The notes under the pieces: model-generated | Databases searched by the model: none | Seen by the model: only the letters and a program-made list of their open reading frames with translations | What the model was told of the DNA's origin: nothing | Part shown: positions 1-60,359 of the stretch, piece after piece | Position numbering within the stretch: the stretch's first letter is position 1 | Layout: every line of letters starts with the position of its first letter | Position numbers and translations under genes: made by a program | Virus record (IMG/VR): IMGVR_UViG_3300037509_000016 | Location: 1-60,359 of that record | Source: a virus | Length of the DNA: 60,359 nucleotides | Reading direction: 5' to 3' (one strand)

Positions 1-127
1 CGCAAGGGGCGGCTCGTCACCATCACGATGAGCGATGGTACGACCCAGACCAACTTCGTCGAGGCCGAGAAGGGCAAGGTCGAGCGCGAGAAGACCGAGA
101 CCGACAAGGACGGCGTGACCTGGGTCA
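1..127. repeat. Left copy of an exact 127-bp terminal direct repeat, identical to 60233..60359. Probably the assembly overlap of a circular or terminally redundant genome.
   Basis: Base-by-base comparison: cgcaaggggcggctcgtcacc...gtgacctgggtca is present at both ends of the window. Confidence 0.95.
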
Positions 128-1326
128 ACAAGTACGATCCTGAAACCGGCGAGATCATCGGTCGCGACCGTGTTGCCGACCTGTCGGGCGGACCCGGCGA
201 GTCGGCTGGTCTCGGATTCTCGGGCGGGCCGAAGGCTGACCTGACCCCTGGCAAGGCCGCGTCCCACCTCGAGGAGTACGGCACCTGGCTCGACGAAGAG
301 GTCAAGGCGGGGCGGATCAAAGACAAGAAGACCGCCGCCGATATGCTCGAGGCGCGGCGGAACCTGCTCCAGACCGCGATCACCGAGCAGTCGGTCGCTC
401 GCCAGAGCGCCGGTCAGGTTCTCCAGACACAGACCGGCGAGCGGTCCGACGATGCGGCCACCGCGCGGGCTCGGCTGACTGGTGCTAATCAGGTCTTCTC
501 TGACTCGCTCGAGATCTACAAGTACCTGATGGACAGTGGTGAGCAGGGCTCGGACGCTGCCGCCTACGCGATGCTGTACCTGCTGGACCGTGGGAAGAAG
601 AACGTCGAGGACTGGGGTGGGCTCCGTGACCAGCCGCGCACTCCGATCCCCGACCAGATTGCCGGCGGCGTGACCTACGGCGGGCAGCCCATGGTCAACA
701 ACCTGCCGCCGGGCAGCCCTGGCACCAACGTTCCAACCAACAGCGCACCCGTCCCCGTCGCACCCGGCGCGGCCAACGCCGCGATCATCTCGCCAGATGC
801 CGCAGAGGCGGCGCTCGCCCCACCTGACCCGAATGCCCCGCCGTTGTCCGCCGAAGGCGTGGCCCCAGGCGAGGAGGGCGCGGCTCCGATCTCGCCGTCG
901 GGCGATGCCATCGGCGTGCCTGGCGGAGCCAATGAGAACCCGCTGGCCTCTGATCGCGTACGGGAGATCTGGGAGGCCAACAACCCAGGCGTACCGATGC
1001 CCGAGATCCCTGGCCTCGTCCCACCAGCCGAGCCAGCTGCTGCCCCAGGCGTGCCCGCGAGTACCGCGGCAAAGCTCATGGGTCCGACGGGTGCGCCCGC
1101 CGACATGGCTGCCGCGCCGCCCGTTCCCGTCAGCAGTGTCGTCGGGGCTGGCGGAGCCCCGCCGCCGGACCGTCCGTTCCTTGGCTTTCAGGAGATGCAG
1201 GACATGTTCCGAGAGCTAGGGTTTAGTGAGGAGTCGGTGCTGACCACGGCCAGCTCGTTCCTCGAGAACACCGCGATGCCCGCCCTGGCAGGCGTCGGAG
1301 GTGTTCCGTCGGTAGGGTTTGAGTAA
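1..1326 (+). CDS. 3' portion of a 664-aa virion-module protein that starts at 59564 and crosses the circular junction. The C-terminal half is Pro/Ala-rich.
   Basis: Position 1 is a codon first position, in phase with the open frame 59564..60359. Stop at 1324-1326. Typical codon bias. Confidence 0.7.
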   Translation, partial: RKGRLVTITMSDGTTQTNFVEAEKGKVEREKTETDKDGVTWVNKYDPETGEIIGRDRVADLSGGPGESAGLGFSGGPKADLTPGKAASHLEEYGTWLDEEVKAGRIKDKKTAADMLEARRNLLQTAITEQSVARQSAGQVLQTQTGERSDDAATARARLTGANQVFSDSLEIYKYLMDSGEQGSDAAAYAMLYLLDRGKKNVEDWGGLRDQPRTPIPDQIAGGVTYGGQPMVNNLPPGSPGTNVPTNSAPVPVAPGAANAAIISPDAAEAALAPPDPNAPPLSAEGVAPGEEGAAPISPSGDAIGVPGGANENPLASDRVREIWEANNPGVPMPEIPGLVPPAEPAAAPGVPASTAAKLMGPTGAPADMAAAPPVPVSSVVGAGGAPPPDRPFLGFQEMQDMFRELGFSEESVLTTASSFLENTAMPALAGVGGVPSVGFE

Positions 1327-1514
1327 TGGTGATGGCGGAAGAGCGCCCGAAGGTCGAGGCGCGGGACTACGACGACGACCTGGTCTGGTACACCTGCCCG
1401 ATCTGCGCCAGGGCAGGATTCTCGACACGGATTTTCCGTGGACGGCTCGAGAGTGGCAGCACGATTGAGATCGTCTGCCGCCGCTGTAAAGGGAGAGTTG
1501 TCGTCGAAGAGTGA
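1326..1514 (+). CDS. Small zinc-ribbon protein, phage Mu Com-like
   Basis: The motif YTCPICARAG...GSTIEIVCRRCKGRVV (CxxC...IEI.C.RCK) resembles the Mu Com zinc finger. TAATG overlap with the upstream stop. Confidence 0.5.
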   Translation: MVMAEERPKVEARDYDDDLVWYTCPICARAGFSTRIFRGRLESGSTIEIVCRRCKGRVVVEE

Positions 1515-1519
1515 GGACG

Positions 1520-1528
1520 TGCTATCCT
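1520..1528 (+). promoter_or_regulatory. Candidate extended -10 promoter element, TGCTATCCT
   Basis: Matches the gTGCTAnnnT motif that recurs at 17970 and 20133. Lies in an intergenic region upstream of the scaffold gene. Confidence 0.25.
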
Positions 1529-1562
1529 CACCCCGTAATCGCATAGGTGCGTGACGCCCGGC

Positions 1563-1598
1563 GAGGCGCGGTGGCAATGCCATCCGCGCCTCTTTGTT
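1563..1598 (+). terminator. Stem-loop plus T-tract. Either an intrinsic terminator/attenuator or a translational control structure ahead of the scaffold gene.
   Basis: gaggcgcgg (1563-1571) pairs with ccgcgcctc (1584-1592), and an inner tggca/tgcca pair extends the stem. Followed by tttgtt. Confidence 0.55.
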
Positions 1599-1612
1599 AG
1601 TCCGGAGCGTTT

Positions 1613-2608
1613 ATGCAGACCTCAGCGGAGACACAGAGCGAGTCCCAGACCAACGAAGCTGGTCCCGCCGCCGACCTCACGCCGAGCCCGCGCAACTACG
1701 GTGAGATGCTCGACGCACTCGCCAAGCTCGGGCCGGACGATGATGCCGCCGCAGCGTTGAAAGGCTTCACGGAACCGACTGCTCCCACGGTCGAAGCGAC
1801 CACTGGTGACGATCCCGCCGCCCTCGAGACCGATGACGCCCCGCCAGTAGAGGCACAGAATGACGGGGACGAGGACGAGGACGCAGCGTCGGCCACGCCA
1901 GAGGACGAGCCTTCATCCCCCGACCAGCCGCAGACCCGTCGGCGGTCGCAGCAGGGGAGGGTCACCGAACAACTCGAGCAGGAGCGAGCCCAACGTCAGG
2001 CCGCTGAAGCTGCCAACCAGCGTCTCCAGGAGGAGCGCCAGCGTCAGCAGCAGCGGTACAACGAATGGCTCGGCCCAGACGACGAGTACGAGCAACTGTC
2101 CACTGCCGCCAAGCGCGGCGACACCTTGTCCTGGGAGCAGCAGGAGAAGCTGCGGACGTGGGACGTGGCCAGAGAGCACCGCGAGGCGCTCGTCCATGAG
2201 GCCACCAAGCACGCCACGCTGCGGCTCCTGAACTGGCAGGCAGAGCAGGCAGACAGGGTAACCAAGCTGCCAGGCGTTGATCGGCAAGTTGTGCTCGAGA
2301 ATCCCTCATTCGAGGCGGTGGCCCGTCATTTCCACGTCGCTGGCGCGAAGGCGCAACAGCAGGCGCTGTTGCCGAAGCTGCACCAGGCAGAGCGCGAGTT
2401 GACCGCTGCGCGAGAGCGCATCAGCCAGCTTGAAGCCGAGCTACAGGGCAGTGCCCCGCGCCGCGTTGCTCGTGTTCCATCCCACGCCACCGGCGGACAG
2501 TCCGCCTCAGGCTGGAGCGGGAACAGAGGTGGCAATGGCCTGCTCGCAACTCCAGGCAAGCGGCTCCTCGAGGAGCACTTCGCTGGCCCTGGCAACGGGT
2601 CAGCCTAA
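1613..2608 (+). CDS. Putative scaffolding protein
   Basis: Lies immediately upstream of the capsid gene. Acidic disordered N-terminus, then Q/E/R-rich coiled-coil-like segments (QLEQERAQRQAAEAANQRLQEERQRQQQ). Confidence 0.55.
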   Translation: MQTSAETQSESQTNEAGPAADLTPSPRNYGEMLDALAKLGPDDDAAAALKGFTEPTAPTVEATTGDDPAALETDDAPPVEAQNDGDEDEDAASATPEDEPSSPDQPQTRRRSQQGRVTEQLEQERAQRQAAEAANQRLQEERQRQQQRYNEWLGPDDEYEQLSTAAKRGDTLSWEQQEKLRTWDVAREHREALVHEATKHATLRLLNWQAEQADRVTKLPGVDRQVVLENPSFEAVARHFHVAGAKAQQQALLPKLHQAERELTAARERISQLEAELQGSAPRRVARVPSHATGGQSASGWSGNRGGNGLLATPGKRLLEEHFAGPGNGSA

Positions 2609-2620
2609 GGAGTCACGACC

Positions 2621-3562
2621 GTGGCACTGACACTGATTGAGGCAGCCATCGAGTACGGCATCAAGGGGCTCCAGGCGGGCGTCATCAAGATGTTCGCTGA
2701 GAGCACTCCCATCTGGGAGTTGATGCCGATGCAAAAAATTGATGGCGACACCTACACCTACGCCCGCGAGGTCGCGCTGCCGGGCATCGGCTGGAGAGGA
2801 CTGAATACCTCCTGGCCCGAGTCAACCGGCGTGATCAACCCGCTGGTCGAGCGCCTCCAGATTCTGGGTGGCGAAGTCAAGATCGACGACTACCTTCTGG
2901 AAACCAGGCCCAACGGAGCCCCCGACCTCAAGGCGACCCAGTTCCGGATGAAGTCGCAGGCTGCGAGCAATGAGTTCTCCCGTTCCTTTTTGGAAGGAGA
3001 TGATCTCGCAGATCCGAACCAGATGGTGGGCCTCCGGCGGCGGCTGACGGGCAGCCAGGTCATCACGGCGGGCGTCAACGGCGCAACCCTGAGCCTGGAT
3101 ATGCTCGACGAGCTTCTCGACCTCGTTCCGTTCGAGAACAAAGTGCTCTTCATGAACAGGTACCTCCGCCGTGTGATCACGAAGCTGATCACCAGCGCGG
3201 CGGGCGCTCGCCAGATCCAGATGGGCCTGAACGCCTTTGGCGAGCAAGTCGAGACCTACGGCGGAGCGCGGCTCGCCATCGTCGAGCTATCCGGTTCGGG
3301 GACAACCTACCTCGACTTCGACGAGACGACCGGTTCCTCCAACGTAACATCAAGCATCTATTGTGTCTCATTTGGCGATGACAGAGTCCACGGAATTTAC
3401 AACAATGGCGACCGTGGGAAGCTCGTCAGCGTCAAGGACTTCGGAGAGCTTGAGGCCGAGCCCCGCCATATGGGGCGGCTCTCGATGAACGTCGGGATGG
3501 TGGTCGAGCACCCGCGCTCTGCCAGCCGCCTGCGTGGCATCACCCAGACAATGCCGGCCTAA
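2621..3562 (+). CDS. Major capsid protein, probably HK97 fold
   Basis: 313 aa. GTG start 8 nt after AAGGAG. The sequence pattern (...LPGIGWRG...LQILGGEVKIDDYL...LDMLDELLDLV...) and the position after the scaffold gene are typical of tailed-phage major capsid proteins. Confidence 0.8.
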   Translation: MALTLIEAAIEYGIKGLQAGVIKMFAESTPIWELMPMQKIDGDTYTYAREVALPGIGWRGLNTSWPESTGVINPLVERLQILGGEVKIDDYLLETRPNGAPDLKATQFRMKSQAASNEFSRSFLEGDDLADPNQMVGLRRRLTGSQVITAGVNGATLSLDMLDELLDLVPFENKVLFMNRYLRRVITKLITSAAGARQIQMGLNAFGEQVETYGGARLAIVELSGSGTTYLDFDETTGSSNVTSSIYCVSFGDDRVHGIYNNGDRGKLVSVKDFGELEAEPRHMGRLSMNVGMVVEHPRSASRLRGITQTMPA

Positions 3563-3599
3563 AGCGCGGCCACGCCAGAGCACACGAAGGAGATACTTG

Positions 3600-4361
3600 A
3601 TGGCACCCAAGAAGAACCAGCAGCAGGAGCGCGAGCCGAGCGAGGCCGAGAAGGCTGCCCAGGAGCAGTACGACGACTTCAATCCGTTCAACCCTTCTGC
3701 CCTCGACACCGACAAGGTCACGACCGAGCTGGAGTCGGCCCTCCGCGAGACGGAGGCCAACGCCCAGAGCGAGCGGGCCGCGAGCCTGATCGGCAACCCT
3801 GTCCCGTCAGGGCAGGCGATGGCTGAGGCTCGGATGAATTCCAACGTCCACGTCGGGCGGAACGCGCACCGCCCATTCGATGCCGCGGCAGCAATCGGCG
3901 TCACGCCGGCTGAGGTCTACGCTCGGATGGACGCCGTCCAGCGCGTCCTTGCCAACGCACCAGCTGAGTCGGGCATCAAGTTCGACGAGCAGGAGGGCGT
4001 CCTGTACTGGGAGCGTCTCCGACACACTGGCCGACCGCCGGTGATGCGCGGCGGCGTCCTGCACCACGGAATGTACCGCGAGCGGCGGAAGGTGGCGCTC
4101 AGCCCGCGCGATGCCATCGCGGATCCGCAGGGGCTCACTGACTACTGGGACGGCAGCACCATGTACATGAGGGGTGTCAAGCGGTCCCAGGAGTACGCCG
4201 AGAACCTCGGGACGATCTTCACCCCTGAGGACATGATCTACGTGCCCGCAGAGGCGGAGGATCAGGCTGCCGCTGCCGCGAAGGAGCGTTCTGTCGCGGC
4301 TCGGACTCCCGACATTGACGAGGGCCGCGAGCTTCAGGAGCGCGGCCAGCGCCAGGGCTAA
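3600..4361 (+). CDS. Hypothetical head-module protein
   Basis: ATG at 3600, preceded by GAAGGAG. The track ORF (start 3534) overlaps the capsid gene end, so the internal start is preferred. No motif recognised. Confidence 0.6.
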   Translation: MAPKKNQQQEREPSEAEKAAQEQYDDFNPFNPSALDTDKVTTELESALRETEANAQSERAASLIGNPVPSGQAMAEARMNSNVHVGRNAHRPFDAAAAIGVTPAEVYARMDAVQRVLANAPAESGIKFDEQEGVLYWERLRHTGRPPVMRGGVLHHGMYRERRKVALSPRDAIADPQGLTDYWDGSTMYMRGVKRSQEYAENLGTIFTPEDMIYVPAEAEDQAAAAAKERSVAARTPDIDEGRELQERGQRQG

Positions 4362-4387
4362 CCCGAAGCCTGTAGGAGGCATTTACC

Positions 4388-4834
4388 ATGGTCTACGACG
4401 CACTACTCCGACTGTCGGGCACGGCCCAGAATGCCACCGTCGAAGGGGCAGCGAACGACAACATCGTCCAGACGGTCACCGTTGACACGGTGACCCCCGC
4501 CCCCGTCTACTTCGGCCCGTCTCGGGCCGGCATCGCGATCCTGCGTATCGCTGGTGCGGTAGGCGGGACCACCCCGACCCTCACCGTCCTGATCGAGGCG
4601 GCTGCCGCGGCTGGCGGCTCCTTCATCGAGGTGGCGAGGTTCCCGGTGCGGAACTCTTCGGACGCTTCGCGGGGCACGCCGGCTGGTACCCAACAGCCCG
4701 ACCGGATCGCCTTCGCAACACCAGCGGACCGCCCGTTCATCCGAGCCAACTACGACGTAGGGGGCACCGCTCCCTCGTTCGGCGGCGTCTCGGTGACCGT
4801 GCAGGAACAGGCGATTCCGAGCCTCGTTGCCTAA
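4388..4834 (+). CDS. Hypothetical head-module protein, possibly a decoration or accessory protein
   Basis: ATG after TAGGAGG. 148 aa. Followed by a strong terminator. Confidence 0.6.
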   Translation: MVYDALLRLSGTAQNATVEGAANDNIVQTVTVDTVTPAPVYFGPSRAGIAILRIAGAVGGTTPTLTVLIEAAAAAGGSFIEVARFPVRNSSDASRGTPAGTQQPDRIAFATPADRPFIRANYDVGGTAPSFGGVSVTVQEQAIPSLVA

Positions 4835-4862
4835 GTAGCTCACCGTCCCCGTAAGGGTACGC

Positions 4863-4900
4863 GGGCGGGTGCGGCCAGTCTCGGCCCACCCGCCCTTTTT
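4863..4900 (+). terminator. Rho-independent terminator after the capsid gene cluster
   Basis: GC-rich stem: gggcgggtgcggcc pairs with ggcccacccgccc (one bulge). Followed by TTTTT (4896-4900). Confidence 0.75.
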
Positions 4901-4918
4901 CATGAGGAGGATCCCACG

Positions 4919-5491
4919 ATGAATACAGACGGGGCGAAGCTGACCGAGCAGGCGTCCGTCGGCGTTCTGGCCGCAGACCATGAGCCGATTCAGTGGCGTG
5001 CCCAGTGGCGGCTCGAGAAGCGTGAAGGCGATTGGAAGGGCGAGGATATCGACGAGGGGCGAGCGCCCGAGCCCTACGAGGTGATCGAGGGCGAGGGAAA
5101 CCTGCTCCTGATCGGCGGCGCATCGGCTCTCTTTCAGCGCCTGATCGGCACCGCGCTGACTGCATTCGACGCAGCCAACGCCCACCTCGCCGTCGGGAAC
5201 TCAGCCACCGCCGCAGCCGATACCCAGACCGACCTGGTCGGTGCGTCCAAGACCCGCAAAGCGATGGACGCGACCTACCCGCTCCATACCGACTCAGTCT
5301 CGGCGGCGGGTGCCAAGTCGATCCAGTTCCGCAGTACGTTCGGGACGGCTGAGGGCAACCACGCCTGGGATGAGTGGGGGCTGGCGAACGCATCGGCGGC
5401 TGGACGGATGCTGAACCGCAAGGTGCAAGCCTTCGGCTCCAAGACTTCAGCCACGTCCTGGACGCTGCTGATTACCCTGAGCCTTGCCTAA
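4919..5491 (+). CDS. Hypothetical structural protein
   Basis: ATG after GAGGAGGA. 190 aa. No motif recognised. Confidence 0.6.
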   Translation: MNTDGAKLTEQASVGVLAADHEPIQWRAQWRLEKREGDWKGEDIDEGRAPEPYEVIEGEGNLLLIGGASALFQRLIGTALTAFDAANAHLAVGNSATAAADTQTDLVGASKTRKAMDATYPLHTDSVSAAGAKSIQFRSTFGTAEGNHAWDEWGLANASAAGRMLNRKVQAFGSKTSATSWTLLITLSLA

Positions 5492-6702
5492 TGGGCCGCA
5501 CACTCGCGGGCCTCATCATCATCGCGGCGTGCCTGGCAACCGTGGTCGGGTTGGTCTGGATGTGCTCCTCCGTCGCAGGAGCACAGCAGCCACCCCTGAC
5601 CGTGGTGGTGATCCAGGCCGATGACCTGAGCTATCGGGTCTATAACGAGCTGCCACGGATGCCCAGGCTGCTGGACCGCCGTGGCTTGCGTCTCGAGCGT
5701 CACTACGTGACGCAGTCAACCTGCTGCCCGTCTCGAGCGACCTTCGTTCGCGGGCAGTACAGTCACAACCATGGCGTCATGGCAAGTAAGGCACCGTACG
5801 GTTGGGGCACCTTCGGGGACAGGGAGCGCGACACCCTGGCAACCCGCCTCGACCGCGCGGGGTGGGAAACCGTCATGGTCGGGAAGTACATGAATGGGTG
5901 GGACCGTCGGGATCCGGTGCCCGACGGGTGGGATCACTTCATCACCCGCTCGGGCGGTTCCCAGATCGCTGACTTTGTGCGCCGGCGCACAACCGACCTG
6001 ATCCCGACGCTGGACCGCTCTCGACCGTGGTTCTTGCACCTGAACCCTGCCGAGCCGCACGGCGGGGTGCCCATCGCTGACCGCTATAAGGACGCGCCCG
6101 TCCCTCGAGACTGCGTTGACCTCTGTCCCGAGATGCTCCGCCGCAGCCGTGCCCTCGAGGATCTGGTCGAGGAGACCCAGGAGGCGCTCGAGCAGGCCGG
6201 ACGTACAAACACCTACCTGATCTTCACCTCCGACAACGGCTACATGTTCGGGCAGCACGGACGGAAGATGGGCAAGAACCTGCCCTATGACAGTTCGTCT
6301 CGGGTGCCGACCTTCGTGGTCGGACCCGGCGTCCCCGTCGGCCAGGTCGAGTACCTCACGGCCAATATTGACTGGATGCCGACCATCCTCGAGCTAGCGG
6401 GCCTCCCTGCTCCGAGCTACGTGGACGGGCGCTCGCTGGTAGATATCCTGCGCGGCGAGACGCCCGTCAAGTGGCGCAAGCGGCTGCTGCTGGAGAACTC
6501 GCCCGAGTTGCGGCTGTTGAGCCTCAAGGCGGTAGTGGGTGAGACCCGCCTGTTTATCGACTGGCCGAACAAACCCGACGCGCTCTGGGATGTACCAGAG
6601 GAGCGGCGGCAGATCAGAAACGAGGATCTCGAGCCCTACCGCGCCCACCTCCGCGCCCTGAAGGACTGCGCCGGCGCAAGCTGTCGGGCAGCTGAGGACT
6701 AG
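5491..6702 (+). CDS. Secreted or membrane-anchored sulfatase (formylglycine-dependent, N-acetylglucosamine-6-sulfatase/arylsulfatase-like)
   Basis: Hydrophobic N-terminal signal/anchor (LAGLIIIAACLATVVGLVW). IQADDL metal site. CCPSRATFVRGQYSHNHG, i.e. the CxPxR motif (5722-5736). GKYMNGW. FTSDNGYMFGQHG...SSRVP. TAATG start overlap favours 5491 over the track start at 5374. Confidence 0.85.
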   Translation: MGRTLAGLIIIAACLATVVGLVWMCSSVAGAQQPPLTVVVIQADDLSYRVYNELPRMPRLLDRRGLRLERHYVTQSTCCPSRATFVRGQYSHNHGVMASKAPYGWGTFGDRERDTLATRLDRAGWETVMVGKYMNGWDRRDPVPDGWDHFITRSGGSQIADFVRRRTTDLIPTLDRSRPWFLHLNPAEPHGGVPIADRYKDAPVPRDCVDLCPEMLRRSRALEDLVEETQEALEQAGRTNTYLIFTSDNGYMFGQHGRKMGKNLPYDSSSRVPTFVVGPGVPVGQVEYLTANIDWMPTILELAGLPAPSYVDGRSLVDILRGETPVKWRKRLLLENSPELRLLSLKAVVGETRLFIDWPNKPDALWDVPEERRQIRNEDLEPYRAHLRALKDCAGASCRAAED

Positions 6703-6704
6703 CC

Positions 6705-8309
6705 TTGACCTTTGTCCTTGCCCAGGCGGCTGTCAATAACAACTCCAACAGTATGACGCCCCGCGCGACGTTCGCTGTCGCGCCGACGCAGGGCAACCTG
6801 CTGCTCGCCTTTGTGGTGGGGACTACTGGCAACTGGAATCCCAACACCGCCGCCGGTTGGGACATGATTGCCACCCAGATCAACGGGGACAAGGGGTCAA
6901 TCGTCTACAAGATTGCCGGCGCCGCCGAGCCGGTCCTCCAGCAGCCCATTGTCTACGACGGCAACAACGACTGGATCTGCTTCCTCGCAGAGTACACCGC
7001 TGGCGCGGGGGCCACCTACGCGGTGGCCGTGACGAACAGTCGCGGGCTGACCACCGCGGCAAAGAGCAACCTGGCGACCGCCGTCCCTGCCGTCGCGCAG
7101 GGCAAAGACGGGCTGATCTTCGGCGGGTTCTTTAACGATTTAGGGACCGGCACCTGGGCCACCCACCTGGTAAACGGCTCGGCCACCGGCGTAGTCGAGC
7201 GCGGTGACGTGCAGCGGGCGACCGGCACCCTCTCCGCTTCGTGTCACGACAAGTACGAGCCAGGGCTGGCAGCGTCCTACACCAACAGCGCCACCAGTAC
7301 CGCCGGCACCGGCGGCGCAATGATCGCCATCTTCTACGCGCTCCAGCCCAAGAGCGCCGACGACGCCTTTGCCCTGAGCGACGACGCCTTTGTCCAGGCG
7401 TACGCCTACGGCGTTGACGATGCGGTCCTGACCGACGCTGATGGCGAGGTCACGGTCTCGGCGCTCGACACCGAGACGGCTGTACTTGCCGAAGCTGCCG
7501 CGGTCGAGGTGGCGGCTGCCGACACCGACGCCTTTGCCCTGACCGAGCAGGCGGAGGTCACGGTCTTCCACGAAGCCACTGACGCCTTCACGCTGGCGGG
7601 TGAAACCGCCACGATGACCGAAACGACCGGCGTCAGCACCGAGCAAGCCGGGAGCGACTCCGCTGTCCTGAGCGATAACGCCAGCGTCACCGTCGCGGCT
7701 GCTGCCGACGAGACCTTCAACCTCGCGGATAACGCCGCCGTCACCGTTGCCGCGGCTGACAACGACGCTGCTGTCCTGACCGACGTAGCGAGTGTGACTG
7801 CCGCAGCGACCGGTAGCGATCCCTTCGCCCTGGCGGATGACGCTCAGGTCGCCGTCACAGCCGAAGGGACCGAGACCTTTGCCGTCTCGGAAACGGCCAG
7901 CATCGTCGGCACCTCTGCCGATACCGACGCCTTTGCCCTGACCGAAGCGGCTGGTGTCAGCGGATTCTCGGCTGACACCGAAGCCTTTGCCGTCTCGGAG
8001 GCTGCTCAGGTCACCGTCGCGACCGAAGCGACTGACGAATGGGTCTTCGACGATCAGGCCGAGATGCTGGTTCTGGCGGAGGGGACTGACGAGTACTCCC
8101 TGCTCGATGAGGCCGTTGCCACCGTCGAGGCGCTCGGGCTCGAGGAGTTCACCTTTGGGGAGGAGGCAGTCGTCCTCGTCCTGCGAGCGAACGAGGGAGA
8201 CTCTAACATCGCTTTCGTTGTGGCATCAGAAACAAACACGTCCGGTCGGCGGCTCGTCGCCTCCGAGACCGGTATCCGAACAGCCGTGGCCTCGGAGGTA
8301 ACGTCATGA
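6705..8309 (+). CDS. Putative tail fibre/appendage protein, with about 15 tandem acidic 18-aa repeats in its C-terminal 300 aa
   Basis: Globular N-terminal domain of about 210 aa, then repeats of consensus DT(D/E)AFAL(T/S)ExAxVTVxA. Lies in the tail-module context. The start (TTG 6705 or ATG 6753) is uncertain. Confidence 0.55.
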   Translation: MTFVLAQAAVNNNSNSMTPRATFAVAPTQGNLLLAFVVGTTGNWNPNTAAGWDMIATQINGDKGSIVYKIAGAAEPVLQQPIVYDGNNDWICFLAEYTAGAGATYAVAVTNSRGLTTAAKSNLATAVPAVAQGKDGLIFGGFFNDLGTGTWATHLVNGSATGVVERGDVQRATGTLSASCHDKYEPGLAASYTNSATSTAGTGGAMIAIFYALQPKSADDAFALSDDAFVQAYAYGVDDAVLTDADGEVTVSALDTETAVLAEAAAVEVAAADTDAFALTEQAEVTVFHEATDAFTLAGETATMTETTGVSTEQAGSDSAVLSDNASVTVAAAADETFNLADNAAVTVAAADNDAAVLTDVASVTAAATGSDPFALADDAQVAVTAEGTETFAVSETASIVGTSADTDAFALTEAAGVSGFSADTEAFAVSEAAQVTVATEATDEWVFDDQAEMLVLAEGTDEYSLLDEAVATVEALGLEEFTFGEEAVVLVLRANEGDSNIAFVVASETNTSGRRLVASETGIRTAVASEVTS

Positions 8310-9544
8310 CCTCGATCGCAAACCTGAACCTGACCGACACGACGGGTATCCCGTCAAACATCGGGGTCACCGGCGTGACCTTCGGCGTCACGCGCGAGTC
8401 TGACGGCTCGGTGATCCTGCCGCCAAGTGCCGTGGCTGAGATCTCGACCGGCCACTGGCGGTACGACTACACCAGCCTGGGGCTCGATCCGAGCATCGCC
8501 TACCTGCTGACGTGGGTGATCGAGGGGCTCGGGCAGACGGTGGTCCGTCGGGTAGGTGGCGAGGCCCGTCAGACGTTGCTGGCCTACGTCATGGATATCA
8601 TCCGCACCGGTCGGCTCGGCAAGTGGGGACGCTACACCGTCTCGACCACGCCGGTGCTGCCTGACCCGATTCCGCCATCCTACTACCGTGAACTGCAGAG
8701 CAACGCGCTGATCGACTTCGACTCTCGAGCGAATGCCACTGCCTGGGACGCGGCCCACGCCTGCCTGGTGACCGGTGCCCAGAAGGGCCAGGAGCGGCGC
8801 ATCATCACGCGCGGCTACAGCCCGTCGGAGGGAAAGCTGACCGTCGCCGGTCCGTACGGCGGGGTGCAGGGGCTCGGCGTCGAGTTCCTGCTCACGTCCA
8901 AGATCAGCGTCATGGGTGGGGACGGCGAGCCAGGGCTGCGCGACTTCATCAACCGCGCCCTCGAGGTCTGCCTCGTTCCTGATCGGGTCACACTGCAGGC
9001 GACGGCTGGCTACCGCTCCTACGATGTGACGACCGACCTGGTCGATCTGAGCCGCCCGGACCTCCGCTTCGGCAACATCTACAACCCCGCCGTCTCCATC
9101 GGGGAGCCTCAGGTCTGGTCGGGCATCCTGCCGACGCTGGTGCAGGACGCCCACGTCCGGCGGCTGGAGCTTGATTCTGCCTTCTCGAGCCCGACGGTCG
9201 AGGTTGGGATCCTGCGCCCCGCCTCGACGTGGATCTACGCGGGTGGGGCGTGGGGATCCTCGAGCGCGGGTCTGGTCTCGCTCGACGACCGTGCCCTGAT
9301 CGAGCCGATCATCGTCCGAGAACTCGCCCTGCAGTACATCTACGACTACTTCCTCGAGCACGCCGACCCGTCCGAGCGCCAGGAGATGCAGCGGAAGTAC
9401 GATCAGCAGTCTACCCGCGCGGGTCTGGTCAAGTTCCTCCGCGAGCAACGGGAGAACCGCCGCGAATACCGCGAGTCTTCGACCGTGGTCCGTGGCGGGC
9501 GCTGGTACGAGAGCGGTGGCGGCGGACGCGGGTGGGGGTGGTAG
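8306..9544 (+). CDS. Hypothetical tail-module protein
   Basis: ATGA overlap with the upstream gene. 412 aa. Lies between the fibre-like gene and the large tail protein. Confidence 0.6.
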   Translation: MTSIANLNLTDTTGIPSNIGVTGVTFGVTRESDGSVILPPSAVAEISTGHWRYDYTSLGLDPSIAYLLTWVIEGLGQTVVRRVGGEARQTLLAYVMDIIRTGRLGKWGRYTVSTTPVLPDPIPPSYYRELQSNALIDFDSRANATAWDAAHACLVTGAQKGQERRIITRGYSPSEGKLTVAGPYGGVQGLGVEFLLTSKISVMGGDGEPGLRDFINRALEVCLVPDRVTLQATAGYRSYDVTTDLVDLSRPDLRFGNIYNPAVSIGEPQVWSGILPTLVQDAHVRRLELDSAFSSPTVEVGILRPASTWIYAGGAWGSSSAGLVSLDDRALIEPIIVRELALQYIYDYFLEHADPSERQEMQRKYDQQSTRAGLVKFLREQRENRREYRESSTVVRGGRWYESGGGGRGWGW

Positions 9545-12500
9545 ATGTACGCACCGGGCGCGTATGACATTGAATTCCCCTCGCTGAATCTCGGCTTTAT
9601 GCTGTTCGACGAGGGCGACGATCCTGGCCTCGAGGGTGGCTGGAGCCCATCGGAGCTTGGTGAGGACGAGGCACCCATTCGCGACGTGCCGATGCAGATC
9701 GCCACCTACGACGGCGGGATGGGCGTGACGCAGCCAGCCGACGCGGTGCCCGGCGGCTACGCCTTCGGTCGAAGCGTCTGCACCCGATTCGGGGTGGCGA
9801 TGCCCGCCGGCGGTGTGACCGAAGTCCTGATGAACCTCGGGCTCGGAGTGACCGACCTCGACGTTGGCAATCCAGGATCGGGCTACCTCACCCCGCCGCT
9901 GGTAATCGTGAGCGGCGGCGGTGGGCAGGCCGCGCATATCACGGCTCAGACCCTTGGCGGCAAGGTGGTCTGGATCCAGCTGGCCTCGAACGGAAGCGGC
10001 TACACGACCGACCCGCTGGTTTGGATTGGCGCTCCTGATCAGCCTGGTGGCGTTCAGGCGACCGCCATCGCCGTCCGCTCGGCCAACACCGTGGTCGGCA
10101 TCACCGTGGTCAACCAGGGTTCTGGCTACTCGACCCCGCCGACCGTCGCGCTGGTTGGCGGACGACCGAGCGGCGCGGTGCTGAGTCCAATTGTCAACGT
10201 CCCTGCTGGCAACATCGTCTGGGTTGGTGTCGCGAACGGTGGTAGCGGCTACGTCTCGGGTCAGGTGACCGTCACCGCCTATGGCGCGGGAACCGGCTTT
10301 GTGCCTGGAGCCATCACCGTTGTCAACGGTGTGATCACGGCGGTAGCGATCACCGCCACCGGCGCGGGCTACTTCCAGGGCACCACCAGCCTGGTGGTCA
10401 CCTCGACCACGCCGCAGACGGTGGCCGCGATTGACTCGGTCTCCCTGGGCGGCTCACCGATTACCGGCTTCACCATTGTGCGCGGTGGCTACGGGTACTC
10501 CAGCGTCCCGACGGTGACCGTGTCTCCGCCGCCGTCGGGTGTGACTGCCACCGCCGTCAACGTCGAGATCGGGACGGTTGGACCCGCGCCCTGCTATGCC
10601 GCGGCGGAGTTCGAGGGTGACCTGTACTTTTTCTTCGGGCGGCACGCCTACGTTATCGAAGGCGGCGATGCGCCGGGTCCAATCACCACGCCCAATCACG
10701 ACTTCGGCCCAGGCGTCACCGTGCGCTCTGCCGTGACCCATATGGGGAACCTGTACGTCGGGACCGAAGGTGGTGCAGGGGTGCCTGGGGCTACCCTCTG
10801 GTGTCGGAAGAGCATCGCCAACGGGGGCAACTGGACCCAGATTGACCCCTCGACCGGCAAGCCGACCTGGGCGCGGGTGAGCCACCTCAAGAGCGTCTAT
10901 CTGGTGGATGGCAACAACGTCGGATCACAGCGCCTGGTGGGCGTGCGCTCGAGCGGGGCGAGGGCGGGGCGAGCCATCATCTTTACGTCGGGTGGTGGGG
11001 CCGATCCGCTGGTGGGCGGGGACGATGACGACTTCACGCTCGGCCAGGGGGTCTGGTCGGCGGAGTACCCGATTGGCGACTCGACGACGCCCGTCAACTC
11101 GCTGGCTGCGACCGGCCAGCACGTCTACCCGATCAAGACCGACGGGATCCACGACCTGGACGGAAGGGGCCGAGCCCCGAATTTCACGGAGTACTGGAAA
11201 GAGCAACTGAACGAGGCCAACGGGCAAGCCTCATTGGTGCATAACGGGTTCCTCTACGCCAGCCACGCCCAGGGGCTCGACCGATACCCGATCCAGCAGA
11301 CTGGTCGGGCGCAGCAACGGGTTGGCTTTTGTGGCCCAGGCACCGGCCTCAGCAATGAGACCCCGATTCGCGGGCCGGCCACGGCCCTGACCACTGAGTC
11401 GGGCTGGCTGGTCGGGGCGTTCTACGCTGGCCCGCGCGAGGGATCGTACGTGATGTACGGGCGCGACCGTGGCGAGCTCGGACGCGAAGAGGGGCGCGGC
11501 CCGATGGTGTGGCACGGATCAGAGATGGAGACGCCAGGGGAGAGAATCACCCTGATGCGCCCCGCCCAACTCGAGGCGCTCACGCCACGTCTCTGGGTGG
11601 CCTCCGTGGTGACGGACCCCGCATCCGACCGATTCGGCCAGGCGCGGCTGCGCTGGATGCACGTAGCTCAGGCAAGCTCCCCGATTCAGGAGTTGCTCCA
11701 GCACCTCCATCCGACGACAGGTGCCTACATCGGGGCGATGCGTTGGGCCTCAACCTGGGAGATCACCCATACCTCGTTCGACTGGGGATCCCAGGTGCCG
11801 AAGAAGGTGATCCTGCGGACCGATATCCGTGCGGACCGTTTGAACTCGGACCCGCAGAACATCGTGGCCCTGCGCGTCTTCGGGCGCGGCGAGGATGGTG
11901 CCTGGATCCAGCAGGGATCGGGACCGGACCTGCAGGCCCAGATTCAGGATCCCAAGGCCGTCACCAGTCCGCGCTCGAGCCTGCTGCCAACCTCGCCGCT
12001 GGTGGCGGGGCACTCGGTCCAGATGAAGGTGGTTGGAAGCTCACCCGACTCGATCATCGGAATGGGCGCGGGAGCGACGGCTGTTGCCACACTCGACGGC
12101 TCGGGCGGGGTGGGGGCCATTGAGGTGGTGCAGGGCGGCGGCAACTACGACACCCTGCCGACAGTTGTCCTGACCGGTGGTAACGGAACGGGTGCCGCGG
12201 CCCACGCCGTGGTCAGTAACGGCGTAGTCGTCGGGGTGGTGGTGGATCAGCCAGGGATCGAGTACGACACCCCGCCGACGGTGTCGTTTCGGGGCTCGGG
12301 TGTGACCAACGAGCCCGCCATCCTGCGCGAGTTCAGGACAAGGGCCGAGATCATTCAGGAGGCCCGAGACAATCGGACCTACCGCATCAGGATCGGGCCG
12401 CGCGTCTTCCTCAAGAACGGCTCGCCGGACCCGCGCGAGCCACAGCAGATCCTGGACGAGTTGTTCGCCCTGCAGTCTGCCGAGCCGCAGTGGATGATCG

Positions 12501-12760
12501 ACAACCAGCTGGCCTACCGCCAGTCGTCTCGGAAATGGGTCAGGGTCAACCCCGGCATCACGTACAAGCCGGTCAAGTGGAAGAGAGAGGGGGAAAACCG
12601 CCATGAGATCACGCTGGTGGCGACCATCAGTATCTCGGTGATCCCCTCGACGGCTGAGGAGATCTCGCTCGGCTACGCCGCCAGCGAACGCTCGAGGGCG
12701 CGGCTCGGGTTCCGTTGGAACAGCGGGGTCAAGTGGAATTCAGGAAGGCAGTGGGGGTAG
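9545..12760 (+). CDS. Large tail structural protein (nozzle/baseplate-like) with GxGY...P.V...GGxG repeats
   Basis: 1071 aa. At least six GSGY(x)3P(x)V repeat units at aa 105-335 and two more near aa 845-900. The central region could be a beta-propeller. Confidence 0.6.
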   Translation: MYAPGAYDIEFPSLNLGFMLFDEGDDPGLEGGWSPSELGEDEAPIRDVPMQIATYDGGMGVTQPADAVPGGYAFGRSVCTRFGVAMPAGGVTEVLMNLGLGVTDLDVGNPGSGYLTPPLVIVSGGGGQAAHITAQTLGGKVVWIQLASNGSGYTTDPLVWIGAPDQPGGVQATAIAVRSANTVVGITVVNQGSGYSTPPTVALVGGRPSGAVLSPIVNVPAGNIVWVGVANGGSGYVSGQVTVTAYGAGTGFVPGAITVVNGVITAVAITATGAGYFQGTTSLVVTSTTPQTVAAIDSVSLGGSPITGFTIVRGGYGYSSVPTVTVSPPPSGVTATAVNVEIGTVGPAPCYAAAEFEGDLYFFFGRHAYVIEGGDAPGPITTPNHDFGPGVTVRSAVTHMGNLYVGTEGGAGVPGATLWCRKSIANGGNWTQIDPSTGKPTWARVSHLKSVYLVDGNNVGSQRLVGVRSSGARAGRAIIFTSGGGADPLVGGDDDDFTLGQGVWSAEYPIGDSTTPVNSLAATGQHVYPIKTDGIHDLDGRGRAPNFTEYWKEQLNEANGQASLVHNGFLYASHAQGLDRYPIQQTGRAQQRVGFCGPGTGLSNETPIRGPATALTTESGWLVGAFYAGPREGSYVMYGRDRGELGREEGRGPMVWHGSEMETPGERITLMRPAQLEALTPRLWVASVVTDPASDRFGQARLRWMHVAQASSPIQELLQHLHPTTGAYIGAMRWASTWEITHTSFDWGSQVPKKVILRTDIRADRLNSDPQNIVALRVFGRGEDGAWIQQGSGPDLQAQIQDPKAVTSPRSSLLPTSPLVAGHSVQMKVVGSSPDSIIGMGAGATAVATLDGSGGVGAIEVVQGGGNYDTLPTVVLTGGNGTGAAAHAVVSNGVVVGVVVDQPGIEYDTPPTVSFRGSGVTNEPAILREFRTRAEIIQEARDNRTYRIRIGPRVFLKNGSPDPREPQQILDELFALQSAEPQWMIDNQLAYRQSSRKWVRVNPGITYKPVKWKREGENRHEITLVATISISVIPSTAEEISLGYAASERSRARLGFRWNSGVKWNSGRQWG

Positions 12761-12763
12761 GCG

Positions 12764-13525
12764 ATGCCTGACGGCGATCTGCCGGATCTGCCGGTTCAGC
12801 TTCCCGAGAGCACGGAAGAGAACCGTGGGCTCGACCAGTTGATCGAGGCCATTCGGGGCAACGCGAATCAGCACTGGAACCTCAAGGCCGACGAGGCTGA
12901 CCGGTTCGTGGTGACGATTCGTCATAGGACCGCGCCAGGTCGGCACCTCCAGATCCGACATTCCCAGACCGATGCGGTGCTGTTCGAGGTCACCGACGCG
13001 GGCGTGACCAAGGGCGTCGATCAGGGCGTCGAGCCGTCTGGGACGATCAAGGCGTACGACGGGGATCCTGCCAACGTCCCGCCAGGCTGGACGATTGCCT
13101 ATCAGGGCTACTTCCTGCTCGGGGCAAGCTCCGCCCCAACCGGGACGGGCTCGAGCTTCCGTGTCGGCACTGTCGGAGGGGCGGCAGGTTTCCCCCACGT
13201 TCACTACCACGAACACCGCCACAACTTCGGCTGGCGACACAGCCACGGCGGATCGACCGGTGGCAATCAGTCATCCTCCGCCGGCGTCCCGACCGGCTCG
13301 AGTCACAATGTGGCAGACAATGTTGACCACGACCATACGATCTATGAGAGCGGCTACGACACCTCCGAGACGGGCGGCGCGGTCAACACAACCGTCGATC
13401 AGAACCCCAACCGCTATACCCTTGGTGTCTCGGCGGTGACTTCGGCTGGCGTGACTCCAACCCCGCTCCCGGCGCTGTCGGGCCTGCCGCCCTTTGTAGC
13501 TGTCTGGTGGATACGAAAGGATTGA
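12764..13525 (+). CDS. Tail fibre protein with a phage tail-collar-like domain
   Basis: GWTIAYQGYFLLGASS...GTVGG...H.H.H...LPPFVAVWWIRK resembles the tail-collar / MdpB-type domain. Confidence 0.6.
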   Translation: MPDGDLPDLPVQLPESTEENRGLDQLIEAIRGNANQHWNLKADEADRFVVTIRHRTAPGRHLQIRHSQTDAVLFEVTDAGVTKGVDQGVEPSGTIKAYDGDPANVPPGWTIAYQGYFLLGASSAPTGTGSSFRVGTVGGAAGFPHVHYHEHRHNFGWRHSHGGSTGGNQSSSAGVPTGSSHNVADNVDHDHTIYESGYDTSETGGAVNTTVDQNPNRYTLGVSAVTSAGVTPTPLPALSGLPPFVAVWWIRKD

Positions 13526-13527
13526 CC

Positions 13528-13887
13528 ATGTTCTGGAACGAGCGACGACACAACGAGATCACCGAGCTACAGCGCGAGAGCAACCGCCTGCTCGAGCATT
13601 TGGCGACCCTGCACGCTCGAGACGAGCACCGTTACGGGCCGGTCCTCGAGCGGACGGAGCGCCACCAGATCGAACAGGGCAAGGCTACCCTGGAATTGCT
13701 GCAGGCGCTGCGGACGAACACCGACCAGCAGGCTGATGCGCTCGGGGCGATGGTGACCATCGTTCGCCAGCTTCAGGGACGACTGAACCGACTCGACGCC
13801 TATCTGGCGAAGCAGGTACCAGGCTACTACGACCCCGCTACCGACTACCGCCCCACCCCAGAGGAGGTATCACCCAATGGCACTTAG
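13528..13887 (+). CDS. Coiled-coil protein, possibly a fibre assembly factor
   Basis: ATG 13528 after GAAAGGA. Heptad-like helical sequence. Lies between two fibre genes. Confidence 0.45.
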   Translation: MFWNERRHNEITELQRESNRLLEHLATLHARDEHRYGPVLERTERHQIEQGKATLELLQALRTNTDQQADALGAMVTIVRQLQGRLNRLDAYLAKQVPGYYDPATDYRPTPEEVSPNGT

Positions 13888-14947
13888 AGACATTATCCCT
13901 GGCGCGGATGCGCTGGCCGACGACATTCAGCAACTGATCGACGATGCCAAGGGGAACGGCGGGCAGCCCAAGTCCTATGTGGGGCTGAACGATCCCGACA
14001 ACTATGTGATCGTCCTCAAGAACCTCGACGCCGAAGGATCCAAGGCGCTGCTGGTTCTGTCGGCCATCGGGAACGCGGTCCTGCTTCAGGTCAACCGCGA
14101 GGGCGTGCGCGTCAACCCAACCGGCATCGGCGGGGCGGACGGGGTGCCCGTCACCACCGATGCGGTGCAGACGCTGAGCAATAAGACCTTCTCGGGTCTC
14201 GCCCAGTTCAACCGTGTCAAAGGGATGGTCGGGAGTGACATTGCCTCGACGGGGACCATCACGGTGCTCGGGCTGGCCGTTATGGGCAACATCCACACGA
14301 TTACCGGCACCGCCTTGATTACCTCCATCGTGGCGACTGCCGACCTGGCCGGACAGGAGATTACCTTCCGATTCGCCTCGTTCGGCTGCCGAGTCGCCAA
14401 CGGCGGGAACCTGCGCCTGCGCGGTGGCGACTACCTGAGCGTCATCGACGGGACGCTGACGCTGTACTGTGACGGCACCAACTGGATCGAGAAGAATCGG
14501 ACCCCTGGGCCGGGCAACATCGGGTTTACCGGTTTCCGAACGACCCCGGTAGGCGTGTCCCACACCGTCGCCAAGGTGCTGTTTCTCCAGTCCTTCGAGA
14601 ACGTCATTGGGATGACGACCCCGCCTGCCGATGACGAGTTCTACCTACCGTTGGTTGGGCGCTGGCGGATCTTCGGCAAGATCACCTGGGCACCCGAGAA
14701 CGCGCAACGCTGGCTCCGCGCCTGGATCACCGTCAACGGGGTCGAGCAAGCGTACCTGCACTCGATGCGGTTCCCGCAGAACGCCGACCACGAAACCACG
14801 ATCCCCTTCGACACGGAGATCGTTATTACCAACCCCGCCCACAAGGTGGAGCTCTGGCTGTATATCTCGAACGAGAACGGGACCGCGATCAATGTTCAGG
14901 GCGGGCGGACCTTTACATCGGTGACCTTTCGCTACATGGGAGCCTAG
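13877..14947 (+). CDS. Tail fibre / receptor-binding protein with a jelly-roll (C1q/TNF-like) C-terminal domain
   Basis: The N-terminus is typical of phage fibres (ADDIQQLIDDAKGNGG). The C-terminal 130 aa is beta-rich and ends ...TFTSVTFRYMGA. Confidence 0.5.
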   Translation: MALRDIIPGADALADDIQQLIDDAKGNGGQPKSYVGLNDPDNYVIVLKNLDAEGSKALLVLSAIGNAVLLQVNREGVRVNPTGIGGADGVPVTTDAVQTLSNKTFSGLAQFNRVKGMVGSDIASTGTITVLGLAVMGNIHTITGTALITSIVATADLAGQEITFRFASFGCRVANGGNLRLRGGDYLSVIDGTLTLYCDGTNWIEKNRTPGPGNIGFTGFRTTPVGVSHTVAKVLFLQSFENVIGMTTPPADDEFYLPLVGRWRIFGKITWAPENAQRWLRAWITVNGVEQAYLHSMRFPQNADHETTIPFDTEIVITNPAHKVELWLYISNENGTAINVQGGRTFTSVTFRYMGA

Positions 14948-14973
14948 CCACCTCGCACGCGAGGGGGAGGACA

Positions 14974-15546
14974 ATGCAGGGATCGCCAGAGCCTACGGTT
15001 GTCAATCAGTACCTGATTATGCTGTTTGCACTCGTCTCGCCCATCGCCACGTTCATCGCGGTCGAGTGGCGGGCTGAGCGCAAGCATAAGTGGGAAGCTG
15101 ATGCCTTGAAAGCAGAGCGGGAGGCTGTGGCGGAGAAGCTGCGCCTACAACTGGAGTCCGAGCGACTCGAGCGGGCAGCGGTCGCGGAAGTGATCAAGGC
15201 CCAACTCGAAGCGGAGGCGAAGCGACTGCGCCTCACGGTCTCTGATGAGATTCAGAACGTGTCGAAGAAAAACGACCAGCTTCAGAAGGCGGTGCAGGAG
15301 AACACCGAGCTAACCAAGAGCGGTGCCGTGGCTGCCGACAGGGCGTACACCGAAGCCAACCACCTCAACGCGAAGCTCGAGGCTCAGGCCGCGTTGGCGA
15401 AACAGGCGGCGGATGCGCTCAGGGAGGTACAGGCGCGATTCGACCAGTTGCTGAAGGATCGGACGGCAACCGCCTCCTCTCAGATTGACTCGATCCAGAC
15501 GGTCACCACCGACACGAATGAGCGGGTCAGAGGAATGGAGTCGTAA
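14974..15546 (+). CDS. Membrane-anchored coiled-coil protein, associated with the lysis cassette
   Basis: N-terminal TM segment (YLIMLFALVSPIATFIAV), followed by a long K/E/A-rich helix. Confidence 0.45.
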   Translation: MQGSPEPTVVNQYLIMLFALVSPIATFIAVEWRAERKHKWEADALKAEREAVAEKLRLQLESERLERAAVAEVIKAQLEAEAKRLRLTVSDEIQNVSKKNDQLQKAVQENTELTKSGAVAADRAYTEANHLNAKLEAQAALAKQAADALREVQARFDQLLKDRTATASSQIDSIQTVTTDTNERVRGMES

Positions 15547-15810
15547 GTGGCGGGCCGACGAAACGACCGCGAAAAGCTCTACGAGCAGATTGTCACGTCA
15601 GCCCAGGAAGGGCTAGCGAGATACTACATGGAGTTCCCAGAGAGAATCGGGGACGCTCGAGCGAGGGAGGCGCTCGACTGGTCCCTGCGCGGGGTCTCGA
15701 GAATCCTGCGTTTACTGGACGAGTACGACCTCGTCCATCGACCACCCGCTGATCCGGAGCAGAAACCACCCGAAGGAGCACCTGATGCGCAACGATCCAC
15801 CACCGTCTGA
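15547..15810 (+). CDS. Hypothetical protein
   Basis: GTG start directly after the upstream TAA. 87 aa. Confidence 0.4.
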   Translation: MAGRRNDREKLYEQIVTSAQEGLARYYMEFPERIGDARAREALDWSLRGVSRILRLLDEYDLVHRPPADPEQKPPEGAPDAQRSTTV

Positions 15811-16120
15811 TCCGCCGCACGACCCGACCCCAACCCCACCGTCGAAGTGGGTTGAGAACCGCTTCACTCGCGTCGGGATTCGTACCGTTCGGACCTGGCT
15901 GCAAGTCTTCGTGGCGCTGCTGCTGGCCTCTGGATTCGGGGCCATCGGGGTGCAGGGAGCAGCTGGTGCCATCGGCTCGGCAGCCCCCTCGCCGCCCACG
16001 GTCCTCGAGATTGTCAGAGTCTGTGCCTACACCGCGCTGTTCCCCGCCCTGATTGGGTTCCTCCAGAACCTGCTCGAGGAGTTGAACCGCCTGGATCCTG
16101 GCACGTCCCTGCGAGGCTAA
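15785..16120 (+). CDS. Putative holin
   Basis: Two hydrophobic segments (WLQVFVALLLASGFGAIGV and VCAYTALFPALIGFL). Lies immediately upstream of the muralytic genes. Confidence 0.5.
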   Translation: MRNDPPPSDPPHDPTPTPPSKWVENRFTRVGIRTVRTWLQVFVALLLASGFGAIGVQGAAGAIGSAAPSPPTVLEIVRVCAYTALFPALIGFLQNLLEELNRLDPGTSLRG

Positions 16121-16121
16121 C

Positions 16122-17147
16122 GTGAAGCTCTCGGTCAACATCGCGCCTGACGGGCGCAACAAGGACGAGCTAACCGGCCTGCGTTTCGCGCGTGTTCGTG
16201 CTCCCCTCTGGCACGAACACGCCGACGCGATTCGTTCCTGCTTCGCCAACGCTCGAGCCCACGGTATCGGGACGCTGGCCGTTCTCGATCGTACGTCGAT
16301 TGGAGCAGACCCCGCTGACTGGCCGCACCAGATCCAGTGGTGGCGAGACCATATGGGCGGAACGGTCGAGCGTTGGCAGGCGGGCAACGAGATGGACAAC
16401 GCCCACGGTCTGAGTAGCTCGACGATGAGCCCGCGCAACTTCCGAACGCTGCTACGGATGGCGCGGCGCGGGCTCGGCTCGGATGCCTACATCGTGGCGG
16501 GCGGGCTGGTGACCGGCCAGCCGTCCTGGATCGAGCCGATTGTGGCCGCGTGTGCCGCGGAGGTCAACGCCTTCGCCTACCACCCGTACGGGCAGGGAAC
16601 GCCGTCCTACGGCAGTCCCTACGGTGAGATGTTCGGCGGCTTGCACCACCTCCACCACGCCTACCGCCAGGTGATCCCCGCAGACAAGCCGATCCAATTG
16701 ACCGAGTGGGGAGCGGACGCCTTCGACCTGGGCGAGGAGAAGCAGAACGAGTACGTCGATCAGATGATGCAGTACCTGCGCGGACTGGGTGACCCAGAGG
16801 AGGTGTACTACTTTGCCCTGCACGGCGACGTGGCCGGATTCGGGATGGTGCGTCAGGACGGCAGCAGGCGCGGGATCTACGCCGCGCTTGACGGCTTTGC
16901 CAGGATGATGAACAACGAGCGCCGACCAACGCCGCCACCACCCCTGCCACCAGCGCCGCCGAGCCGGCGCCAGATCACCGCTGGCCCGAATGGCGAGTGG
17001 ATCGGCAGTGGTTTACTTGACACGATCAACCGCGCCGGTTTGCGCCCGTCCAGCGGCGAACAGCAGTTCCCAGGCGTGGCGACCGACGCGGGGATGCTGA
17101 TCTGGACCCCAGGCGGACCCAAACTCATCCGATGGGAGGGAGTCTGA
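16122..17147 (+). CDS. TIM-barrel glycoside hydrolase-like protein; candidate endolysin or depolymerase
   Basis: WQAGNEMDN and IQLTEWGAD resemble clan GH-A acid/base and nucleophile motifs. Pro-rich linker plus a C-terminal domain. Confidence 0.5.
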   Translation: MKLSVNIAPDGRNKDELTGLRFARVRAPLWHEHADAIRSCFANARAHGIGTLAVLDRTSIGADPADWPHQIQWWRDHMGGTVERWQAGNEMDNAHGLSSSTMSPRNFRTLLRMARRGLGSDAYIVAGGLVTGQPSWIEPIVAACAAEVNAFAYHPYGQGTPSYGSPYGEMFGGLHHLHHAYRQVIPADKPIQLTEWGADAFDLGEEKQNEYVDQMMQYLRGLGDPEEVYYFALHGDVAGFGMVRQDGSRRGIYAALDGFARMMNNERRPTPPPPLPPAPPSRRQITAGPNGEWIGSGLLDTINRAGLRPSSGEQQFPGVATDAGMLIWTPGGPKLIRWEGV

Positions 17148-17380
17148 TGCTACCCGAGAATGTGCTGTTGGCGATCTGGCAGGCCCACGTCCCAACGGCC
17201 AGCTTTCATCCCACCTGGGGGATCGAGAAAGCGTGGTCAGAAGACCCGTACCGTTTCGGTCCCGCGCTGACGGAGTCCGAGCTCGTCGGCAAGGACAAGC
17301 TGCACTATCGGCCCTTCGCCCACGCCTGCATCAAGTGGGATCCGGCCAAGGGCGCGATCATCATCGGGCCGAAGCAATGA
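17147..17380 (+). CDS. Hypothetical protein in the lysis cassette
   Basis: TGATG overlap start. 77 aa. Confidence 0.45.
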   Translation: MLPENVLLAIWQAHVPTASFHPTWGIEKAWSEDPYRFGPALTESELVGKDKLHYRPFAHACIKWDPAKGAIIIGPKQ

Positions 17381-17964
17381 GCGTCCTCGCCCTGCTCCGA
17401 CACCCGCCCCCGCCGAAGGCCATCACCATCCTGCCGCCAACCGACCTGTCGCTGTCGGTGATCTGGCGGGGTGCCTGCTGGTTCACCAGGGGGCGCTACC
17501 GACCGGTCCGCGTCATCGTGATCCATACTGTGGTCGGCTCGATGGCGGGAATGGCGTCCCACTTCAACAACGAGTTTTCCCCGCCTGAGGCCCAGGCCAG
17601 CGCCCACTACGGCGTCGGTCTCGACGGGCGGCTCGAGCAGTACGTGCTCGAGAGCGATACCGCCTGGGCCAACGGTCGAGTCGAGGCGGGCAATACCTGG
17701 CCGTTCAGCCCGGATCCGAACGCTGAAACGATCTCGATAGAGACCGAAGATCTTGGACGGCCCGACACCCAACCGGTGACCGAAGCGCAGATGGCAGCGA
17801 CCTACGCGCTGTGTCGCTCGATCATGAGCCGCCACCCGATTGAGGCGATCTGCGGTCACTACGTGATTAGCCCGCGCTCGCGGTCCTGTCCAGCTGCTCG
17901 CTGGCGGTCAACGGGCAAGCTGGAGGCGCTGGCGACGGCGCTCGGACTGCGTTGGGTGCGTTAG
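17377..17964 (+). CDS. N-acetylmuramoyl-L-alanine amidase (Amidase_2/PGRP-type endolysin)
   Basis: VIVIHTVVGS...SAHYGVGLDGRLEQYV..DTAWANG...NAETISIETED. ATGA overlap start at 17377. Confidence 0.85.
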   Translation: MSVLALLRHPPPPKAITILPPTDLSLSVIWRGACWFTRGRYRPVRVIVIHTVVGSMAGMASHFNNEFSPPEAQASAHYGVGLDGRLEQYVLESDTAWANGRVEAGNTWPFSPDPNAETISIETEDLGRPDTQPVTEAQMAATYALCRSIMSRHPIEAICGHYVISPRSRSCPAARWRSTGKLEALATALGLRWVR

Positions 17965-17969
17965 GGCCG

Positions 17970-17978
17970 TGCTAGACT
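17970..17978 (+). promoter_or_regulatory. Candidate extended -10 promoter element, TGCTAGACT, for the early operon
   Basis: Same gTGCTAnnnT motif as at 1520 and 20133. Lies at the late/early module boundary. Confidence 0.25.
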
Positions 17979-18041
17979 AAGGGTACGGAGACCCCCTCCG
18001 TGCTCTCCTTCGGCCAGTCGAGATCAGTCCTCGGCTGGTCC

Positions 18042-18068
18042 GAGCCCCCATCGGACGGGTGGGGGCTC
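18042..18068 (+). terminator. 9-bp GC-rich hairpin at the module boundary, with no T-tract
   Basis: gagccccca (18042-18050) pairs with tgggggctc (18060-18068). Confidence 0.35.
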
Positions 18069-18106
18069 TCCTTACCCGAACGAATTACCCGGAGGTAAAC
18101 AATGCG

Positions 18107-18343
18107 ATGAGCGACCCGGTCTATCCGTTCGGGGAACGGGTTGCGGCCCAACGCCTGCGCGATGGGCTCCGACGGATTCAGGCCCAACGGGGCTGGTCGG
18201 GCCGCGAGATGGCGCGGGCGCTCGGGGTGAGCGAGCCGACCTACTCGCGGATCTACAACGGCGGGCGACTGCCGGATATGGGCAGCTTTTCGACTCGCTG
18301 CCTGCTGCTGTTTCCAGAATTGGCTCGGGAGGTGAAGCCCTGA
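18107..18343 (+). CDS. XRE-family helix-turn-helix transcriptional regulator
   Basis: QRGWSGREMARALGVSEPTYSRIYNGG is an HTH motif. ATG is 11 nt after GGAGG. Confidence 0.7.
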   Translation: MSDPVYPFGERVAAQRLRDGLRRIQAQRGWSGREMARALGVSEPTYSRIYNGGRLPDMGSFSTRCLLLFPELAREVKP

Positions 18344-18732
18344 TGGATCTGGGCAAGGTTTACCGTGACGGCCAGGAGGCCGACGACCAGCCGCTTGACG
18401 TGTGGGCGGCGCTCCAGATGCGCCTGACTGCCGCTCTCGCCAGCGCCGAGCACCTCGACCGTATGAAGGAGATGCTGGCAGTGGAGGTAGCCGAAGAGCG
18501 GCTCGACCAGGTCGGGAAGCTGTTCGGGATCGCCTTCGGATGCGCGGCGATCTACGAGTCGCTGCACCGTCGGCTCGAGTCCGCGCGGGCCTCTGGCGAC
18601 CTCGTCACTATCGGACGGGTCTCCGAGCAGATCGGCGTCATGAACCAAGTCCTCGAGGGGGAGGTGGCACCCGAGACGTTCATCGAGTTCATTCGACACA
18701 GAACCGAACAGCGCCGAAGGGGGCAAGCGTGA
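18343..18732 (+). CDS. Hypothetical protein
   Basis: TGATG overlap start. 129 aa, helical. Confidence 0.55.
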   Translation: MDLGKVYRDGQEADDQPLDVWAALQMRLTAALASAEHLDRMKEMLAVEVAEERLDQVGKLFGIAFGCAAIYESLHRRLESARASGDLVTIGRVSEQIGVMNQVLEGEVAPETFIEFIRHRTEQRRRGQA

Positions 18733-19382
18733 ACGGTACCCGTATCCGACTGACCGTGGGCGGGGTGACCCGCAGCCGCAAAGGATTCTGGATCAGAGAC
18801 GACCGCAACGTCCTGACCTTCTACAACACCTGCGGTGCCTGGCCGGTGACCCAGATCATCGAGAAGCTGCAGCCAGAAGACGACGTGGAGATCGAGGCCA
18901 GGCAGGGACAGGACAACGAAGGACGGACGTGGTTCGTCCACTGGATCAAGAATCTCGAGACTGGCGAGGAGGCAGCCGACAACCGACCGAAGCCCGAGCG
19001 TGGCGGATCCGCGCTGCCTGAGGGGCCGCGGCAACCCGCAACACGCGCTCAGAGCCCCGTAGGAGGCCAACAGGTGGCCGCACCCGCCAGAAACGTAGTT
19101 TCACACGACACACGGATCCTGGTCCGCGCTCAGTGCATCAACGCTGCCGCCTGGCAGGTGTCGAATCCGCGCGAGACGATGTTGATAGCCCAGGCGTACC
19201 AGCACTGGCTGTACGGCGAGTTGGACAAGGCCGAGCTGGTGGTCACCGAGCTTGAGCGCCAGCGTGTCGATCAGTACGACGATCCCTACCGTGAGAGTGA
19301 TGGGACGGAGCCGCCGCCCGCCATCACCCCCGAGCAGATACGCGAGGAGACTGACCTCGATGATCAAGAACTCCCCTTCTAG
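18729..19382 (+). CDS. Putative ssDNA-binding protein with an SSB-like acidic C-terminal tip
   Basis: GTGA overlap start. The C-terminus ...TDLDDQELPF resembles the bacterial SSB tip DDDIPF. The N-terminal region is beta-rich and OB-like. Confidence 0.4.
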   Translation: MNGTRIRLTVGGVTRSRKGFWIRDDRNVLTFYNTCGAWPVTQIIEKLQPEDDVEIEARQGQDNEGRTWFVHWIKNLETGEEAADNRPKPERGGSALPEGPRQPATRAQSPVGGQQVAAPARNVVSHDTRILVRAQCINAAAWQVSNPRETMLIAQAYQHWLYGELDKAELVVTELERQRVDQYDDPYRESDGTEPPPAITPEQIREETDLDDQELPF

Positions 19383-19785
19383 TCCTGACACCAAGACCTG
19401 TAGCCAGTGCCGACAGACGAAGCCGCTCGGAGCGTACTACCGCCATCCGACCGGCCAGGGCGGGCGAGACGCCCAGTGCAAGGAGTGCAAGAGCGGCTGG
19501 ATGCGCCAGCACCGCGCCAGCAACGCGACCGGTCGGCCACGGCACCGTCCACGCGGCGTTCGTGACGCGCGGGATCCCTCGCCGTTCGTGCTGCTCCAGC
19601 GTGCGCAGCAGACGGTCAAGCGGGCGCTGCGGCGCGGTGTTCTCGAGCGCCCCCCGACGTGCCAGGAGTGCAACGAGCCCTGCCACGCCCAGGCGCACTA
19701 CCCCGACGTGACCAGACCGCTGCAGGGACTGCGCTGGCTCTGTCAGCACTGCGCCACCGAGTGGAAGAAGGCCCGCCGTGGCTGA
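19360..19785 (+). CDS. Zinc-finger protein
   Basis: CSQCRQTKP...AQCKECK and CQECNEPCH...CQHC cysteine clusters. Confidence 0.5.
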   Translation: MIKNSPSSPDTKTCSQCRQTKPLGAYYRHPTGQGGRDAQCKECKSGWMRQHRASNATGRPRHRPRGVRDARDPSPFVLLQRAQQTVKRALRRGVLERPPTCQECNEPCHAQAHYPDVTRPLQGLRWLCQHCATEWKKARRG

Positions 19786-20089
19786 GTGCGAGGCGGTCCA
19801 GCTGCTGCGCGAGATCCTGAAGCGCGGATCCTCGATCCCTGATATCAAGCGGCGGGGTCACCTGTACGACTGTGTCCACACCACCGTCCTGGACATTGCC
19901 AACGACCGACACACCCCAGGCGTCGAGTGCCCTGAGCCGACCTGTGAGGGACGGGGGCGGGCCTGCTCGAGGATCTGCCAGCGGGCTCGGGCGATCATCG
20001 ACCAATCAGACGCAAGTGTTACGGTACCGACCTTGACCGCCGCCGACGGCACCGTGTACGTCCAGCCGCCGCTGCCTGCAGAGGAGTAA
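19778..20089 (+). CDS. Hypothetical Cys-containing protein
   Basis: GTG start overlapping the upstream gene end. 103 aa. Confidence 0.45.
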   Translation: MAECEAVQLLREILKRGSSIPDIKRRGHLYDCVHTTVLDIANDRHTPGVECPEPTCEGRGRACSRICQRARAIIDQSDASVTVPTLTAADGTVYVQPPLPAEE

Positions 20090-20132
20090 GATAGGCGGGC
20101 AGGATCAGCGATGTTTTCCCACCGGCAAACTG

Positions 20133-20141
20133 TGCTAATAT
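20133..20141 (+). promoter_or_regulatory. Candidate extended -10 promoter, TGCTAATAT
   Basis: TG-n-TAATAT, with TTTTCC about 16 nt upstream. Lies in the 165-bp intergenic region before the replication genes. Confidence 0.35.
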
Positions 20142-20196
20142 CCCGGTAGAGCGACGGCTCTTTGGGCTCGGCTGATCCCCGAGTCTTGCTGCGTCC

Positions 20197-20224
20197 GGGT
20201 GGTGGTGCCGACTCACCACCACCC
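20197..20224 (+). promoter_or_regulatory. 11-bp perfect hairpin in the leader of the replication operon
   Basis: gggtggtggtg pairs with caccaccaccc across a 6-nt loop. Ends 18 nt before the GGAGG of the HNH gene. Confidence 0.5.
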
Positions 20225-20254
20225 CCGCAGCGTACCTAGTCGGAGGTGACCCTT

Positions 20255-20641
20255 ATGCCTCGCACCGTCCCATCTATCTTGGGACTTGATCGCTTCCCGT
20301 ACAGCGACTACCACCGCACCCTTGAGCGTCGGTGGTCCCACCGATCCCGCAAAGGTCTGCGCCGTCGCATCCTCGACCGCGACCTCTGGACTTGTCAGGT
20401 CTGCGCCGTGATTCTCGAACCTGGTCTCCGCGCCCAGGTCGATCACATTTTCCCCCTCAGTCTTGGCGGGCAATCCCGAGCCGACAACCTTCGCGCCTGC
20501 TGCCCGCCGTGCAACGCCGCCAACACGCCCGCCCGCTGGCTGAACTACTGGCTCCGTGATCTAGGGCTCCCCGTCGAGCTTGTGGCCGAGATGGTGCTCG
20601 GGAACCTCAAGGCCCAAGTGGAGCGCAACTATGGACGGTGA
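20255..20641 (+). CDS. HNH endonuclease
   Basis: CQVC...VDHIFPLSLGG...DNLRACCPPCN. ATG 20255 lies 8 nt after GGAGG and is preferred over the track start at 20246. Confidence 0.8.
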   Translation: MPRTVPSILGLDRFPYSDYHRTLERRWSHRSRKGLRRRILDRDLWTCQVCAVILEPGLRAQVDHIFPLSLGGQSRADNLRACCPPCNAANTPARWLNYWLRDLGLPVELVAEMVLGNLKAQVERNYGR

Positions 20642-21452
20642 AGACCGCACTGGCACGCTTGTCAAAGAAGAACCCGAAGCCCGAGACGGCTTCGTGATGG
20701 TGCTGAATTCCTGGCTCGACCGTGACGACGTGAGCCCAGAAGCAAAGTTCCTCTACATCGTCCTCAAGCGATTCGCCGGAGCCAACCGCCACGCTTGGCC
20801 CGCCGAGTCAGAGATCACCCGAATGACGGGCATCTCTGACAAGCCGCTCCGACGGGCCAAGGCCGAATTGATCCAGCTTGGCGTCCTCACGTCACAGCGG
20901 CGCGGCCAGGGCAAGCCAACCCTCTACACCATCCTCGAGATGCCCAAGCTGCCCCAGAACCGGTCAATTGACCGGATCAAGAACGGGAGATTGACGCCCT
21001 CTAGACCGGTCGAATCTCCCGTTCTAGAACGGGAGATTGACGCCACTAAGAAGATACAGAGAGAAGATACAGAGAAGAACACACAACCGGACCCCGCGCC
21101 CAACGGCGCGGTGGCGACTGAGAAGAAGCCGAACAAGTTCGCTGAGGTGATCGACGGCATCCGAGCCCTGGGAGAGGAGTACCAGGGAAACACCCGTCGG
21201 GATGCTGGCGCGGTCAAAGCCTGCTCGAGCCCACCCGCCGATATTGCCCAGGCATATGTCGATGCCAAGCGCGGCCAGTGGGGCGGCGACTTCCTGGCGA
21301 ACAACCTCGCCCTCTGGGCCATCTGTGACCGGATGAGCGCCTGGCAGGCCAGCAAGAGCCGTGGCAAGAACGGGGCGACCATTGGTCCGGACGGCAAGCT
21401 GACCATGATCGACGGGAAGGTGGTGGACCGCAACGGTCGAATCTACTTCTGA
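20631..21452 (+). CDS. Replication initiator-like winged-HTH protein
   Basis: N-terminal wHTH (AKFLYIVLKRFA...WPAESEITRMTGISDKPLRRAKAELIQLGVL). Repeat-bearing linker. Lies upstream of the DnaC-like loader. Confidence 0.55.
   Translation: MDGEDRTGTLVKEEPEARDGFVMVLNSWLDRDDVSPEAKFLYIVLKRFAGANRHAWPAESEITRMTGISDKPLRRAKAELIQLGVLTSQRRGQGKPTLYTILEMPKLPQNRSIDRIKNGRLTPSRPVESPVLEREIDATKKIQREDTEKNTQPDPAPNGAVATEKKPNKFAEVIDGIRALGEEYQGNTRRDAGAVKACSSPPADIAQAYVDAKRGQWGGDFLANNLALWAICDRMSAWQASKSRGKNGATIGPDGKLTMIDGKVVDRNGRIYF
20960..21075. repeat. Origin-like repeat cluster inside the initiator gene
   Basis: 16-bp palindrome ccggtcaattgaccgg (20960-20975). A 19-bp direct repeat agaacgggagattgacgcc (20980-20998 and 21026-21044). 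A 26-bp perfect palindrome (21013-21038). A 13-bp tandem repeat gaagatacagaga x2 (21050-21075) in a locally AT-rich stretch. Confidence 0.5.
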
Positions 21453-21468
21453 ACCTACGTTTGAAGCC

Positions 21469-22371
21469 TTGACACTGGAGAACACCGTGACCCATGAACC
21501 CTTCGACGAGTCCCTGCCCGAGCCTGAGGCCGATATCCAGACCATGACCGAGCGCCTCGGGATGAAGCTGGATATGGAGCGTGCCGTCCAGACCTACGAC
21601 GCTCGAAAGCTGCAGGTGATCAAGCAGGCCCGCGCGACCAATGCTTACTTCAATCAGATCTACAACGGCGATCTGATGGCGACCGAGCCACCCGACGGGG
21701 TGACCTGTGTTGTCTGCCACGATGCCCGCTGGCTGCGCCTGCCGTTGGACCTGGGCCATCCCCAGTTCGGCCAGGTCGTTGAGTGCCCCCATTGCAAGCA
21801 TCTGATCCTGGCTGAGCGCCGCCAGGAGTTGGCGATCCGTGCAGGTCTCTCGCCCTGGCAGCGGACCAAGACCTTCGAGACGTTCCGTACCTCGCGCGAG
21901 TCGATGGCTGCCTACAACGCGGCCATCCGTTGGAGCGGCAGCCCTGACGGCTGGCTCGCTATTCGAGGGATGCAGGGCTCGGGCAAGACCCACCTCGCCC
22001 TGGCGGTCTGTAACCGCCTGCTCGAGCGGGTCCAGCCGTGTCGCTACTACTACGCTGCTGACATTGGCGCTGAGGCCAAGCGGATGATGGACTCAGGCGA
22101 GCACCACGAATTCCTGAACGCCCTGAAGACGCTGGAGTACCCGATCATCATCGACGACCTTGGGAGCCTGCGAGCTACGCCGTGGGCGATCCAGGACGTG
22201 CTCGAGCCGATGCTGGACGCGCGGTACCGTCGGAAGCTGCCGACGATGTTCACCTTCGTCTCGAACACCGACGCGCTCCGAGAGGGGGTCTCGGCCAGTA
22301 TCGCCCGCCGTCTCGAAGACCCCAACATCTCAACCGTGGTCGAGAACGGAGCAGGCCAGTGGCGGAGCTAA
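21469..22371 (+). CDS. DnaC/IstB-like AAA+ helicase loader
   Basis: Walker A GMQGSGKTHLA, Walker B IIIDDLG, an N-terminal CxxC...CxxC cluster. Start uncertain (TTG 21469 or GTG 21487). Confidence 0.8.
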   Translation: MTLENTVTHEPFDESLPEPEADIQTMTERLGMKLDMERAVQTYDARKLQVIKQARATNAYFNQIYNGDLMATEPPDGVTCVVCHDARWLRLPLDLGHPQFGQVVECPHCKHLILAERRQELAIRAGLSPWQRTKTFETFRTSRESMAAYNAAIRWSGSPDGWLAIRGMQGSGKTHLALAVCNRLLERVQPCRYYYAADIGAEAKRMMDSGEHHEFLNALKTLEYPIIIDDLGSLRATPWAIQDVLEPMLDARYRRKLPTMFTFVSNTDALREGVSASIARRLEDPNISTVVENGAGQWRS

Positions 22372-22391
22372 GGCCGTTCCCGTTACTCGAA

Positions 22392-22604
22392 TTGCGGTTC
22401 TGTGGCTGCGGTCGAATCAAGGTCTGTGATGACGCGCTGAATCTCCACGCCATCTGTATCGGGTGCCGCCGTCCGGCTGGCATCTGTATCTCACCAGAGG
22501 GCACCTGCTGGCGACTCTCTCCGCAGGAGCGGTCGGAGTGGCTCGAGGAATTAATTCACGCCTGGAAGGAGCACCTGGACGACCATGACCCCCGCTTCTG
22601 CTGA
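22392..22604 (+). CDS. Small Cys-rich protein; start uncertain
   Basis: C-terminal part of track ORF 22182..22604, downstream of the loader stop. Sequence RFCGCGRIKVC...CIGC...C. Confidence 0.3.
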   Translation: MRFCGCGRIKVCDDALNLHAICIGCRRPAGICISPEGTCWRLSPQERSEWLEELIHAWKEHLDDHDPRFC

Positions 22605-22794
22605 GTCGCCTGCCCTGCGCAACACCAAGCGGATCTCGCACGTCAAGCGCACCCCGCTCGAGGCGGGGCAAAGCTGGCGGATCGACTGCCAGCCCTGCGG
22701 CAAGGGCGAGTGGGAGATGAATGCCGAGCAGGCTGTGGCGTTTCTCGAGCGCCACAAGAAGCACGACCTACGAATGCGAAGGGAGCCTCTATGA
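22585..22794 (+). CDS. Hypothetical protein
   Basis: ATG start. 69 aa with a CQPC motif. Confidence 0.45.
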   Translation: MTPASAESPALRNTKRISHVKRTPLEAGQSWRIDCQPCGKGEWEMNAEQAVAFLERHKKHDLRMRREPL

Positions 22795-23486
22795 ACGAGC
22801 CCGAGACCGGCGGACTGATCTCGTTTCACGCCTACCTCGAGCGGGCCGACACCGAGACCGGCGAGCTTGCCTGCTCGACGTGCGGCGAGGGTGAAGACTC
22901 CGCCTACCACCTCCTGGCCGAGCCCCAACCCCTGGAACGCCAGTTCCGTGCGCCGGCGCACAAACTGCCGTTGGGGGACGTTGGCTCGATCGTCATGGTC
23001 AACAGCCAGTGGGGCTACCACGACCGTGGCCTCTGGCTGATGGGCGAACCTGGCTGGCAGGACGTGCAGGAGATCGTCTCGACCGCTGAGAAGATCGAGC
23101 GGGCCTCCAAGTTCGCGCTCGGGGACATTCTGGTCTACGCCGAGAATCACTATCACGACCTCTGGCTTCAGTACACCCAGATGAGCGAGACGATGCGCAA
23201 GGTTCACTGGGTCTGTAGCCAGATTCCGGTCGGGCGCAGGATCCAGTCGAGCCACCTGACCTTTGCCCATTACGACACCGTGGCCGCGCTCGAGCCGAAG
23301 ATCGCAGACGCCCTGCTCCGAGCGGCCCACGACAACCTCTGGACTGTCAAGCGTCTGCGTCAGGAGGCCGAGCCGTTCCGCACCACCGTCCAGCCCGTCA
23401 TCGAATTGGTGAGCCAGCCCCACGGCACCCCGCATTGCCCTCAGTGCGGATCGCCCTGCCCTACCTGTCTGGAGCGAGAAGAATGA
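22791..23486 (+). CDS. Hypothetical protein, possibly DNA-binding
   Basis: ATGA overlap start. Terminal CPQCGSPCPTC zinc motif. Confidence 0.5.
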   Translation: MNEPETGGLISFHAYLERADTETGELACSTCGEGEDSAYHLLAEPQPLERQFRAPAHKLPLGDVGSIVMVNSQWGYHDRGLWLMGEPGWQDVQEIVSTAEKIERASKFALGDILVYAENHYHDLWLQYTQMSETMRKVHWVCSQIPVGRRIQSSHLTFAHYDTVAALEPKIADALLRAAHDNLWTVKRLRQEAEPFRTTVQPVIELVSQPHGTPHCPQCGSPCPTCLEREE

Positions 23487-23740
23487 GTGACCCCGCCCTG
23501 ACCTCTTCGTCCACGTCCCTCGAGCAGTACCGCGCCCACGGTGTGATGGACGTGACGTTGCCCGAGCCCAAGCGCCCAGAGGATCTCCCGAAGCCGCGGC
23601 GCTCGAGTATCGGAAACGTCCACGCTCGAGAAGCCTACCTGCTTCATATCGAGCGCCTGCTCGAGAAGGCCGAGCGAACGATCAAGCACCAGCAACAGGC
23701 GCTGGAGTTCTGCCGGGTCCATCACCATGTTGGAAAGTGA
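23483..23740 (+). CDS. Hypothetical protein
   Basis: ATGA overlap start. 85 aa. Confidence 0.5.
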   Translation: MSDPALTSSSTSLEQYRAHGVMDVTLPEPKRPEDLPKPRRSSIGNVHAREAYLLHIERLLEKAERTIKHQQQALEFCRVHHHVGK

Positions 23741-24083
23741 CCACGATGCACCAGTCCAGCGCGACTTGCTCGGAAACCCCATTGTGCCGCGCCCTCAACG
23801 CGGTAAGCGCCAGGGGCTCGCGAAGGGGATCTTCGCCTGCGCCTGCAAAGGCTGCCTTGGCTGCTCCGCCTACACGCGGTGCGTGGTTTGCTCGACGTTC
23901 GACTGCACCGATCCTGACCACCCTCTGGGCGCTTGTGGTCAGCGGTTCCATCGTCAGAGCGATGACCCAAAATGCGGGGTATGTTCGCCGCGAGCCCGTG
24001 ACGTTACTTGGGCCTCTGTTGTACCCGCCCGCACGTTCATCCCTGCCCTTGACGAGGAAGGCACAGAGGTCGATGACGATTGA
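23727..24083 (+). CDS. Cys-rich hypothetical protein
   Basis: ATG start. Sequence CACKGCLGCSAYTRCVVCSTFDC...C..C. Confidence 0.45.
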   Translation: MLESDHDAPVQRDLLGNPIVPRPQRGKRQGLAKGIFACACKGCLGCSAYTRCVVCSTFDCTDPDHPLGACGQRFHRQSDDPKCGVCSPRARDVTWASVVPARTFIPALDEEGTEVDDD

Positions 24084-24222
24084 GGTGCAGTACCAGCCAA
24101 GAGACGCCTGGGTGGGGCTGTACTGGGACGTGCAGACCTCGTCGAGTTGGCGACGGCTCCAACTCTATCTCTGCGCCGTGCCATTCCTCCCGATCAAGCT
24201 GACGCTGCTGGTGCAACGATGA
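24073..24222 (+). CDS. Small hydrophobic-tailed protein (49 aa)
   Basis: ATG 24073 within track ORF 23737..24222. Sequence MTIEVQYQPRDAWVGLYWDV...LYLCAVPFLPIKL. Confidence 0.4.
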   Translation: MTIEVQYQPRDAWVGLYWDVQTSSSWRRLQLYLCAVPFLPIKLTLLVQR

Positions 24223-24692
24223 GACAGCACCTGCTGATCGCGGGCTCGCGCTCCATCGAAGACCCCGACGCCACGGCGATGGTGTGGCAGGGGATGCAGC
24301 GAATGCGCGAGTCGGGGATGCTCGACTTCAAGCGCCTGACCACCGTCCTGACTGGCGGGGCTCGAGGGATCGACCAGGCGGGCGAGTTAGTTGCTCGCGG
24401 GCTCGGCATACGGGTGGTGGTGCTGCGCCCCGACTACCAGTCCTATCCCGGCGAGATCGCCCCGCTCAAGCGGAACGAGGAGCTCGCCTGGTGCTGCAAC
24501 ATCGCCCTGCTGATTCGGGTCAAGGACGGCCCGAGCAACGGCACCGACCACGTCCACCGTGTTCTTCACGATCTCGGACGACCGCACCGATTGGAGTTCT
24601 ACGATGCAACGAAGGGAGCCATCCTGGTTACAGTCGATCATCAGCCAGCGGCAACACCCCGAGCACCAGTGCCAGGAGAGCATCTCGAGTGA
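24219..24692 (+). CDS. SLOG-superfamily protein (DUF2493/YpsA-like)
   Basis: LLIAGSR...VLTGGARGIDQAGE...PLKRNEE matches the GGA.G.D..A pattern of the family. ATGA overlap start. Confidence 0.6.
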   Translation: MRQHLLIAGSRSIEDPDATAMVWQGMQRMRESGMLDFKRLTTVLTGGARGIDQAGELVARGLGIRVVVLRPDYQSYPGEIAPLKRNEELAWCCNIALLIRVKDGPSNGTDHVHRVLHDLGRPHRLEFYDATKGAILVTVDHQPAATPRAPVPGEHLE

Positions 24693-25146
24693 GCCAAAGC
24701 GACCGCCTCGCCGTCATCGCCAGCACCGCCGTCAGCGCGAGCGCAGCTTCTCGAGCGGCATCGTGCAGGCTGCCGAGATCGGCAAGTGGCGGGCGCTGGT
24801 GCTGCCGAGCTACGTCCAGAAGTGCCCCGGCTGTGGTCGGGAAAACTTCGTGATGCGCGGCGTGACTCGAGGCTGGCCCGACTTCGTGATGTTCCACCCG
24901 CAGCGCCGTCTCGGCCCGATTGTCCGCGAGTTGAAGCTGAAGGGAACCCGCCGCCGCGTCAGTCCTGCGCAGGAGTACATCCTGCTCGACGGTCTGATGA
25001 TGGGCTGGAACACCGGCGTCTGGATCGACGAGCAGCGCGACGAGATCTACGACTACCTGCTCGGCAACACCGATGACTGCCCGCCGTCGGCTGTGGACCT
25101 GGCCGAGCTCCAGGCGCGACTGACTGGAGGTGATCGGGTCCGTTAG
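24604..25146 (+). CDS. VRR-NUC domain nuclease; start uncertain
   Basis: GWPDFVMF...IVRELKLKGTRRRVSPAQEYIL is a PD-(D/E)xK VRR-NUC signature. Confidence 0.7.
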   Translation: MQRREPSWLQSIISQRQHPEHQCQESISSEPKRPPRRHRQHRRQRERSFSSGIVQAAEIGKWRALVLPSYVQKCPGCGRENFVMRGVTRGWPDFVMFHPQRRLGPIVRELKLKGTRRRVSPAQEYILLDGLMMGWNTGVWIDEQRDEIYDYLLGNTDDCPPSAVDLAELQARLTGGDRVR

Positions 25147-25275
25147 GCTGACCACCTGAGCGGGTGTTTCCTGTAGTGGGATCTGAGATCTTGCGGCTCA
25201 AGAGACACCCTGAGCGGGGATAGGGGCCGGTCCTGTCCGTAGGGGCCGGCCCCAACCAACCGAAGGAGAGCACGA

Positions 25276-25584
25276 ATGGCGAATCCGAACGCGACCCCCA
25301 CCCTCGAGCGGCTGGCGCTCAAGGCCCAGGCTGAGAAGCTCTGGATCCGACCGCAGCCCGATGGCTGGACCTATCAGGTGCAGTCCAAGTCGCGACCTGG
25401 GCAGTATCACCTCGTCCGACTCTATGGTCGGCAGCATTCCTGCACCTGCGAGGCGTGGAGCTACGACCTCGCCTGCAAGCACTGGGCGCACGCCCTGAAC
25501 TTCGTTTCGCGCGGACGGATCACTAACCGCCAGCCCGTCCAGGTCGAGCCCAAGACCCGACGCAGACGCGCGGCGGTGGCCTAG
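25276..25584 (+). CDS. SWIM zinc-finger protein
   Basis: HSCTCEAWSYDLACKHWAH fits the CxCxnCxH pattern. Confidence 0.7.
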   Translation: MANPNATPTLERLALKAQAEKLWIRPQPDGWTYQVQSKSRPGQYHLVRLYGRQHSCTCEAWSYDLACKHWAHALNFVSRGRITNRQPVQVEPKTRRRRAAVA

Positions 25585-25648
25585 GCTATACTGTCGTTGT
25601 TCATGGCGGCTCGTTCTGGGCGACGGGTCCGTTGGTACTCCAGCAGAG

Positions 25649-25690
25649 ATCCCCTTGCGTCTGCACACGCAGGGGGATTTCTGTGTCTCC
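25649..25690 (+). terminator. Rho-independent terminator
   Basis: 12-bp stem: atccccttgcgt pairs with acgcagggggat (one G.U pair), loop ctgcac. Followed by tttctgtgtct. Confidence 0.7.
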
Positions 25691-25728
25691 GGACTACCCA
25701 TCTGGGGCTCGCGTCCCCATGTCACATC

Positions 25729-25737
25729 TGTTACAAT
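25729..25737 (+). promoter_or_regulatory. Candidate extended -10 promoter, TGTTACAAT
   Basis: TG-n-TACAAT lies 47 nt upstream of the first gene of the small-gene cassette. The region is locally AT-richer. Confidence 0.4.
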
Positions 25738-25783
25738 GTAGAGGCAGGGAACCTATGCCCTGACTCTGCTTCGGAGCCGACTG

Positions 25784-25990
25784 ATGGCCCGCTACGCGAT
25801 TTTTGATCGCTCCCCCGACGACTTCGTCGAGGGCGATCCGCAGGAGTACTGTGAGCGATTCGTCGATTACGTCGCTGCCCGCCTGCCCGACCGCATCGTC
25901 TCGCTGGTCGGCTACGACATTCTCATTGATGGTCGGCTGGCTCCCTCTGAGGAGCAGATCGTCCTCGACGCCTACGATGAGGTGAATTAA
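25784..25990 (+). CDS. Small acidic hypothetical protein
   Basis: First ORF after the promoter/terminator pair. 68 aa. Confidence 0.5.
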   Translation: MARYAIFDRSPDDFVEGDPQEYCERFVDYVAARLPDRIVSLVGYDILIDGRLAPSEEQIVLDAYDEVN

Positions 25991-26182
25991 ATGGTCAAGT
26001 GCGAGAACGCCCGCCCCGTCCGTCGGGCCAAGCCCGTCAAGATCCAGAGCGTCTACATCGAGGTCGAGCGCACCTGCGGACACCGCTTCGCCTACAACCC
26101 CACCGTGGTCAGCTTCGAGCGGGCCATCAACTGGGGCTGCGTTTCCTGCGCCGGCCAGGCTGCCGAGCGAAAGGCCCGCTAA
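25991..26182 (+). CDS. Small hypothetical protein with Cys pairs
   Basis: ATG directly after the upstream TAA. 63 aa. Confidence 0.5.
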   Translation: MVKCENARPVRRAKPVKIQSVYIEVERTCGHRFAYNPTVVSFERAINWGCVSCAGQAAERKAR

Positions 26183-26406
26183 TGCGCCTCCTGTCACAAC
26201 TGGCCCTCAGCGTCTTCTCTGGTAGTCTGGGCCTCGTCGCCGGTGGGATCACCGGCGCGGGGGCCGGCACCTTCTTCGTTGGCCTGACCGCCTTCTTTGA
26301 CCTTCACTGGGTACTCGGCGTCCCCGCTGCCATCGGGGCGCTCGCGGCGTGTATCGGAATGGTTCGCCAATCCTGGCAGTACACCTCTTCGGAGCGAACC
26401 TCATGA
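26182..26406 (+). CDS. Small membrane protein with 2-3 TM segments
   Basis: TAATG overlap start within track ORF 25999..26406. Gly/Ala-rich hydrophobic segments. Confidence 0.5.
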   Translation: MRLLSQLALSVFSGSLGLVAGGITGAGAGTFFVGLTAFFDLHWVLGVPAAIGALAACIGMVRQSWQYTSSERTS

Positions 26407-26678
26407 GCGTCCTCTTTACCCGCCGCTGCGGCCACGCCGTCGAGTACGACGGCTCCCTCGCCTCGAAGGTCCGCCTGCTCGGGGACAACTGCTCCAGTTG
26501 CCCCAATTGGATGGTGACCATCATCGTCCAGTCGCTCGGTCTGTTCCAGACCGTCTTTGTCACCGCTAAGGACGAGTGGGAGGCACGGACCCACGCGATG
26601 CGCTTCTGCACCGCTCCCCTGAGCGGCGAGCACGTCACCTACGACATTCACAAGCTCGAGGAGGTCTCGATCCTATGA
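26403..26678 (+). CDS. Hypothetical protein
   Basis: ATGA overlap start. 91 aa. Confidence 0.5.
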   Translation: MSVLFTRRCGHAVEYDGSLASKVRLLGDNCSSCPNWMVTIIVQSLGLFQTVFVTAKDEWEARTHAMRFCTAPLSGEHVTYDIHKLEEVSIL

Positions 26679-27097
26679 TTACCTCCCTCCAGATCATCAG
26701 CCAGCCCACCCTCGAGCGCGTTGCCGCTCGAGCCCTGGCCGACGGCACCACCCTGACCATCAAACGCGCGGGGTCTCAGGTCTGGTTTCAGACCGAGACC
26801 CCATCGGTGCGCTGCAATCTCGGGCTGTTCGTCCTTGACGACGGATCCTGTCAGATCGTCGGCCAAGCCTACGGGCGCGACGATACCGATCTCGGGGAGT
26901 GGACCGAGACCTTCGCCCCAGAACAGAACCTGCTGTACCTCGAGGCCGCTGCGATGCTCGGGGAAATGGAGTACGAGTCCCACGCCCAGTCGGTCTGCGC
27001 CGGCACCGCCGATTGCCCTTACTGCGAGACCCACATCAAGGGCAACTGCGACGGCCCCGACAACTGCCGCCAGTGCAAGGAAGAGGCACCCGAATGA
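26675..27097 (+). CDS. Hypothetical protein with a C-terminal Cys cluster
   Basis: ATGA overlap start. Sequence CAGTADCPYCETHIKGNCDGPDNCRQC. Confidence 0.5.
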   Translation: MITSLQIISQPTLERVAARALADGTTLTIKRAGSQVWFQTETPSVRCNLGLFVLDDGSCQIVGQAYGRDDTDLGEWTETFAPEQNLLYLEAAAMLGEMEYESHAQSVCAGTADCPYCETHIKGNCDGPDNCRQCKEEAPE

Positions 27098-27393
27098 GCC
27101 ACACCTACGACATTGTTTCTCGTCTCGAGGGAACGGCTGTCTACCGCAATGGTTTGTACATCACCACCCGTCAGACGCTGCAGGAGGGTCTCGGCCACCT
27201 CCGCTTCCTGCGCCAGCGCGACCTCGCTGCCGACCTCGCGAAGGACGCCCAGTGCTGGTACTGCGCTGGCCCCGCCGTGGCGGATGCCTGCTGTGTCCCC
27301 TGCCAGGCGTCCCTCTGCTCGCGCACCGACTGTGTCGAGAATCACCGATACTTCGACCACGATCATCGTTCGGAAGGAGCGCCCGATGCCTGA
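27094..27393 (+). CDS. Hypothetical Cys-rich protein
   Basis: ATGA overlap start. Sequence CWYC...CCVPC...C...C. Confidence 0.5.
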   Translation: MSHTYDIVSRLEGTAVYRNGLYITTRQTLQEGLGHLRFLRQRDLAADLAKDAQCWYCAGPAVADACCVPCQASLCSRTDCVENHRYFDHDHRSEGAPDA

Positions 27394-27859
27394 CGAGATG
27401 TTCATCGTCGCGTGTGACACGGAGACGACGGTCCACGCCTTCATCACCGAGCACGCCGTCTACCTGCACCCACACGACGCCGTCGGGCTCGACGCGCTCC
27501 AATACCTGCTGGATCAGTCCAAGCGTGGCAACCCCTTTGCGTCCCTGATGCCGACCTTGCGCCAGGAGCCTGTCGCTAGCGACTTCACCGTCTCTTGCCC
27601 CAACCTCGGCGGCAAGCCGATGGCGCAACTGTTCGCCACCCTGCTGGCGATGGGCCAGTCCTGTCAGGCCAGCCTCGACGACGACCTCGATCCACCAGAG
27701 TGGCTGGCCGACGCCAAGCGCCTCGGCCATATGGCGCTCGGGCTGGTGCAGGAGATGAATCAGGAGATGGCCTCGACCGACCGCCGCTCGGAGGTGCTCA
27801 ACACCCGCCCGATGGGCCTGCGCTATAGCTCCGACTGGCCCAGGAATCGGAGCAACTGA
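27386..27859 (+). CDS. Hypothetical protein
   Basis: ATG after GGAAGGAG. 157 aa. Confidence 0.55.
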   Translation: MPDEMFIVACDTETTVHAFITEHAVYLHPHDAVGLDALQYLLDQSKRGNPFASLMPTLRQEPVASDFTVSCPNLGGKPMAQLFATLLAMGQSCQASLDDDLDPPEWLADAKRLGHMALGLVQEMNQEMASTDRRSEVLNTRPMGLRYSSDWPRNRSN

Positions 27860-29197
27860 ATGGAGCAACCTGATGGGCTGGCTGTACATCCCACCCGAGA
27901 GCTTCTCGGGGCTGCCCTCTTCGCCGGCGGCGGAGGACTCGAGCTTGGAGTCTCCGCCGCCCTTGGCGTCCTTGGACACACCTATCGGACTGCCGTTGCT
28001 GTGGAAGGCGAAGCCTACGCGGCGGCAGTCATGGCTGCGCGTATGGAAGAAGGATCCCTGGACAAGGCTCCTATCTGGGACGACGTGCGAACCTTCGACG
28101 GCAGACCGTGGCGTGGCATCGTGGATCTCGTCTCTGGCGGGTTTCCGTGCCAGGATATCTCCACGGCTGGCGCTCGCGCCGGTATTGGCGGGGAACGATC
28201 CGGACTCTGGTTCGACATGGCTCGGATCATTCGCGACGTGGCACCCCGATACATTTTCGTGGAGAACGTCGGCGCTCTCATTGTTCGAGGACTCGACGCC
28301 GTTCTCGGATCGCTGGCCGACCTCGGGTACGATGCGGAGTGGGACGTGTTTTCTGCGTCGGAAGTCAGTGCGCCGCACCGCCGCCAGCGCGTTTTCATCC
28401 TGGCCGAATGCGCCTGTCACCGACGCGCTGACCCCCATCCCCACCATGTCGCCGTGGCCGACGCCGGACGCATCGGTGGCGCAGGACGGCGAGGGAGTCG
28501 AGACCTGGTCTGCGCGGCGCGAAATTCTGAAGGCCAAGAAGATCAACGGCAACGGGGCGGGGACGCCGCTCTCGATCGCAGCACAGCAGTGGCCGACGCC
28601 GACGGTACCAGCGCCGCACGACTCGGAGGCAAGCGCGGGGCGGCTGCGACCGCAGCGCGAGGGGTACGGGGTGGATCTCGCCAACGCGGCGGGGACGTGG
28701 CGGACCCCTCGAGCGGAGGATGCCGAAGCATCGGGAGCCCACCGCAACGGGACGGGGAGCCTGTACTCCCAGGCGCTCTGGACAACCCCAACCCTGGCCG
28801 ACTCGAAGAACACCCAGGCACCGAGTGCCGAGCAGCGGAAGGGCACCTATCTGTTCCGGCAGGCCCGTCTCTGGCCGACACCGTCCGGAATGGCGGGGAC
28901 GACCGAGTCGCGCGAGTCGAACGGGGGCGGGGAGTTCGCCCAGATGGTGACCCGCTCAGAGGCGAGCCAATCTTCCCGCCAGGCCCGACCGACGTGCAGT
29001 CATGGCGGACCGTGCAAGCTGGTCTTGAACCCGCGTTTTGTCGAATGGCTGATGGGCTGGCCGGACCAGTGGTCCCAGGCAGCCCCCTCTACGGGCGGCT
29101 CCTACGGCTCCGCCTCCTTGGCAATGGCGTGGTACCTCTCCAGGCTTCGGTCGCTTTCCTTGCGCTACTTCGGAATCTCAGACAGCGAGGTAACTGA
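27860..29197 (+). CDS. DNA (cytosine-5)-methyltransferase, catalytic-motif frame. Motifs I-VIII lie at the 5' end and motif X at the 3' end; the middle ~230 codons look non-coding in this frame.
   Basis: FAGGGG (27920), GGFPCQDIS (Cys codon 28148-28150), FVENV (28262), APHRRQRVFILA (to 28405), LLGNGVVPLQA (29120-29137). Confidence 0.75.
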   Translation: MEQPDGLAVHPTRELLGAALFAGGGGLELGVSAALGVLGHTYRTAVAVEGEAYAAAVMAARMEEGSLDKAPIWDDVRTFDGRPWRGIVDLVSGGFPCQDISTAGARAGIGGERSGLWFDMARIIRDVAPRYIFVENVGALIVRGLDAVLGSLADLGYDAEWDVFSASEVSAPHRRQRVFILAECACHRRADPHPHHVAVADAGRIGGAGRRGSRDLVCAARNSEGQEDQRQRGGDAALDRSTAVADADGTSAARLGGKRGAAATAARGVRGGSRQRGGDVADPSSGGCRSIGSPPQRDGEPVLPGALDNPNPGRLEEHPGTECRAAEGHLSVPAGPSLADTVRNGGDDRVARVERGRGVRPDGDPLRGEPIFPPGPTDVQSWRTVQAGLEPAFCRMADGLAGPVVPGSPLYGRLLRLRLLGNGVVPLQASVAFLALLRNLRQRGN

Positions 29198-29201
29198 ATG
29201 A
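27873..29201 (+). CDS. Overlapping +1-frame ORF. It carries the target-recognition-type region of the same methyltransferase (WxTP repeats, EWLMGWP). The coding status of its N-terminal 175 aa is uncertain.
   Basis: Five W-x-T-P repeats (28455, 28590, 28698, 28779, 28872) and NPRFVEWLMGWPDQW. Third-position GC is about 86% in this segment by hand tally. Has its own GGAGCAAC-N4-ATG start module. Confidence 0.6.
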   Translation: MGWLYIPPESFSGLPSSPAAEDSSLESPPPLASLDTPIGLPLLWKAKPTRRQSWLRVWKKDPWTRLLSGTTCEPSTADRGVASWISSLAGFRARISPRLALAPVLAGNDPDSGSTWLGSFATWHPDTFSWRTSALSLFEDSTPFSDRWPTSGTMRSGTCFLRRKSVRRTAASAFSSWPNAPVTDALTPIPTMSPWPTPDASVAQDGEGVETWSARREILKAKKINGNGAGTPLSIAAQQWPTPTVPAPHDSEASAGRLRPQREGYGVDLANAAGTWRTPRAEDAEASGAHRNGTGSLYSQALWTTPTLADSKNTQAPSAEQRKGTYLFRQARLWPTPSGMAGTTESRESNGGGEFAQMVTRSEASQSSRQARPTCSHGGPCKLVLNPRFVEWLMGWPDQWSQAAPSTGGSYGSASLAMAWYLSRLRSLSLRYFGISDSEVTE

Positions 29202-29395
29202 CCACCGTGGCCGATGCCGACCGATGGCAGATTATGTTGCAGAGGCTGCTACGCGACCGCACGCAGGAGCAGCTGGCCGAAACCCTGGGTGTCAATCGTC
29301 AGACCGTCCTGCGGTGGGCCAACGGCCAGCGCCGTCCTCAACCGATGGCCCGCCGAGCCATCGAAGAGTTGGCGCGAGATGAAGGGCTCGGGTAA
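29198..29395 (+). CDS. Small HTH DNA-binding protein (XRE/Cro-like)
   Basis: TQEQLAETLGVNRQTVLRWANG. Confidence 0.65.
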   Translation: MTTVADADRWQIMLQRLLRDRTQEQLAETLGVNRQTVLRWANGQRRPQPMARRAIEELARDEGLG

Positions 29396-29399
29396 CACC

Positions 29400-29972
29400 A
29401 TGACCCATGTCGTTCAGTGCAACGGCCCGCGCTGCGAGCGGCTGGCCGCTGTCCCGACCGCCCTGTCGATCTGGATCCAGCGCACCGCTGGTGTCGAGGG
29501 CACGTCCGTCCGAAGCTCGCTCGACTTCTGCTCCTTCGACTGCGAACGTGCCTGGCACCTCGAGGTCCTGGACAGAGAGACCGATGCCGTTGTCCGCGCC
29601 GCTGCCGAGCAGATGCAGGGCAAAGTTGATGCAATGCGCCACGATCCCGACTTTCTCGAGGCCACCGATCCCGCCGACTGGTGGCCGATCTACCATCAGG
29701 GCTGCGGCAGGCCCGGCGCGTACTACCAGCGGATGCCCGACTTCCCCGATATCCCCGAGATTGACGACTTCGTCCACATTGACGGATCCTCCTTCGACGG
29801 GGACGATCTCCTCACCCAGACCTACTGCGGAACGTGCGGTGAGGAGTGGCCCGCTGTTATGTTCCTGGCCCGAGCCCAACTCGCCCTCGAGGCGTGGCAA
29901 GGGCACCTCGAGGATGTAGAATCGCAGCAGGCCAACCCAGGCACGGAGGAGGACGCCGATGCCCCACGGTAA
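29400..29972 (+). CDS. Hypothetical acidic protein with Cys motifs
   Basis: ATG 29400 within track ORF 29214..29972. 190 aa. Confidence 0.55.
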   Translation: MTHVVQCNGPRCERLAAVPTALSIWIQRTAGVEGTSVRSSLDFCSFDCERAWHLEVLDRETDAVVRAAAEQMQGKVDAMRHDPDFLEATDPADWWPIYHQGCGRPGAYYQRMPDFPDIPEIDDFVHIDGSSFDGDDLLTQTYCGTCGEEWPAVMFLARAQLALEAWQGHLEDVESQQANPGTEEDADAPR

Positions 29973-30186
29973 CTACGGCAGCCAGCGCAACCCGACGGGG
30001 ATGCCGCCCACCCGCGTGACCGGCAACCAGCCCACCAACGTCGGCGGCAACGAGCTCCCTGACCCGCTGCACACCTGCCCCAGTTGCGGACGCACCTACA
30101 CCGAGCGCGGCTATGTCTCGGGCAGCTGGTGCCCCCACTGCGGTCCGGTCGGCAGCAGCTTCTACGGTGACGACGACGATGGCTGA
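29959..30186 (+). CDS. Zinc-ribbon protein
   Basis: CPSCGRTY...CPHCG. Confidence 0.5.
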   Translation: MPHGNYGSQRNPTGMPPTRVTGNQPTNVGGNELPDPLHTCPSCGRTYTERGYVSGSWCPHCGPVGSSFYGDDDDG

Positions 30187-30280
30187 CCTCCCGCCCCCCA
30201 TCATCCTGCTGGTGGTGCTGGTGGTGGTCTGCGCGGTGGTCTTCTACTACCGTGACGGACTCCCGCCCCGTCGCTGGTGA
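30179..30280 (+). CDS. 33-aa single-TM peptide; not in the ORF track
   Basis: MADLPPPIILLVVLVVVCAVVFYYRDGLPPRRW. The start overlaps the upstream stop. Confidence 0.35.
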   Translation: MADLPPPIILLVVLVVVCAVVFYYRDGLPPRRW

Positions 30281-30459
30281 AGCACCACAAGGAGTGCCCG
30301 TACCGAAACTTTGACATTGCTCGACACCTTGCGGTCTGCTCTGACTGCACCCGCAAGGGACTCGAGGAGCGGTGCCGCCCCCACTGTCCCGTCCGACTGG
30401 GGGGCGACGATCCGCCGATAATCTCCCTCAGCGGAGGATTGACCCCGAAAGGAGACTGA
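30277..30459 (+). CDS. Small Cys-rich protein
   Basis: GTGA overlap start. 60 aa. Confidence 0.35.
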   Translation: MKHHKECPYRNFDIARHLAVCSDCTRKGLEERCRPHCPVRLGGDDPPIISLSGGLTPKGD

Positions 30460-30464
30460 TTCCT

Positions 30465-31361
30465 TTGCCCGCCCTTCGATATCCGCACCCGAACCCAGAC
30501 GCCGTCCCGTCCGCTCGAGCGGTGCCCTGCCACGGCTACAAGTGGAGCGGGCCGCGGCACGGTCTCCCGTCCCAACCCGGCAACCGTCACTGCCGACGCT
30601 GGAAGTGGCCGGGCTCGAAAAGCTGCCAGTCCTGCGCCACTGTCCGGAACTGGAAGCGCCCCGCCTACCGCGCGGCCATCACGGCGAAGGCGCGGGAGCG
30701 TTGGCCCAAGCGTCCACCCCCGCCCGCAGATCCTGCCGCCCACTTGCTGGCCTACTCGGCTCCCGAGATCACGGTTATGACCAACCTGGCCGGGCGGGTG
30801 CCCTTGCCTGAGATCGTCGAACGGGTCAACGCTCTACGCACGACGTTCGAGCTGCCCCTGCGTAGTCATCGCGCCGTCGAGCGGAAGATGACCAAGCTCG
30901 GGCTCCAGACCGGTCTCTCAGGCGGCTGGACACTGAACGCGCTACGGGCGTTCTTCTCCTGTGGTGAGCCGCTCATTCGCCAGTGGCTCGAGCAGGGCAT
31001 TCTCCCCGGTCGCCGCGCCGGACTCGCGACCGGCACCGGAGCAGACTGGTACGTCAGCGATCAGGACTTACGCGCGTTCCTGCTCGCCAACCCACTGCTC
31101 TATCACCCGAGCCGCATCACCAACCGTGCCTGGCGAGCCACGGTCCAGCAAGCCGCTGGCATCTCGCCCTGGCTCACGGTCACCGAAGCGGGCCAGCTTG
31201 TCGGGCTGAGCCGTCGCACCATCCTGCGCTACGCATCTGAAGGGAGGATCCCGTCCCACCCGCGCCCCGCGCTCAGCGTCGGGGCCGAGAAACTCGCGTT
31301 CTACCGTTCCGAGCTTATGGACTGGCTGCGAGGCCAGAATACCCGTAGGAGAGCATCATGA
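30465..31361 (+). CDS. DNA-binding protein with an excisionase/MerR-type HTH (HTH_17-like) and an N-terminal Cys/His cluster
   Basis: WLTVTEAGQLVGLSRRTILRYASEGRIPS. TTG start 9 nt after GAAAGGAGA, preferred over the track start at 30372. Confidence 0.5.
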   Translation: MPALRYPHPNPDAVPSARAVPCHGYKWSGPRHGLPSQPGNRHCRRWKWPGSKSCQSCATVRNWKRPAYRAAITAKARERWPKRPPPPADPAAHLLAYSAPEITVMTNLAGRVPLPEIVERVNALRTTFELPLRSHRAVERKMTKLGLQTGLSGGWTLNALRAFFSCGEPLIRQWLEQGILPGRRAGLATGTGADWYVSDQDLRAFLLANPLLYHPSRITNRAWRATVQQAAGISPWLTVTEAGQLVGLSRRTILRYASEGRIPSHPRPALSVGAEKLAFYRSELMDWLRGQNTRRRAS

Positions 31362-31489
31362 TTTCCGTCCCACGAATTCTCGCCCTGCCCCTGGCGATTG
31401 TCTGCCTCGTCACCTACTTCGCCGTCGCCGGCGTTGTGGATCTGCTGCGCTGGCTCCGCAGCGTCATCAACCGTGGGGAGGCTGCGTGA
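31358..31489 (+). CDS. 43-aa single-TM peptide; not in the ORF track
   Basis: MISVPRILALPLAIVCLVTYFAVAGVV... ATGA overlap start after TAGGAGAG. Confidence 0.4.
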   Translation: MISVPRILALPLAIVCLVTYFAVAGVVDLLRWLRSVINRGEAA

Positions 31490-32019
31490 GCACCCCCGTC
31501 AACTACCAGGAACTGGCGATGCGCCACACGCCGCTCGAGCTTGGCGCAACCGTTCAGGGCATCCGCGAGGCGTTGCAGGGCGAGCCTTCGATCTCGCCCT
31601 CGATCAACGTTTTGCTGGCCTATGTCGAGTCCCTCGAGTTGGCGATCGAGAAGCGGCGGGGGGAGCCTACTCCCCCGCCGCCCCCGAATCGCGAAGCCCT
31701 GGTCGAGGCACTAGCCGACGCCGAGCACGCCAGCTGGTCACACTGGATGGACTACCTGTTCGAGCAGTGCCGCCCCCGACCTGAGGGGGGATTGATTATC
31801 CCGCCCGAGCTTGTCTCCCGCTGGATGCGCCAGGCAGCTACCCCCTACAGCGCCCTGTCCGAGCCTGAGAAGGAGTCCGACCGCCAGGAGGTGCGGAAGA
31901 TCCTGCCGATCATCGAGCTCTATCTCGCGGCCATGATGGTCAAGCCGTTGACCGAAGCCTTTCCGCTGCCGCCCCAGGGCTGGCAGAAGCTGCTCGACGA
32001 GCGAGGTCAGACACCATGA
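31486..32019 (+). CDS. Protein with a RyR-like domain
   Basis: ADAEHASWSHWM...TPYSALSEPEKESDRQEVRKIL resembles the bacterial/phage RyR repeat pattern (HE.W...PY..LSE.EK..DR). Confidence 0.45.
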   Translation: MSTPVNYQELAMRHTPLELGATVQGIREALQGEPSISPSINVLLAYVESLELAIEKRRGEPTPPPPPNREALVEALADAEHASWSHWMDYLFEQCRPRPEGGLIIPPELVSRWMRQAATPYSALSEPEKESDRQEVRKILPIIELYLAAMMVKPLTEAFPLPPQGWQKLLDERGQTP

Positions 32020-32339
32020 TGCCGACCGAAGAGGAGTTGGCCCACCTCCGCCGTGCCCACTGCGCATCCGACTTCCGCCCCGTCTGTATCCGCTGCTCAG
32101 GAGCGCAGCACCCCTGCCCGGTTATCCGCTTGCTGGATGTGATCGAGGAACAGACGGAGGTGACCTGTTCCTGCGGCCACAACGACAACCCCGAGCAGGT
32201 ACTGCCCTGCGCCTATGAGGTGCTCGCCAACGTCGAGCCGTTCCAACTCGAGGCGCGGGACTTTGCCGAGAAGGTGCAGGCACACACGATGAAGACGACC
32301 GGCCTGCCGCGCCTGTCGCGCCGCTGGAGGATGCGATGA
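32016..32339 (+). CDS. Hypothetical Cys-rich protein
   Basis: ATGA overlap start. 107 aa. Confidence 0.5.
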   Translation: MMPTEEELAHLRRAHCASDFRPVCIRCSGAQHPCPVIRLLDVIEEQTEVTCSCGHNDNPEQVLPCAYEVLANVEPFQLEARDFAEKVQAHTMKTTGLPRLSRRWRMR

Positions 32340-32470
32340 AAGAGGACCGTCTCGATATCGCCCTGGCGCTGCTGGTGCAACTGGTTCACCTCGTCCTGCT
32401 CGGGGCGTTCATCCACTGGCGGACCCAGGATCTGCTCGGCCAGCTGCAGCGCCTGGTCGGGCGGTTCTGA
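32336..32470 (+). CDS. 44-aa hydrophobic peptide; not in the ORF track
   Basis: MKEDRLDIALALLVQLVHLVLLGAFIHW... ATGA overlap start. Confidence 0.35.
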   Translation: MKEDRLDIALALLVQLVHLVLLGAFIHWRTQDLLGQLQRLVGRF

Positions 32471-32631
32471 TGGCTCGCGCCTGCACCGTTGCCGCCCTGA
32501 TCCTTGGCTGCCTGGCGTTGCTGGCCGCGATGGACGACCAGAATCCTGTTCTGGCCCTCCCGCTCGCCCTGACCGCCTTCCTGCTGATGGTCTTCGTTGC
32601 CCCCACGCACGACCTGGACGAGGAGGATTGA
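32470..32631 (+). CDS. 53-aa two-TM peptide; not in the ORF track
   Basis: MARACTVAALILGCLALLAAMDDQNPVLALPLALTAFLLMVFVAP... TGATG overlaps at both ends. Confidence 0.4.
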   Translation: MARACTVAALILGCLALLAAMDDQNPVLALPLALTAFLLMVFVAPTHDLDEED

Positions 32632-33077
32632 TGGGATACCAACCGCCCCCCGCCGCGCCGACCACTGACTGGGAGATTCTCGGACGCCGCGGCATCGCCC
32701 CGCCCGCCACCCTGGAACAGGGAGAGGAGCGCCTGGCACTCCTACAGGGCGAGGTACTGCTGATTCAGGGACAACTCGCCGCCAACCGACCGGTCGGACG
32801 GCTCCCCGCTCGGGACTTCGAGGAGTACCAGGCGTGGAAACGGAAGGCTGCCTGGGCGCTCCAGGCCAAGAACGCCGAGATTGCCGCCCTCCGACGCTGG
32901 TGCCAGCGCGAGCGTGAACGCCCGAAGCCCCCGAACCTGAGCGACCGTCGCCACCTTCGACGCTGTCTCTACCACCTGCGCCTGCTCGCAGACCACCTCG
33001 ACGAGGAGGGACGGGCCATTCTCGAAGCTGCCGAGCGTCACCTGCAGGACGGGGATGAGGAAGAGGGGTCTTCCTGA
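32631..33077 (+). CDS. Hypothetical coiled-coil protein
   Basis: ATG 32631 (TGATG overlap). 148 aa. Confidence 0.5.
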   Translation: MGYQPPPAAPTTDWEILGRRGIAPPATLEQGEERLALLQGEVLLIQGQLAANRPVGRLPARDFEEYQAWKRKAAWALQAKNAEIAALRRWCQRERERPKPPNLSDRRHLRRCLYHLRLLADHLDEEGRAILEAAERHLQDGDEEEGSS

Positions 33078-33325
33078 TGGGGAGCACGCCTGCCGTCCTT
33101 GATCGCCGCCGTCGCCAGTTCAGCCGAGACCTTTCCGACGACCTGAACGATCTCAGTCGAAGACTGGTCGATGCAGTCGTTCGCGGCTACGACCCAGACG
33201 AAGCCGCAGAGGTCTTCGGAGCCACCCTCGATTACCTGACCGACCAGTACCACCAGCGGATGACAGCAGCCGAGCGCCGCTCGAACGCCGCCTGGTATGG
33301 ACGCTGGCTACGGGGGGAGTTCTGA
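33077..33325 (+). CDS. Hypothetical protein; last gene of the early operon
   Basis: TGATG overlap start. 82 aa. Confidence 0.5.
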   Translation: MGSTPAVLDRRRRQFSRDLSDDLNDLSRRLVDAVVRGYDPDEAAEVFGATLDYLTDQYHQRMTAAERRSNAAWYGRWLRGEF

Positions 33326-33332
33326 ACACAAA

Positions 33333-33361
33333 GAAGCCGGTGGGTTGTCCCCACCGGCTTC
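33333..33361. terminator. Terminator hairpin shared by convergent transcription units. The U-tract is on the minus-strand side.
   Basis: 12-bp perfect stem: gaagccggtggg pairs with cccaccggcttc across a 5-nt loop. On the minus strand it is followed by TTTGTGTT. Confidence 0.7.
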
Positions 33362-33382
33362 GCCAGCCTCGCTCAATCGCCC

Positions 33383-33595
33383 TTACTGTGGGACGACCTC
33401 AGCCTCCTCAGTCTCGGCCCCGCCGTCCTCAGCCGGCTTCATCCCACGGCGCTCCTCGTTGCGCTGCTGCTGCTCCGCAGCGCGGTCCTGACCACGGCTC
33501 TCGCCACGGTTCCCCTGGTTGCCACCCTGTGACCCCTGGGATCCCGGATTCTCTGGTCGCTTGCCCTGGCTCCCAGGATTCTCTGGCTTCGGCAT
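33383..33595 (-). CDS. Small, highly hydrophilic low-complexity protein (70 aa); the only convincing minus-strand gene
   Basis: Minus-strand ATG (33595) lies 5 nt after GGAGG. Sequence MPKPENPGSQGKRPENPGSQGSQGGNQGNRGESRGQDR...EEAEVVPQ. It is the 3' part of track ORF 33383..34060 and has its own terminator. Confidence 0.6.
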   Translation of the reverse strand: MPKPENPGSQGKRPENPGSQGSQGGNQGNRGESRGQDRAAEQQQRNEERRGMKPAEDGGAETEEAEVVPQ

Positions 33596-33641
33596 TGTAC
33601 CTCCATGGCCGTAACGTCGGCCTGCTTCAAGTGTACACCCA

Positions 33642-33824
33642 ATGAAGACCACCACCGGCGTTCGCTGCCCCCGCTGCCGTCTGATCTGGACGTATCTCGG
33701 TGGCAACTGGAGGCGGATGAGTCTCGAGTTCAACGTCGAGCCCAAGCGCCCGATCCAGGTCAACCACCACCTCTGGGTCAAGGACGCTGACGGGATGCCG
33801 CTGTATCTCTGTGAGGCAGGGTAG
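33642..33824 (+). CDS. Small CxxC protein; first gene of the late operon
   Basis: MKTTTGVRCPRCRLIW... Normal amino-acid composition. Confidence 0.45.
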   Translation: MKTTTGVRCPRCRLIWTYLGGNWRRMSLEFNVEPKRPIQVNHHLWVKDADGMPLYLCEAG

Positions 33825-33841
33825 GTATCATTCATTACCCT

Positions 33842-34513
33842 ATGCCGAGAAGACAAGCCCCCGACGAACCCGTCTGCGGCGCAAACCTGCGCGGGAAGCC
33901 CGGCAGAACCTGCCAGAGCAACGTGGTGATGCCGAATGGACGGTGCCGAATGCACGGCGGCAAGAGCCTCAGCGGCCCCGATTCCCCCCTGTTCAAGAGC
34001 GGGCGGTACTCCAGGCACTTGCCGAAGCACCTTGCCGCGGCATACGAAACGGCGATGCACGATCCAGAACTGGTGAGCCAGCGGGCCGAGCTAGCCCTGC
34101 TCGACGCACGCACGGCTGAACTGCTCGAGCGTCTGGACATGGATGCCCTGCCCGACTGGTCCGAGCTTGAAGACGCCTGGAACCAGGTCAAGAGCGCGGG
34201 CGAGTGGACGGCCAAGCGCGTTGCCGAAGCACGAATGGACGATCTGCTCGAACGCGGGACCGTGCAGCCGCAGCAGTGGAAAGAGCTCTACGAGGTGATC
34301 AACCTCAGGCGTAGGGTGGCGACCTCAGAGATGCGAAGGCTGCAACTGCTCAACCAGACCATCTCCGCAGAGCAGGCCATGACGCTGGTCCGCCTGCTGA
34401 TCGACGCCGTACGGCGCAATATCACGGACCCGAAGCAGTTGCAGGCGATCCAGGACGACCTTCGACCAGTCCTCGAGGCCCGCAGGATGGGCCGAACGGA
34501 GGTGCCTGAGTAG
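33842..34513 (+). CDS. Zinc-ribbon/HGG-motif protein with a helical C-terminal domain; possibly a DNA-packaging or DNA-binding factor
   Basis: CGANLRGKPGRTC...NGRCRMHGGKS, followed by a helical domain. The function is inferred only weakly. Confidence 0.3.
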   Translation: MPRRQAPDEPVCGANLRGKPGRTCQSNVVMPNGRCRMHGGKSLSGPDSPLFKSGRYSRHLPKHLAAAYETAMHDPELVSQRAELALLDARTAELLERLDMDALPDWSELEDAWNQVKSAGEWTAKRVAEARMDDLLERGTVQPQQWKELYEVINLRRRVATSEMRRLQLLNQTISAEQAMTLVRLLIDAVRRNITDPKQLQAIQDDLRPVLEARRMGRTEVPE

Positions 34514-34613
34514 TTTCGACTTCACTTCTTCCGGGCAAACGTGAAGACTTCCGTGTAAACCCACTTTGTCTGTTAAGGTTCTGACCCCTCCCGGTGCATA
34601 GAGAGGAGCCCCG

Positions 34614-36026
34614 ATGGCTGACACACCCGGCAAGACCGATCAGATCCAGCTTGATAGCGTTCACCAGCGGCTCGACGAGGTTCAGGACGCTGTCCACGAT
34701 GCCGCGGCAGGCATCACCCACACCATGGCGCAGGTGGGAGCGGCCCAACTCAAGACCATGGCGGCTCACACTGAATTGCTGGCCGAGATCGGCAAGAAGG
34801 TCGGGCTCAACGTCCCTGCCCCCGTTCCGCCCGCGCCCATCCCGGTCCCGCCCCCGCCAGCCCCGAAGCCGCCAGCCCCAACCCCAACCCCGACACCCCC
34901 GCCGCCCGCGCCGGCACCGGTCATCCCGCCGCCCCCGCCAGTGGTGCTGCCGAAGTTCACCGGCACGGTCCGCTTCGAGTCTCCCTCGATCAGCCCAGGC
35001 GCACAGCCCAAGGTGATCGCGTCGGTCGAGAACCCTGGCCCCGCTCCATGGGACGGGCTGTTCAACATCGAGCTGCGTGACTCGGGTGGCAACAAGGTCT
35101 ACCAGAAGTTCATCCCGACGGTCTTCGCCGTGGGCAGGCGCGACTTCACCGAGAACCTGATCCTTGACCCGACCAGGGTGCCCGCTGGCACCTACCGCCT
35201 GAGCATCGGGGTCTTCTCGAAGGACTGGGTCAAGTGCTGCTTCTGGCTCGACGGACCCTCGATGGTGGTCGGCGGCGCGGCCCCGCCCAACCCTGCCGAT
35301 CCCGCTGTCGTCCGCCCGCCGCGGCGCACGGCCAATGTCGGCAGATCGGACCCGAGCATTACCCAGATCCCTGGCCTGCCCGTCCCCGTCTCGGTGGACC
35401 GCTCGAGGATCCCCGCTGCCATCACCGCGCTCGGGGAGATCCGCTCGGGCAACGCCGACGCCTGCAAGGTGGTCTATCAACTGCCAGTGGGCTGGCCGAA
35501 CAAAGACACCGGCGGCGACCGGACCGCTGAGTACTACAAGCGGGTGACCGGCGACTTCGTCGGCACCACCCTCGAGTGCCTGGTCTGGGCCGCGCTCAAG
35601 TGGGGCGTGGACAAGCACCTGCCTGGCGGGGAGTATCTCTTCATTGCCCAGGCGATCAAGGAGAGCTTCCTCAACCAGTCAGCCAAAGGTGACAAGGAGG
35701 TAGACAGCAAGGGCATCTATCCGACTGACTTCCAGTCCAGGTCGCTGCTCCAGATCAAGCGCACCGTCTGGGGTGGTTGGCCGCTGTATGAGGACTCGGT
35801 CCCGCTGGCCTGCGACTACGCTGGTGCCATGTACGCGATGAAGTACTACGGGCACTCCTGGCTCGGGGCTGAGGTCGCGGGCGATGTGTGGGAGTGCATC
35901 GGTGCCTGGTTCTCTGGCCGAGCAGGCGGGGCTAATGACGACTACGCCACGCAAGTCAAGGCGATGTTCCTGGCCCAACCGTGGTGGAACCCGACGAGCC
36001 CACCGACCTGGCTCAACCGCACCTAA
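34614..36026 (+). CDS. Lytic transglycosylase (SLT)-like protein with a long Pro-rich linker
   Basis: ATG after GAGAGGAG. A PAPVPPAPIPVPPPPAPKPPAPTPTPTPPPPAP linker. The C-terminal IAQAIKESFLNQSAKGD...SLLQIK resembles the SLT catalytic E-S motif. Confidence 0.55.
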   Translation: MADTPGKTDQIQLDSVHQRLDEVQDAVHDAAAGITHTMAQVGAAQLKTMAAHTELLAEIGKKVGLNVPAPVPPAPIPVPPPPAPKPPAPTPTPTPPPPAPAPVIPPPPPVVLPKFTGTVRFESPSISPGAQPKVIASVENPGPAPWDGLFNIELRDSGGNKVYQKFIPTVFAVGRRDFTENLILDPTRVPAGTYRLSIGVFSKDWVKCCFWLDGPSMVVGGAAPPNPADPAVVRPPRRTANVGRSDPSITQIPGLPVPVSVDRSRIPAAITALGEIRSGNADACKVVYQLPVGWPNKDTGGDRTAEYYKRVTGDFVGTTLECLVWAALKWGVDKHLPGGEYLFIAQAIKESFLNQSAKGDKEVDSKGIYPTDFQSRSLLQIKRTVWGGWPLYEDSVPLACDYAGAMYAMKYYGHSWLGAEVAGDVWECIGAWFSGRAGGANDDYATQVKAMFLAQPWWNPTSPPTWLNRT

Positions 36027-36035
36027 GGAGCACTC

Positions 36036-36428
36036 TTGAAGGATCGAACCACCCAGACGTTTCTCGGCAGGCTGGCTGTCGCCATGGCGATGGTCTGTCT
36101 GTTCTTCTTCGTCGCCTACAGCCGCGGATATGCCGCTGCCCCGCCCAGGCAGGATGCGCCCAACTGCAAAGTCTTCCTGGTTACGGCCTACACCCATACC
36201 GGCAACCGCACCGCGACCGGGCTCAGCACCTATGGCAACGAAGGGCGGATCGTGGCGGTAGACCCGCGCGTCATCCCGCTCGGCACCAGCGTCTTCATCC
36301 ACCTGTACGGATGGGTCCAGGCGCAGGACACCGGCGGGCAGGTTTTGGGCTACCGCCTCGATCTGTTGCTGCCGACCTACCGAGAGGCAATCATCTGGGG
36401 CGTCCAGCCGCGCACGGTCTGCTGGTAG
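36036..36428 (+). CDS. Secreted 3D-domain (MltA/RlpA-like double-psi barrel) cell-wall protein
   Basis: Signal peptide (LAVAMAMVCLFFFVAYSRGYAAA). FLVTAYTHTGNRTATG...RIVAVDPRVIPLGTSVFI...AQDTGG. Confidence 0.7.
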   Translation: MKDRTTQTFLGRLAVAMAMVCLFFFVAYSRGYAAAPPRQDAPNCKVFLVTAYTHTGNRTATGLSTYGNEGRIVAVDPRVIPLGTSVFIHLYGWVQAQDTGGQVLGYRLDLLLPTYREAIIWGVQPRTVCW

Positions 36429-36437
36429 GGAGGAGCG

Positions 36438-36806
36438 ATGCCCCGCTCGATTAGTCTGGTCCGCCTGAATGACCGCCGCGAGGCGAACGTCACTGAGATT
36501 GCTTCGGTGCCCGAGTGGGCCGGGCGTCCGCCGTCCAACGCCGACGACCAGCTGGTGGAGCAGATCCTCCAGAAGCCCCACCTGCTGTACCGCTCGGCAG
36601 CCCAGTCGGAGTTCATCCGCCCGAGTGACCCCGACGTGGTGCTCGAGTTCGCCATCCACCAGCGCGGCGTGACTGACCGCGTTCGCTATGCGGAGCTTTA
36701 CCGAATACTGCGCGACCAACGCAGCAACTGGATCGAGGTGACCAACACAGAGACCATCCCGCCATCGAACCTTCCGATACCACGAACACCCAAGGAGAGC
36801 GACTGA
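36438..36806 (+). CDS. Hypothetical protein
   Basis: ATG after GGGAGGAG. 122 aa. Confidence 0.5.
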   Translation: MPRSISLVRLNDRREANVTEIASVPEWAGRPPSNADDQLVEQILQKPHLLYRSAAQSEFIRPSDPDVVLEFAIHQRGVTDRVRYAELYRILRDQRSNWIEVTNTETIPPSNLPIPRTPKESD

Positions 36807-36967
36807 TGCACCCCTACATCCTGAGTAGCGCGGCAGGACTGACCGTCTGGATCCTGGCCGCGCAGATCTTCGGCTGGAAGACTGTCCTGATCCTGGCCGG
36901 CCTGCTGGCCCTGGTCCTTCTCGGCGTGGCTGCGACCGCGGCATTCGAGCGGCGAGGCCAGTCATGA
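36806..36967 (+). CDS. 53-aa two-TM peptide; not in the ORF track
   Basis: MHPYILSSAAGLTVWILAAQIFGWKTVLILAGLLALVLLGVAATAAF... TGATG and ATGA overlaps. Confidence 0.4.
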   Translation: MHPYILSSAAGLTVWILAAQIFGWKTVLILAGLLALVLLGVAATAAFERRGQS

Positions 36968-37770
36968 TCCGCATCGAGATCACACCCGAGCAGCGCGAGT
37001 GGGCGATCCAGGTCGCCAAGAACCGAGACGCTCGAGCCATCGCGCGGGGCGCTGGCCCAGGTCATGGCGACGAGCACCGACCAGAAGAGATCAAGGGCCG
37101 TGACGCCGAGCACGGCGCATTCGGGGAGCACGCCCTCTGTAACCTCTGGGGCGTCCCGTTCCTCGACACCGTCTATGAGTTCGGCAAGCCCGACGTACTC
37201 GGCTTCGAGGTCAAGACGCGCAGCGCCTGGGACTACCAGATTTACATCCCCAAGTCGGACCCGCCTGGCAAGAAGTACGTCCTGCTGACCGGCGGCTGGT
37301 CTTCGCTCTCGTTCATCGTCCGTGGCTGGTGCCGCGGCGACCAGTTCCGCCAGGATCGCTATCTCGCCGCCTACGGCAACAAGAAGCACGAACACTACTA
37401 CATCCCCAACGAGGAGCTTCACCCCATCGACGATCCCGAGCATTGCGCCGACTGCCTCGAGACCCTGCCGCCCATCGTCGGGCCGTACAAGAAGATCGAG
37501 CCGCCGAAGGGCAGCGCCGGGCTTGTCGTCCGACGCCTGCCTCCGTCGCAGGCGGTGGTGGTCAACTACGAGAGCCTGCCCTGCCTCTGCTGGATCGAGC
37601 ACCAGCACGGACGGTTTGGCTGGAAGTGCCAGCAGGCCATCGACCTGTACAAGCGAGTCGAGGAGTACCAGAAAGCCGCGAAGCCGGTCCCCTATGAGGT
37701 CGGGCTCGAGATCCTGAACCACTTCGGCCCCTCGAGCCTGCCCTACCTGCAGGGAGAGCTACGCGCGTGA
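36964..37770 (+). CDS. PD-(D/E)xK nuclease-like protein, directly upstream of terL
   Basis: GKPDVLGFEVKTR is a D...E.K motif. 268 aa. GTGA coupling to terL. Confidence 0.4.
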   Translation: MIRIEITPEQREWAIQVAKNRDARAIARGAGPGHGDEHRPEEIKGRDAEHGAFGEHALCNLWGVPFLDTVYEFGKPDVLGFEVKTRSAWDYQIYIPKSDPPGKKYVLLTGGWSSLSFIVRGWCRGDQFRQDRYLAAYGNKKHEHYYIPNEELHPIDDPEHCADCLETLPPIVGPYKKIEPPKGSAGLVVRRLPPSQAVVVNYESLPCLCWIEHQHGRFGWKCQQAIDLYKRVEEYQKAAKPVPYEVGLEILNHFGPSSLPYLQGELRA

Positions 37771-39359
37771 TCGACACCCACACCCCAGTCGAGCACACTC
37801 TCCACTCCAGCCTGATCAACGGGCTGAGTCCTGCGCCCGCCGTGGATCTGGCCTGGTCCGCCCAGATCGCGGCGCAGCGCCAGGCGCTCGAGTCCCCCGC
37901 CGACGAGATCCTCTTCGGCGGGCAGGCCGGTGGCGGCAAGACCGACCTCCTGCTCGGTGCCGCGGTCACCCGCCACCGCCGCAGCGTCATCTTCCGACGC
38001 AAGTACGTCCAGCTACGGGCCATCATCAGCCGCTCGAAGGAGATCATCGGCAGACTCGGCCACTACAACCACACCGAGCGACGGTGGGAGTTGGAGGGCG
38101 GCAGGGAATTGGAGTTCGGCGGGCTCGAGAACGAGGACGACAAGCTGAACTGGCAGGGCAGGCCGCACGACTTCTACGGCTTCGACGAGTTGACCCAACT
38201 CAGCCTCACGCAGTACCTGTTCGTGATTGCCTGGCTGCGGACCACCACCCCAGGCCAGCGCACCCGCATCATCGGCGCGAGTAACCCGCCGCTGACCTCT
38301 GAGGGACTCTGGGTGCTCGAGCGTTGGGCTGCCTGGCTCGACCGCACCCACCCGGATCCCGCGGCACCTGGCGAGCTTCGCTGGTACGTGCGGATCCGTG
38401 ACACCGAGCACACGGTCAAGGACGGCACCCCGATCCGGCACGAAGGGGAGATCTACTACCCGAAGTCTCGGACGTTCATCCCCGCTCGGCTCCAGGACAA
38501 TGCCTTCCTGATGCACGACCCCCAGTACCTCGCCACCTTGCAGGCGCTGCCCGCTGAGGTGCGCGTCCCGCTGTTGACCGGCGACTTCATGGCCTCGCGG
38601 GCGGACGACCCATTCCAGGTGATTCCGACCGAGTGGATCGAGGCGGCGCAGGCCCGCTGGCAACTGCGCACCCAGATCCGTGGGGTGGTGGCGGGTCCGA
38701 AGGGCGAGCCCGTTCCGCTCACCCGTCTCGGGGTGGACGTGGCCGAAGGAGGCGGGGACCGTACCGTCATCGGGCGACTGTACGGAGACTGGCTGGCCCC
38801 GCTCGAGGTCTACCCTGGCTCGAAGACGCCGACACCGATTCACACCGCCGACCTGGTCATCGCGGCCATCGTCGGGACCGACGCGGTCGCAGCCATCGAC
38901 TACAACGGGGTGGGGCAGACGGCCTACAACCTGCTGGCGGGACGACAGGTCAGCGTGGTGCCCTACATCGGCTCGAGCAAGACCAAGCAGCGCGACCGCT
39001 CGGGACAGCTTGGCTTCTACAACGTCCGAGCCGCCGCCCACTGGCAACTGCGCGAGCGCCTCGACCCTGCCTTTGGCCCGACGCTCTGTGTCCCGCCCGG
39101 CCAGGAGATCCTGCGTGAGTTGTCCGCTGCCCGCTACATCCTCGAGGACAGCAACTCGATGATCAGGATCGAGAAGAAGGACGCCATTGCCGAGCGGCTT
39201 GGTCGGAGCCCTGACCTCTCGGACGGTATCGTGATGACCACCTACGTGGACGCGGGCGAGCTTGCCGCGGCCCGCGTCGGCCACCAGTCTCGGCTGGCAA
39301 CCGGCATCGCCCCGAAGCCCAAGCGCCAGCCGAAGCCCGAATGGGTAGGAGCTCGTTAA
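37767..39359 (+). CDS. terL: Terminase large subunit
   Basis: Walker A GGQAGGGKTD, Walker B-like FYGFDELTQ, and a C-terminal nuclease-like region. 530 aa. Confidence 0.9.
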   Translation: MIDTHTPVEHTLHSSLINGLSPAPAVDLAWSAQIAAQRQALESPADEILFGGQAGGGKTDLLLGAAVTRHRRSVIFRRKYVQLRAIISRSKEIIGRLGHYNHTERRWELEGGRELEFGGLENEDDKLNWQGRPHDFYGFDELTQLSLTQYLFVIAWLRTTTPGQRTRIIGASNPPLTSEGLWVLERWAAWLDRTHPDPAAPGELRWYVRIRDTEHTVKDGTPIRHEGEIYYPKSRTFIPARLQDNAFLMHDPQYLATLQALPAEVRVPLLTGDFMASRADDPFQVIPTEWIEAAQARWQLRTQIRGVVAGPKGEPVPLTRLGVDVAEGGGDRTVIGRLYGDWLAPLEVYPGSKTPTPIHTADLVIAAIVGTDAVAAIDYNGVGQTAYNLLAGRQVSVVPYIGSSKTKQRDRSGQLGFYNVRAAAHWQLRERLDPAFGPTLCVPPGQEILRELSAARYILEDSNSMIRIEKKDAIAERLGRSPDLSDGIVMTTYVDAGELAAARVGHQSRLATGIAPKPKRQPKPEWVGAR

Positions 39360-39928
39360 TGTCCAGCCAGGGTGATCCCAACTTCTACGCGCGTGATACT
39401 CAAAGGGATACTGAGAACCTTGACAGCAGGGCACCGCTCGAGGATCCCGAGACCGGCCGACTCGACGAGGCGAAGCGCCGCGCGATGCTGGCCGAGCTTG
39501 AGAGGCTGACCCGCCACCATGAGGAACGAGCACAGCAGTTCTGTGCGCCGGCGCACAACGAAGACCGACCCCACGAACCGCTCGAGAACACCATCGACCG
39601 ACAGCGGATCACGGCGGCGTCCTTCGCCCCAGAAAAGGTAGGCTTTATGGCGACCGACCCCAAACGCATACCCTTTCTCGACGAGCTTCAGACCCAGACC
39701 GAGCAGTTGCTGAACACGACCACCCGCCTCGAGGAATGGCGGCAACGACAGCGAGCGGCCCAGAAGGCGCTCGACGAGGCCAACGCCCAGTGCAACGAGA
39801 TGATCGCTCGCCTGCACCAGTTGCAGAGCGAGATCGCCAGCACCACCGAGCGCATTGCCATGGGCTCACCACTGGTGCAGCAGGGCTACGCTCCCCCGCT
39901 CGGCACGAAGCCGACGCAGTACGCCTAG
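39359..39928 (+). CDS. Hypothetical coiled-coil protein
   Basis: TAATG overlap start, preferred over the track start at 39341. 189 aa. Confidence 0.5.
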   Translation: MSSQGDPNFYARDTQRDTENLDSRAPLEDPETGRLDEAKRRAMLAELERLTRHHEERAQQFCAPAHNEDRPHEPLENTIDRQRITAASFAPEKVGFMATDPKRIPFLDELQTQTEQLLNTTTRLEEWRQRQRAAQKALDEANAQCNEMIARLHQLQSEIASTTERIAMGSPLVQQGYAPPLGTKPTQYA

Positions 39929-39963
39929 ACGTAGTACACTTCTGCGGTAATAGGACCGACTGA

Positions 39964-40014
39964 CCCCTGACGGCCAGCGAGCCGCGGTAGGGCACCGCGC
40001 TCGTTCGTCAGGGG
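39964..40014 (+). promoter_or_regulatory. Long imperfect stem-loop in the gap before the portal gene
   Basis: cccctgacg (39964-39972) pairs with cgtcagggg (40006-40014). Inner stem cgagccgcgg / ccgcgctcg has one bulge. Confidence 0.4.
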
Positions 40015-40022
40015 GATCAGGG

Positions 40023-42182
40023 TTGCAGAACTACGGCAGCGGGATCTACCACGGTCTTCGCTCAGAGAACGTCGGCGGCGTCCCTATCGGGACCACGATC
40101 CCCGAGCGTGTCGGCGGCAAGTACCTCTGGGATCTCTGGCGTGAGCTAGCCCCCCGCTTCGACAAGAGCCGCCAGCGCATTGTGGCCTGCCGCCAACTCC
40201 AGCGCGGCACCCTGCGCACCCAACTCCCTGCCAACTACAAAGACCCCGCGCGGCGCTCGATCGTCTCGGTGCTGCACCAGCGCAAGACGCTGCCCGTCCG
40301 CGCCACCGCCGTCCTTGCCCGCCAGCGTCCGGTGGTCGGGCGCGTGGCTGTCGGGCAGACTCCCACCGCGCAGCGCCAGGCAGCCGACCTGGGCAGATGG
40401 CTGAACGAAGCCCTCGAGCGGCTGGTCAACTGGCTGCGGATGTGCGGCAAGGCGGTGCAGGAGTCCGAGTACGGGCTGCTGATCCTGCCCGCGCCGGTTC
40501 ACTACGACCAGTCCCCGACCTACCTGACCTACGACGAGAACGGACGCCCGATGGCTCCCGATGCGAAGTACGACCGCGACGAGCGCGGACGACGCCGCGA
40601 CGAGAGCAGGGGGGACGAATGGAAGCGGGACGAGAACCGGAGCAAGAAGGCGTGGACCGACGAGCAGCAGTCCTGGCTGGCGAGGCGGCTGCCATTCCGC
40701 GGTGAGGTGATCTCGGCCACCGACTGCGTTCCCAACTTCGCCACCGCTGACGGGGAGCTCGAAGGGCTGCTGGTCCGCCAGCTGTACTCGAGAAGCTGGC
40801 TGGTGCAGCACAACTACCGCTGGAAGGACAAAGCGGGTCAGATGCAGCCGCTGGCCTGGGACTCGGACGGCTTCGGCTCGGGCGGCAAGATCTACCTGTA
40901 CCGCTACATCGGCAAGGACGAGATGGGCCTGCCGTATATCTCCTACTCCGTCGGCGGGATGGACACCTCGCTCGCCAAGGACGGCGACGACGATGAGGAG
41001 TGGACCGCGACTGACAATCTGTACGAGCGGTACGGGCTGACCCAACTGCCCGCCTACTACGGGTGGGGCTCTGTGATCGAGGACGACGACGTGGCCGAGA
41101 AGGGCGTGCCGCTGATGGACCCGCTGGCCCAGTCGATCCTGAACCTCGAGACGCTGCTGTCAAGCTGGAACGTCGCGACCCGTCGCCAGGCATTTCTCGG
41201 CTACGCCACCCAGGTCCTGCCGAATATGCCGCCCGCTTACTACGAGCACACGGTGGGCAAGGTTCATGAGCTACCCGACTCGGGCGGCATCATCGAATTG
41301 CCCTCCCCGATCCAGCCGCTGGCCCCGCAGTCGGTGGGGATGAACGCCCTCCAGCTCGCCGCCCAGTTCGGCTCCGAGATCCAGGGCGCAGCCCCGCCAG
41401 AAGCTGCCATCGGTGCAGCCACGGCGGACAGCGGACGGGCGGCGATCATTGGCCGCGGCTACTTCGAGGACTCCAACTGGATGACGATGAGCGGGCTGCT
41501 CCAAGCCTACAAGTGGGCGGGCGGCATCGTGCTCGAGCTAGCCGACACGCTCAGTCAGGGCAAGTGGACCGGCGAGGACGGCGAGCAGATCCCGCCCATG
41601 GAGGGCATCCCGCTCTACGTGAACATGGAGACCCTGCAGGAGGGAACCCAGTCCAAGCCCGACCGCCAGCGCCGCATCCTGATGCTGAAGGGCAGTTGGA
41701 TCGGCGGCATCTACGACGTGGAGTGTGAGTTCCCGCGCGAGGAAGCGAACCTGGCCGAGCGCGACCAGCTTATGTCCGCCGCCGACCGTGGCTACGCCAC
41801 CTTCGAGGAGGTTGCCGAGTCGTTCGGTGACCGCAACCCGATTCTGCGCCGAGCCAAGGTGATGTTCGACCAGGATATGAAGACGCCGGAAGGTGTCGCC
41901 TCGCTGCGCGAGTTCGCCGCCACCCTGCGCGAGGAGGAGGAGGCTGCCGTCCGCGAAGAGATGGTGGCTGCTGGCGAGATGACCCCAGGCTTCGCCCCGA
42001 CCGATGCCCTGCCGCCCGAATTGATGAGTCAGGTCGCTGCTCTCAGTGGCCCGCCGCGTCCGCCGACCGAAGGCGAGTCCTCACTCGGTGGCATCGTGGC
42101 CTCAGAGTCCGGCGCTGCCGAATCCGCGCGGCAGGCCCAGGATCCGACCGCCTCGAATGGGCGAATGCCGATGAGCGTCTAA
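40023..42182 (+). CDS. Portal protein
   Basis: 719 aa. Follows terL in the gene order. Size and acidic C-terminus are typical of portals. TTG start. Confidence 0.7.
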   Translation: MQNYGSGIYHGLRSENVGGVPIGTTIPERVGGKYLWDLWRELAPRFDKSRQRIVACRQLQRGTLRTQLPANYKDPARRSIVSVLHQRKTLPVRATAVLARQRPVVGRVAVGQTPTAQRQAADLGRWLNEALERLVNWLRMCGKAVQESEYGLLILPAPVHYDQSPTYLTYDENGRPMAPDAKYDRDERGRRRDESRGDEWKRDENRSKKAWTDEQQSWLARRLPFRGEVISATDCVPNFATADGELEGLLVRQLYSRSWLVQHNYRWKDKAGQMQPLAWDSDGFGSGGKIYLYRYIGKDEMGLPYISYSVGGMDTSLAKDGDDDEEWTATDNLYERYGLTQLPAYYGWGSVIEDDDVAEKGVPLMDPLAQSILNLETLLSSWNVATRRQAFLGYATQVLPNMPPAYYEHTVGKVHELPDSGGIIELPSPIQPLAPQSVGMNALQLAAQFGSEIQGAAPPEAAIGAATADSGRAAIIGRGYFEDSNWMTMSGLLQAYKWAGGIVLELADTLSQGKWTGEDGEQIPPMEGIPLYVNMETLQEGTQSKPDRQRRILMLKGSWIGGIYDVECEFPREEANLAERDQLMSAADRGYATFEEVAESFGDRNPILRRAKVMFDQDMKTPEGVASLREFAATLREEEEAAVREEMVAAGEMTPGFAPTDALPPELMSQVAALSGPPRPPTEGESSLGGIVASESGAAESARQAQDPTASNGRMPMSV

Positions 42183-42183
42183 G

Positions 42184-42807
42184 ATGGCACCGCGAACGAT
42201 CCCCTCGACGACCGAGTTGCTGGCCCGCGAGTACAACCGCCTGTTTCAGGCGACCGGTCGAGCCTATGCCGCGGTGATGGGCCGCTCTCCGAAGACGGTG
42301 GACGTGGGCGACAACACCGAAGTCGAGTTGTGGCTGCGAGACACCGGTATCGACGCGGTGGAGTGGCTGCGCAACGCCCAGAACGGCCAGGTCGATACCA
42401 GCTTCTTCGAGAACAACCCCGACCCGTTTCTCTCGAGCGTCGGTGCTCGGATTCAGGAGTTGTGCGCTGCTGGCCTGATGATCGAGGCCGCGATGCTGGC
42501 GAAGCACCCCTTCCGCGAGGCGCTCTACGCCAACGGACGCCCGTCGGCCAAAGACCAGCGCGACTACTGCCGTCGGATGAACGCTCGAGCCGACAAGTAC
42601 AAGCTCGAGCACCCACAGCGCCCCGCCCCCGAGCCGCCGCGGCTGCCGTCGGTCTTCCAGCCGCAGGGCGTGCCGCCTGAGCCGATCACCATCCCTGGCG
42701 CACCCGCCGGCCCGATGCCCGAGCCTCTGGCACGCGGGTTTGCCTCCCTCGACAACGACGCGGCGCTGCAGGACGCCGCTAACCTCGCCGCCAACCCGCC
42801 CGCCTAG
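42184..42807 (+). CDS. Hypothetical head-module protein
   Basis: ATG 1 nt after the portal stop. 207 aa. Confidence 0.55.
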   Translation: MAPRTIPSTTELLAREYNRLFQATGRAYAAVMGRSPKTVDVGDNTEVELWLRDTGIDAVEWLRNAQNGQVDTSFFENNPDPFLSSVGARIQELCAAGLMIEAAMLAKHPFREALYANGRPSAKDQRDYCRRMNARADKYKLEHPQRPAPEPPRLPSVFQPQGVPPEPITIPGAPAGPMPEPLARGFASLDNDAALQDAANLAANPPA

Positions 42808-42816
42808 GAGGCTACG

Positions 42817-44382
42817 ATGCCCAACCCCGACGGCACCCCGAACGCTGAAGATCTCGCCCGAGCAACGCGCGAATCCTCTGGCCTCCAGCGGTGGCTGATG
42901 GATCAGAAGATGGCGGACGCGAGTGCCGCCCGCGAGCAGCAGCAAGCCCAGTTTATGCAGTCGCTGGCCCTGCAGAAGGAGCAGATCGAGATCCAGTGGG
43001 AGGAGTTGGCCCTCTCGAAGGGCGTCCAGTACGCCAACACCTGGAAGGCTGAGCAGGAGGTCCGCCTGCAGGAGGGTGCGCTCCAGATCCAGGCGGGCAA
43101 CCTCGGGCTCGACTACCTCAAGACGGCGGTGGAGTGGGCCAGTACTCCCGACAACTACTACAAGCTGCTCGACTTCGAGATGGGCGCGAAGGGCAGGCAG
43201 GATGTCCCGATGTACCTGCAGGCACTCGAGAACGCCGCCGGCGTCCGTGGCTTCGGCACCCCTGGCGGGATGCCCGATCAGCGTTCGATGGGCGATCTGG
43301 CTAGTTCGCTTGGCTGGCAGGGCTCCGACCAGCAGACCGGTCCCAATCCGTACTGGGGCGGCGGGACGTGGGCCGCGCCTGGTGGTGGTGCCTTCCGTGG
43401 CTTCGAGGATATGCCAGGGCTCGGCTACCAGGAGCGCGTCCAGGACCGGGCCGGGCAGCGGCCACGGGACTACACGCGCGTCGATCAGACTCCTGGCACT
43501 CCGGTTGATGATCGCGCTGCGCGTCGGGCGGCTCGACGAGCGGCAGCTGCCGGCACTGCGACCACGACCGCGACCGCCCCGACCTACACCGGCGCTGGTG
43601 GGGTGGACGCTCGAGGGATGCCGCTCCCTGACCCCAACGGCGTGATCCCCTCTCAGATCGAGCGGGCTCGAGCCGCTGCGACCGGCGACCTTGGCCTCCG
43701 AGCCCAGGCGATGCGCGATCCGCTCGCGGGGACTGCCGCGGCAGGTGTCGTCGATCACGGTGGCCGACCGTACCCGGCGGCTGGCCGTGACGTGGTCGCC
43801 CAGGCGATGCAGGATGGCTATAACACCCCGCTCCCCAACGGGCGCGGATCCGTCCTGCCCACGACCGGCCTGCAGGGGGCGGGCGAGATTGGCGCAGCCG
43901 TTCCTGGCACCACCGACACTGGCGGGCGGCTCATCGGACGGCGGATGGCCCGCAAGATCAGCGAGAACCCCGCCGGCTACGGACCCGAGATGCAGGCCAT
44001 CGCGGACCGTCGGCTGGCAATGTCGCGCGGCGACGTTCGGCGCGACAAGCGGGCAGCGTCGGGTCCAGGTCGCACGATGACCGACGTGAACGGCGACGGC
44101 GTCCCCGATCCGCGCTCCCAGGCGATTGCCGCCATTGCCGCCGCCGTCCCGCCCTCGACCACGCCAGGGATGGACAGCCAGGATGAGATGGCCTACGACG
44201 CGATTGGTCGGATCATGAAGTCGGGCGGCGGCTCGCTCGGAGCGCAGGGGTGGGAGCAACTGTCCCCGACCGCCCAGAGTCTGACCGTGGCCGGCATCAA
44301 GCGCCACCGTGGTGACCCGAGCCAGTTCCTCCACGCCTACAAAGCCAGTCGCCTGACCCAGGGCGATCCGACCGCAGCTTAA
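42817..44382 (+). CDS. Hypothetical virion/internal protein
   Basis: 521 aa. Coiled-coil N-terminus followed by a Gly/Ala/Pro-rich region. Confidence 0.55.
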   Translation: MPNPDGTPNAEDLARATRESSGLQRWLMDQKMADASAAREQQQAQFMQSLALQKEQIEIQWEELALSKGVQYANTWKAEQEVRLQEGALQIQAGNLGLDYLKTAVEWASTPDNYYKLLDFEMGAKGRQDVPMYLQALENAAGVRGFGTPGGMPDQRSMGDLASSLGWQGSDQQTGPNPYWGGGTWAAPGGGAFRGFEDMPGLGYQERVQDRAGQRPRDYTRVDQTPGTPVDDRAARRAARRAAAAGTATTTATAPTYTGAGGVDARGMPLPDPNGVIPSQIERARAAATGDLGLRAQAMRDPLAGTAAAGVVDHGGRPYPAAGRDVVAQAMQDGYNTPLPNGRGSVLPTTGLQGAGEIGAAVPGTTDTGGRLIGRRMARKISENPAGYGPEMQAIADRRLAMSRGDVRRDKRAASGPGRTMTDVNGDGVPDPRSQAIAAIAAAVPPSTTPGMDSQDEMAYDAIGRIMKSGGGSLGAQGWEQLSPTAQSLTVAGIKRHRGDPSQFLHAYKASRLTQGDPTAA

Positions 44383-44391
44383 AGGAGCATC

Positions 44392-45087
44392 ATGAAGGGC
44401 ACCGGCCTCCGCACCGAGCGCGACGAGCGTTCAGCCGCCTACCCCGCCTCGCGCCTGCTCGCCATCGCGGGTGAGGTCGCGCCTACCCACGTCGAGCCCA
44501 AGGACCAGGTCTACCACCGCTCGGCCCCGCGCCTGGATCAGAAGAACCGCCCCGACTGCCATGGTTTCGCGGTGCGCCAGGCAGCCAACTCCGGTCCAAT
44601 CATGACCCTCTCGGGACCGGACGCCACCGCCATCGCTCGGTTGAACTGCGAGCGCGACAGCCGCGTCCACGGCTGGCGTCTCGACTACGACAACGGAGCC
44701 ACGGCAGATTCAGCCGCCGCCACGATGAAGGATCTCGGATGGGCCGAGTCCTACTGGTGGACCAGTCCAGGGATGGCTGGTGCCGACGAGGCGATGGAGT
44801 GGATCTGCCGCGGCGGGACGGTACTGGCAGCCACGCCGTGGGTGGAAAGCCTCGACCGTCCCAACCCACGCACCGGGTGGGTCGAGATCCCGCTCGGGCA
44901 GGAGATCCTGTCCTGGCACCTCTGGCTACTCAGCGGAGCCAGCCGTCGGCTCGGGCGCTGGCGCGGGACCAACTCCTGGGGTAACGACTGGGGCCATCTT
45001 GGATTCTTCCGTGGCGACCGTGACGGGCTGCGGAACCTGTTCGCCATGGGCGGATTCGGAGCCTGCGTTGTGGAGCGACGACCATGA
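44392..45087 (+). CDS. Papain-like (C1-type) cysteine peptidase
   Basis: DQKNRPDCHGFAV has the Q-x5-C spacing seen in papain Q19/C25. ILSWHLWLL supplies a candidate His. GTNSWGNDWGHLGFF matches the NSWG..WG..GY motif. Confidence 0.65.
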   Translation: MKGTGLRTERDERSAAYPASRLLAIAGEVAPTHVEPKDQVYHRSAPRLDQKNRPDCHGFAVRQAANSGPIMTLSGPDATAIARLNCERDSRVHGWRLDYDNGATADSAAATMKDLGWAESYWWTSPGMAGADEAMEWICRGGTVLAATPWVESLDRPNPRTGWVEIPLGQEILSWHLWLLSGASRRLGRWRGTNSWGNDWGHLGFFRGDRDGLRNLFAMGGFGACVVERRP

Positions 45088-45410
45088 GCCGCTGTACCTG
45101 CGTCAAGAAGCACACCCCTCGCGCCCCAAGGGTGCAGAAGCACCACCTGCGCCCGGTGGCCTGGGGCGGTCAGCGCACCCCACAGAACGAGCGCGAGGTC
45201 TGCGGCACGACGCACGACGCGGTTCACGCCCTGCTCAACGAGTCTGTGCGACGGCGCGAGTTTCCGGACGAGGACTTCCTCAAGGGCTATCCCCGCGCTG
45301 CGGTGGAGATCGCCCGCGCGGGAGTTCAGGCTCATCTCGAGGCGACCGGCGGACAGTGGCCGACGCGCTTCACCAGTGGCGATCCGTCCGGTGAAGCCTC
45401 CGGTGAGTAA
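45084..45410 (+). CDS. HNH endonuclease
   Basis: KHHLRPVAWGG...NEREVCGTTHDAVH. Confidence 0.75.
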   Translation: MSRCTCVKKHTPRAPRVQKHHLRPVAWGGQRTPQNEREVCGTTHDAVHALLNESVRRREFPDEDFLKGYPRAAVEIARAGVQAHLEATGGQWPTRFTSGDPSGEASGE

Positions 45411-45567
45411 GGCAGGGCGCGAGTGTCGAACCTGCCGCCGTGCTCGAGGTCGGGTGCTGGTCTGGGCCGAGCGCGGACGGATCTGGCGCTTCGTGGTCTG
45501 CGATCCGTGCATCGCCCGAGTGGACCGTGAGATAGTGATGCTTCGACGTTTGAAGGGAGTAGCGTGA
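45403..45567 (+). CDS. Small zinc-ribbon protein; start uncertain (GTG 45376, 45391 or 45403)
   Basis: ECRTCRR...VCDPC. The stop overlaps the next start (TGATG). Confidence 0.3.
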   Translation: MSKAGRECRTCRRARGRVLVWAERGRIWRFVVCDPCIARVDREIVMLRRLKGVA

Positions 45568-45695
45568 TGCCAGGCAAGAAGATGAACTCGATTAAGAACG
45601 ACAAGCAGTACGAGGCGCTCCGCGACAAGGGGATGAGCAAGGAGAAGGCTGCCAAGATCACCAACGCGAGCGCGAAGAAGAGCAAGAAGAGCTAG
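45567..45695 (+). CDS. 42-aa basic protein of the widespread K..KQYEALR.KGMSKEKAAKI type; not in the ORF track
   Basis: MPGKKMNSIKNDKQYEALRDKGMSKEKAAKITNASAKKSKKS. ATG is 8 nt after AAGGGAG. Confidence 0.55.
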   Translation: MPGKKMNSIKNDKQYEALRDKGMSKEKAAKITNASAKKSKKS

Positions 45696-46000
45696 TGGAC
45701 CGACGGGCGTTCCTGCATCGGGCGGGCGCGGGGCTGGCCGGCATCATCCTGGCCCAGGTCGCGCCGCCGCTCGTCCGTGACCCGATGCGGGTACGGGAGG
45801 GGCTCGGCGGACTCCTGCTGATCGAGAAGCAGATCCTGCTGCCAGAGTCCTGGCAGGAGTGGGGCATCTTCACGCAGCACACTGGCGGCAAGCTCCTCGA
45901 GCGCCGACTCGAGAACGTCTTTCAGCACGCCGACTATCAGATCCTCGGGGGTCAGGCGTTCCTCGACCGCTTCGTCATTCGCACTGCCGTGGGGGGCTAA
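45695..46000 (+). CDS. Small protein with a twin-arginine (Tat)-like N-terminal signal
   Basis: MDRRAFLHRAGAGLAGIILAQVAPP contains RRxFL plus a hydrophobic region. GTG start overlapping the upstream TAG. Confidence 0.45.
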   Translation: MDRRAFLHRAGAGLAGIILAQVAPPLVRDPMRVREGLGGLLLIEKQILLPESWQEWGIFTQHTGGKLLERRLENVFQHADYQILGGQAFLDRFVIRTAVGG

Positions 46001-49000
46001 ATGGGTGTCACGATTCCGCGGTTCCTGCTCGAGGCGGGTGACTCGCTCGACCTGGGTCTCGATATTCGAGGTGCGGTCGAGTCGCTGAACTTTGGGGAGA
46101 CGCGCGACCGCATCGTGCAGGACTTCCAGCGGACCGTGGTGCCCAACATCACCAGCCCGTTCAGTGGGCTGTCCCCTGGCGCGGAGTTGCAGCAGTCCAG
46201 CGGCCCCACTCCGCTGTCCCCTGCTGCCTCGCCTACCCCGATGCGTGACGACTGGTCACAGCCGAGCTCGACGCCGTCGGGCGGGACTGCCGCCCCGATC
46301 CTGCCGAGCTTCGCGCAGCGCCAGGAAGGGTTTGGCGGCTCGCCCAACAGTGGATTCGGCCCGTCCGACTTCGACGGCGGCAACTTTGAGCTGTCCGACA
46401 CCCGCCAGATCGCGCCGCAGTTCTACGACGAGCCCGAGCCCGCGCCTACCCAGACCTTCGGCCCGCCCGAGCGTGACGACTACCGCAAGACCGCGCCCGA
46501 TGCCCAGGGCGGAATGTCTACCGACATTGAGACCTACATCCGCCAGGCAGCCGAGCAGCGCGGGATTGACCCGAATATCGCGGTCAAGGTCGCCAACACC
46601 GAAGGCGGCGTGACCGAAGCCGCCCGCCGTGGCACGTTCTCGACGGGCTCAAGCTGGTGGCCGTTCCAGCTCCACTACGGCGGCAAGGGTTACGAGCATC
46701 TGGGCGATACCGCCGGGATGGGCAACACCTTCACCGAGCGGACCGGCTTCGCTCCCGGCGATCCCGCCGCGGTCTATGCCTCAATCGACTACGCCCTCGA
46801 CCACGCCAAGAACAACGGATGGGGTGCCTGGTACGGAGCCAAGGCCATCGGCATCACCGGTAAGCAGGGTATCAACGACGAGCCGCCCCAGACCTCGCCA
46901 GCCGCTGGCCGTCCTGCCCCGAAGCCGCCCGGCCAGCTTGGGCCTGCTGGTGACTACGACTCGAGCGATATCGAGCACATCAACCAGGTGGCCCTGGCGA
47001 GCCCAACCAAGTGGTCGGAGTGCGGACCCGTCGCTGCTGTGATGGCCGCGCTGCGCCGTGGGAAGGCGTGGACGGTCGAAGAGGCCAAGAACGCTGCCGC
47101 GGCCATGGATCTGTGGTCCGCCGATATGGGGATGCGCGGGCTCGGGGCTGAGGTCAAGCTGCTCAACTCCATGGGGATGACGGCTGCCACCGGTCCCGCC
47201 GAAGAGCGTGCCCTGATCGAGGACACCACCAACGGCAACACGCCGATTATCAGCACCAACAAGCACTACTACATTCTCGACGGCTACGACCCCGCGACTG
47301 GCAAGTTTGACACCGTGACCACCGGCCCGACGATGAAGGGCGGCAAGCGGTGGATGAGCCTCGACGAGATCGCCGCCCAGGGTGGCGGGATTCAGGGCGC
47401 GGCGTTCATCGACAACCCGCGCACCGACAAGCCCTCGATCGTCTCGGACGCCTACTGGGAGCAGGGCGGGCCTGCCACCCGCGCCACGGCTGCCGAAGCG
47501 GTCGAGCCCGACCCGCTGACCGGCGAGCCGCCGAAGCACGGTCTGACGGTCAGCCCCGATGAGCGCAACGAGTGGCAAGACCTGTTCAACAGCTTCTCGA
47601 GCGGGATCGAGGCCATCGACGAGCAGCTGGCTCATGGACGCGACAACGTCCAGAAGTTTGTCAGCGAGGTCGGCGGCGGGGTGGGCGATCTGCTCGGTGG
47701 CGCAGGCGCTGCTGTCGGCGGGGCTGCTGACCGTCTCGGGACCGAATTCCGTGACCGTCTCGACCAGGGGGCGGCTGACGTAGGTGGGGCTGCGGCCAAT
47801 GTCGGCAGCACCTTCGACCAGCTTGGCTCAGGGCTGCGCGGCGGGCTCGACCAGGCAGGCGAGGCTATCGGTGGTCGATTCGACGAGCTTGGTACCGCAG
47901 CTCGAGGGCGGCTCGATCAGGACGCTGCTGACCTTGGGCAGGCCACGACGAGTATCGGGGACACCTTCAGCCAGGCGGGGACGACCGTCCGCAATCGTCT
48001 CGATCAGGACGTTGCCGACCTGGACCGTCTCGGTGGGGATATCCAGAACCTGCAGACGTTCGCAGCCCAGAAGTCCAACGAGCTTGCCGGTGCGCTGAAC
48101 GCCTCGAGTGACACCCTGGCGACGTGGGTCAACGACCAGGCAGCCGCTCCGCTCTCGATCCCCGACCGTGCCGTTGCCGCAGCCCAGGAGACGATCCGCC
48201 AGCTTGACACGCTGGTGACCCAGGAAGCCGAGAAGGCCCGCACTGGCACGAACCCGAACGAGCGGATCGCTGTCGAGATGTTCGACACCATCGGCACCCA
48301 CATCCGCCGCGCTCGAGAAGCCCAGGCGAAGGGTGACACCCAGGGGATGGTGGCCGAGACGCTCAAGGCGACCGTGGCTGCCTCCCCGCGTGGAATGTCG
48401 GCCCAGATTGTGACCGGCGTGGCGGGCGATGCCGCGGCCCAGTTCGGCGGTGACACCACCAACCAGCGAGCCGCTCGAGGTGGGATGGTCAACGTCGAGC
48501 CCGGCGAGGTGGACAAGACCCTCGACGACGCGACGGCCCGAAGCAACGCCCTGCAGCGCGGGCTCCAGAACGCCAAGAGCGGCATTCTCGAGGGTCTCGC
48601 CATCGGTGGCCGTGCCCTCGACCCTGACGGGGACTCGCAGTTCGCCCGCTTTGTCGAGAATGAGGCCGACAAGACGCGCACCTACCTGAACGAGCACCCT
48701 GAGATTCTGCGCCGCCGTGGTGTCGGGGCGACCGGCGAGGAAGGCAACTTTGGGGATGCCATGATCGAGGCGCTGCCTGCCATGGCTGGCACCGTGATCG
48801 GTGGCGGGCTCGGTGTCGCGGCCACCGTCCTTGGTACTCGCCGTGGTGGGGCTGCTGTCGGTGCGCTCGGGACCGTGGTCGGCAAGGCGCAGCTACCGAT
48901 CCTCGGGGTGATGGCGGCGGGCTCGGCTCGCGAGAGTATGGAAGACCTCGTCCAGGACGGGAAGCTCTCGCCGGAGATGGCTGACACCCTGTCCGGTCTT

Positions 49001-52000
49001 GCCGGCGTGGTCGAGGTGGCGACCGAGCGGCTCGGTGTCGAGCAACTGGTGGGGGCGGGTGCTACCCGCATCGCTGCCCGCCAGGCAGCCGAGATCGCCG
49101 CACAGGGCGTGATCAAGCGCGGCTTTGGCACCGTCACCCGCGACACCGCCCAGGCAGCCGTGGCCGAAGGGCTCGAGGAGGTCATCGCCCAGGAGTACGG
49201 CAACGCCGTCCGCATCATCGCCGGCGACGAGCGCACCGACTGGGGCACCGGTGTGGTGGACGCCTTCCTGCTCGGTGGCACGATGGGCGGCGTCATGAGC
49301 GGGGCGATGGGTGCAGCCGAGCTCGGAGCGGACCGCGCCGGCCCTGCCGCTCGAGCCGCCGTCGGAGCGGTGGACCGTGGGCTGACTGCTGCGACCGAGT
49401 CCCCCGCGATGCAGCGCATCGTCCGCCCCGAAGGTGGCACCTCGCTCGGGATGGGCGCGGGTGCCCTCGCGGGCTACACCGCAGGCCCGCGCACCAGCCC
49501 CGAAGGCGAGACTATCGACTACCAGCGTTCGCCGGACGAGACGCCCGCCGGTCCTGCCGAGTCTGCCGAGATGGGCCGTGGCCCAGGTGGTATCCCGCGC
49601 GAGGCAATGCGCGAGGGGCCGAAGGGCGAAGCGGCCAAACGCGCCTGGCAGTCGGTCAAGGGACCGGTGACCCGCGTTCTGAACCAGAAGGCCGCGCAGA
49701 TGCGCCCGCAGGCCGACCCGCCCATCGTCAAGGTCGGCAATGAGCCGCCGCGGCGCTCGACACGGCTGGAGCCGCCAGAGGGGTTCGCTCGCCCTGGCGA
49801 GTTGACCCGCTCGAGTGAGGCGGATCTGCCCAACCGTGAGGTCTTCGAGCGGGTGGCGAAGAAGTTCCCAGAGGTGCGGATGGTGGACGGTGGCTACTTG
49901 CTGCCGAACGACAAGGCCGCGCGGTGGGAGTTGATCGACAAGCTGATCCGCCCGAATGATCGAATGCCGCCCGGTCTCGAGAACCCCGAGATGGAGGCGT
50001 TCCTCGGGAACCTGAACCGTGTTCGCGAGGGCATCGGGACCGGTGAGACGCAGCCCGAGACGATGATCCTGGCGGCGCTGCTCTCAATGGGCTCGATCAA
50101 GCGGGCGGGCTCGAGCGCGACCGGCGCGATTCAGCGAATCTCGAATATCCGCGGCGAGCCACTGGCGGGTGAGGAGCTTGCCGCTCGAGTGCAGCCCAAC
50201 ATCTACCCTCAGGCGAAGGGTGGCGGTCAGGAGCGCGGCATCCTGATGCGCCCCGAAATTCTCTGGTCGATGGTGGCGGGCGACACCACCCGCCCCGAGA
50301 TGATGAAGATGCTGGCGGGGATGACTCGGGCGGGTCAGTTCTCCAGCGAAGAGGCCCGCGAGGCTGCCGTCGAGCAGGGCGTGCGCCAACTGTACAGCGA
50401 GGTCAGTGGTCCAGGATCCGGGTTCGGCGGAGCCAACAACGACGTACAGAACATTCTCGGGCTCAATTACATGGTCAAGGGCGAAGAGATTCAGTCGCAG
50501 ACCCCTGGCTGGACCCAGACCGAAGGCAAGCGGTGGACCGACCTGGTTGACGCGGTGCTCAAGCGCGGTCCCTACACCGGCACGACCGGCGAGGACGCGC
50601 GGAAGAAGCAGGTGACCCGCCAGCTTCGCTTGAGCCCGCGCGGGATCGGACAGGTCAAGACCCGTTTCAATCAGGCGATGGGCGGCTTCCCCGAGTACGC
50701 CACGCTCGACACTCGGATGCTGCGCGACGTGTTCGGAATCAGCCCCAAGGTCGGCAGTCTCTCGACCGACGAGTACGAGCGCCTGTCCGAGCGCCTCTGG
50801 GAGTTGGAGCCCAACAGCAAGTATCTCTACGGTGCGCAGTGGCTGCCGTGGGAGTTCCTGACCGGCGAGCGGGTCAACTACGACTCACTGATCGGCACCT
50901 ACGACCGTGTCAACTCCTTTATGCGCCGAGCCAATGACATGGCCTCGCGCCAGAAGATCCCGCTGGATCAGGCCATCGACCAGCTTGCCGCCACCGAGCA
51001 GCGCGTCAACCTGACCCTCGCAGACCCCGCTCAGGTCGAGGGACGGATCGGTCTGAGCGGTGACGCGCTCCGCGCCCTGCCCCCAGGCGCGGGCATCGGC
51101 CAGGTCCAGAAGGCTGTCCCAGAGCTCTTCCGCCTGATCCGTGACGCCGGCCTCGAGGTGGTCAACCGACCCTCGACCGCGACCGGCGGCTGGATGGGCG
51201 AAGCGACGACGGAGGTACCCGACGGGCGCTACGTCGAGGGCTCGCTCGACCTCGTCCTGCGCGGCCCGAAGCCGGCCCTGCGCTGGTTTGCCGCGGCCAG
51301 TCTCTTCGTCTCCCCTGGCGAGCAGGCTGTCTACGTCGGCTACACCGGCGCGGGCTCGACGAACCAGCACGCCGTGGGCACCTTCACCATCAAGGGCGTG
51401 GACCGAGCCGAGCAGCCCGACTTCGTGCAGCGCCTGCTCGATGTGGTCCCCGACGGTGTGACCGTCCGGACTGGCACCGTTCGGACCGCGAAGGGTGATC
51501 TGATCGTCGAGATCGGCTCGCAGGAATCTGCCGAAGTGGTGCAGGCCACACTCGAGAAGGCTTTGGTCACACTTGCGACAGCAGGGTATACTGTTAGTGA
51601 CCTGGCGGTAACGCCCGCTGAGGTCGAATTCATCGCGCGGGCGGACGCGGAAGCGATCGTGCGCGGCGGTCCGAAGGGGGTATCCGTCAATGGCCCAGGA
51701 ACAGATGTGGGAGGAACTGCGCCGAATCTTCTCGACGCCACCAACGGAGGAGGAGATCGCGCCCCACCGGGAGCGGTTCGCGAAGATGCGGGAGGATCTG
51801 GAGCGCCAGCCGCTGCAGGCACGGATCTCGACCGCGCGGGCGGCACAGCCGCAGGAGGAGCCGCCCCAGGCGTAACGACAGCACCCACCGACACGCCCGC
51901 CCCGCCCGCCGGTCCTCCTGCCGGTGGCGCGGGGCGTTCGCTTGTGGACGAGCTTCGCGACACCCTCCGCAACGAGATGGGCACCATCGCGGGGGAGATC

Positions 52001-55000
52001 CGTACGCAGCTTCGCCAGGAGTTGCTCGGAGGCTCGGCTGCCGCCCCTGCCGCCGCAGGCCGACCGAACAACGACCTCCGCGCCCTGCCCGACGAGACCA
52101 TCCAGCAGTTCCGCACCCGCTTGCACCAGAAGTACGGTGTCGCCAACACCGCAGAGGACTACCCCCGCCTGCTCGAGGAGATTACGGAGGGCGAGCGCCA
52201 GGAGCTGATGCGGATGCGCCGCGAGATCGACGATGTACTCGACGCACCGCCGTCCGGCCAACCCCTGCCGCCAACCCCTGCCGCCCCGACCGGTCCACAG
52301 CCCCGCGCCGCTCGAGGCGCTTCTGGCAGCGGCACCGCGACCATCGGATTCTCGCCGGACTTCTTCCTGAAGGAGATCAACAGCCGCTACCCCGACGATA
52401 AGGGGGCCATCTCGGTCAAGGAGATGGTTCAGAACGCGGTGGACGCTACCAGCGCCCAGATCGCGACCGGCAAGACTACGGACACGCCGCTCACACGGAT
52501 CCTGATCGACCAGCGGACGCGCGAATTCGGGGTCTGGGACCAGGGGACCGGTATGGTCTCGGAGGTGCTCGAGAACGAGTTCGTGAAGTTCGGCGGCTCG
52601 CTCAAGGGCGACAACGCTCGAGGCGGGTTCGGCACCGCCAAGATCGCCATCCTGGGCAACGCCGAGAAGATCGCGCTGGTCTCGGTAGCCGAACGGTGGA
52701 CGGTGACCACGCCCGCTGGCGAGTACTATGCCGCGGCCACCGAGCAGCTGGCCCAGGCGTGGCTGGACAAGCCCGAGAACGCCAGCGTCCGACGGCTGAA
52801 TCCGACCGTCCAGAACGAAGGCGTCTTCGTCAGTGTCGCGCACGGCAACGCTGAGGACTACGTCAACCCTGAGAAGGGGCTGACCACCCGCTTTGCTCGG
52901 TGGGAGGTTCGCCAGGAGCTCCTCGACGACATGTCCATCCCGCTCGAGGTGCGTGACGCCATCGGCGGCTGGCGCGTCCAGGGTGAGACGGTTCCGCCGG
53001 TCGCGTCGGCGGCAGAGGCGGAGGCACCCGAGAGCCGCAACCTGCCAACGGGCTGGAAGATCGACCGCCTGCTCGAGGCCAACGAGAACGACTACGGCGA
53101 CTGGATGAACAACGTCGCCGGTGCGCAGGATACCGACTGGGCGCTCTTCGACCAGAACGGCCAGGTCGTCACGACCGACCGCGCCGTCGGGGGCCGTGGA
53201 CGGACTCGAGCCCAGGCCGAGAGCATCTTCACCGACTACTTCAAGGGGTTCGGATCCGCCACGCGACAGGGACAGCAGTTTGCCCGCGCGATGGCCGAGA
53301 AGCAGAAGGCCCAGAGCCGCGGCCCGCAGCCACAGCCGATTCGACAGGCCAACGGGCTCCCGCGCGGCTGGACCGTCCGCCAGATGCGCGATCTGTCACC
53401 CGCCGATCAGGCCGATATGCGGAGCGAAGGCTTTGTCCCTGACGCCTGGATCCTGCGGACCGGCGATGGAGACGCTATCTCGAGCCTGCCAGGGGAAGCG
53501 GCGCGGAACGCTGGCGAAGCTGCCGAGCAGATCCGCCGTCGGCCCGGCATCGCCACGGCGATCGAGAACGAGCTTCAGGTGCTGGCCCAGGAATACAAGA
53601 TGCCGAAGGGCTGGCGGCTCGCACAACTCGACAACATGGCAGCAGAGGACCGTGGGGCCGTCTTCGACTACGCCAACAACCTGCTGGCGATGCAGCCCGA
53701 AGACCTGGACGGGCGCGATTGGTTCCTGCTGGACGAAAACAATACCGTCATCTTCCACGGCAGCTTTATGCCGAGCGAGGCCACCGCTGGTGCTCGGCAC
53801 CGTGAGGCTGCCTGGGCCAACGTCATCGACTCCCTTGACGAGATTGACGACTACCACACCGAAGCTGCCGACACCCTCCGAGACAACTACGAGGGCACCC
53901 GAGCCGAGCCCGAGTCTACCGAGCCCGTCTACACCGTCCCTGAGGATTGGACATTCGCCCGACTGTCCGACCTTGACGAGAACGCGCGGCGCGAGGTGCA
54001 GGCCCAGGTCGAAGACCCGTCCTTTATCGACGAGCGCGACTGGTACCTGCTCGATCACCGCAACCAGTTGCTCTGGCAGGTTCCCTGGACCGCCGGGATG
54101 GTCTCCAACCCTGCCGCCACGCGCGAGTCTGCCTGGGGCTACGTGCTCGAGAACCTCGACGCGCTTGACGCAGACGGACGGTCCGGTGACGAGATCCGCG
54201 CCACCGCTCAGACCGCAGCCGCGCCGCAGCAAACACCTGGCCCGCGCCAGCCCGCCGACCCAAACGCTCCGCCGCAGGTGGGCACCTATCTCGGGATCCA
54301 GCTACGGAAGGACGCCCGATTCAGCGCCCACCCCACCTCCTGGGACGCCGCGCCCTACCGCAAGTGGATTGATGGCTTCCTGGCCTCGTCGAAGCTGAAC
54401 GACCAGCGCGTCGAGTTCTACGACAACGGTGGGCGGATCGCTGCCCCAACCAACCCTGAGGACACCGCCGACCAGAAGCTGACCACGCTCACGGTGCCAG
54501 GCGCTCAGGTCGATATCTGGATCAGCAAGGCGTACCACTCCGCCCCGCGCCTGCGCGTCAACTACCTGAACAACGGGCTGCCGCAGACGACCGGCACCGT
54601 CGAGTTGAACGAATCGACCAACGTCCCCAAGACCATCGTGGTGGACGTGCGCTCGACCGTCCCTGCTGGCTCGCCCAACTACCCATGGTCTGCCGACCGC
54701 CAGCGGCTCGTCCAGGACGCGGCTACGTCGGTTGATGTGTACCTGACCCGCGAGATTGCCGAAGCAGCCAAGCGAGCCGAGTCCAAGGCGCTGCACAAGG
54801 CGCTCGACTCGGGCTACACCGTCCCGCGAGCCCAGGGCAAGCTGCTGGACACCACCGCGGCAATCCCCGTTGACGTGATGAACCGCTGGCGGCAGCAGCC
54901 CTGGATGCGCCTGATGATGAACGGGGCGGCTCGCGGACACGACGCCCTGACGAAGATGACCGAAGGCAAGCCGAACGAGTTCGACGACTCGTCCTTCCGC

Positions 55001-58000
55001 GGCTCGGAGTGGCTCGGGTTCGGCACCTCGCGCGGGTGGGTTGGGCTGAACATTGACACCATCTCGATTGGCAAGAGCCAGAAGTACAGCATCCTGCTCA
55101 ACCCCTGGCTGTTGCTGCAGGAGTCGGTCAACAAGGTCCGACGCGAGCACGGCTCGCTGTACGCCGCTCCGAAGGGTGAACTCGAGGGCGTGATCTCGCG
55201 GCGGATGGCTGCGGTCCTGACCCACGAAGTCATCCACAACTCGCCTGGCGGGCGGAACACCGACCATGGTGCCGCCTTCGCTGGTATCCAGACCCGAATG
55301 GGCGTGGAGCTCGCCACCCACCCCGACGTGATTGGCCCGATCCGCAAGGCTGTTCGTCAGATGCTGGCCGATCCCGTCAACCTCGACCAGGCGCTGGATT
55401 CGCGCAACGAGTGGGAGGGCTACGCCACGTCGCAGAACGCCCTTGGCAAGATCGGACTCGAGGAGAGGAGCAACGATGCCGAACCAGAAGGAGATCGAGG
55501 AGACGTTGGAGGGGTTCCTGCAGGCGTCGATGGACCCGCTGCAGCGCGGGGCGGCGGTGGCGTACCTCGAGGAGGCGTCGAACCGGGGGCTGGACCCGCA
55601 GGAGATGTGGGAGACGGTGCGACAGGGACGGACCGAGATTCCGCCGTACCTGGAGCTGGTACGGAACGCCCCGAGAGGGACGACCCTTTCCATTCCCGAC
55701 TCCGACGAGCGATCAGCGGAGTCAGAGAGTCGTCCTTCCCCGCAAATATCCTCCTCCGACGACTCGAGAGTGGCTCCCTCCCAAGCCCCTTCAGTCGAGC
55801 CGAAGTCGTCTGGACCGGGCTCGACGACTACCTCCGAAGCAGAGGGACCGACACTCTCCGAAAGGATGACCTCCTTGCCTGGCTCGACGACCACGCCATC
55901 CGAGTCGAGGAGACCGTCCTCGAAGACCGCGACGAGCAGGACGAAGACCCCGACACCGGCCCGACCGAGCTAACGGAAGCTGCCGACCGTCTGCGGACCT
56001 ACCTCGAAGAGAACATGGAGAGCATTCTCGCTGACACCTGGCTCGCGCCCGATGCCCGCTCGCGGCTTGAGCGGATCATCGACGATGCCATGTACGCCGA
56101 CAACGTCGATCTGCCCACCGTACTTCGCAATGGGTCCGCAACCCTGCGCCTGGTCGAGAACAACGAGCTTCATGACTGGCTGGACGCCTTCGAATTGGTC
56201 GATACGCCCGAGAATCGTCCGCAGTACGGCGCGGGCAGGGCGATCTACGGCCCCGAAGGGCAGCACGGCCCGGAGCTGGTCGAGCCCGGCGGGCGCAACT
56301 ACCGCGAGTTACTCCTGCGCCTGCCCCCGCTCTCGACACCTGAGGTCACCGAGCGGTACGACGCGATGCCGGGCGAGCCGTCCCAGATGAGCGAGTTCGG
56401 TCCCGACGATTACCAGTCAACCCACTGGCCCAACGACGCGAACGTCCTGGCTCACGTTCGATTCGACGAGCGGACCCGCGAGACACCGAACGGCGAGGAG
56501 CGGGTGCTGTTCATTCAGGAATTCCAGTCCGACTGGGCGCTCGACGTGCTCAAGAGCGGCGTGCGTGGCACCACCGACCCGATCACCCGCTTGCGTGCGA
56601 TGGGCTACACCGTCGAGTTTGACGGCGGTGGCGTCACCGTCACCGATCCCGCGACCAACCAGCGCCTGATCACCCCCGACGATATGGCGATGTTCGGGCA
56701 GGCCCGCTCGACCGAGATCGAGGCTCCGCCAGAGGTCGCGGCGCTGATCGCGGAAGCCTACGACATGACCGAGACGCGGGGTGGCGGAATGCCCCCGCCT
56801 GCTGGCCCATTCGTGGTCAACCCGACCAAGACCGGCGCGAGCGGCGACTGGATCGACCTCGGGGTCAAGCGGATGGTTCGGTGGGCGGTGGAGCACGGCT
56901 TCGACCGTCTCGCCTGGACGAGCGGCGAGCAACAGATCAACCGCTACCACCTCGAGACGATGGCTGACCGCCTGGATCTGGTCACCCGCCCAGACGGGAC
57001 CGAGCGCCTCGAGGTGTACCGCAACCGCACGTTCCAGAAGGCTATCCCGCTGAACCAGCCCGATGCTGAGGGTGAAGGTGGCTCGCTCGAGTCGATGGTT
57101 GGTCCCGAGATCGCAGCCCGTCTTCGGGCGCAGCCGCCGTCCGGTACCACTGGCACGACGCAGCCGCTTGAGTCGCAGACCCGCGTCCTGAACCTGACCG
57201 AACAGGTTGGCGTCGGTGGCCGCGGCAAGCGGAAGCTGTACGACGAGATGGTCCCGAGCGCGGTCAAGCGGGTGATGAAGAAGTTTGGCATCCGCGACCA
57301 GCCCATTGAGATGCCCTTCCCCGAGAGCGCGGGCGCGGGCATCAGCGGTGACGCCGACCTGAACCATGTCGTTATGGACCCGAACAACACCATCTACGAC
57401 GCCTTCTCGACGCTCGGAGAAGCTGAGCGAGTTGCCGCCGACGCCGGACCTGGCTACTACGTGGCCTCGACCGACCGAGTCAAGCAGGAGCAAGTTCACT
57501 CGGTTCCGATCACCGATGAGGTGCGCGAGTCCGTGCTCGGCAAGGGCTGGCCGCTGATGGGCATCGTCGGCGGGATTGGGATTGAGAACCAGCAGTTCCT
57601 ACGCGACACCATCGGGGCTGGTGGCGACGACGAAGAAGACCCCGAGACCTTCAGCGGGATGGGCGCGGTCGCGGGGATGGCGCTCTTCAGCGGACGGAAG
57701 GGCGGCGGCAAGTTTATGCGGGCCGCGATGCGCTCGCAGAAGGCCGCTGCTGGCGCACAGCGTCCCGCGCCGCCAGTCTTCGGTCAGCCAGAGGTAGCCG
57801 AAGAAGATCGCCCGCGCGGCGTCACGCCGCTCGACTGGATCAAGCAGGTGGGCTACTCGGGGATGATCGGCCCAACCGCCTTCGTGACCAACACCGCCGG
57901 CAACGCTATCGAGACGTTCTACAACCTGCCGAAGCAGTCGCTGCTGCTGGCGACTCGGACTGGCGAGGCTTCGACCCTGATCGCCCCGACAGCGGCAATC

Positions 58001-59560
58001 CCTGGCGCGGTGATCAGCGCCGGGGCCGAGTTCCTCCGTACCCTTGGGCGCGGCTCGACGCACGGCGGCAACGTCAACCAGGCGCTCTCAGACCGTCTGT
58101 CCAACCCCGTTGCCAAGGCTGCCGCCACGTTCCTCGAGGTGGGCGGGCGGCTGTTCACCGAAGCGCCCGACATGGCCCAACGCCGATTCGTCGATATCTG
58201 GGGCCGTGAGGTGGCCGCTGCCTACGCTGCCGCGGCGGAGGGCAACCGTGGGATGGCGCTGGTCGGGCGCGGGCGTGAGATCGCCCGCCAGTCACGCGAG
58301 GACAAGGACGACCCGAATGCGCTGCTGCGCGGCGTCCACTCCGATGAAGTCAACGCCGTGACGCAGCGGCTGACCGACCTGATGAGCTTCCGTGGTCCGA
58401 TGGGCTCGAAGGGCGAACAGGTCAAGAAGTTCCTGAATCCGACCAGCGACAAGGCATTCGATCAGGCCATCGGTATGGCGTTGCACCTGGCCGTGCCGTT
58501 CTTCGCCACGCTGTACCACCTTGGTGCTCGAGGGGCCGAGCGGACGCCAGGGCTCGGGGTCTTCGCTGCCACGCCCGCCGACGAGAAGGTCTACGACCAG
58601 CTGGTGGGCGGGCTGATCACCGCTGGCATCGTCGGGCTGGCGATGGGCGGGCTGCTGACGGGCAGCGGACCGGACGACCCAGAGAAGCAGCGGATGGAGG
58701 CCGCGCTCGGGCGCAAGAACAACTCGATCCTGCTGCCAATTCCTGGTATCGGGCCGACCTATGTCCCGAACGCCATGATGGGTGTCTGGGGGCCGCACCT
58801 GAACCTGGCCGGCGAGATCGCGGATGCCTTCCGATACAGCGAGGGCAAGCAGGCCGAGAATATGACCCTGACCCTGCTCGGGCGCGTCGGCAAGGTCGGG
58901 GCGGACCTGTACTATATGCGCGGTCTGACCGATATTGTCTCGACGCTGCTCAAGCCAGAACTCGAGCTCGAAAACTTCATCGCGGGCCAGTTCACCCGCC
59001 TCGAGCCCTACGCCGCGACCGGTCGCTCGGTTGCCCAGATCTCTGACCCCTACGAGCGCAGCACTGACCGCAAGGCCGGGCTCGGGGAGCGGATCAAGGG
59101 CGAGGTACAGCGGACCATCCCTGGTTGGGTGCCTGGCATCCCCAACCGCCAGAACCTCCGTCAGGCCACCGACGTGCTCGGCAACCCCGTACGGAACATC
59201 CGCCAGAACCTGCCGCCAGGTCTGCCGTCCATTGGTCGGCCACGGCGCGATCCAGTTATCGAGGAGTTCCGACGCTCTGGCATTGATATCGGGAACCCGC
59301 CGAAGTCGATCCAGATCGACATGGGCAGCGATCAGGCCGACGTTCCGCTGACCGAGCGTGAGGCCGACCTGTACAAGATGATCATGGGCGAGTACATCCA
59401 GGAGAACTTCTCGAGCGCATCCGACGGCTATGGCGACGACGAGATCCCCGAGCGGCTGCGCCGTCTCTCAACCCGAGCGCGGGCTGCCGCGGCCCGAGCG
59501 ATCAAGGAAAGCTGGACTGAGGAAGATGTGCGCCGGCGCACACTGGCAGGAGCGAGGTAA
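46001..59560 (+). CDS. Giant polyvalent virion-module protein (4,519 aa). Contains an SLT-like muramidase, a C39-like Cys peptidase, Gly-zipper/TM-like segments, a GHKL-type ATPase-like domain, a 4x PxGW repeat module, an HExxH metallopeptidase-like motif, conserved polyvalent-protein modules, and a hydrophobic C-terminal region.
   Basis: One uninterrupted ORF. IETYIRQAAEQRGIDPNIAVKVANTEGG (Glu codon 46601). WSECGPVAA...NKHYYILDGYD (Cys 47021, His 47264). EMVQNAVDA/DQGTGM/GGFGTAK (52421-52645). HEVIH (55223-55237). VLFIQEFQSDWA and VHSVPITDEVRESVL modules. Confidence 0.9.
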   Translation: MGVTIPRFLLEAGDSLDLGLDIRGAVESLNFGETRDRIVQDFQRTVVPNITSPFSGLSPGAELQQSSGPTPLSPAASPTPMRDDWSQPSSTPSGGTAAPILPSFAQRQEGFGGSPNSGFGPSDFDGGNFELSDTRQIAPQFYDEPEPAPTQTFGPPERDDYRKTAPDAQGGMSTDIETYIRQAAEQRGIDPNIAVKVANTEGGVTEAARRGTFSTGSSWWPFQLHYGGKGYEHLGDTAGMGNTFTERTGFAPGDPAAVYASIDYALDHAKNNGWGAWYGAKAIGITGKQGINDEPPQTSPAAGRPAPKPPGQLGPAGDYDSSDIEHINQVALASPTKWSECGPVAAVMAALRRGKAWTVEEAKNAAAAMDLWSADMGMRGLGAEVKLLNSMGMTAATGPAEERALIEDTTNGNTPIISTNKHYYILDGYDPATGKFDTVTTGPTMKGGKRWMSLDEIAAQGGGIQGAAFIDNPRTDKPSIVSDAYWEQGGPATRATAAEAVEPDPLTGEPPKHGLTVSPDERNEWQDLFNSFSSGIEAIDEQLAHGRDNVQKFVSEVGGGVGDLLGGAGAAVGGAADRLGTEFRDRLDQGAADVGGAAANVGSTFDQLGSGLRGGLDQAGEAIGGRFDELGTAARGRLDQDAADLGQATTSIGDTFSQAGTTVRNRLDQDVADLDRLGGDIQNLQTFAAQKSNELAGALNASSDTLATWVNDQAAAPLSIPDRAVAAAQETIRQLDTLVTQEAEKARTGTNPNERIAVEMFDTIGTHIRRAREAQAKGDTQGMVAETLKATVAASPRGMSAQIVTGVAGDAAAQFGGDTTNQRAARGGMVNVEPGEVDKTLDDATARSNALQRGLQNAKSGILEGLAIGGRALDPDGDSQFARFVENEADKTRTYLNEHPEILRRRGVGATGEEGNFGDAMIEALPAMAGTVIGGGLGVAATVLGTRRGGAAVGALGTVVGKAQLPILGVMAAGSARESMEDLVQDGKLSPEMADTLSGLAGVVEVATERLGVEQLVGAGATRIAARQAAEIAAQGVIKRGFGTVTRDTAQAAVAEGLEEVIAQEYGNAVRIIAGDERTDWGTGVVDAFLLGGTMGGVMSGAMGAAELGADRAGPAARAAVGAVDRGLTAATESPAMQRIVRPEGGTSLGMGAGALAGYTAGPRTSPEGETIDYQRSPDETPAGPAESAEMGRGPGGIPREAMREGPKGEAAKRAWQSVKGPVTRVLNQKAAQMRPQADPPIVKVGNEPPRRSTRLEPPEGFARPGELTRSSEADLPNREVFERVAKKFPEVRMVDGGYLLPNDKAARWELIDKLIRPNDRMPPGLENPEMEAFLGNLNRVREGIGTGETQPETMILAALLSMGSIKRAGSSATGAIQRISNIRGEPLAGEELAARVQPNIYPQAKGGGQERGILMRPEILWSMVAGDTTRPEMMKMLAGMTRAGQFSSEEAREAAVEQGVRQLYSEVSGPGSGFGGANNDVQNILGLNYMVKGEEIQSQTPGWTQTEGKRWTDLVDAVLKRGPYTGTTGEDARKKQVTRQLRLSPRGIGQVKTRFNQAMGGFPEYATLDTRMLRDVFGISPKVGSLSTDEYERLSERLWELEPNSKYLYGAQWLPWEFLTGERVNYDSLIGTYDRVNSFMRRANDMASRQKIPLDQAIDQLAATEQRVNLTLADPAQVEGRIGLSGDALRALPPGAGIGQVQKAVPELFRLIRDAGLEVVNRPSTATGGWMGEATTEVPDGRYVEGSLDLVLRGPKPALRWFAAASLFVSPGEQAVYVGYTGAGSTNQHAVGTFTIKGVDRAEQPDFVQRLLDVVPDGVTVRTGTVRTAKGDLIVEIGSQESAEVVQATLEKALVTLATAGYTVSDLAVTPAEVEFIARADAEAIVRGGPKGVSVNGPGTDVGGTAPNLLDATNGGGDRAPPGAVREDAGGSGAPAAAGTDLDRAGGTAAGGAAPGVTTAPTDTPAPPAGPPAGGAGRSLVDELRDTLRNEMGTIAGEIRTQLRQELLGGSAAAPAAAGRPNNDLRALPDETIQQFRTRLHQKYGVANTAEDYPRLLEEITEGERQELMRMRREIDDVLDAPPSGQPLPPTPAAPTGPQPRAARGASGSGTATIGFSPDFFLKEINSRYPDDKGAISVKEMVQNAVDATSAQIATGKTTDTPLTRILIDQRTREFGVWDQGTGMVSEVLENEFVKFGGSLKGDNARGGFGTAKIAILGNAEKIALVSVAERWTVTTPAGEYYAAATEQLAQAWLDKPENASVRRLNPTVQNEGVFVSVAHGNAEDYVNPEKGLTTRFARWEVRQELLDDMSIPLEVRDAIGGWRVQGETVPPVASAAEAEAPESRNLPTGWKIDRLLEANENDYGDWMNNVAGAQDTDWALFDQNGQVVTTDRAVGGRGRTRAQAESIFTDYFKGFGSATRQGQQFARAMAEKQKAQSRGPQPQPIRQANGLPRGWTVRQMRDLSPADQADMRSEGFVPDAWILRTGDGDAISSLPGEAARNAGEAAEQIRRRPGIATAIENELQVLAQEYKMPKGWRLAQLDNMAAEDRGAVFDYANNLLAMQPEDLDGRDWFLLDENNTVIFHGSFMPSEATAGARHREAAWANVIDSLDEIDDYHTEAADTLRDNYEGTRAEPESTEPVYTVPEDWTFARLSDLDENARREVQAQVEDPSFIDERDWYLLDHRNQLLWQVPWTAGMVSNPAATRESAWGYVLENLDALDADGRSGDEIRATAQTAAAPQQTPGPRQPADPNAPPQVGTYLGIQLRKDARFSAHPTSWDAAPYRKWIDGFLASSKLNDQRVEFYDNGGRIAAPTNPEDTADQKLTTLTVPGAQVDIWISKAYHSAPRLRVNYLNNGLPQTTGTVELNESTNVPKTIVVDVRSTVPAGSPNYPWSADRQRLVQDAATSVDVYLTREIAEAAKRAESKALHKALDSGYTVPRAQGKLLDTTAAIPVDVMNRWRQQPWMRLMMNGAARGHDALTKMTEGKPNEFDDSSFRGSEWLGFGTSRGWVGLNIDTISIGKSQKYSILLNPWLLLQESVNKVRREHGSLYAAPKGELEGVISRRMAAVLTHEVIHNSPGGRNTDHGAAFAGIQTRMGVELATHPDVIGPIRKAVRQMLADPVNLDQALDSRNEWEGYATSQNALGKIGLEERSNDAEPEGDRGDVGGVPAGVDGPAAARGGGGVPRGGVEPGAGPAGDVGDGATGTDRDSAVPGAGTERPERDDPFHSRLRRAISGVRESSFPANILLRRLESGSLPSPFSRAEVVWTGLDDYLRSRGTDTLRKDDLLAWLDDHAIRVEETVLEDRDEQDEDPDTGPTELTEAADRLRTYLEENMESILADTWLAPDARSRLERIIDDAMYADNVDLPTVLRNGSATLRLVENNELHDWLDAFELVDTPENRPQYGAGRAIYGPEGQHGPELVEPGGRNYRELLLRLPPLSTPEVTERYDAMPGEPSQMSEFGPDDYQSTHWPNDANVLAHVRFDERTRETPNGEERVLFIQEFQSDWALDVLKSGVRGTTDPITRLRAMGYTVEFDGGGVTVTDPATNQRLITPDDMAMFGQARSTEIEAPPEVAALIAEAYDMTETRGGGMPPPAGPFVVNPTKTGASGDWIDLGVKRMVRWAVEHGFDRLAWTSGEQQINRYHLETMADRLDLVTRPDGTERLEVYRNRTFQKAIPLNQPDAEGEGGSLESMVGPEIAARLRAQPPSGTTGTTQPLESQTRVLNLTEQVGVGGRGKRKLYDEMVPSAVKRVMKKFGIRDQPIEMPFPESAGAGISGDADLNHVVMDPNNTIYDAFSTLGEAERVAADAGPGYYVASTDRVKQEQVHSVPITDEVRESVLGKGWPLMGIVGGIGIENQQFLRDTIGAGGDDEEDPETFSGMGAVAGMALFSGRKGGGKFMRAAMRSQKAAAGAQRPAPPVFGQPEVAEEDRPRGVTPLDWIKQVGYSGMIGPTAFVTNTAGNAIETFYNLPKQSLLLATRTGEASTLIAPTAAIPGAVISAGAEFLRTLGRGSTHGGNVNQALSDRLSNPVAKAAATFLEVGGRLFTEAPDMAQRRFVDIWGREVAAAYAAAAEGNRGMALVGRGREIARQSREDKDDPNALLRGVHSDEVNAVTQRLTDLMSFRGPMGSKGEQVKKFLNPTSDKAFDQAIGMALHLAVPFFATLYHLGARGAERTPGLGVFAATPADEKVYDQLVGGLITAGIVGLAMGGLLTGSGPDDPEKQRMEAALGRKNNSILLPIPGIGPTYVPNAMMGVWGPHLNLAGEIADAFRYSEGKQAENMTLTLLGRVGKVGADLYYMRGLTDIVSTLLKPELELENFIAGQFTRLEPYAATGRSVAQISDPYERSTDRKAGLGERIKGEVQRTIPGWVPGIPNRQNLRQATDVLGNPVRNIRQNLPPGLPSIGRPRRDPVIEEFRRSGIDIGNPPKSIQIDMGSDQADVPLTEREADLYKMIMGEYIQENFSSASDGYGDDEIPERLRRLSTRARAAAARAIKESWTEEDVRRRTLAGAR

Positions 59561-59563
59561 GTC

Positions 59564-60359
59564 ATGGCCGCACGACGAGACCCCAAGGGGCTGTTCAAGG
59601 ATCCGGTGTCGCAGAACGACACCGATATCAACGGGCAGCGCGTCACCACCGACGACCAGAAGGGCAAGTACTACGCCCTGACCTACACCTTCAACGACGG
59701 CACCAAAGAGACGCGCGTCTACAAGTACGGCTCCGCTGGCGAAGACGGTCAGGATCAACTGGTCAACACCCGCAACCCTGGCATCGACCCCGAAGTCAAG
59801 AAGATGTGGGACGACGAGGTCAAGGCTGGCGGCTCGGGCCAGCCGACCAACGGCGTCATGTCGATCCAGGTCCAGAAGCCCGACGGCGTTCACATCTTCG
59901 GGTGGGATCCGGCGGCAAACGAGGGGCGGGGCGGCTACACCATCGACGAAGGGCTGGTAAAGGACAAGCCAGCCGCCGGCGGTGGTAACACTGCCATCCG
60001 TCAGGATCCTGATACGGGCAAGTGGTACGACGACACCGTCGATCCGGTCACCGGTCGGGTCACCTCGAAGCAGCGTGCCGCTCCGACCAACAAGATCGAG
60101 CCCGATCCGTCGGACCCGAACAAGTGGCGCGAGATCGACACCCAGACCGGCAAGGTGATCGCCACTGGCACCATCGGCAAGGCACCCACCCTCAAGTCGA
60201 AGGACGAGGTCAACCACACCACCAGCGATGGGCGCAAGGGGCGGCTCGTCACCATCACGATGAGCGATGGTACGACCCAGACCAACTTCGTCGAGGCCGA
60301 GAAGGGCAAGGTCGAGCGCGAGAAGACCGAGACCGACAAGGACGGCGTGACCTGGGTCA
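59564..60359 (+). CDS. 5' portion of the junction-spanning 664-aa virion-module protein; continues at 1..1326
   Basis: ATG after GGAGCGAGG, 4 nt past the giant gene's stop. I translated the frame by hand and found no stop up to the window end. The phase matches position 1. Confidence 0.7.
   Translation, partial: MAARRDPKGLFKDPVSQNDTDINGQRVTTDDQKGKYYALTYTFNDGTKETRVYKYGSAGEDGQDQLVNTRNPGIDPEVKKMWDDEVKAGGSGQPTNGVMSIQVQKPDGVHIFGWDPAANEGRGGYTIDEGLVKDKPAAGGGNTAIRQDPDTGKWYDDTVDPVTGRVTSKQRAAPTNKIEPDPSDPNKWREIDTQTGKVIATGTIGKAPTLKSKDEVNHTTSDGRKGRLVTITMSDGTTQTNFVEAEKGKVEREKTETDKDGVTWV
60233..60359. repeat. Right copy of the exact 127-bp terminal direct repeat
   Basis: Identical to 1..127. Confidence 0.95.

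Follow-up and report, generated by a model that had tools for sequence, protein, structure and literature searches.

Organization of the Locus

The window, that is, the whole 60,359-nucleotide stretch of IMG/VR virus record IMGVR_UViG_3300037509_000016 that was analyzed, contains on its plus strand two reading frames that overlap over nearly their full length. Frame A extends from 27860 to 29197 (445 aa) and frame B, which lies in the +1 phase relative to A, from 27873 to 29201 (442 aa); both are open over the whole locus, as the initial annotation of this DNA had recorded and the ORF list confirms. We refer to the predicted products as alpha and beta. Alpha, delineated by the ORF list, matches to PF00145 and phrog_363, AF2 modeling, and Foldseek, comprises the catalytic large domain of a C5-methyltransferase, a long unselected linker, and motif X. 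Beta is delineated by the ORF list, homologous predicted proteins, and a match to phrog_1008.

Both frames begin within a twin translation-start module that can be read straight from the sequence (27849–27875). One copy of GGAGCAAC (27849–27856) is followed by the TGA of an upstream ORF (27857–27859) and then by the frame-A ATG at 27860, after which a second GGAGCAAC copy (27862–27869) leads to the frame-B ATG at 27873, and GGAG stands 7 nt before each of the two ATGs. The frame-B ATG is here 13 nt downstream of the frame-A start, and the usual spacing in the family is 4 nt. At least 53 family loci have an NTG-N-ATG arrangement, in which an invariant B ATG follows the A start (ATG, GTG, or TTG) at a distance of exactly 4 nt and an SD-like purine run is found 5' of the pair. 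The second codon of A is always xAT in these loci, G+C-rich genomes included.

Frame A Encodes the Catalytic Domain and Motif X

The AdoMet-binding and catalytic domain, with motifs I–VIII, occupies positions 27920–28405, as defined by motif coordinates, the AF2 model, and substitutions among homologues. Motifs I (FxGxG), IV (PCQ, which holds the catalytic Cys), VI (ENV), and VIII (QxRxR) of the C5-methyltransferases are present in a Rossmann-type large domain: FAGGGG (27920–27937), GGFPCQDIS (28136–28162, with the Cys codon at 28148–28150), FVENV (28256–28270), and APHRRQRVFILA (28370–28405). A profile search, which the initial annotation had recommended, bears this out, in that Pfam PF00145 matches frame A alone (aa 20–182, E 1.7e-31). 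TIGR00675 scores 90.9 bits, which is under its cut-off of 100.65 because half of the profile alone is matched. Frame A is similar to M.HhaI (phmmer, E 3e-11), and its match to phrog_363 spans aa 18–436. In the AF2 model of alpha (pTM 0.61), residues 10–190 have pLDDT values of 89–98, and Foldseek matches the model to M.HhaI and M.HaeIII over ~180 columns (E 2e-14).

The catalytic domain is followed at 28406–28972 by a linker that is rich in Arg, Gly, Ala, and Asp, open, unconserved in amino-acid sequence among homologues, and predicted to be disordered (aa 195–369, pLDDT 28–39, without secondary structure). The final segment, at 28973–29197, is conserved and consists of FPPGP...EPAFCRMADGL...LLGNGVVPLQA and a terminal helix, as supported by the family consensus (WPPGP..EPAVRR.ADGL..DRLR.LGNGVVP), AF2, and codon phases. 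It includes motif X, LLGNGVVPLQA, at 29114–29146, the GNxVxxP helix that completes the large domain. The C-terminal helices, residues 409–419 and 425–444, are modeled with pLDDT values of 87–97, and the motif-X residues G421 and N422 are invariant across 119 homologues. The initial annotation had described frame A after motif VIII as resembling off-frame translation up to motif X; conservation is not confined to motif X and begins at FPPGP (28973). In some relatives, alpha is just 244–252 aa long.

A recognition domain and motif IX would be expected between motifs VIII and X of the same polypeptide, and frame A does not contain them, since its residues 195–369 are unselected and predicted to be disordered, and the motif IX-like block and a selected variable region are instead found in frame B. 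No region able to recognize a target sequence exists in frame A alone.

Frame B Carries the Variable Region and Motif IX

Frame B starts with an N-terminal extension (27873–28454), MGWLYIPP...AGFRARISP...WPTSGTMRSG, which is the +1 reading of motifs I–VIII. Codon-phase variability and stop counts indicate that this extension is kept open and that its sequence is at most weakly selected, and it is interrupted by stops in Che9d- and Darolandstone-type phages. The extension is followed by a variable region (28455–29027) with five W-x-T-P repeats at 28455, 28590, 28698, 28779, and 28872, which is the presumed target-recognition region and was characterized by GC3, homologue substitutions, and AF2. 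Motif IX, NPRFVEWLMGWPDQW, occupies 29028–29072 and is the block most conserved in the B family. Thus the division of motifs proposed in the initial annotation, with I–VIII and X in A and the W-x-T-P repeats and IX in B, holds; all five repeat positions were right, and motif IX had been placed 3 nt off. Its hand tallies of third-position G+C were also about right: GC3 is 0.84 for frame B in the repeat region and 0.66 for frame A over motifs I–VIII, and ordinary genes of the contig have values of 0.80–0.87.

Neither Pfam nor NCBIfam has a model that matches frame B. There are, nonetheless, 598 homologous predicted proteins, the best 120 of which all lack PF00145, and B-type ORF predictions number 48,642 cluster representatives at E<=1e-3 (clusters at 50% identity). 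The motif IX block of the B-family HMM aligns to residues 493–523 of Streptomyces phage Darolandstone gp38 (hmmsearch), a protein in which the aligned segment shares a frame with motif X and lies ~20 aa ahead of it. When the B middle and motif IX are inserted into A in silico, in the order A-B-A, the PF00145 score rises by ~4 bits and no new stretch is matched, and fragments of motifs IX and X likewise give no additional stretch; this result is not informative, since Pfam fails to match the C-terminus of the single-frame gp38 as well.

The AF2 model of beta is confident in part alone (mean pLDDT 62.9, pTM 0.37), with residues 191–250 at pLDDT 73–93 and locally confident elements at residues 41–70 and 141–160 of the N-terminal part. 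A Foldseek search of this model, which is of low overall confidence, found no fold match in the PDB, and a sequence search of the PDB with the B profile gave spurious matches to the MS2 coat protein and nothing else. Because the model is partly confident and has no PDB match, the presumed identity of the middle of beta as a target-recognition domain draws on its position, selection, and variability.

The Arrangement Recurs in All Homologous Loci Examined

A B-type ORF is found in the +1 frame of an A-type methyltransferase ORF in 170 of 170 homologous loci examined, which range from 48% to 73% G+C and comprise 90 loci from phage records, IMG/VR contigs, and the window, together with 80 from bacterial genomes. 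The frame split therefore recurs at every locus examined, a check that the initial annotation had called for, and its view that random indel error is unlikely is upheld by this identity of arrangement. An artefact of high G+C content was considered and rejected, since loci of about 48–55% G+C keep both frames open and have 15–28 stops in the third frame; frame B is open across 245–300 codons in genes of 49–55% G+C.

Two loci vary the theme. In L052 and L056, an insertion 3' of motif IX shifts motif X into frame B, and frame A ends early, L052 having its stop within the VIII–IX region and L056 at motif IX. Another pair, L048 and L070, differs in the N part at 2–18% of sites depending on codon phase and is unalignable in the middle, so that the variable region behaves like an exchangeable cassette. 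The closest relatives of the window are about 37–46% identical to it in frame B, and for this reason the evidence on selection is drawn from other members of the family.

Existing annotations record one frame or the other: frame A alone is annotated by RefSeq PGAP in an Escherichia coli prophage copy, and annotators chose frame A in phi1026b and E. coli PT62 and frame B in Alfacinha3 and Vibrio phage 1.236.O. In Burkholderia phage phi1026b, the B frame continues stop-free into a ParB-like gene. No restriction enzyme was recognized among the few neighboring ORFs that were scanned.

Selection Acts on Different Frames in Different Segments

In a cluster of 16 loci, variable sites over motifs I–VIII fall at frame-A third positions, and those between VIII and IX are at third positions of frame B (0.68–0.85 vs 0.10–0.33); in the last ~200 nt, variability is low in all codon phases. 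Pooled independent pairs agree (0.158/0.097/0.318 for the N part and 0.18/0.115/0.195 for the C part). Among homologues, the most variable sites of the VIII–IX linker are frame-A first positions, and those of the B N-terminal extension are frame-B second positions, which are frame-A third positions. As these patterns show, frame A is selected across motifs I–VIII and frame B from VIII to IX, and both frames are selected across the final ~200 nt. The ~225 nt from 28973 onward are truly dual coding, with the A C-terminal segment overlapping motif IX of B. Constraint on both frames, which the initial annotation had suggested looking for, is seen over the last ~200 nt.

Stop codons are avoided beyond the segments in which a frame is selected for its sequence. 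In the VIII–IX region, 148 of 155 loci have no stop in frame A, where synonymous shuffles predict 3.3 stops; 154 have none in frame B, and no locus lacks stops in the third frame. For the N domain, 145 of the 155 distinct loci are without stops in frame B and 23 in the third frame. Seven of the 155 loci do have stops in the middle of frame A (14 in L089, 4 in L131, and 3 in L123). The alpha linker is thus not always intact, and the seven exceptions have either decayed or work differently.

Double openness is statistically unremarkable in the window by itself, which has 66% G+C: when its codons are shuffled synonymously, frame B remains stop-free over the N part in 23% of shuffles and frame A over the middle in 6%. 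The significance of the two open frames comes from the homologues.

A Probable Two-Subunit Enzyme from Two Overlapping Frames

In our view, this locus probably encodes a C5 DNA methyltransferase of two subunits, which would be translated from co-extensive, overlapping frames of a single mRNA. Ribosomes would initiate either at the ATG at 27860, to translate frame A, or at the ATG at 27873, to translate frame B. Alpha would consist of motifs I–VIII, a disordered linker of ~175 residues on which the sole demand is the absence of stop codons, and the motif-X helices, which would fold back and complete its large catalytic domain. Beta would consist of an N-terminal extension of ~190 residues, mostly a by-product of out-of-frame reading through motifs I–VIII, followed by the W-x-T-P variable region and motif IX. 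In ordinary C5-methyltransferases, the variable region and motif IX form the small, DNA-recognizing domain. From the biochemistry of M.EcoHK31I, which is compared below, we infer that both chains are made, that alpha and beta associate, that beta carries target recognition, and that the resulting enzyme is active; it would then methylate the phage DNA.

A different, though unlikely, possibility is that B is a real second protein unrelated to methylation, for example an anti-defense or regulatory protein that was overprinted on a methyltransferase working alone or with another partner. Such a protein might well lack matches in Pfam, NCBIfam, and the PDB, as B does, and might have confidently modeled elements of its own, as seen at residues 41–70 and 141–160; the stop-free continuation of B into the ParB-like gene of phi1026b could be read in the same way. 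An unrelated function would leave unexplained, however, why the selected region of B corresponds exactly to what alpha lacks between VIII and X, and why the best-conserved block of B lies at the place of motif IX and aligns to the segment preceding motif X in Darolandstone gp38. Moreover, motif X itself is on frame B in L052 and L056, and the beta chain of M.EcoHK31I is, by its published description, a methyltransferase subunit (PMC2836561).

We regard it as quite improbable that the locus instead yields one polypeptide through two programmed shifts, a +1 shift at about 28405–28455 and a −1 shift at about 29073–29113, by ribosomal or transcriptional slippage perhaps at C5 runs. The product would have motifs I–VIII, the recognition region, IX, and X, and joining the selected segments as A-B-A does give this canonical order. 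There are C5 runs at 28432–28436 and 29083–29087, just where the initial annotation had reported them, one within each junction window. Runs of five or more C or G are common, though, at 1.4 per kb in the window, homopolymer runs occur near the two junctions in just 26 and 6 of 82 family loci, and an X_XXY_YYZ heptamer is found at neither junction. A shifted product would also lose the A segment conserved from 28973, which lies upstream of the proposed −1 site. Double shifting gives no reason why the A middle (148/155) and the B N domain (145/155) stay open, where an abandoned frame would be free to close, or why the 5' ATG of frame B is conserved. The loci L089, L131, and L123 fit shifting better, because with many stops in the frame-A middle, motif X could be joined to I–VIII only by recoding of some kind or with a third ORF. 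A gene with two efficient shifts, in hosts so diverse, would to our knowledge have no precedent. The data do not support double frameshifting at the C5 runs. Among the four explanations in the initial annotation, a split enzyme and genuine dual coding together make up the best-supported model, and slippage-based recoding and a poly-C phase switch lack support, given the missing slippery heptamer, the unconserved runs, the stop-free state of frames that would not be needed, and the conserved B ATG.

It is very improbable that frame A is the sole gene and encodes a compact methyltransferase containing a low-complexity insert, and that B is a shadow ORF that is open and seemingly conserved merely because the DNA is conserved and G+C-rich. 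Such a reading accords with the recognition of frame A alone by Pfam and NCBIfam and with the PGAP annotation of the E. coli prophage copy; out-of-frame tblastn similarity is expected wherever DNA is conserved, and the N-terminal part of B does evolve like a shadow of A. But the substitutions between VIII and IX have the pattern of a frame-B gene, with A first positions changing freely, and the corresponding part of A is predicted to be fully disordered. Openness of B over hundreds of codons at 49–55% G+C, next to a third frame with 15–28 stops, and conservation of the B ATG are likewise unexpected for a shadow, and A alone, which in some relatives is as short as noted above, has no region to recognize a target.

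Finally, next to no credence is due to an error of assembly or sequencing, or to a pseudogene in decay with two compensating indels in a normal single-frame gene, and this reading was rejected. Although the contig is metagenomic and C5 homopolymers lie near both frame changes, neither frame is interrupted between its start and its stop, the first annotated homologues examined already carried the same split, and all 170 independent loci share the +1 arrangement, among them finished phage and cultured-strain genomes from many sequencing groups.

Wider Implications

It is uncommon for both frames of a long same-strand overlap to matter, and annotation pipelines usually discard such overlaps; the 1.3-kb overlap described here has a clear segment-by-segment signature of the selected frame. 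If the two-subunit model holds, methylation specificity would not be predictable from the annotated alpha alone, and alpha expressed alone should give no activity. M.EcoHK31I has already been used in engineering as a split methyltransferase, and the family would provide further natural ones, as well as a large data set on the evolution of overlapping genes under double constraint.

Tentatively, we also raise the broader possibility that the short DNA cytosine methyltransferases encoded by phages and prophages are one very large unrecognized class of obligate alpha/beta enzymes. In this class, the target-recognizing chain would be encoded in the +1 frame over the full length of the gene for the catalytic chain, the twin starts would lie 4 nt apart behind one ribosome-binding site, and swapping of the recognition cassette could leave the catalytic sequence intact. 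Were this true, no long same-strand gene overlap known from prokaryotic viruses would be nearly as widespread, and annotation would be recording one chain per locus, with the choice of chain varying.

Comparison with Known Systems

The catalytic motifs and large-domain fold are those of M.HhaI and M.HaeIII (PF00145), in which, however, a single chain read from one frame holds motifs I–X together with the recognition domain. Our literature search for a family-wide overlap found no accounts besides those of M.EcoHK31I and of an HNH endonuclease in the ShiLan element. In the latter, an HNH endonuclease read in a different frame lies within actinophage methylase genes, and the segment, when read in frame, is predicted to form a loop that is tolerated (Arsenault, Gosselin & Gogarten 2025, PMC11855218). 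The present locus is similar in that a phage methylase gene stays open through a segment truly coded in another frame, but the hidden ORF of ShiLan is an inserted mobile homing endonuclease, whereas the hidden frame here runs along the entire gene and would encode an integral component of the methyltransferase.

The initial annotation had cited M.AquI as a precedent. In M.AquI (Agmenellum quadruplicatum; Karreman & de Waard 1990), as described in PMC3404938, one subunit has motifs I–VIII and the other the later motifs, and the subunits are encoded by consecutive genes with part of the variable region on each. The window differs from it in that motif X is on alpha and the ORFs overlap over their full length; motifs IX and X are together on the second subunit in L052 and L056 only, where the division of motifs is like that of M.AquI, with I–VIII on alpha and the variable region, IX, and X on beta.

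A nearer precedent is M.EcoHK31I (E. coli HK31, YGGCCR; Lee, Kam & Shaw 1995), in which beta lies in another frame inside the alpha gene. According to the descriptions in PMC2836561 and PMC3404938, M.EcoHK31I consists of two polypeptides that must associate, alpha having I–VIII and X and beta motif IX, and both are required. Beta is encoded wholly within the alpha gene in a different frame; methylation in vivo is abolished once the beta start codons are removed, and catalysis does not need the N-terminal part of beta, which contributes to association. By this published description, the window has the same layout, with I–VIII and X on alpha and motif IX in a second frame within the alpha ORF. 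Both frames are under selection, and beta has its own start. Three differences stand out. First, beta is here co-extensive with alpha (442 vs 445 codons) and starts 13 nt later rather than internally. Second, the published description places the predicted recognition domain of M.EcoHK31I on alpha, not beta, whereas selection and structure prediction place the recognition region here on beta, its alpha counterpart being a disordered linker. Third, the gene described here is a phage gene and, with no restriction enzyme recognized among the few neighboring ORFs scanned, not within a restriction-modification system. The locus belongs to a known but rarely recognized kind.

Two reading frames divide the methyltransferase motifs

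The contig is phage-like, with a large terminase subunit (37767-39359) and a virion structural protein (9545-12760) as its hallmarks. Both ORFs proposed in the initial annotation appear in the ORF list at the coordinates claimed for them, that is, frame A (the alpha ORF, 27860-29197, plus strand, 445 aa) and frame B (the beta ORF, 27873-29201, plus strand, 442 aa), which lies +1 of A. Frame A carries, on the plus strand, FAGGGG (27920), GGFPCQDIS (Cys codon 28148-28150), FVENV (28256) and APHRRQRVFILA (ending at 28405), which mark the N domain (motifs I-VIII), followed by motif X, LLGNGVVPLQA (29114-29146). Five W-x-T-P repeats (28455, 28590, 28698, 28779 and 28872) and NPRFVEWLMGWPDQW (29028-29072) lie on the same strand in frame B. 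The Pfam profile PF00145 matches frame A alone (aa 20-182, E 1.7e-31) and through its first half only; frame B has no match in Pfam or NCBIfam. Recomputed codon-position G+C upholds the earlier tallies, with GC3 values of 0.84 in frame B over the repeat region, 0.66 in frame A over motifs I-VIII and 0.80-0.87 in ordinary genes of the same contig. A single ORF of 4519 aa (46001-59560, 13.6 kb) has ordinary codon-position G+C (GC3 0.82).

Judged on the window alone, two open frames at 66% G+C are unremarkable; in synonymous-codon shuffles frame B was open over the N domain in 23% of cases and frame A over the middle (motif VIII to IX) in 6%. A 561-aa antisense ORF (27161-28846, minus strand) is also open over most of the locus, probably because the sequence is G+C-rich and its plus strand is doubly constrained. 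The named top matches of frame A (homologous proteins P0261, P0274, P0290, P0296 and P0350) are mostly from Myxococcus species, with 60-64% identity over the N domain (27860-28405), which hints at a myxobacterial or similarly G+C-rich phage host.

Recurrence of the split among homologues

In tblastn searches of phage genomes, frame B matched within annotated methyltransferase genes, always +1 of the motif-bearing frame. In Burkholderia phage phi1026b it is the A-type frame that is annotated as CDS, whereas in Acidovorax phage Alfacinha3 the B-type frame bears the annotation "cytosine-specific methyltransferase"; Synechococcus phage Yong-M2-251 is open in both frames over the full length. Low-G+C relatives picked through frame-A similarity include Salmonella phage S9-5 (gene G+C 55%, A 244 aa, B 245 aa, 15 third-frame stops) and Acinetobacter phage ABMM1 (50%, 304 aa, 298 aa and 28, respectively). 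A and B are likewise open in Vibrio phage 1.236.O and Pseudomonas phage phPA-G, with 18 and 17 third-frame stops, and in both the B frame is annotated as a CDS. Collection scans yielded 80 IMG/VR viral contigs and 80 bacterial-genome contigs, the latter including Acidobacteriota, Chloroflexota, many Rhodobacterales, Planctomycetota and Streptomyces, and in every locus phmmer detected a B-type protein as well as an N domain of A type, with B in +1 relative to A. Adding the nine phage-record loci and the window brings the count to 170/170 loci; the collection of homologues called for initially returned the same split. Searched against 1.84 billion proteins at E<=1e-3, the B-family profile retrieves 48,642 cluster representatives, and PF00145 was present in none of the 120 best matches of the first frame-B search.

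Selection and stop avoidance

The share of variable columns was taken per codon phase from one cluster of 16 loci with 82-95% identity (frame-A positions A1, A2 and A3 being B3, B1 and B2). Motifs I-VIII vary as a frame-A gene (A3 0.40-0.85, A1 0.15-0.33, A2 0.07-0.25) and motif VIII to IX as a frame-B gene (A3 0.10-0.28, A1 0.68-0.85, A2 0.15-0.33), and in the final ~200 nt every phase is low (0.05-0.33), as both frames are constrained. Eighteen further pairs, pooled, give the same picture, with A1/A2/A3 of 0.158/0.097/0.318 in the N domain and 0.18/0.115/0.195 in the last 150 nt. The conserved C-terminal segment of frame A begins in the window at FPPGP (28973), upstream of motif X, and agrees with the family consensus WPPGP..EPAVRR.ADGL..DRLR.LGNGVVP, which argues that ~225 nt are truly dual-coding.

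The middle shows mostly B3 variation when the pair is close and is saturated when it is distant, and this is true even of pairs with nearly identical catalytic parts. Between the homologous loci L048 and L070, the N domain differs at 2-18% of sites, depending on codon phase, but the middle at ~50%, which looks like the behavior of an exchangeable recognition cassette.

Stops were counted in 155 distinct loci with a recognizable motif IX. Between motifs VIII and IX (454 nt on average), frame A is stop-free in 148 and frame B in 154, and the third frame in none (mean 5.9 stops); shuffling of synonymous frame-B codons predicts 3.3 frame-A stops per locus. Over the N domain, where A is the coding frame, B is stop-free in 145/155 and the third frame in 23/155. 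Because these unselected stretches are stop-free, ribosomes appear to read A right through the middle and B from its 5' end; the amino-acid sequence of the stretches hardly matters.

Within the frame-B N-terminal extension, otherwise a by-product, aa 41-70 (window 27873-28100; consensus SWRGWKxxPWxxLLSGT) reach an AlphaFold2 pLDDT of ~80, and in the cluster of locus L016 frame-A third positions are less variable at nt 121-300 (0.40 versus 0.65-0.85 nearby). Weak selection may act on this part of beta, for instance to aid its association with alpha, as reported for the beta chain of M.EcoHK31I.

Translation starts

At least 53 loci share the arrangement NTG-N-ATG, in which an invariant B ATG comes 4 nt after the A start (ATG, GTG or TTG), frame B opening M-x-W-L-Y/F. 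A Shine-Dalgarno-like purine run lies upstream, and the TGA of the upstream gene often overlaps. The second codon of A is xAT throughout (Asn, His or Asp), even where a G+C-rich genome prefers xAC, which points to selection on the frame-B ATG. Most relatives have one Shine-Dalgarno sequence common to the two starts; the window, unlike these, has a 13-14-nt near-duplication of the start module (27849-27875), GGAGCAAC-TGA-ATG for A (ATG 27860) and GGAGCAAC-CTG-ATG for B (ATG 27873), each with its own GGAG at an equal spacing of 7 nt.

Predicted structures and motif IX

The AlphaFold2 model of frame A (119 homologues, pTM 0.61) is confident at aa 10-190 (pLDDT 89-98) and in C-terminal helices 409-419 and 425-444 (87-97), and lacks secondary structure at aa 195-369 (28-39). 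Foldseek matches it to M.HhaI and M.HaeIII over ~180 columns. This profile and these matches suggest that alpha is a complete large domain in which a disordered tether replaces the small domain. The frame-B model (117 homologues) is partly confident (mean pLDDT 62.9, pTM 0.37), the better parts being aa 191-250 (73-93), motif IX (84-89) and a C-terminal helix, with locally confident short elements at aa 41-70 and 141-160; the model has no fold match in the PDB.

In the B-family HMM, LNPrFvEwLMGwPigw aligns to aa 493-523 (RLTAEFVEWMMGLPHGH) of Streptomyces phage Darolandstone gp38. In gp38 the block shares its frame with motif X (LKALGNGVVPQQA) and precedes it by ~20 residues, which argues that the conserved block of B occupies the motif IX position. 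Pfam does not confirm this identity, because it misses the C-terminus of the family even in a single frame.

Natural variants

In two IMG/VR contigs (L052 and L056), an insertion located about 130-200 codons after motif IX, apparently accompanied in L056 by a partial duplication of the IX-X segment, moves motif X to frame B. Frame A terminates early, in L052 between motifs VIII and IX and in L056 at motif IX. This division of motifs is like that of M.AquI, a known split enzyme. Che9d- and Darolandstone-type actinophages have frame-B stops over the N domain and require an internal start, which suggests that the N-terminal extension is dispensable. In Darolandstone, frame A holds motif IX as well as motif X, and the LLPTPxAxD repeat region alone is in +1; its gp38 (L003, 564 aa, annotated "DNA methyltransferase") has six such repeats at 1465-2337, over which frame 0 is Arg/Gly/Ala-rich filler before motifs IX and X return in frame 0. 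About 500 Mycobacterium phage records match frame A, and the second chain may be missing from many actinophage methylase annotations.

The main loose end is the set of 7/155 loci with stops in the frame-A middle (14 in L089, 4 in L131, 3 in L123 and 1 each in four others), which either are decayed or reach motif X by another route. L089 (2501-4027), L131 and L123 have an intact frame B and keep a motif-X segment in frame A downstream, and may be decayed, three-part or dependent on recoding. In phi1026b (L001, 1390-3510), the B-type frame is open into a ParB-like partition gene, and this 706-aa ORF may represent a naturally occurring fusion of beta with ParB. The label given to the region in several records of related phages is "chromosome partitioning protein."

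Mechanism and comparison with known systems

The reading best supported by these sequences and by analogy is that one mRNA would give two polypeptides, alpha from frame A and beta from frame B, which would assemble into one C5-methyltransferase. The split enzyme and dual coding raised in the initial annotation are both favored by frame-specific selection, stop avoidance, the separate B start and the ~225 dual-coding nucleotides. A double programmed frameshift yielding a single polypeptide would restore the canonical motif order, but we disfavor it given that neither junction has a slippery heptamer and that it leaves the open unselected frames and the conserved B ATG unexplained. The C5 runs at which slippage had been envisaged are not conserved across the family, and such runs occur at 1.4 per kb in the window. 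Assembly error is ruled out, since the same +1 split recurs in all 170 loci.

Literature searches found no account of a family-wide overlap; the nearest related report is of an HNH endonuclease concealed out of frame within methylase genes of actinophages (PMC11855218). The proposed two-polypeptide system matches the one biochemically studied case, M.EcoHK31I. According to PMC2836561, citing Lee, Kam & Shaw 1995, and to PMC3404938, the whole coding sequence of its beta chain lies in another frame inside the alpha gene, methylation needs both chains, and silent removal of the beta start codons abolishes methylation in vivo. The window gene has the defining sequence features of that kind, and production, association and activity of its chains would follow by analogy. 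It differs from the published description in lying in a phage genome, where no restriction enzyme was recognized in the few neighboring ORFs scanned, in a beta ORF co-extensive with alpha, in chains that begin at neighboring start codons, and in a selected variable region carried on beta rather than on alpha. The kind of locus is already known from M.EcoHK31I; the picture at the level of the family may be new.

Follow-up and report, generated by a model that had tools for sequence, protein, structure and literature searches.

More than a fifth of a 60-kb phage genome goes into a single multi-enzyme protein at this locus, which raises the question of what kind of protein it is and where it would act. 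The window analyzed here is the whole 60,359-nt stretch of viral DNA (IMG/VR record IMGVR_UViG_3300037509_000016). The initial annotation had read the gene product as a polyvalent protein, delivered with the virion as an internal or effector protein. This central reading is supported by independent homology evidence, and on sequence grounds we consider it fairly probable that the giant protein is a virion-packaged ejection ('pilot') protein that doubles as a polyvalent effector.

The giant gene is a single open reading frame

The gene runs on the forward strand from an ATG at 46001 to 59560, a single open frame of ~13.6 kb and 4,519 codons without internal stops, and encodes a protein of 483.6 kDa with a pI of 4.9. 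The assembly is circular and of the metagenome type, with a 127-bp overlap: removal of this terminal duplication from the window leaves a unit genome of 60,232 bp, of which the gene takes 22.5%, in agreement with the first estimate of about 22%. An identical protein (P0029) is present in a library of 1.84 billion proteins, and all ten motifs quoted in the initial annotation were found where it had placed them.

A frame of this length might be an artefact in which several genes were fused by mis-assembly or by the loss of stop codons, the more so as the assembly is a circular metagenomic one and the host phage is without a close isolated relative for cross-checking. By contrast, GC3 stays between 0.71 and 0.88 across all 900-nt blocks of the gene, and its codon usage correlates with that of six other phage genes at 0.97 in frame, the values dropping to 0.25 and 0.16 when it is read out of frame. 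Moreover, syntenic giants of 5,713 aa (on a 62.4-kb contig, where the major capsid gene follows) and 5,889 aa occur in independent assemblies as single ORFs with the same domain order, and 21 IMG/VR contigs hold the GHKL–zincin unit described below within open frames of 1,400–5,245 aa. The gene is thus the single 4,519-aa ORF originally reported, and mis-assembly, the finding that was to overturn that report, is extremely improbable.

The gene lies in the head-morphogenesis block

The giant gene belongs to the head-morphogenesis block, whose order, with all genes on the forward strand, is large terminase (TerL), several genes, giant gene, 664-aa gene, scaffold-like gene and major capsid gene (MCP). 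TerL (37767..39359) was recognized by phrog_979 (E 1.4e-39) and the HK97-type MCP (2621–3562) by phrog_212 (E 3.5e-68), the latter being at most 41% identical to the MCPs of isolated phages. The scaffold-like gene (1613–2608) encodes an acidic coiled-coil protein. The Pro/Ala-rich 664-aa gene starts 3 nt past the stop codon of the giant gene and wraps the window end (59564..1326, i.e. 59564..60359 then 1..1326). A 231-aa papain-like peptidase (44392..45087; phrog_16701, weak Peptidase_C1 match) is syntenic with the giant gene, and a homologue also lies upstream of another giant, P0031, in locus L003. The layout of a giant gene flanked by TerL, scaffold-like and MCP genes recurs in locus L004. 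The same module of the phage also encodes a sulfatase and a 1,071-aa fiber-like protein.

The placement of the gene between portal and scaffold genes needs qualification on both sides. Downstream, the 664-aa gene intervenes. Upstream, a 719-aa protein (40023..42182) is a putative portal by position alone: it gave no match in PHROGs, Pfam, phage tblastn or the PDB and no detectable portal similarity. Loci L003 and L004 encode homologues of it ahead of their giant genes. The neighborhood had also been described as the MuF or internal-protein slot; the MuF part is not borne out, neither the giant protein nor its neighbors matching the Phage_Mu_F domain in Pfam or PHROGs. As previously remarked, tape-measure and tube genes are not visible: no tail-tube or tail-chaperone family was detected among the phage's genes, and no homologue of gp14, gp15 or tubular-tail proteins was recognized in the genome. 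Since no tail gene could be typed, the podovirus morphology of the phage is only putative.

Both ends of the protein resemble internal virion proteins

The protein opens with a low-complexity stretch rich in Pro, Ser and Gly (aa 1–160, 46001..46480), a composition that makes the disorder proposed earlier probable. A lysozyme-like cell-wall hydrolase domain follows (aa 165–297, 46493..46891), with Glu201 (nt 46601) as the putative catalytic residue in the sequence VANTEGG (aa 197–203; motif A-x-[ST]-E-G-G); E42 is invariant in the alignment of this domain (A4). The domain is 37–45% identical to internal virion or injection proteins of phages phiGT1, phiM5 and OH, among which phiM5 gp28 is annotated as an exolysin 'detected in phage particle proteome', and 55–73% identical to a domain fused with NlpC/P60, M23, SH3 or LysM in modular hydrolases. 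These homologies to virion exolysins and modular wall hydrolases indicate a predicted N-terminal peptidoglycan hydrolase. The domain had been termed an SLT-like muramidase. The SLT identity (judged by PF01464 and its ES...GLMQ signature) is putative: the domain gave no Pfam match at E<=1 and no PDB sequence match, and hhalign placed it collinear with verified SLT domains, the catalytic Glu aligned, at a probability of only 8.6% (E 0.004). The syntenic giants P0032 and P0084 bear a true SLT domain instead.

Next comes a putative papain-fold Cys peptidase of the Peptidase_C39_2 type (aa 323–470, 46967..47410), with Cys341 (nt 47021) in SECGP (aa 339–343), His422 (nt 47264) in HYYILDGYD (aa 422–430), and Asp429. 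The Cys and His positions are those proposed for a C39-like fold, and the HMM support is consistent with it at a sub-threshold level: PF13529 scored 15.3 bits (E 0.03) against the giant protein, and 22.7 bits (E 1.6e-4) and E 0.013 against its homologues P0179 and P0180, all under the 24-bit cutoff, in near full-length alignments (2–134 of 143 profile positions). The giants P0031 and P0032 keep the Cys and His unchanged, with either Asp or Asn as the third residue. A PDB profile search with this region returned artefacts only.

The RxRLDQ repeats had been estimated at about 700 aa; that width applies to an Ala/Gly-rich zone (aa ~500–1200), within which the repeats amount to four amphipathic-helix copies of ~22–29 aa over ~110 aa (aa 572–690, 47714..48070; weak Apolipoprotein Pfam match). 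No tandem repeat was detected there at the DNA level. The Gly-zipper-like hydrophobic stretches reported earlier were recovered by Kyte–Doolittle analysis at the coordinates given, as three segments at aa 920–946, 950–976 and 1084–1106 (48758..49318). They are followed by a globular region without family match (aa ~1290–1900, 49868..51700), of which only aa 1682–1781 are shared, with giant P0031.

At the other end, the C-terminal region of ~900 aa, initially described as hydrophobic, is not so throughout: it contains three hydrophobic segments (aa 3989–4012, 4152–4176 and 4196–4224), only the last of which is a strong TM candidate (KD 2.04). This helix, together with an LLTGSGPDDPE motif, opens a C-terminal domain that resembles internal virion protein D (IVP-D; aa 4166–4500, 58496..59500) and ends in a basic stretch (RRRTLAGAR). 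The 'internal virion protein' family phrog_6651 matched aa 4201–4355 (E 1.6e-6 to 1e-7), and aa 940–1173 of the IVP-D of Roseobacter phage CRP-114 (gp40, 1,334 aa; Autographiviridae) matched aa 4166–4381 (E 3.5e-6). The similarity is weak and partial (~220–330 aa, 21–25% identity, the pairwise E of 3.5e-6 being accompanied by tblastn E values of 3e-5 to 0.6). Nevertheless, the same CRP-114 protein also matched the C-termini of four other giants (E 3e-10 to 3e-4), and P0031, P0032, P0033 and P0084 all have the domain conserved at their very C-terminus. Both termini are therefore homologous to internal virion proteins, which speaks for the ejected internal-core or effector protein proposed at the outset, packaging and ejection being predicted from these homologies.

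A wall hydrolase combined with hydrophobic segments also brings to mind a tail protein like the tape measures of long-tailed phages, in which lytic transglycosylase or peptidase domains are common, as are hydrophobic segments. Indeed, the lysozyme-like domain matches proteins annotated as tape measures in Rhizobium phages RHph_TM16 and RHph_Y1_11; the nearest MCP relatives come mostly from Paenibacillus, Streptomyces and Gordonia phages, which we take to be siphoviruses; and no other candidate is visible, the largest ORF besides the giant one being 1,071 aa long. However, the giant gene precedes the scaffold and capsid genes instead of following tail-tube or chaperone genes, families of which none was found, and its product matches a podovirus IVP-D at its C-terminus. 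Two AF2 models consist of globular domains of mixed alpha/beta type and contain no long helical rod, and at the usual ~0.15 nm of tail per residue 4,519 aa would specify a tail of ~680 nm. A tape-measure function is accordingly quite improbable.

A GHKL ATPase and a zincin-like site form one conserved unit

The initial annotation had listed a GHKL ATPase-like domain, four PxGW repeats and an HEVIH site as separate elements. Each of them is present; their separateness is what the comparison with relatives contradicts.

The Hsp90-type GHKL (Bergerat-fold) ATPase domain (aa 2110–2232, 52328..52696) contains EMVQNAVDA (52421–52447), DQGTGM (52538–52555) and GGFGTAK (52622–52642). Pfam HATPase_c_3 scored 26.1 bits, above the cutoff of 25, when the region was scanned as a separate piece; profile searches of the PDB retrieved HtpG, TRAP1 and Grp94 (E ~1e-6); and with the model of the domain the best 50 Foldseek matches were all Hsp90-family N-domains (probability 0.99–1.00). 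Among viral proteins, the structural matches were rIIA and 'HSP90 family' proteins of phages. The Bergerat assignment is thus confirmed. In 133 relatives, motifs I (ExxxNxxD; E2141, N2145, D2148), II (DxGxG; D2180, G2182, G2184) and III (GxxGxG; G2208, G2209, G2211) are 96–100% conserved. All sequence matches of the region are limited to the Hsp90 N-domain, and the block downstream gave no PDB sequence match. An Hsp90 chaperone proper was rejected as a candidate, the N-domain not being followed by the Hsp90 middle and C-terminal dimerization domains.

The conserved middle region (aa 2755–3130, 54263..55390; AF2 pLDDT 80–95) carries N2857, G2859, Q2862, Y2894–P2895 and R2900 as conserved residues and ends in a zincin-like HEVIH site (55223–55237) with His3089. 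The metallopeptidase-like site had been singled out from its letters; it now proves to belong to a family-wide HExxH...H motif, the HExxH being found in 126 of the 133 relatives (R2900 100%, H3075 95%, E3076 96%, H3079 96% and H3089 84% conserved). The AF2 model predicts the HExxH at the end of a helix (966–984) that follows a beta-sheet. At the equivalent site, relative P0030 matched WLM with E 2e-4 and 21.9 bits (cutoff 26), and SprT-like matched the zincin site of the giant protein itself with E 0.3.

Between the two halves lie four diverged alpha/beta repeats of ~80–110 aa (aa 2343–2750, 53027..54250; P.GW ... DW.L.D), recognized by repeat alignment and AF2 secondary structure. They are genuine but old, being 17–30% mutually identical, and the motif reads P.GW in three of them and PEDW in the fourth. 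In 136 of 149 relatives the GHKL and zincin halves are only 30–110 aa apart, and alignment occupancy falls below 20% over aa 2232–2762. Judged by these alignments, the GHKL domain and the HEVIH site are the two ends of a single conserved unit, which the four repeats split as a lineage-specific insertion.

The unit is widespread but undescribed. Its 304 relatives nearly all belong to proteins of 1,000–5,900 aa, some of which also carry LPD38, 2H phosphoesterase or M23 and SLT domains, and no copy turned up in the 50,697 isolated phage genomes searched.

The presence of an ATPase bears on where the protein acts. Display on the outside of the virion, as a giant fiber, decoration protein or adhesin whose enzymes attack the host surface, would fit the wall-degrading enzymes and repeats, as well as the sulfatase and fiber-like protein of the same module, which suggest an attack on surface polysaccharides. 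A GHKL ATPase and zincin would, however, find no ATP outside the cell, no fiber, collagen, Ig or beta-helix family was detected in the giant protein, and its similarity is to internal rather than external virion proteins; we regard external display as very improbable.

GHKL ATPases need ATP, which virions lack, and this favors a late protein that is not packaged and works in the producing cell: a giant assembly factor in which the Hsp90-like ATPase acts as a chaperone and the two peptidases process head components, or an intracellular anti-defense hub, with a wall hydrolase that aids lysis. The gene does adjoin scaffold-like and capsid genes, near a separate papain-like peptidase. In addition, rIIA and topoisomerases, the GHKL proteins so far described from phages, act inside the cell (PMC7824862), and rIIA is among the structural matches. 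On the other hand, both termini resemble internal virion proteins, a wall hydrolase together with TM segments and low-complexity linkers makes up an architecture typical of ejected proteins, relatives carry polyvalent effector-type domains, and an assembly chaperone would need neither 4,519 aa nor wall hydrolases. Action in the producing cell alone is thus rather unlikely, though it deserves some weight.

An uncatalogued module is shared with polyvalent-type proteins

Downstream of the zincin site lies an uncatalogued module of ~650 aa (aa 3208–3860, 55622..57580) with motifs HWPNDANV... (aa 3475), VLFIQEFQSDWA (aa 3502) and VHSVPITDEV... (aa 3832). Its invariant residues (H..N..H.R...R ... 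E.QSD ... R ... YD ... K) are enzyme-like; searches of Pfam and the PDB gave no match, and none of the fold matches was significant. All 28 remote homologues are large and multidomain. The module also occurs in a protein of a Dolichospermum jumbo phage and in a 5,000-aa 'LPD23 domain-containing protein' of a Pseudomonas megaplasmid. The module co-occurs with ART-PolyVal, RadC, KfrB, GGDEF, C5-methylase and LPD23 domains, so that its recurrence in polyvalent-type proteins, initially recognized from the HWPND.../QSDW motifs, is substantiated.

A proposed course of delivery

If the giant protein is indeed ejected, it would be made late and packed in the capsid near the portal. At infection, it would pass through the tail in unfolded form, either preceding the DNA or together with it. 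The N-terminal lysozyme-like and C39-like enzymes would open the peptidoglycan, and the hydrophobic or Gly-zipper segments, with the C-terminal domain, could engage the cytoplasmic membrane and help to form a DNA conduit. The central domains would thereby reach the cytoplasm, the sole place where the Hsp90-type GHKL ATPase could find ATP. There, the GHKL–middle–zincin unit may couple an ATP-driven clamp to a metalloprotease, the unit either cutting the polyprotein at its low-complexity linkers, which would free working fragments, or attacking host proteins, while the 650-aa module might perform an enzymatic step against the host.

Several points count against ejection. Unfolding and threading so heavy a polypeptide (484 kDa), one that includes an ATPase, would be demanding, and the gene lies away from the canonical gp14–gp15–gp16 site. 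The weakness of the IVP-D similarity, the lack of a Pfam LPD match, a lysozyme-like domain that matches neither a Pfam family nor a solved structure, and the untyped tail genes likewise weigh against it.

Comparison with known systems

Outside the lysozyme domain and the module, tblastn detected no similarity between the giant protein and 50,697 isolated phage genomes. Among known giants, the N4-type virion RNA polymerase (vRNAP) is a very large packaged protein, of ~3,400–3,500 aa (PMC11445570; PMC5512222), and contains a zincin MPTase domain (PMC5512222). The giant protein would be comparable as a very large, putatively virion-delivered protein that likewise takes a large share of a mid-sized putative-podovirus genome. 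An N4-like vRNAP was nevertheless discarded as an identity: tblastn matched no N4-like phage, and RNAP families were not detected in PHROGs or Pfam.

The Microbacterium podophages of Cluster EK and Burro have giant genes of >13 kbp (>4,400 aa) that take up ~25% of ~54 kb; Burro virions show a ~250-kDa band, and the protein is probably virion-associated and processed (PMC7302621). Gene size and genome share are almost equal to those found here, the genomes are likewise high-GC and circularly permuted, the gene adjoins portal or head genes, and recognizable domains are few, whereas capsid protein type and gene order differ. No homology with Burro gp27 was detected (BLAST E of at least 0.16; HMMs of all four conserved units, the GHKL–zincin unit and the module included, without match), and gp27 has neither HExxH nor Bergerat motifs.

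With Hsp90/HtpG and rIIA-type GHKL ATPases the giant protein shares Bergerat motifs I–III, its best profile and fold matches being Hsp90 N-domains. It differs in that only the N-terminal ATPase domain matches, embedded in a multidomain protein and continued by an unrelated ~370-aa middle region and zincin site in place of the Hsp90 or rIIA C-terminal parts.

Polyvalent proteins (Iyer, Burroughs, Anand, de Souza & Aravind 2017; PMC5512222) occur in phages and in conjugative elements, in the latter beside T4SS genes; zincin MPTases are a hub domain of the class, proposed to process its members, and the lysozyme-type domain and LPD38 are found only in its phage type (PMC5512222). The giant protein similarly strings unrelated activities together, its single polypeptide joining a predicted lysozyme-like hydrolase, a putative C39_2-like peptidase, a GHKL ATPase, a zincin-like site and an enzyme-like module, and its gene keeps company with late virion genes (TerL, scaffold-like, MCP). 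It has a putative zincin-like MPTase and a lysozyme-like domain, its module is common to proteins with ART-PolyVal, RadC, KfrB, GGDEF, C5-methylase and LPD23 domains, and relatives of its GHKL–zincin unit carry LPD38 and 2H phosphoesterase. Pfam LPD, PolyVal, MuF, ArdC, ART, methylase and helicase models did not match the giant protein itself, and a GHKL or Hsp90-type ATPase is not mentioned in the main text of PMC5512222. At 4,519 aa the giant protein stands at the upper extreme of the size range of the class, in which the Pseudomonas megaplasmid protein is the one annotated polyvalent-type protein of 5,000 aa that was found.

A further comparison is with the podovirus ejection proteins T7 gp16/IVP-D, for which C-terminal transmembrane helices are a criterion (PMC8954989) and an N-terminal peptidoglycan hydrolase counts as a phage-specific feature. 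The giant protein exceeds in length the largest gp16-like protein of the survey (1,337 aa; range 609–1,337 aa) by a factor of 3.4, its gene lies between putative portal and scaffold rather than downstream of gp14/gp15 or tail-tube genes, its center is taken up by enzymatic domains absent from gp16, and the similarity is confined to the ~220–330 aa given above. Like gp16, however, it has a predicted N-terminal peptidoglycan hydrolase, a C-terminal TM helix with an IVP-D-similar domain (phrog_6651; CRP-114 gp40) and a basic extreme C-terminus, and by analogy it would be expected to thread unfolded and then refold. Most likely, its ends are those of a podovirus ejection protein of the gp16/IVP-D type, between which ~3,800 aa of extra domains would have accreted.

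A single coding frame within the head-gene block

Positions 1–127 of the window recur exactly at 60233–60359, which makes the assembly circular or terminally redundant (unit length 60,232 bp). The giant protein is encoded by one ORF of this unit, 46001..59560 (+), which starts with ATG and comprises 4,519 codons with 0 internal stops: our ORF scan agrees on this point with the initial annotation, whose motif positions were all exact, those of the catalytic codons to the base (Glu201 at 46601, Cys341 at 47021 and His422 at 47264). The gene occupies 22.5% of the unit length and its product has a calculated mass of 483.6 kDa and a pI of 4.9. The frame is coding along its entire length. Indeed, GC3 ranges from 0.71 to 0.88 across all 900-nt blocks, and codon usage correlates with that of six other genes of the window with r = 0.97 in frame, compared to 0.25 and 0.16 out of frame. 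The long antisense ORFs found inside the gene result from the GC content of the sequence (67%). Two independent assemblies likewise carry syntenic giants as single ORFs, and we regard an assembly artefact as barely conceivable.

The genes surrounding the giant gene all have the same orientation and are tightly spaced. On the 5' side, the large terminase gene (37767–39359 (+); phrog_979, E 1.4e-39) is followed by four genes whose products have 195, 719, 207 and 521 aa, a gene for a papain-like peptidase of 231 aa (44392–45087 (+); phrog_16701, with a weak Peptidase_C1 match), a 108-aa gene and a 101-aa ORF. On the 3' side, a gene encoding a Pro/Ala-rich protein of 664 aa (59564..1326 (+), across the window boundary) starts 3 nt past the giant's stop; the boundary splits this gene, and the ORF listing had overlooked it. 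A scaffold-like gene (331 aa, acidic, coiled-coil) comes next, directly followed by the HK97-type major capsid gene (phrog_212, E 3.5e-68). The 719-aa gene had been labelled portal, a label that its position and size fit and that homology does not support: the protein had no match in PHROGs, in Pfam, by tblastn against phages or in a three-sequence profile search against the PDB.

Downstream of the giant gene, tail tube, chaperone and tape-measure families were not detected, and most proteins encoded there match nothing at all. That the giant itself is a tape-measure-like protein was considered and rejected as very unlikely. An external virion protein is more improbable still, both ends of the giant being homologous to internal virion proteins (see below). 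Megablast, searches based on the major capsid protein (MCP) and a metagenome scan with the zincin block of the giant all failed to find a close phage relative, and the capsid protein shares no more than 41% identity with its counterparts in 50,697 phage records. The contig index that was searched did not contain the exact giant protein. No tRNA genes were found, nor any promoter or terminator consensus near the start of the giant gene.

Several features of this region deserve mention in their own right. The 101-aa ORF (45695–46003 (+)) is in frame with the giant gene, a lone TAA preceding the ATG of the latter (…GGGGGGC TAA ATG…), and its N-terminus displays a Tat-signal-like RRAFL motif and then a hydrophobic stretch. 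The small gene located 5' of the giant is also in frame with it on two related contigs, L003 and L004, and out of frame on two others, L005 and L031. The arrangement could reflect chance, read-through or a spurious ORF. An unlisted small ORF of 42 aa, strongly basic (MPGKKMNSIKNDKQYEALRDKGMSKEKAAKITNASAKKSKKS), lies at 45567–45695 (+), within the 284-bp gap 5' of the 101-aa ORF. The papain-like peptidase gene at 44392–45087, separate from the giant gene and a few genes 5' of it, has a counterpart in a similar place on the contig of the relative P0031 (L003 6556–7179); the enzyme (~207–231 aa) may serve to process the giant or head proteins. A clear sulfatase of 442 aa (5374–6702 (+); Pfam PF00884, E 1e-35, plus SGSH_C) is encoded in the structural module, just 3' of the capsid and adaptor genes. 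A sulfatase is unusual within a virion gene set; this one may be a tail-associated enzyme directed against a sulfated capsule or exopolysaccharide, and would then provide a hint as to the host. Finally, the 1,071-aa protein encoded at 9545–12760 (+) has repeated-domain matches to virion, fibre and baseplate PHROGs; on the 62-kb contig of the relative P0032, a homologue with 27% identity occupies the equivalent position (L004 31322–33661). The protein probably serves this lineage as tail fibre or spike.

Both ends of the giant resemble internal virion proteins

The first 160 residues of the giant are of low complexity and rich in Pro, Ser and Gly. They precede a lysozyme-like domain (aa 165–297) whose matches in alphaproteobacterial podophages, 37–45% identical to it, are internal virion or injection proteins (gp18 of Sulfitobacter phiGT1, gp28 of Sinorhizobium phiM5 and a protein of Ochrobactrum OH). 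The phiM5 gp28 record reads 'detected in phage particle proteome ... internal virion protein/exolysin', and that of phiGT1 mentions that HHpred matched muramidases, of the FlgJ type and others. In a database of 5.8 billion proteins, the same domain (55–73% identity) is fused with NlpC/P60, M23, SH3 or LysM, and the proteins concerned are therefore modular wall hydrolases. The Glu of the A-x-[ST]-E-G-G motif is invariant. The 'SLT' label previously given to the domain is not established: no Pfam family matched, sequence and profile searches of the PDB gave no match, and hhalign against Pfam-verified SLT domains, in which the catalytic Glu and the motifs on either side aligned collinearly, returned a probability of only 8.6%. 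Two syntenic giants, P0032 and P0084, have a true SLT domain in the same place, which argues for functional equivalence. Taken in this context, aa 165–297 are well supported as a wall hydrolase.

The next domain (aa 323–470), a putative cysteine peptidase, aligns almost end to end with Pfam Peptidase_C39_2 (E 0.03). Two of its homologues do so as well (E 1.6e-4 and 0.013), and none of the three scores reaches the curated cutoff. In related giants, Cys341 and His422 are invariant, and the position of Asp429 is occupied by Asp or Asn. Profile matches of this region to designed Kelch repeats in the PDB were discarded as artefactual, and there was no other PDB match. An Ala/Gly-rich zone follows (aa ~500–1200), in which we located three Gly-zipper hydrophobic segments (920–946, 950–976 and 1084–1106); the RxRLDQ repeats described there in the initial annotation do exist, in four copies, and span a short stretch of about 110 aa. 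Residues 1290–1900 gave no family match.

At the other end, the final ~330 aa recur, conserved, as the very C-terminus of four relatives, P0031, P0032, P0033 and P0084 (a local phmmer iteration on the C-terminus missed the relatives that BLAST found). This domain opens with a transmembrane helix (aa 4196–4224), the sole strong one of what had been presented as a hydrophobic C-terminal region of ~900 aa, and with an LLTG[SD]GPDDPE motif. It matches PHROG 6651, 'internal virion protein', with E 1.6e-6 for the whole protein and 1e-7 when searched as a piece. In tblastn searches, it gave weak yet consistent matches in T7-like Roseobacter and Synechococcus phages of ~40 kb; for Roseobacter phage CRP-114, the matched part corresponds to aa 940–1173 of a 1,334-aa 'internal virion protein D' (IVP-D, a T7 gp16-type ejection protein), which also matches the C-termini of four other giants (E 3e-10 to 3e-4). 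Identity with Pfam LPD38 was rejected, this model matching neither the giant, nor the four related giants, nor the CRP-114 protein. Proteins of the gp16 type have a phage-specific N-terminal wall hydrolase, and all surveyed gp16-like homologues, 609–1,337 aa in size, have C-terminal TM helices (PMC8954989). Judged by sequence, the giant is thus organized as two gp16-like ends about 3,800 aa apart.

The centre carries a conserved GHKL-zincin unit

An exhaustive HMMER search with aa 2095–3200 against 1.84 billion representative proteins (E <= 0.001) retrieved 304 relatives, nearly all 1,000–5,900 aa long, that align in two blocks, aa ~2117–2300 and aa ~2755–3160; P0083, with 518 aa, is a compact one. 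A word-indexed search with aa 1951–3250, by contrast, gave no match and was probably swamped by low-complexity words. Of 149 relatives, 136 have the two blocks together, in unchanged order and only 30–110 aa apart: the GHKL and HEVIH sites, initially listed as separate elements, are in these proteins the two ends of one unit. The ~500 aa that separate the blocks in the giant are missing from the relatives (alignment occupancy below 20%) and contain the four 'PxGW' units, which are 17–30% identical to one another, are each predicted to form a small alpha/beta domain and show no repeat at the DNA level. The stretch is therefore an old lineage-specific insertion.

The catalytic signatures of the unit are conserved among 133 relatives. 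This holds for Bergerat motifs I (E2141 99%, N2145 98%, D2148 97%), II (D2180 99%, G2182 100%, G2184 100%) and III (G2208 99%, G2209 96%, G2211 100%), for K2202 (98%), and, in the middle region, for R2900 (100%) and Y2894-P2895 (99%). The unit ends with HExxH-x(5-9)-H (H3075 95%, E3076 96%, H3079 96%, H3089 84%), the HExxH part being found in 126 of the 133. By analogy with other GHKL enzymes, R2900 may be the gamma-phosphate-sensing residue of a transducer-like domain.

Pfam HATPase_c_3 scored 26.1 bits (cutoff 25) when the region was scanned as a 600-aa piece. Compared with the PDB, the family profile matched the N-domains of HtpG, TRAP1 and Grp94 (E ~1e-6), then MutL and Topo VI-B; the likeness to Hsp90 is limited to the ATPase domain, and the rest of the unit had no PDB sequence match. 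The AF2 model of the region has a pLDDT of 67.5 overall and of 80–95 in the C-terminal block, and its top 50 Foldseek matches are all Hsp90-family N-domains (probability 0.99–1.00). Matches in a viral structure library comprised rIIA, phage 'HSP90 family' proteins and one unnamed large viral protein. The last of these (BFVD entry A0A516L4L2_1, a segment of 1,404 residues) aligns with the model over 544 columns (E 5e-10) and probably carries the same unit in a UniProt-listed virus. The conserved triad, its placement on a helix in the model and a sub-threshold WLM match at the same site in the relative P0030 support the assignment of the putative zincin.

A 650-aa module shared with other large proteins

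Residues 3208–3860 form a second enzyme-like region, hereafter the module, with 28 remote homologues that are at most 30% identical to it, are all large multidomain proteins and carry it at varied positions. Their alignment has the invariants H, N, H, R, R ... E, Q, S, D ... R ... Y, D, K, as an enzyme might. No Pfam model, PDB sequence or solved fold matched the module (the best Foldseek E, 0.04, belongs to a weak list of GNAT folds with E >= 0.04), which appears to be uncatalogued in Pfam. Direct Pfam scans of the polypeptides that bear it also detected KfrB, GGDEF, RadC-JAB, ART-PolyVal (sub-threshold), C5-methylase and GP88, which bears out the initial annotation in that motifs of this region recur in polyvalent proteins.

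A hypothetical protein of Dolichospermum phage Dfl-JY45, a 209-kb cyanobacterial jumbo phage (PP438435.1, 71425–72762), contains the module, with 24% identity across about 515 aa (E 9e-14); Dfl-JY45 is the only isolated phage with a detectable match to any central part of the giant. A 5,000-aa 'LPD23 domain-containing protein' (L007, NZ_CP115292.1 67300–82302) carries the module at about aa 3474–3817 and is encoded on 220–280-kb 'plasmids' of Pseudomonas aeruginosa from cystic-fibrosis isolates.

Relatives and distribution

P0032 (5,713 aa) is encoded on a 62.4-kb contig in synteny with the giant gene, preceded by a 759-aa homologue of the 719-aa gene and several small genes, and followed by genes of 497 and 306 aa, the MCP gene and the homologue of the 1,071-aa tail protein. 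P0031 (5,889 aa), with a papain-like peptidase gene upstream, is collinear with the giant in its shared parts: hydrolase and peptidase at the N-terminus, then the GHKL-zincin unit, the first part of the module and, last, the C-terminal domain. The syntenic relatives comprise the 62-kb ERZ25038328 NODE_93 lineage and the GCA_034680565.1 contig. Only gene sizes hint at a T7-like gp16 slot for P0030, whose neighbours have no similarity to annotated podophage proteins. In IMG/VR, the GHKL-zincin unit occurs in open frames of 1,400–5,245 aa on 21 contigs (35–69% GC); other proteins with the unit additionally carry LPD38, a 2H phosphoesterase or M23+SLT. A scan of 185,579 reference genomes yielded only three contigs with it, all from MAGs; it was found neither in the plasmids searched nor, even at E <= 1, in 50,697 isolated phage genomes. 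The lineage of the giant has no known isolate or cultured host. Its syntenic relatives offer a comparative handle on the protein.

A probable ejection protein that may double as an effector

Ejected 'pilot' proteins and polyvalent effectors determine the first seconds of an infection; to our knowledge, very few have been studied. We favour, as rather probable, the reading that the giant is a virion-packaged ejection protein doubling as a polyvalent effector. This reading draws directly on its place in the head-gene block, the homologies of its ends, the wall-hydrolase context, the catalytic motifs, the units shared with polyvalent-type proteins and the recurrence of single giant ORFs in independent assemblies; the initial interpretation was essentially right. 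The giant would be packaged in the virion and pass through the tail unfolded; its N-terminus would digest the wall, while the hydrophobic segments and the C-terminal domain would engage the membrane. Its centre would reach the cytoplasm, where ATP would permit the GHKL unit to act, the zincin and/or the C39-like peptidase would cleave the low-complexity linkers of aa ~58–99, 1897–1988, 2073–2121 and 3173–3225, and the module would carry out an enzymatic attack of undefined kind. An ATP-dependent unit travelling in an ATP-free capsid could be a switch that fires solely in the host cytoplasm. As both its ends resemble internal virion proteins, we consider it unlikely that the giant is an intracellular protein acting late in assembly or against host defences.

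For the ejected effector that we prefer, a bolder version is conceivable and remains tentative: the GHKL ATPase, the middle region with its invariant Arg2900 and the zincin may together form an undescribed phage-restricted machine that is ATP-gated, self-refolding and self-cleaving. Housed in giant proteins that phages of many lineages (GC 35–69%) would inject, it would sense an ATP-containing cytoplasm, refold the threaded polyprotein and cut it into active effectors. A DNA-ejection channel protein and a whole early effector arsenal would be merged in one 484-kDa polypeptide, in which the 650-aa H/N/H/R...ExQSD module would represent a further uncharacterised family of enzymes. In either version, two conserved units with clear catalytic signatures, the Hsp90-like ATPase-zincin unit and the 650-aa module, have no experimental description, and the giant suggests that a phage lineage can devote 22% of its genome to joining a large enzymatic payload to the ejection protein that crosses the envelope.

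Comparison with known systems

The giant seems to work like the polyvalent proteins of Iyer et al. 2017 (PMC5512222) and, by three of four criteria, to belong with them; no curated LPD or PolyVal model matched it directly. A self-processing role is proposed there for MPTases, and the main text of the paper makes no mention of a GHKL/Hsp90-type ATPase. The giant is like gp16/IVP-D at both ends and differs from that family in protein size and gene order. Identities as an N4-type vRNAP and as a MuF fusion were rejected. The Microbacterium podophages (Cluster EK and Burro) provide a striking analogue, with giant genes of >13 kbp that code for more than 4,400 aa, take up about 25% of a 54-kb genome and have products that are probably virion-associated (PMC7302621); homology is undetectable, and a relationship to Burro gp27 was rejected. 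The class is a known one, and what our comparisons point to as new is, besides the size and the gp16-like framing, a GHKL-zincin unit that is widespread and apparently undescribed, together with the uncatalogued module.
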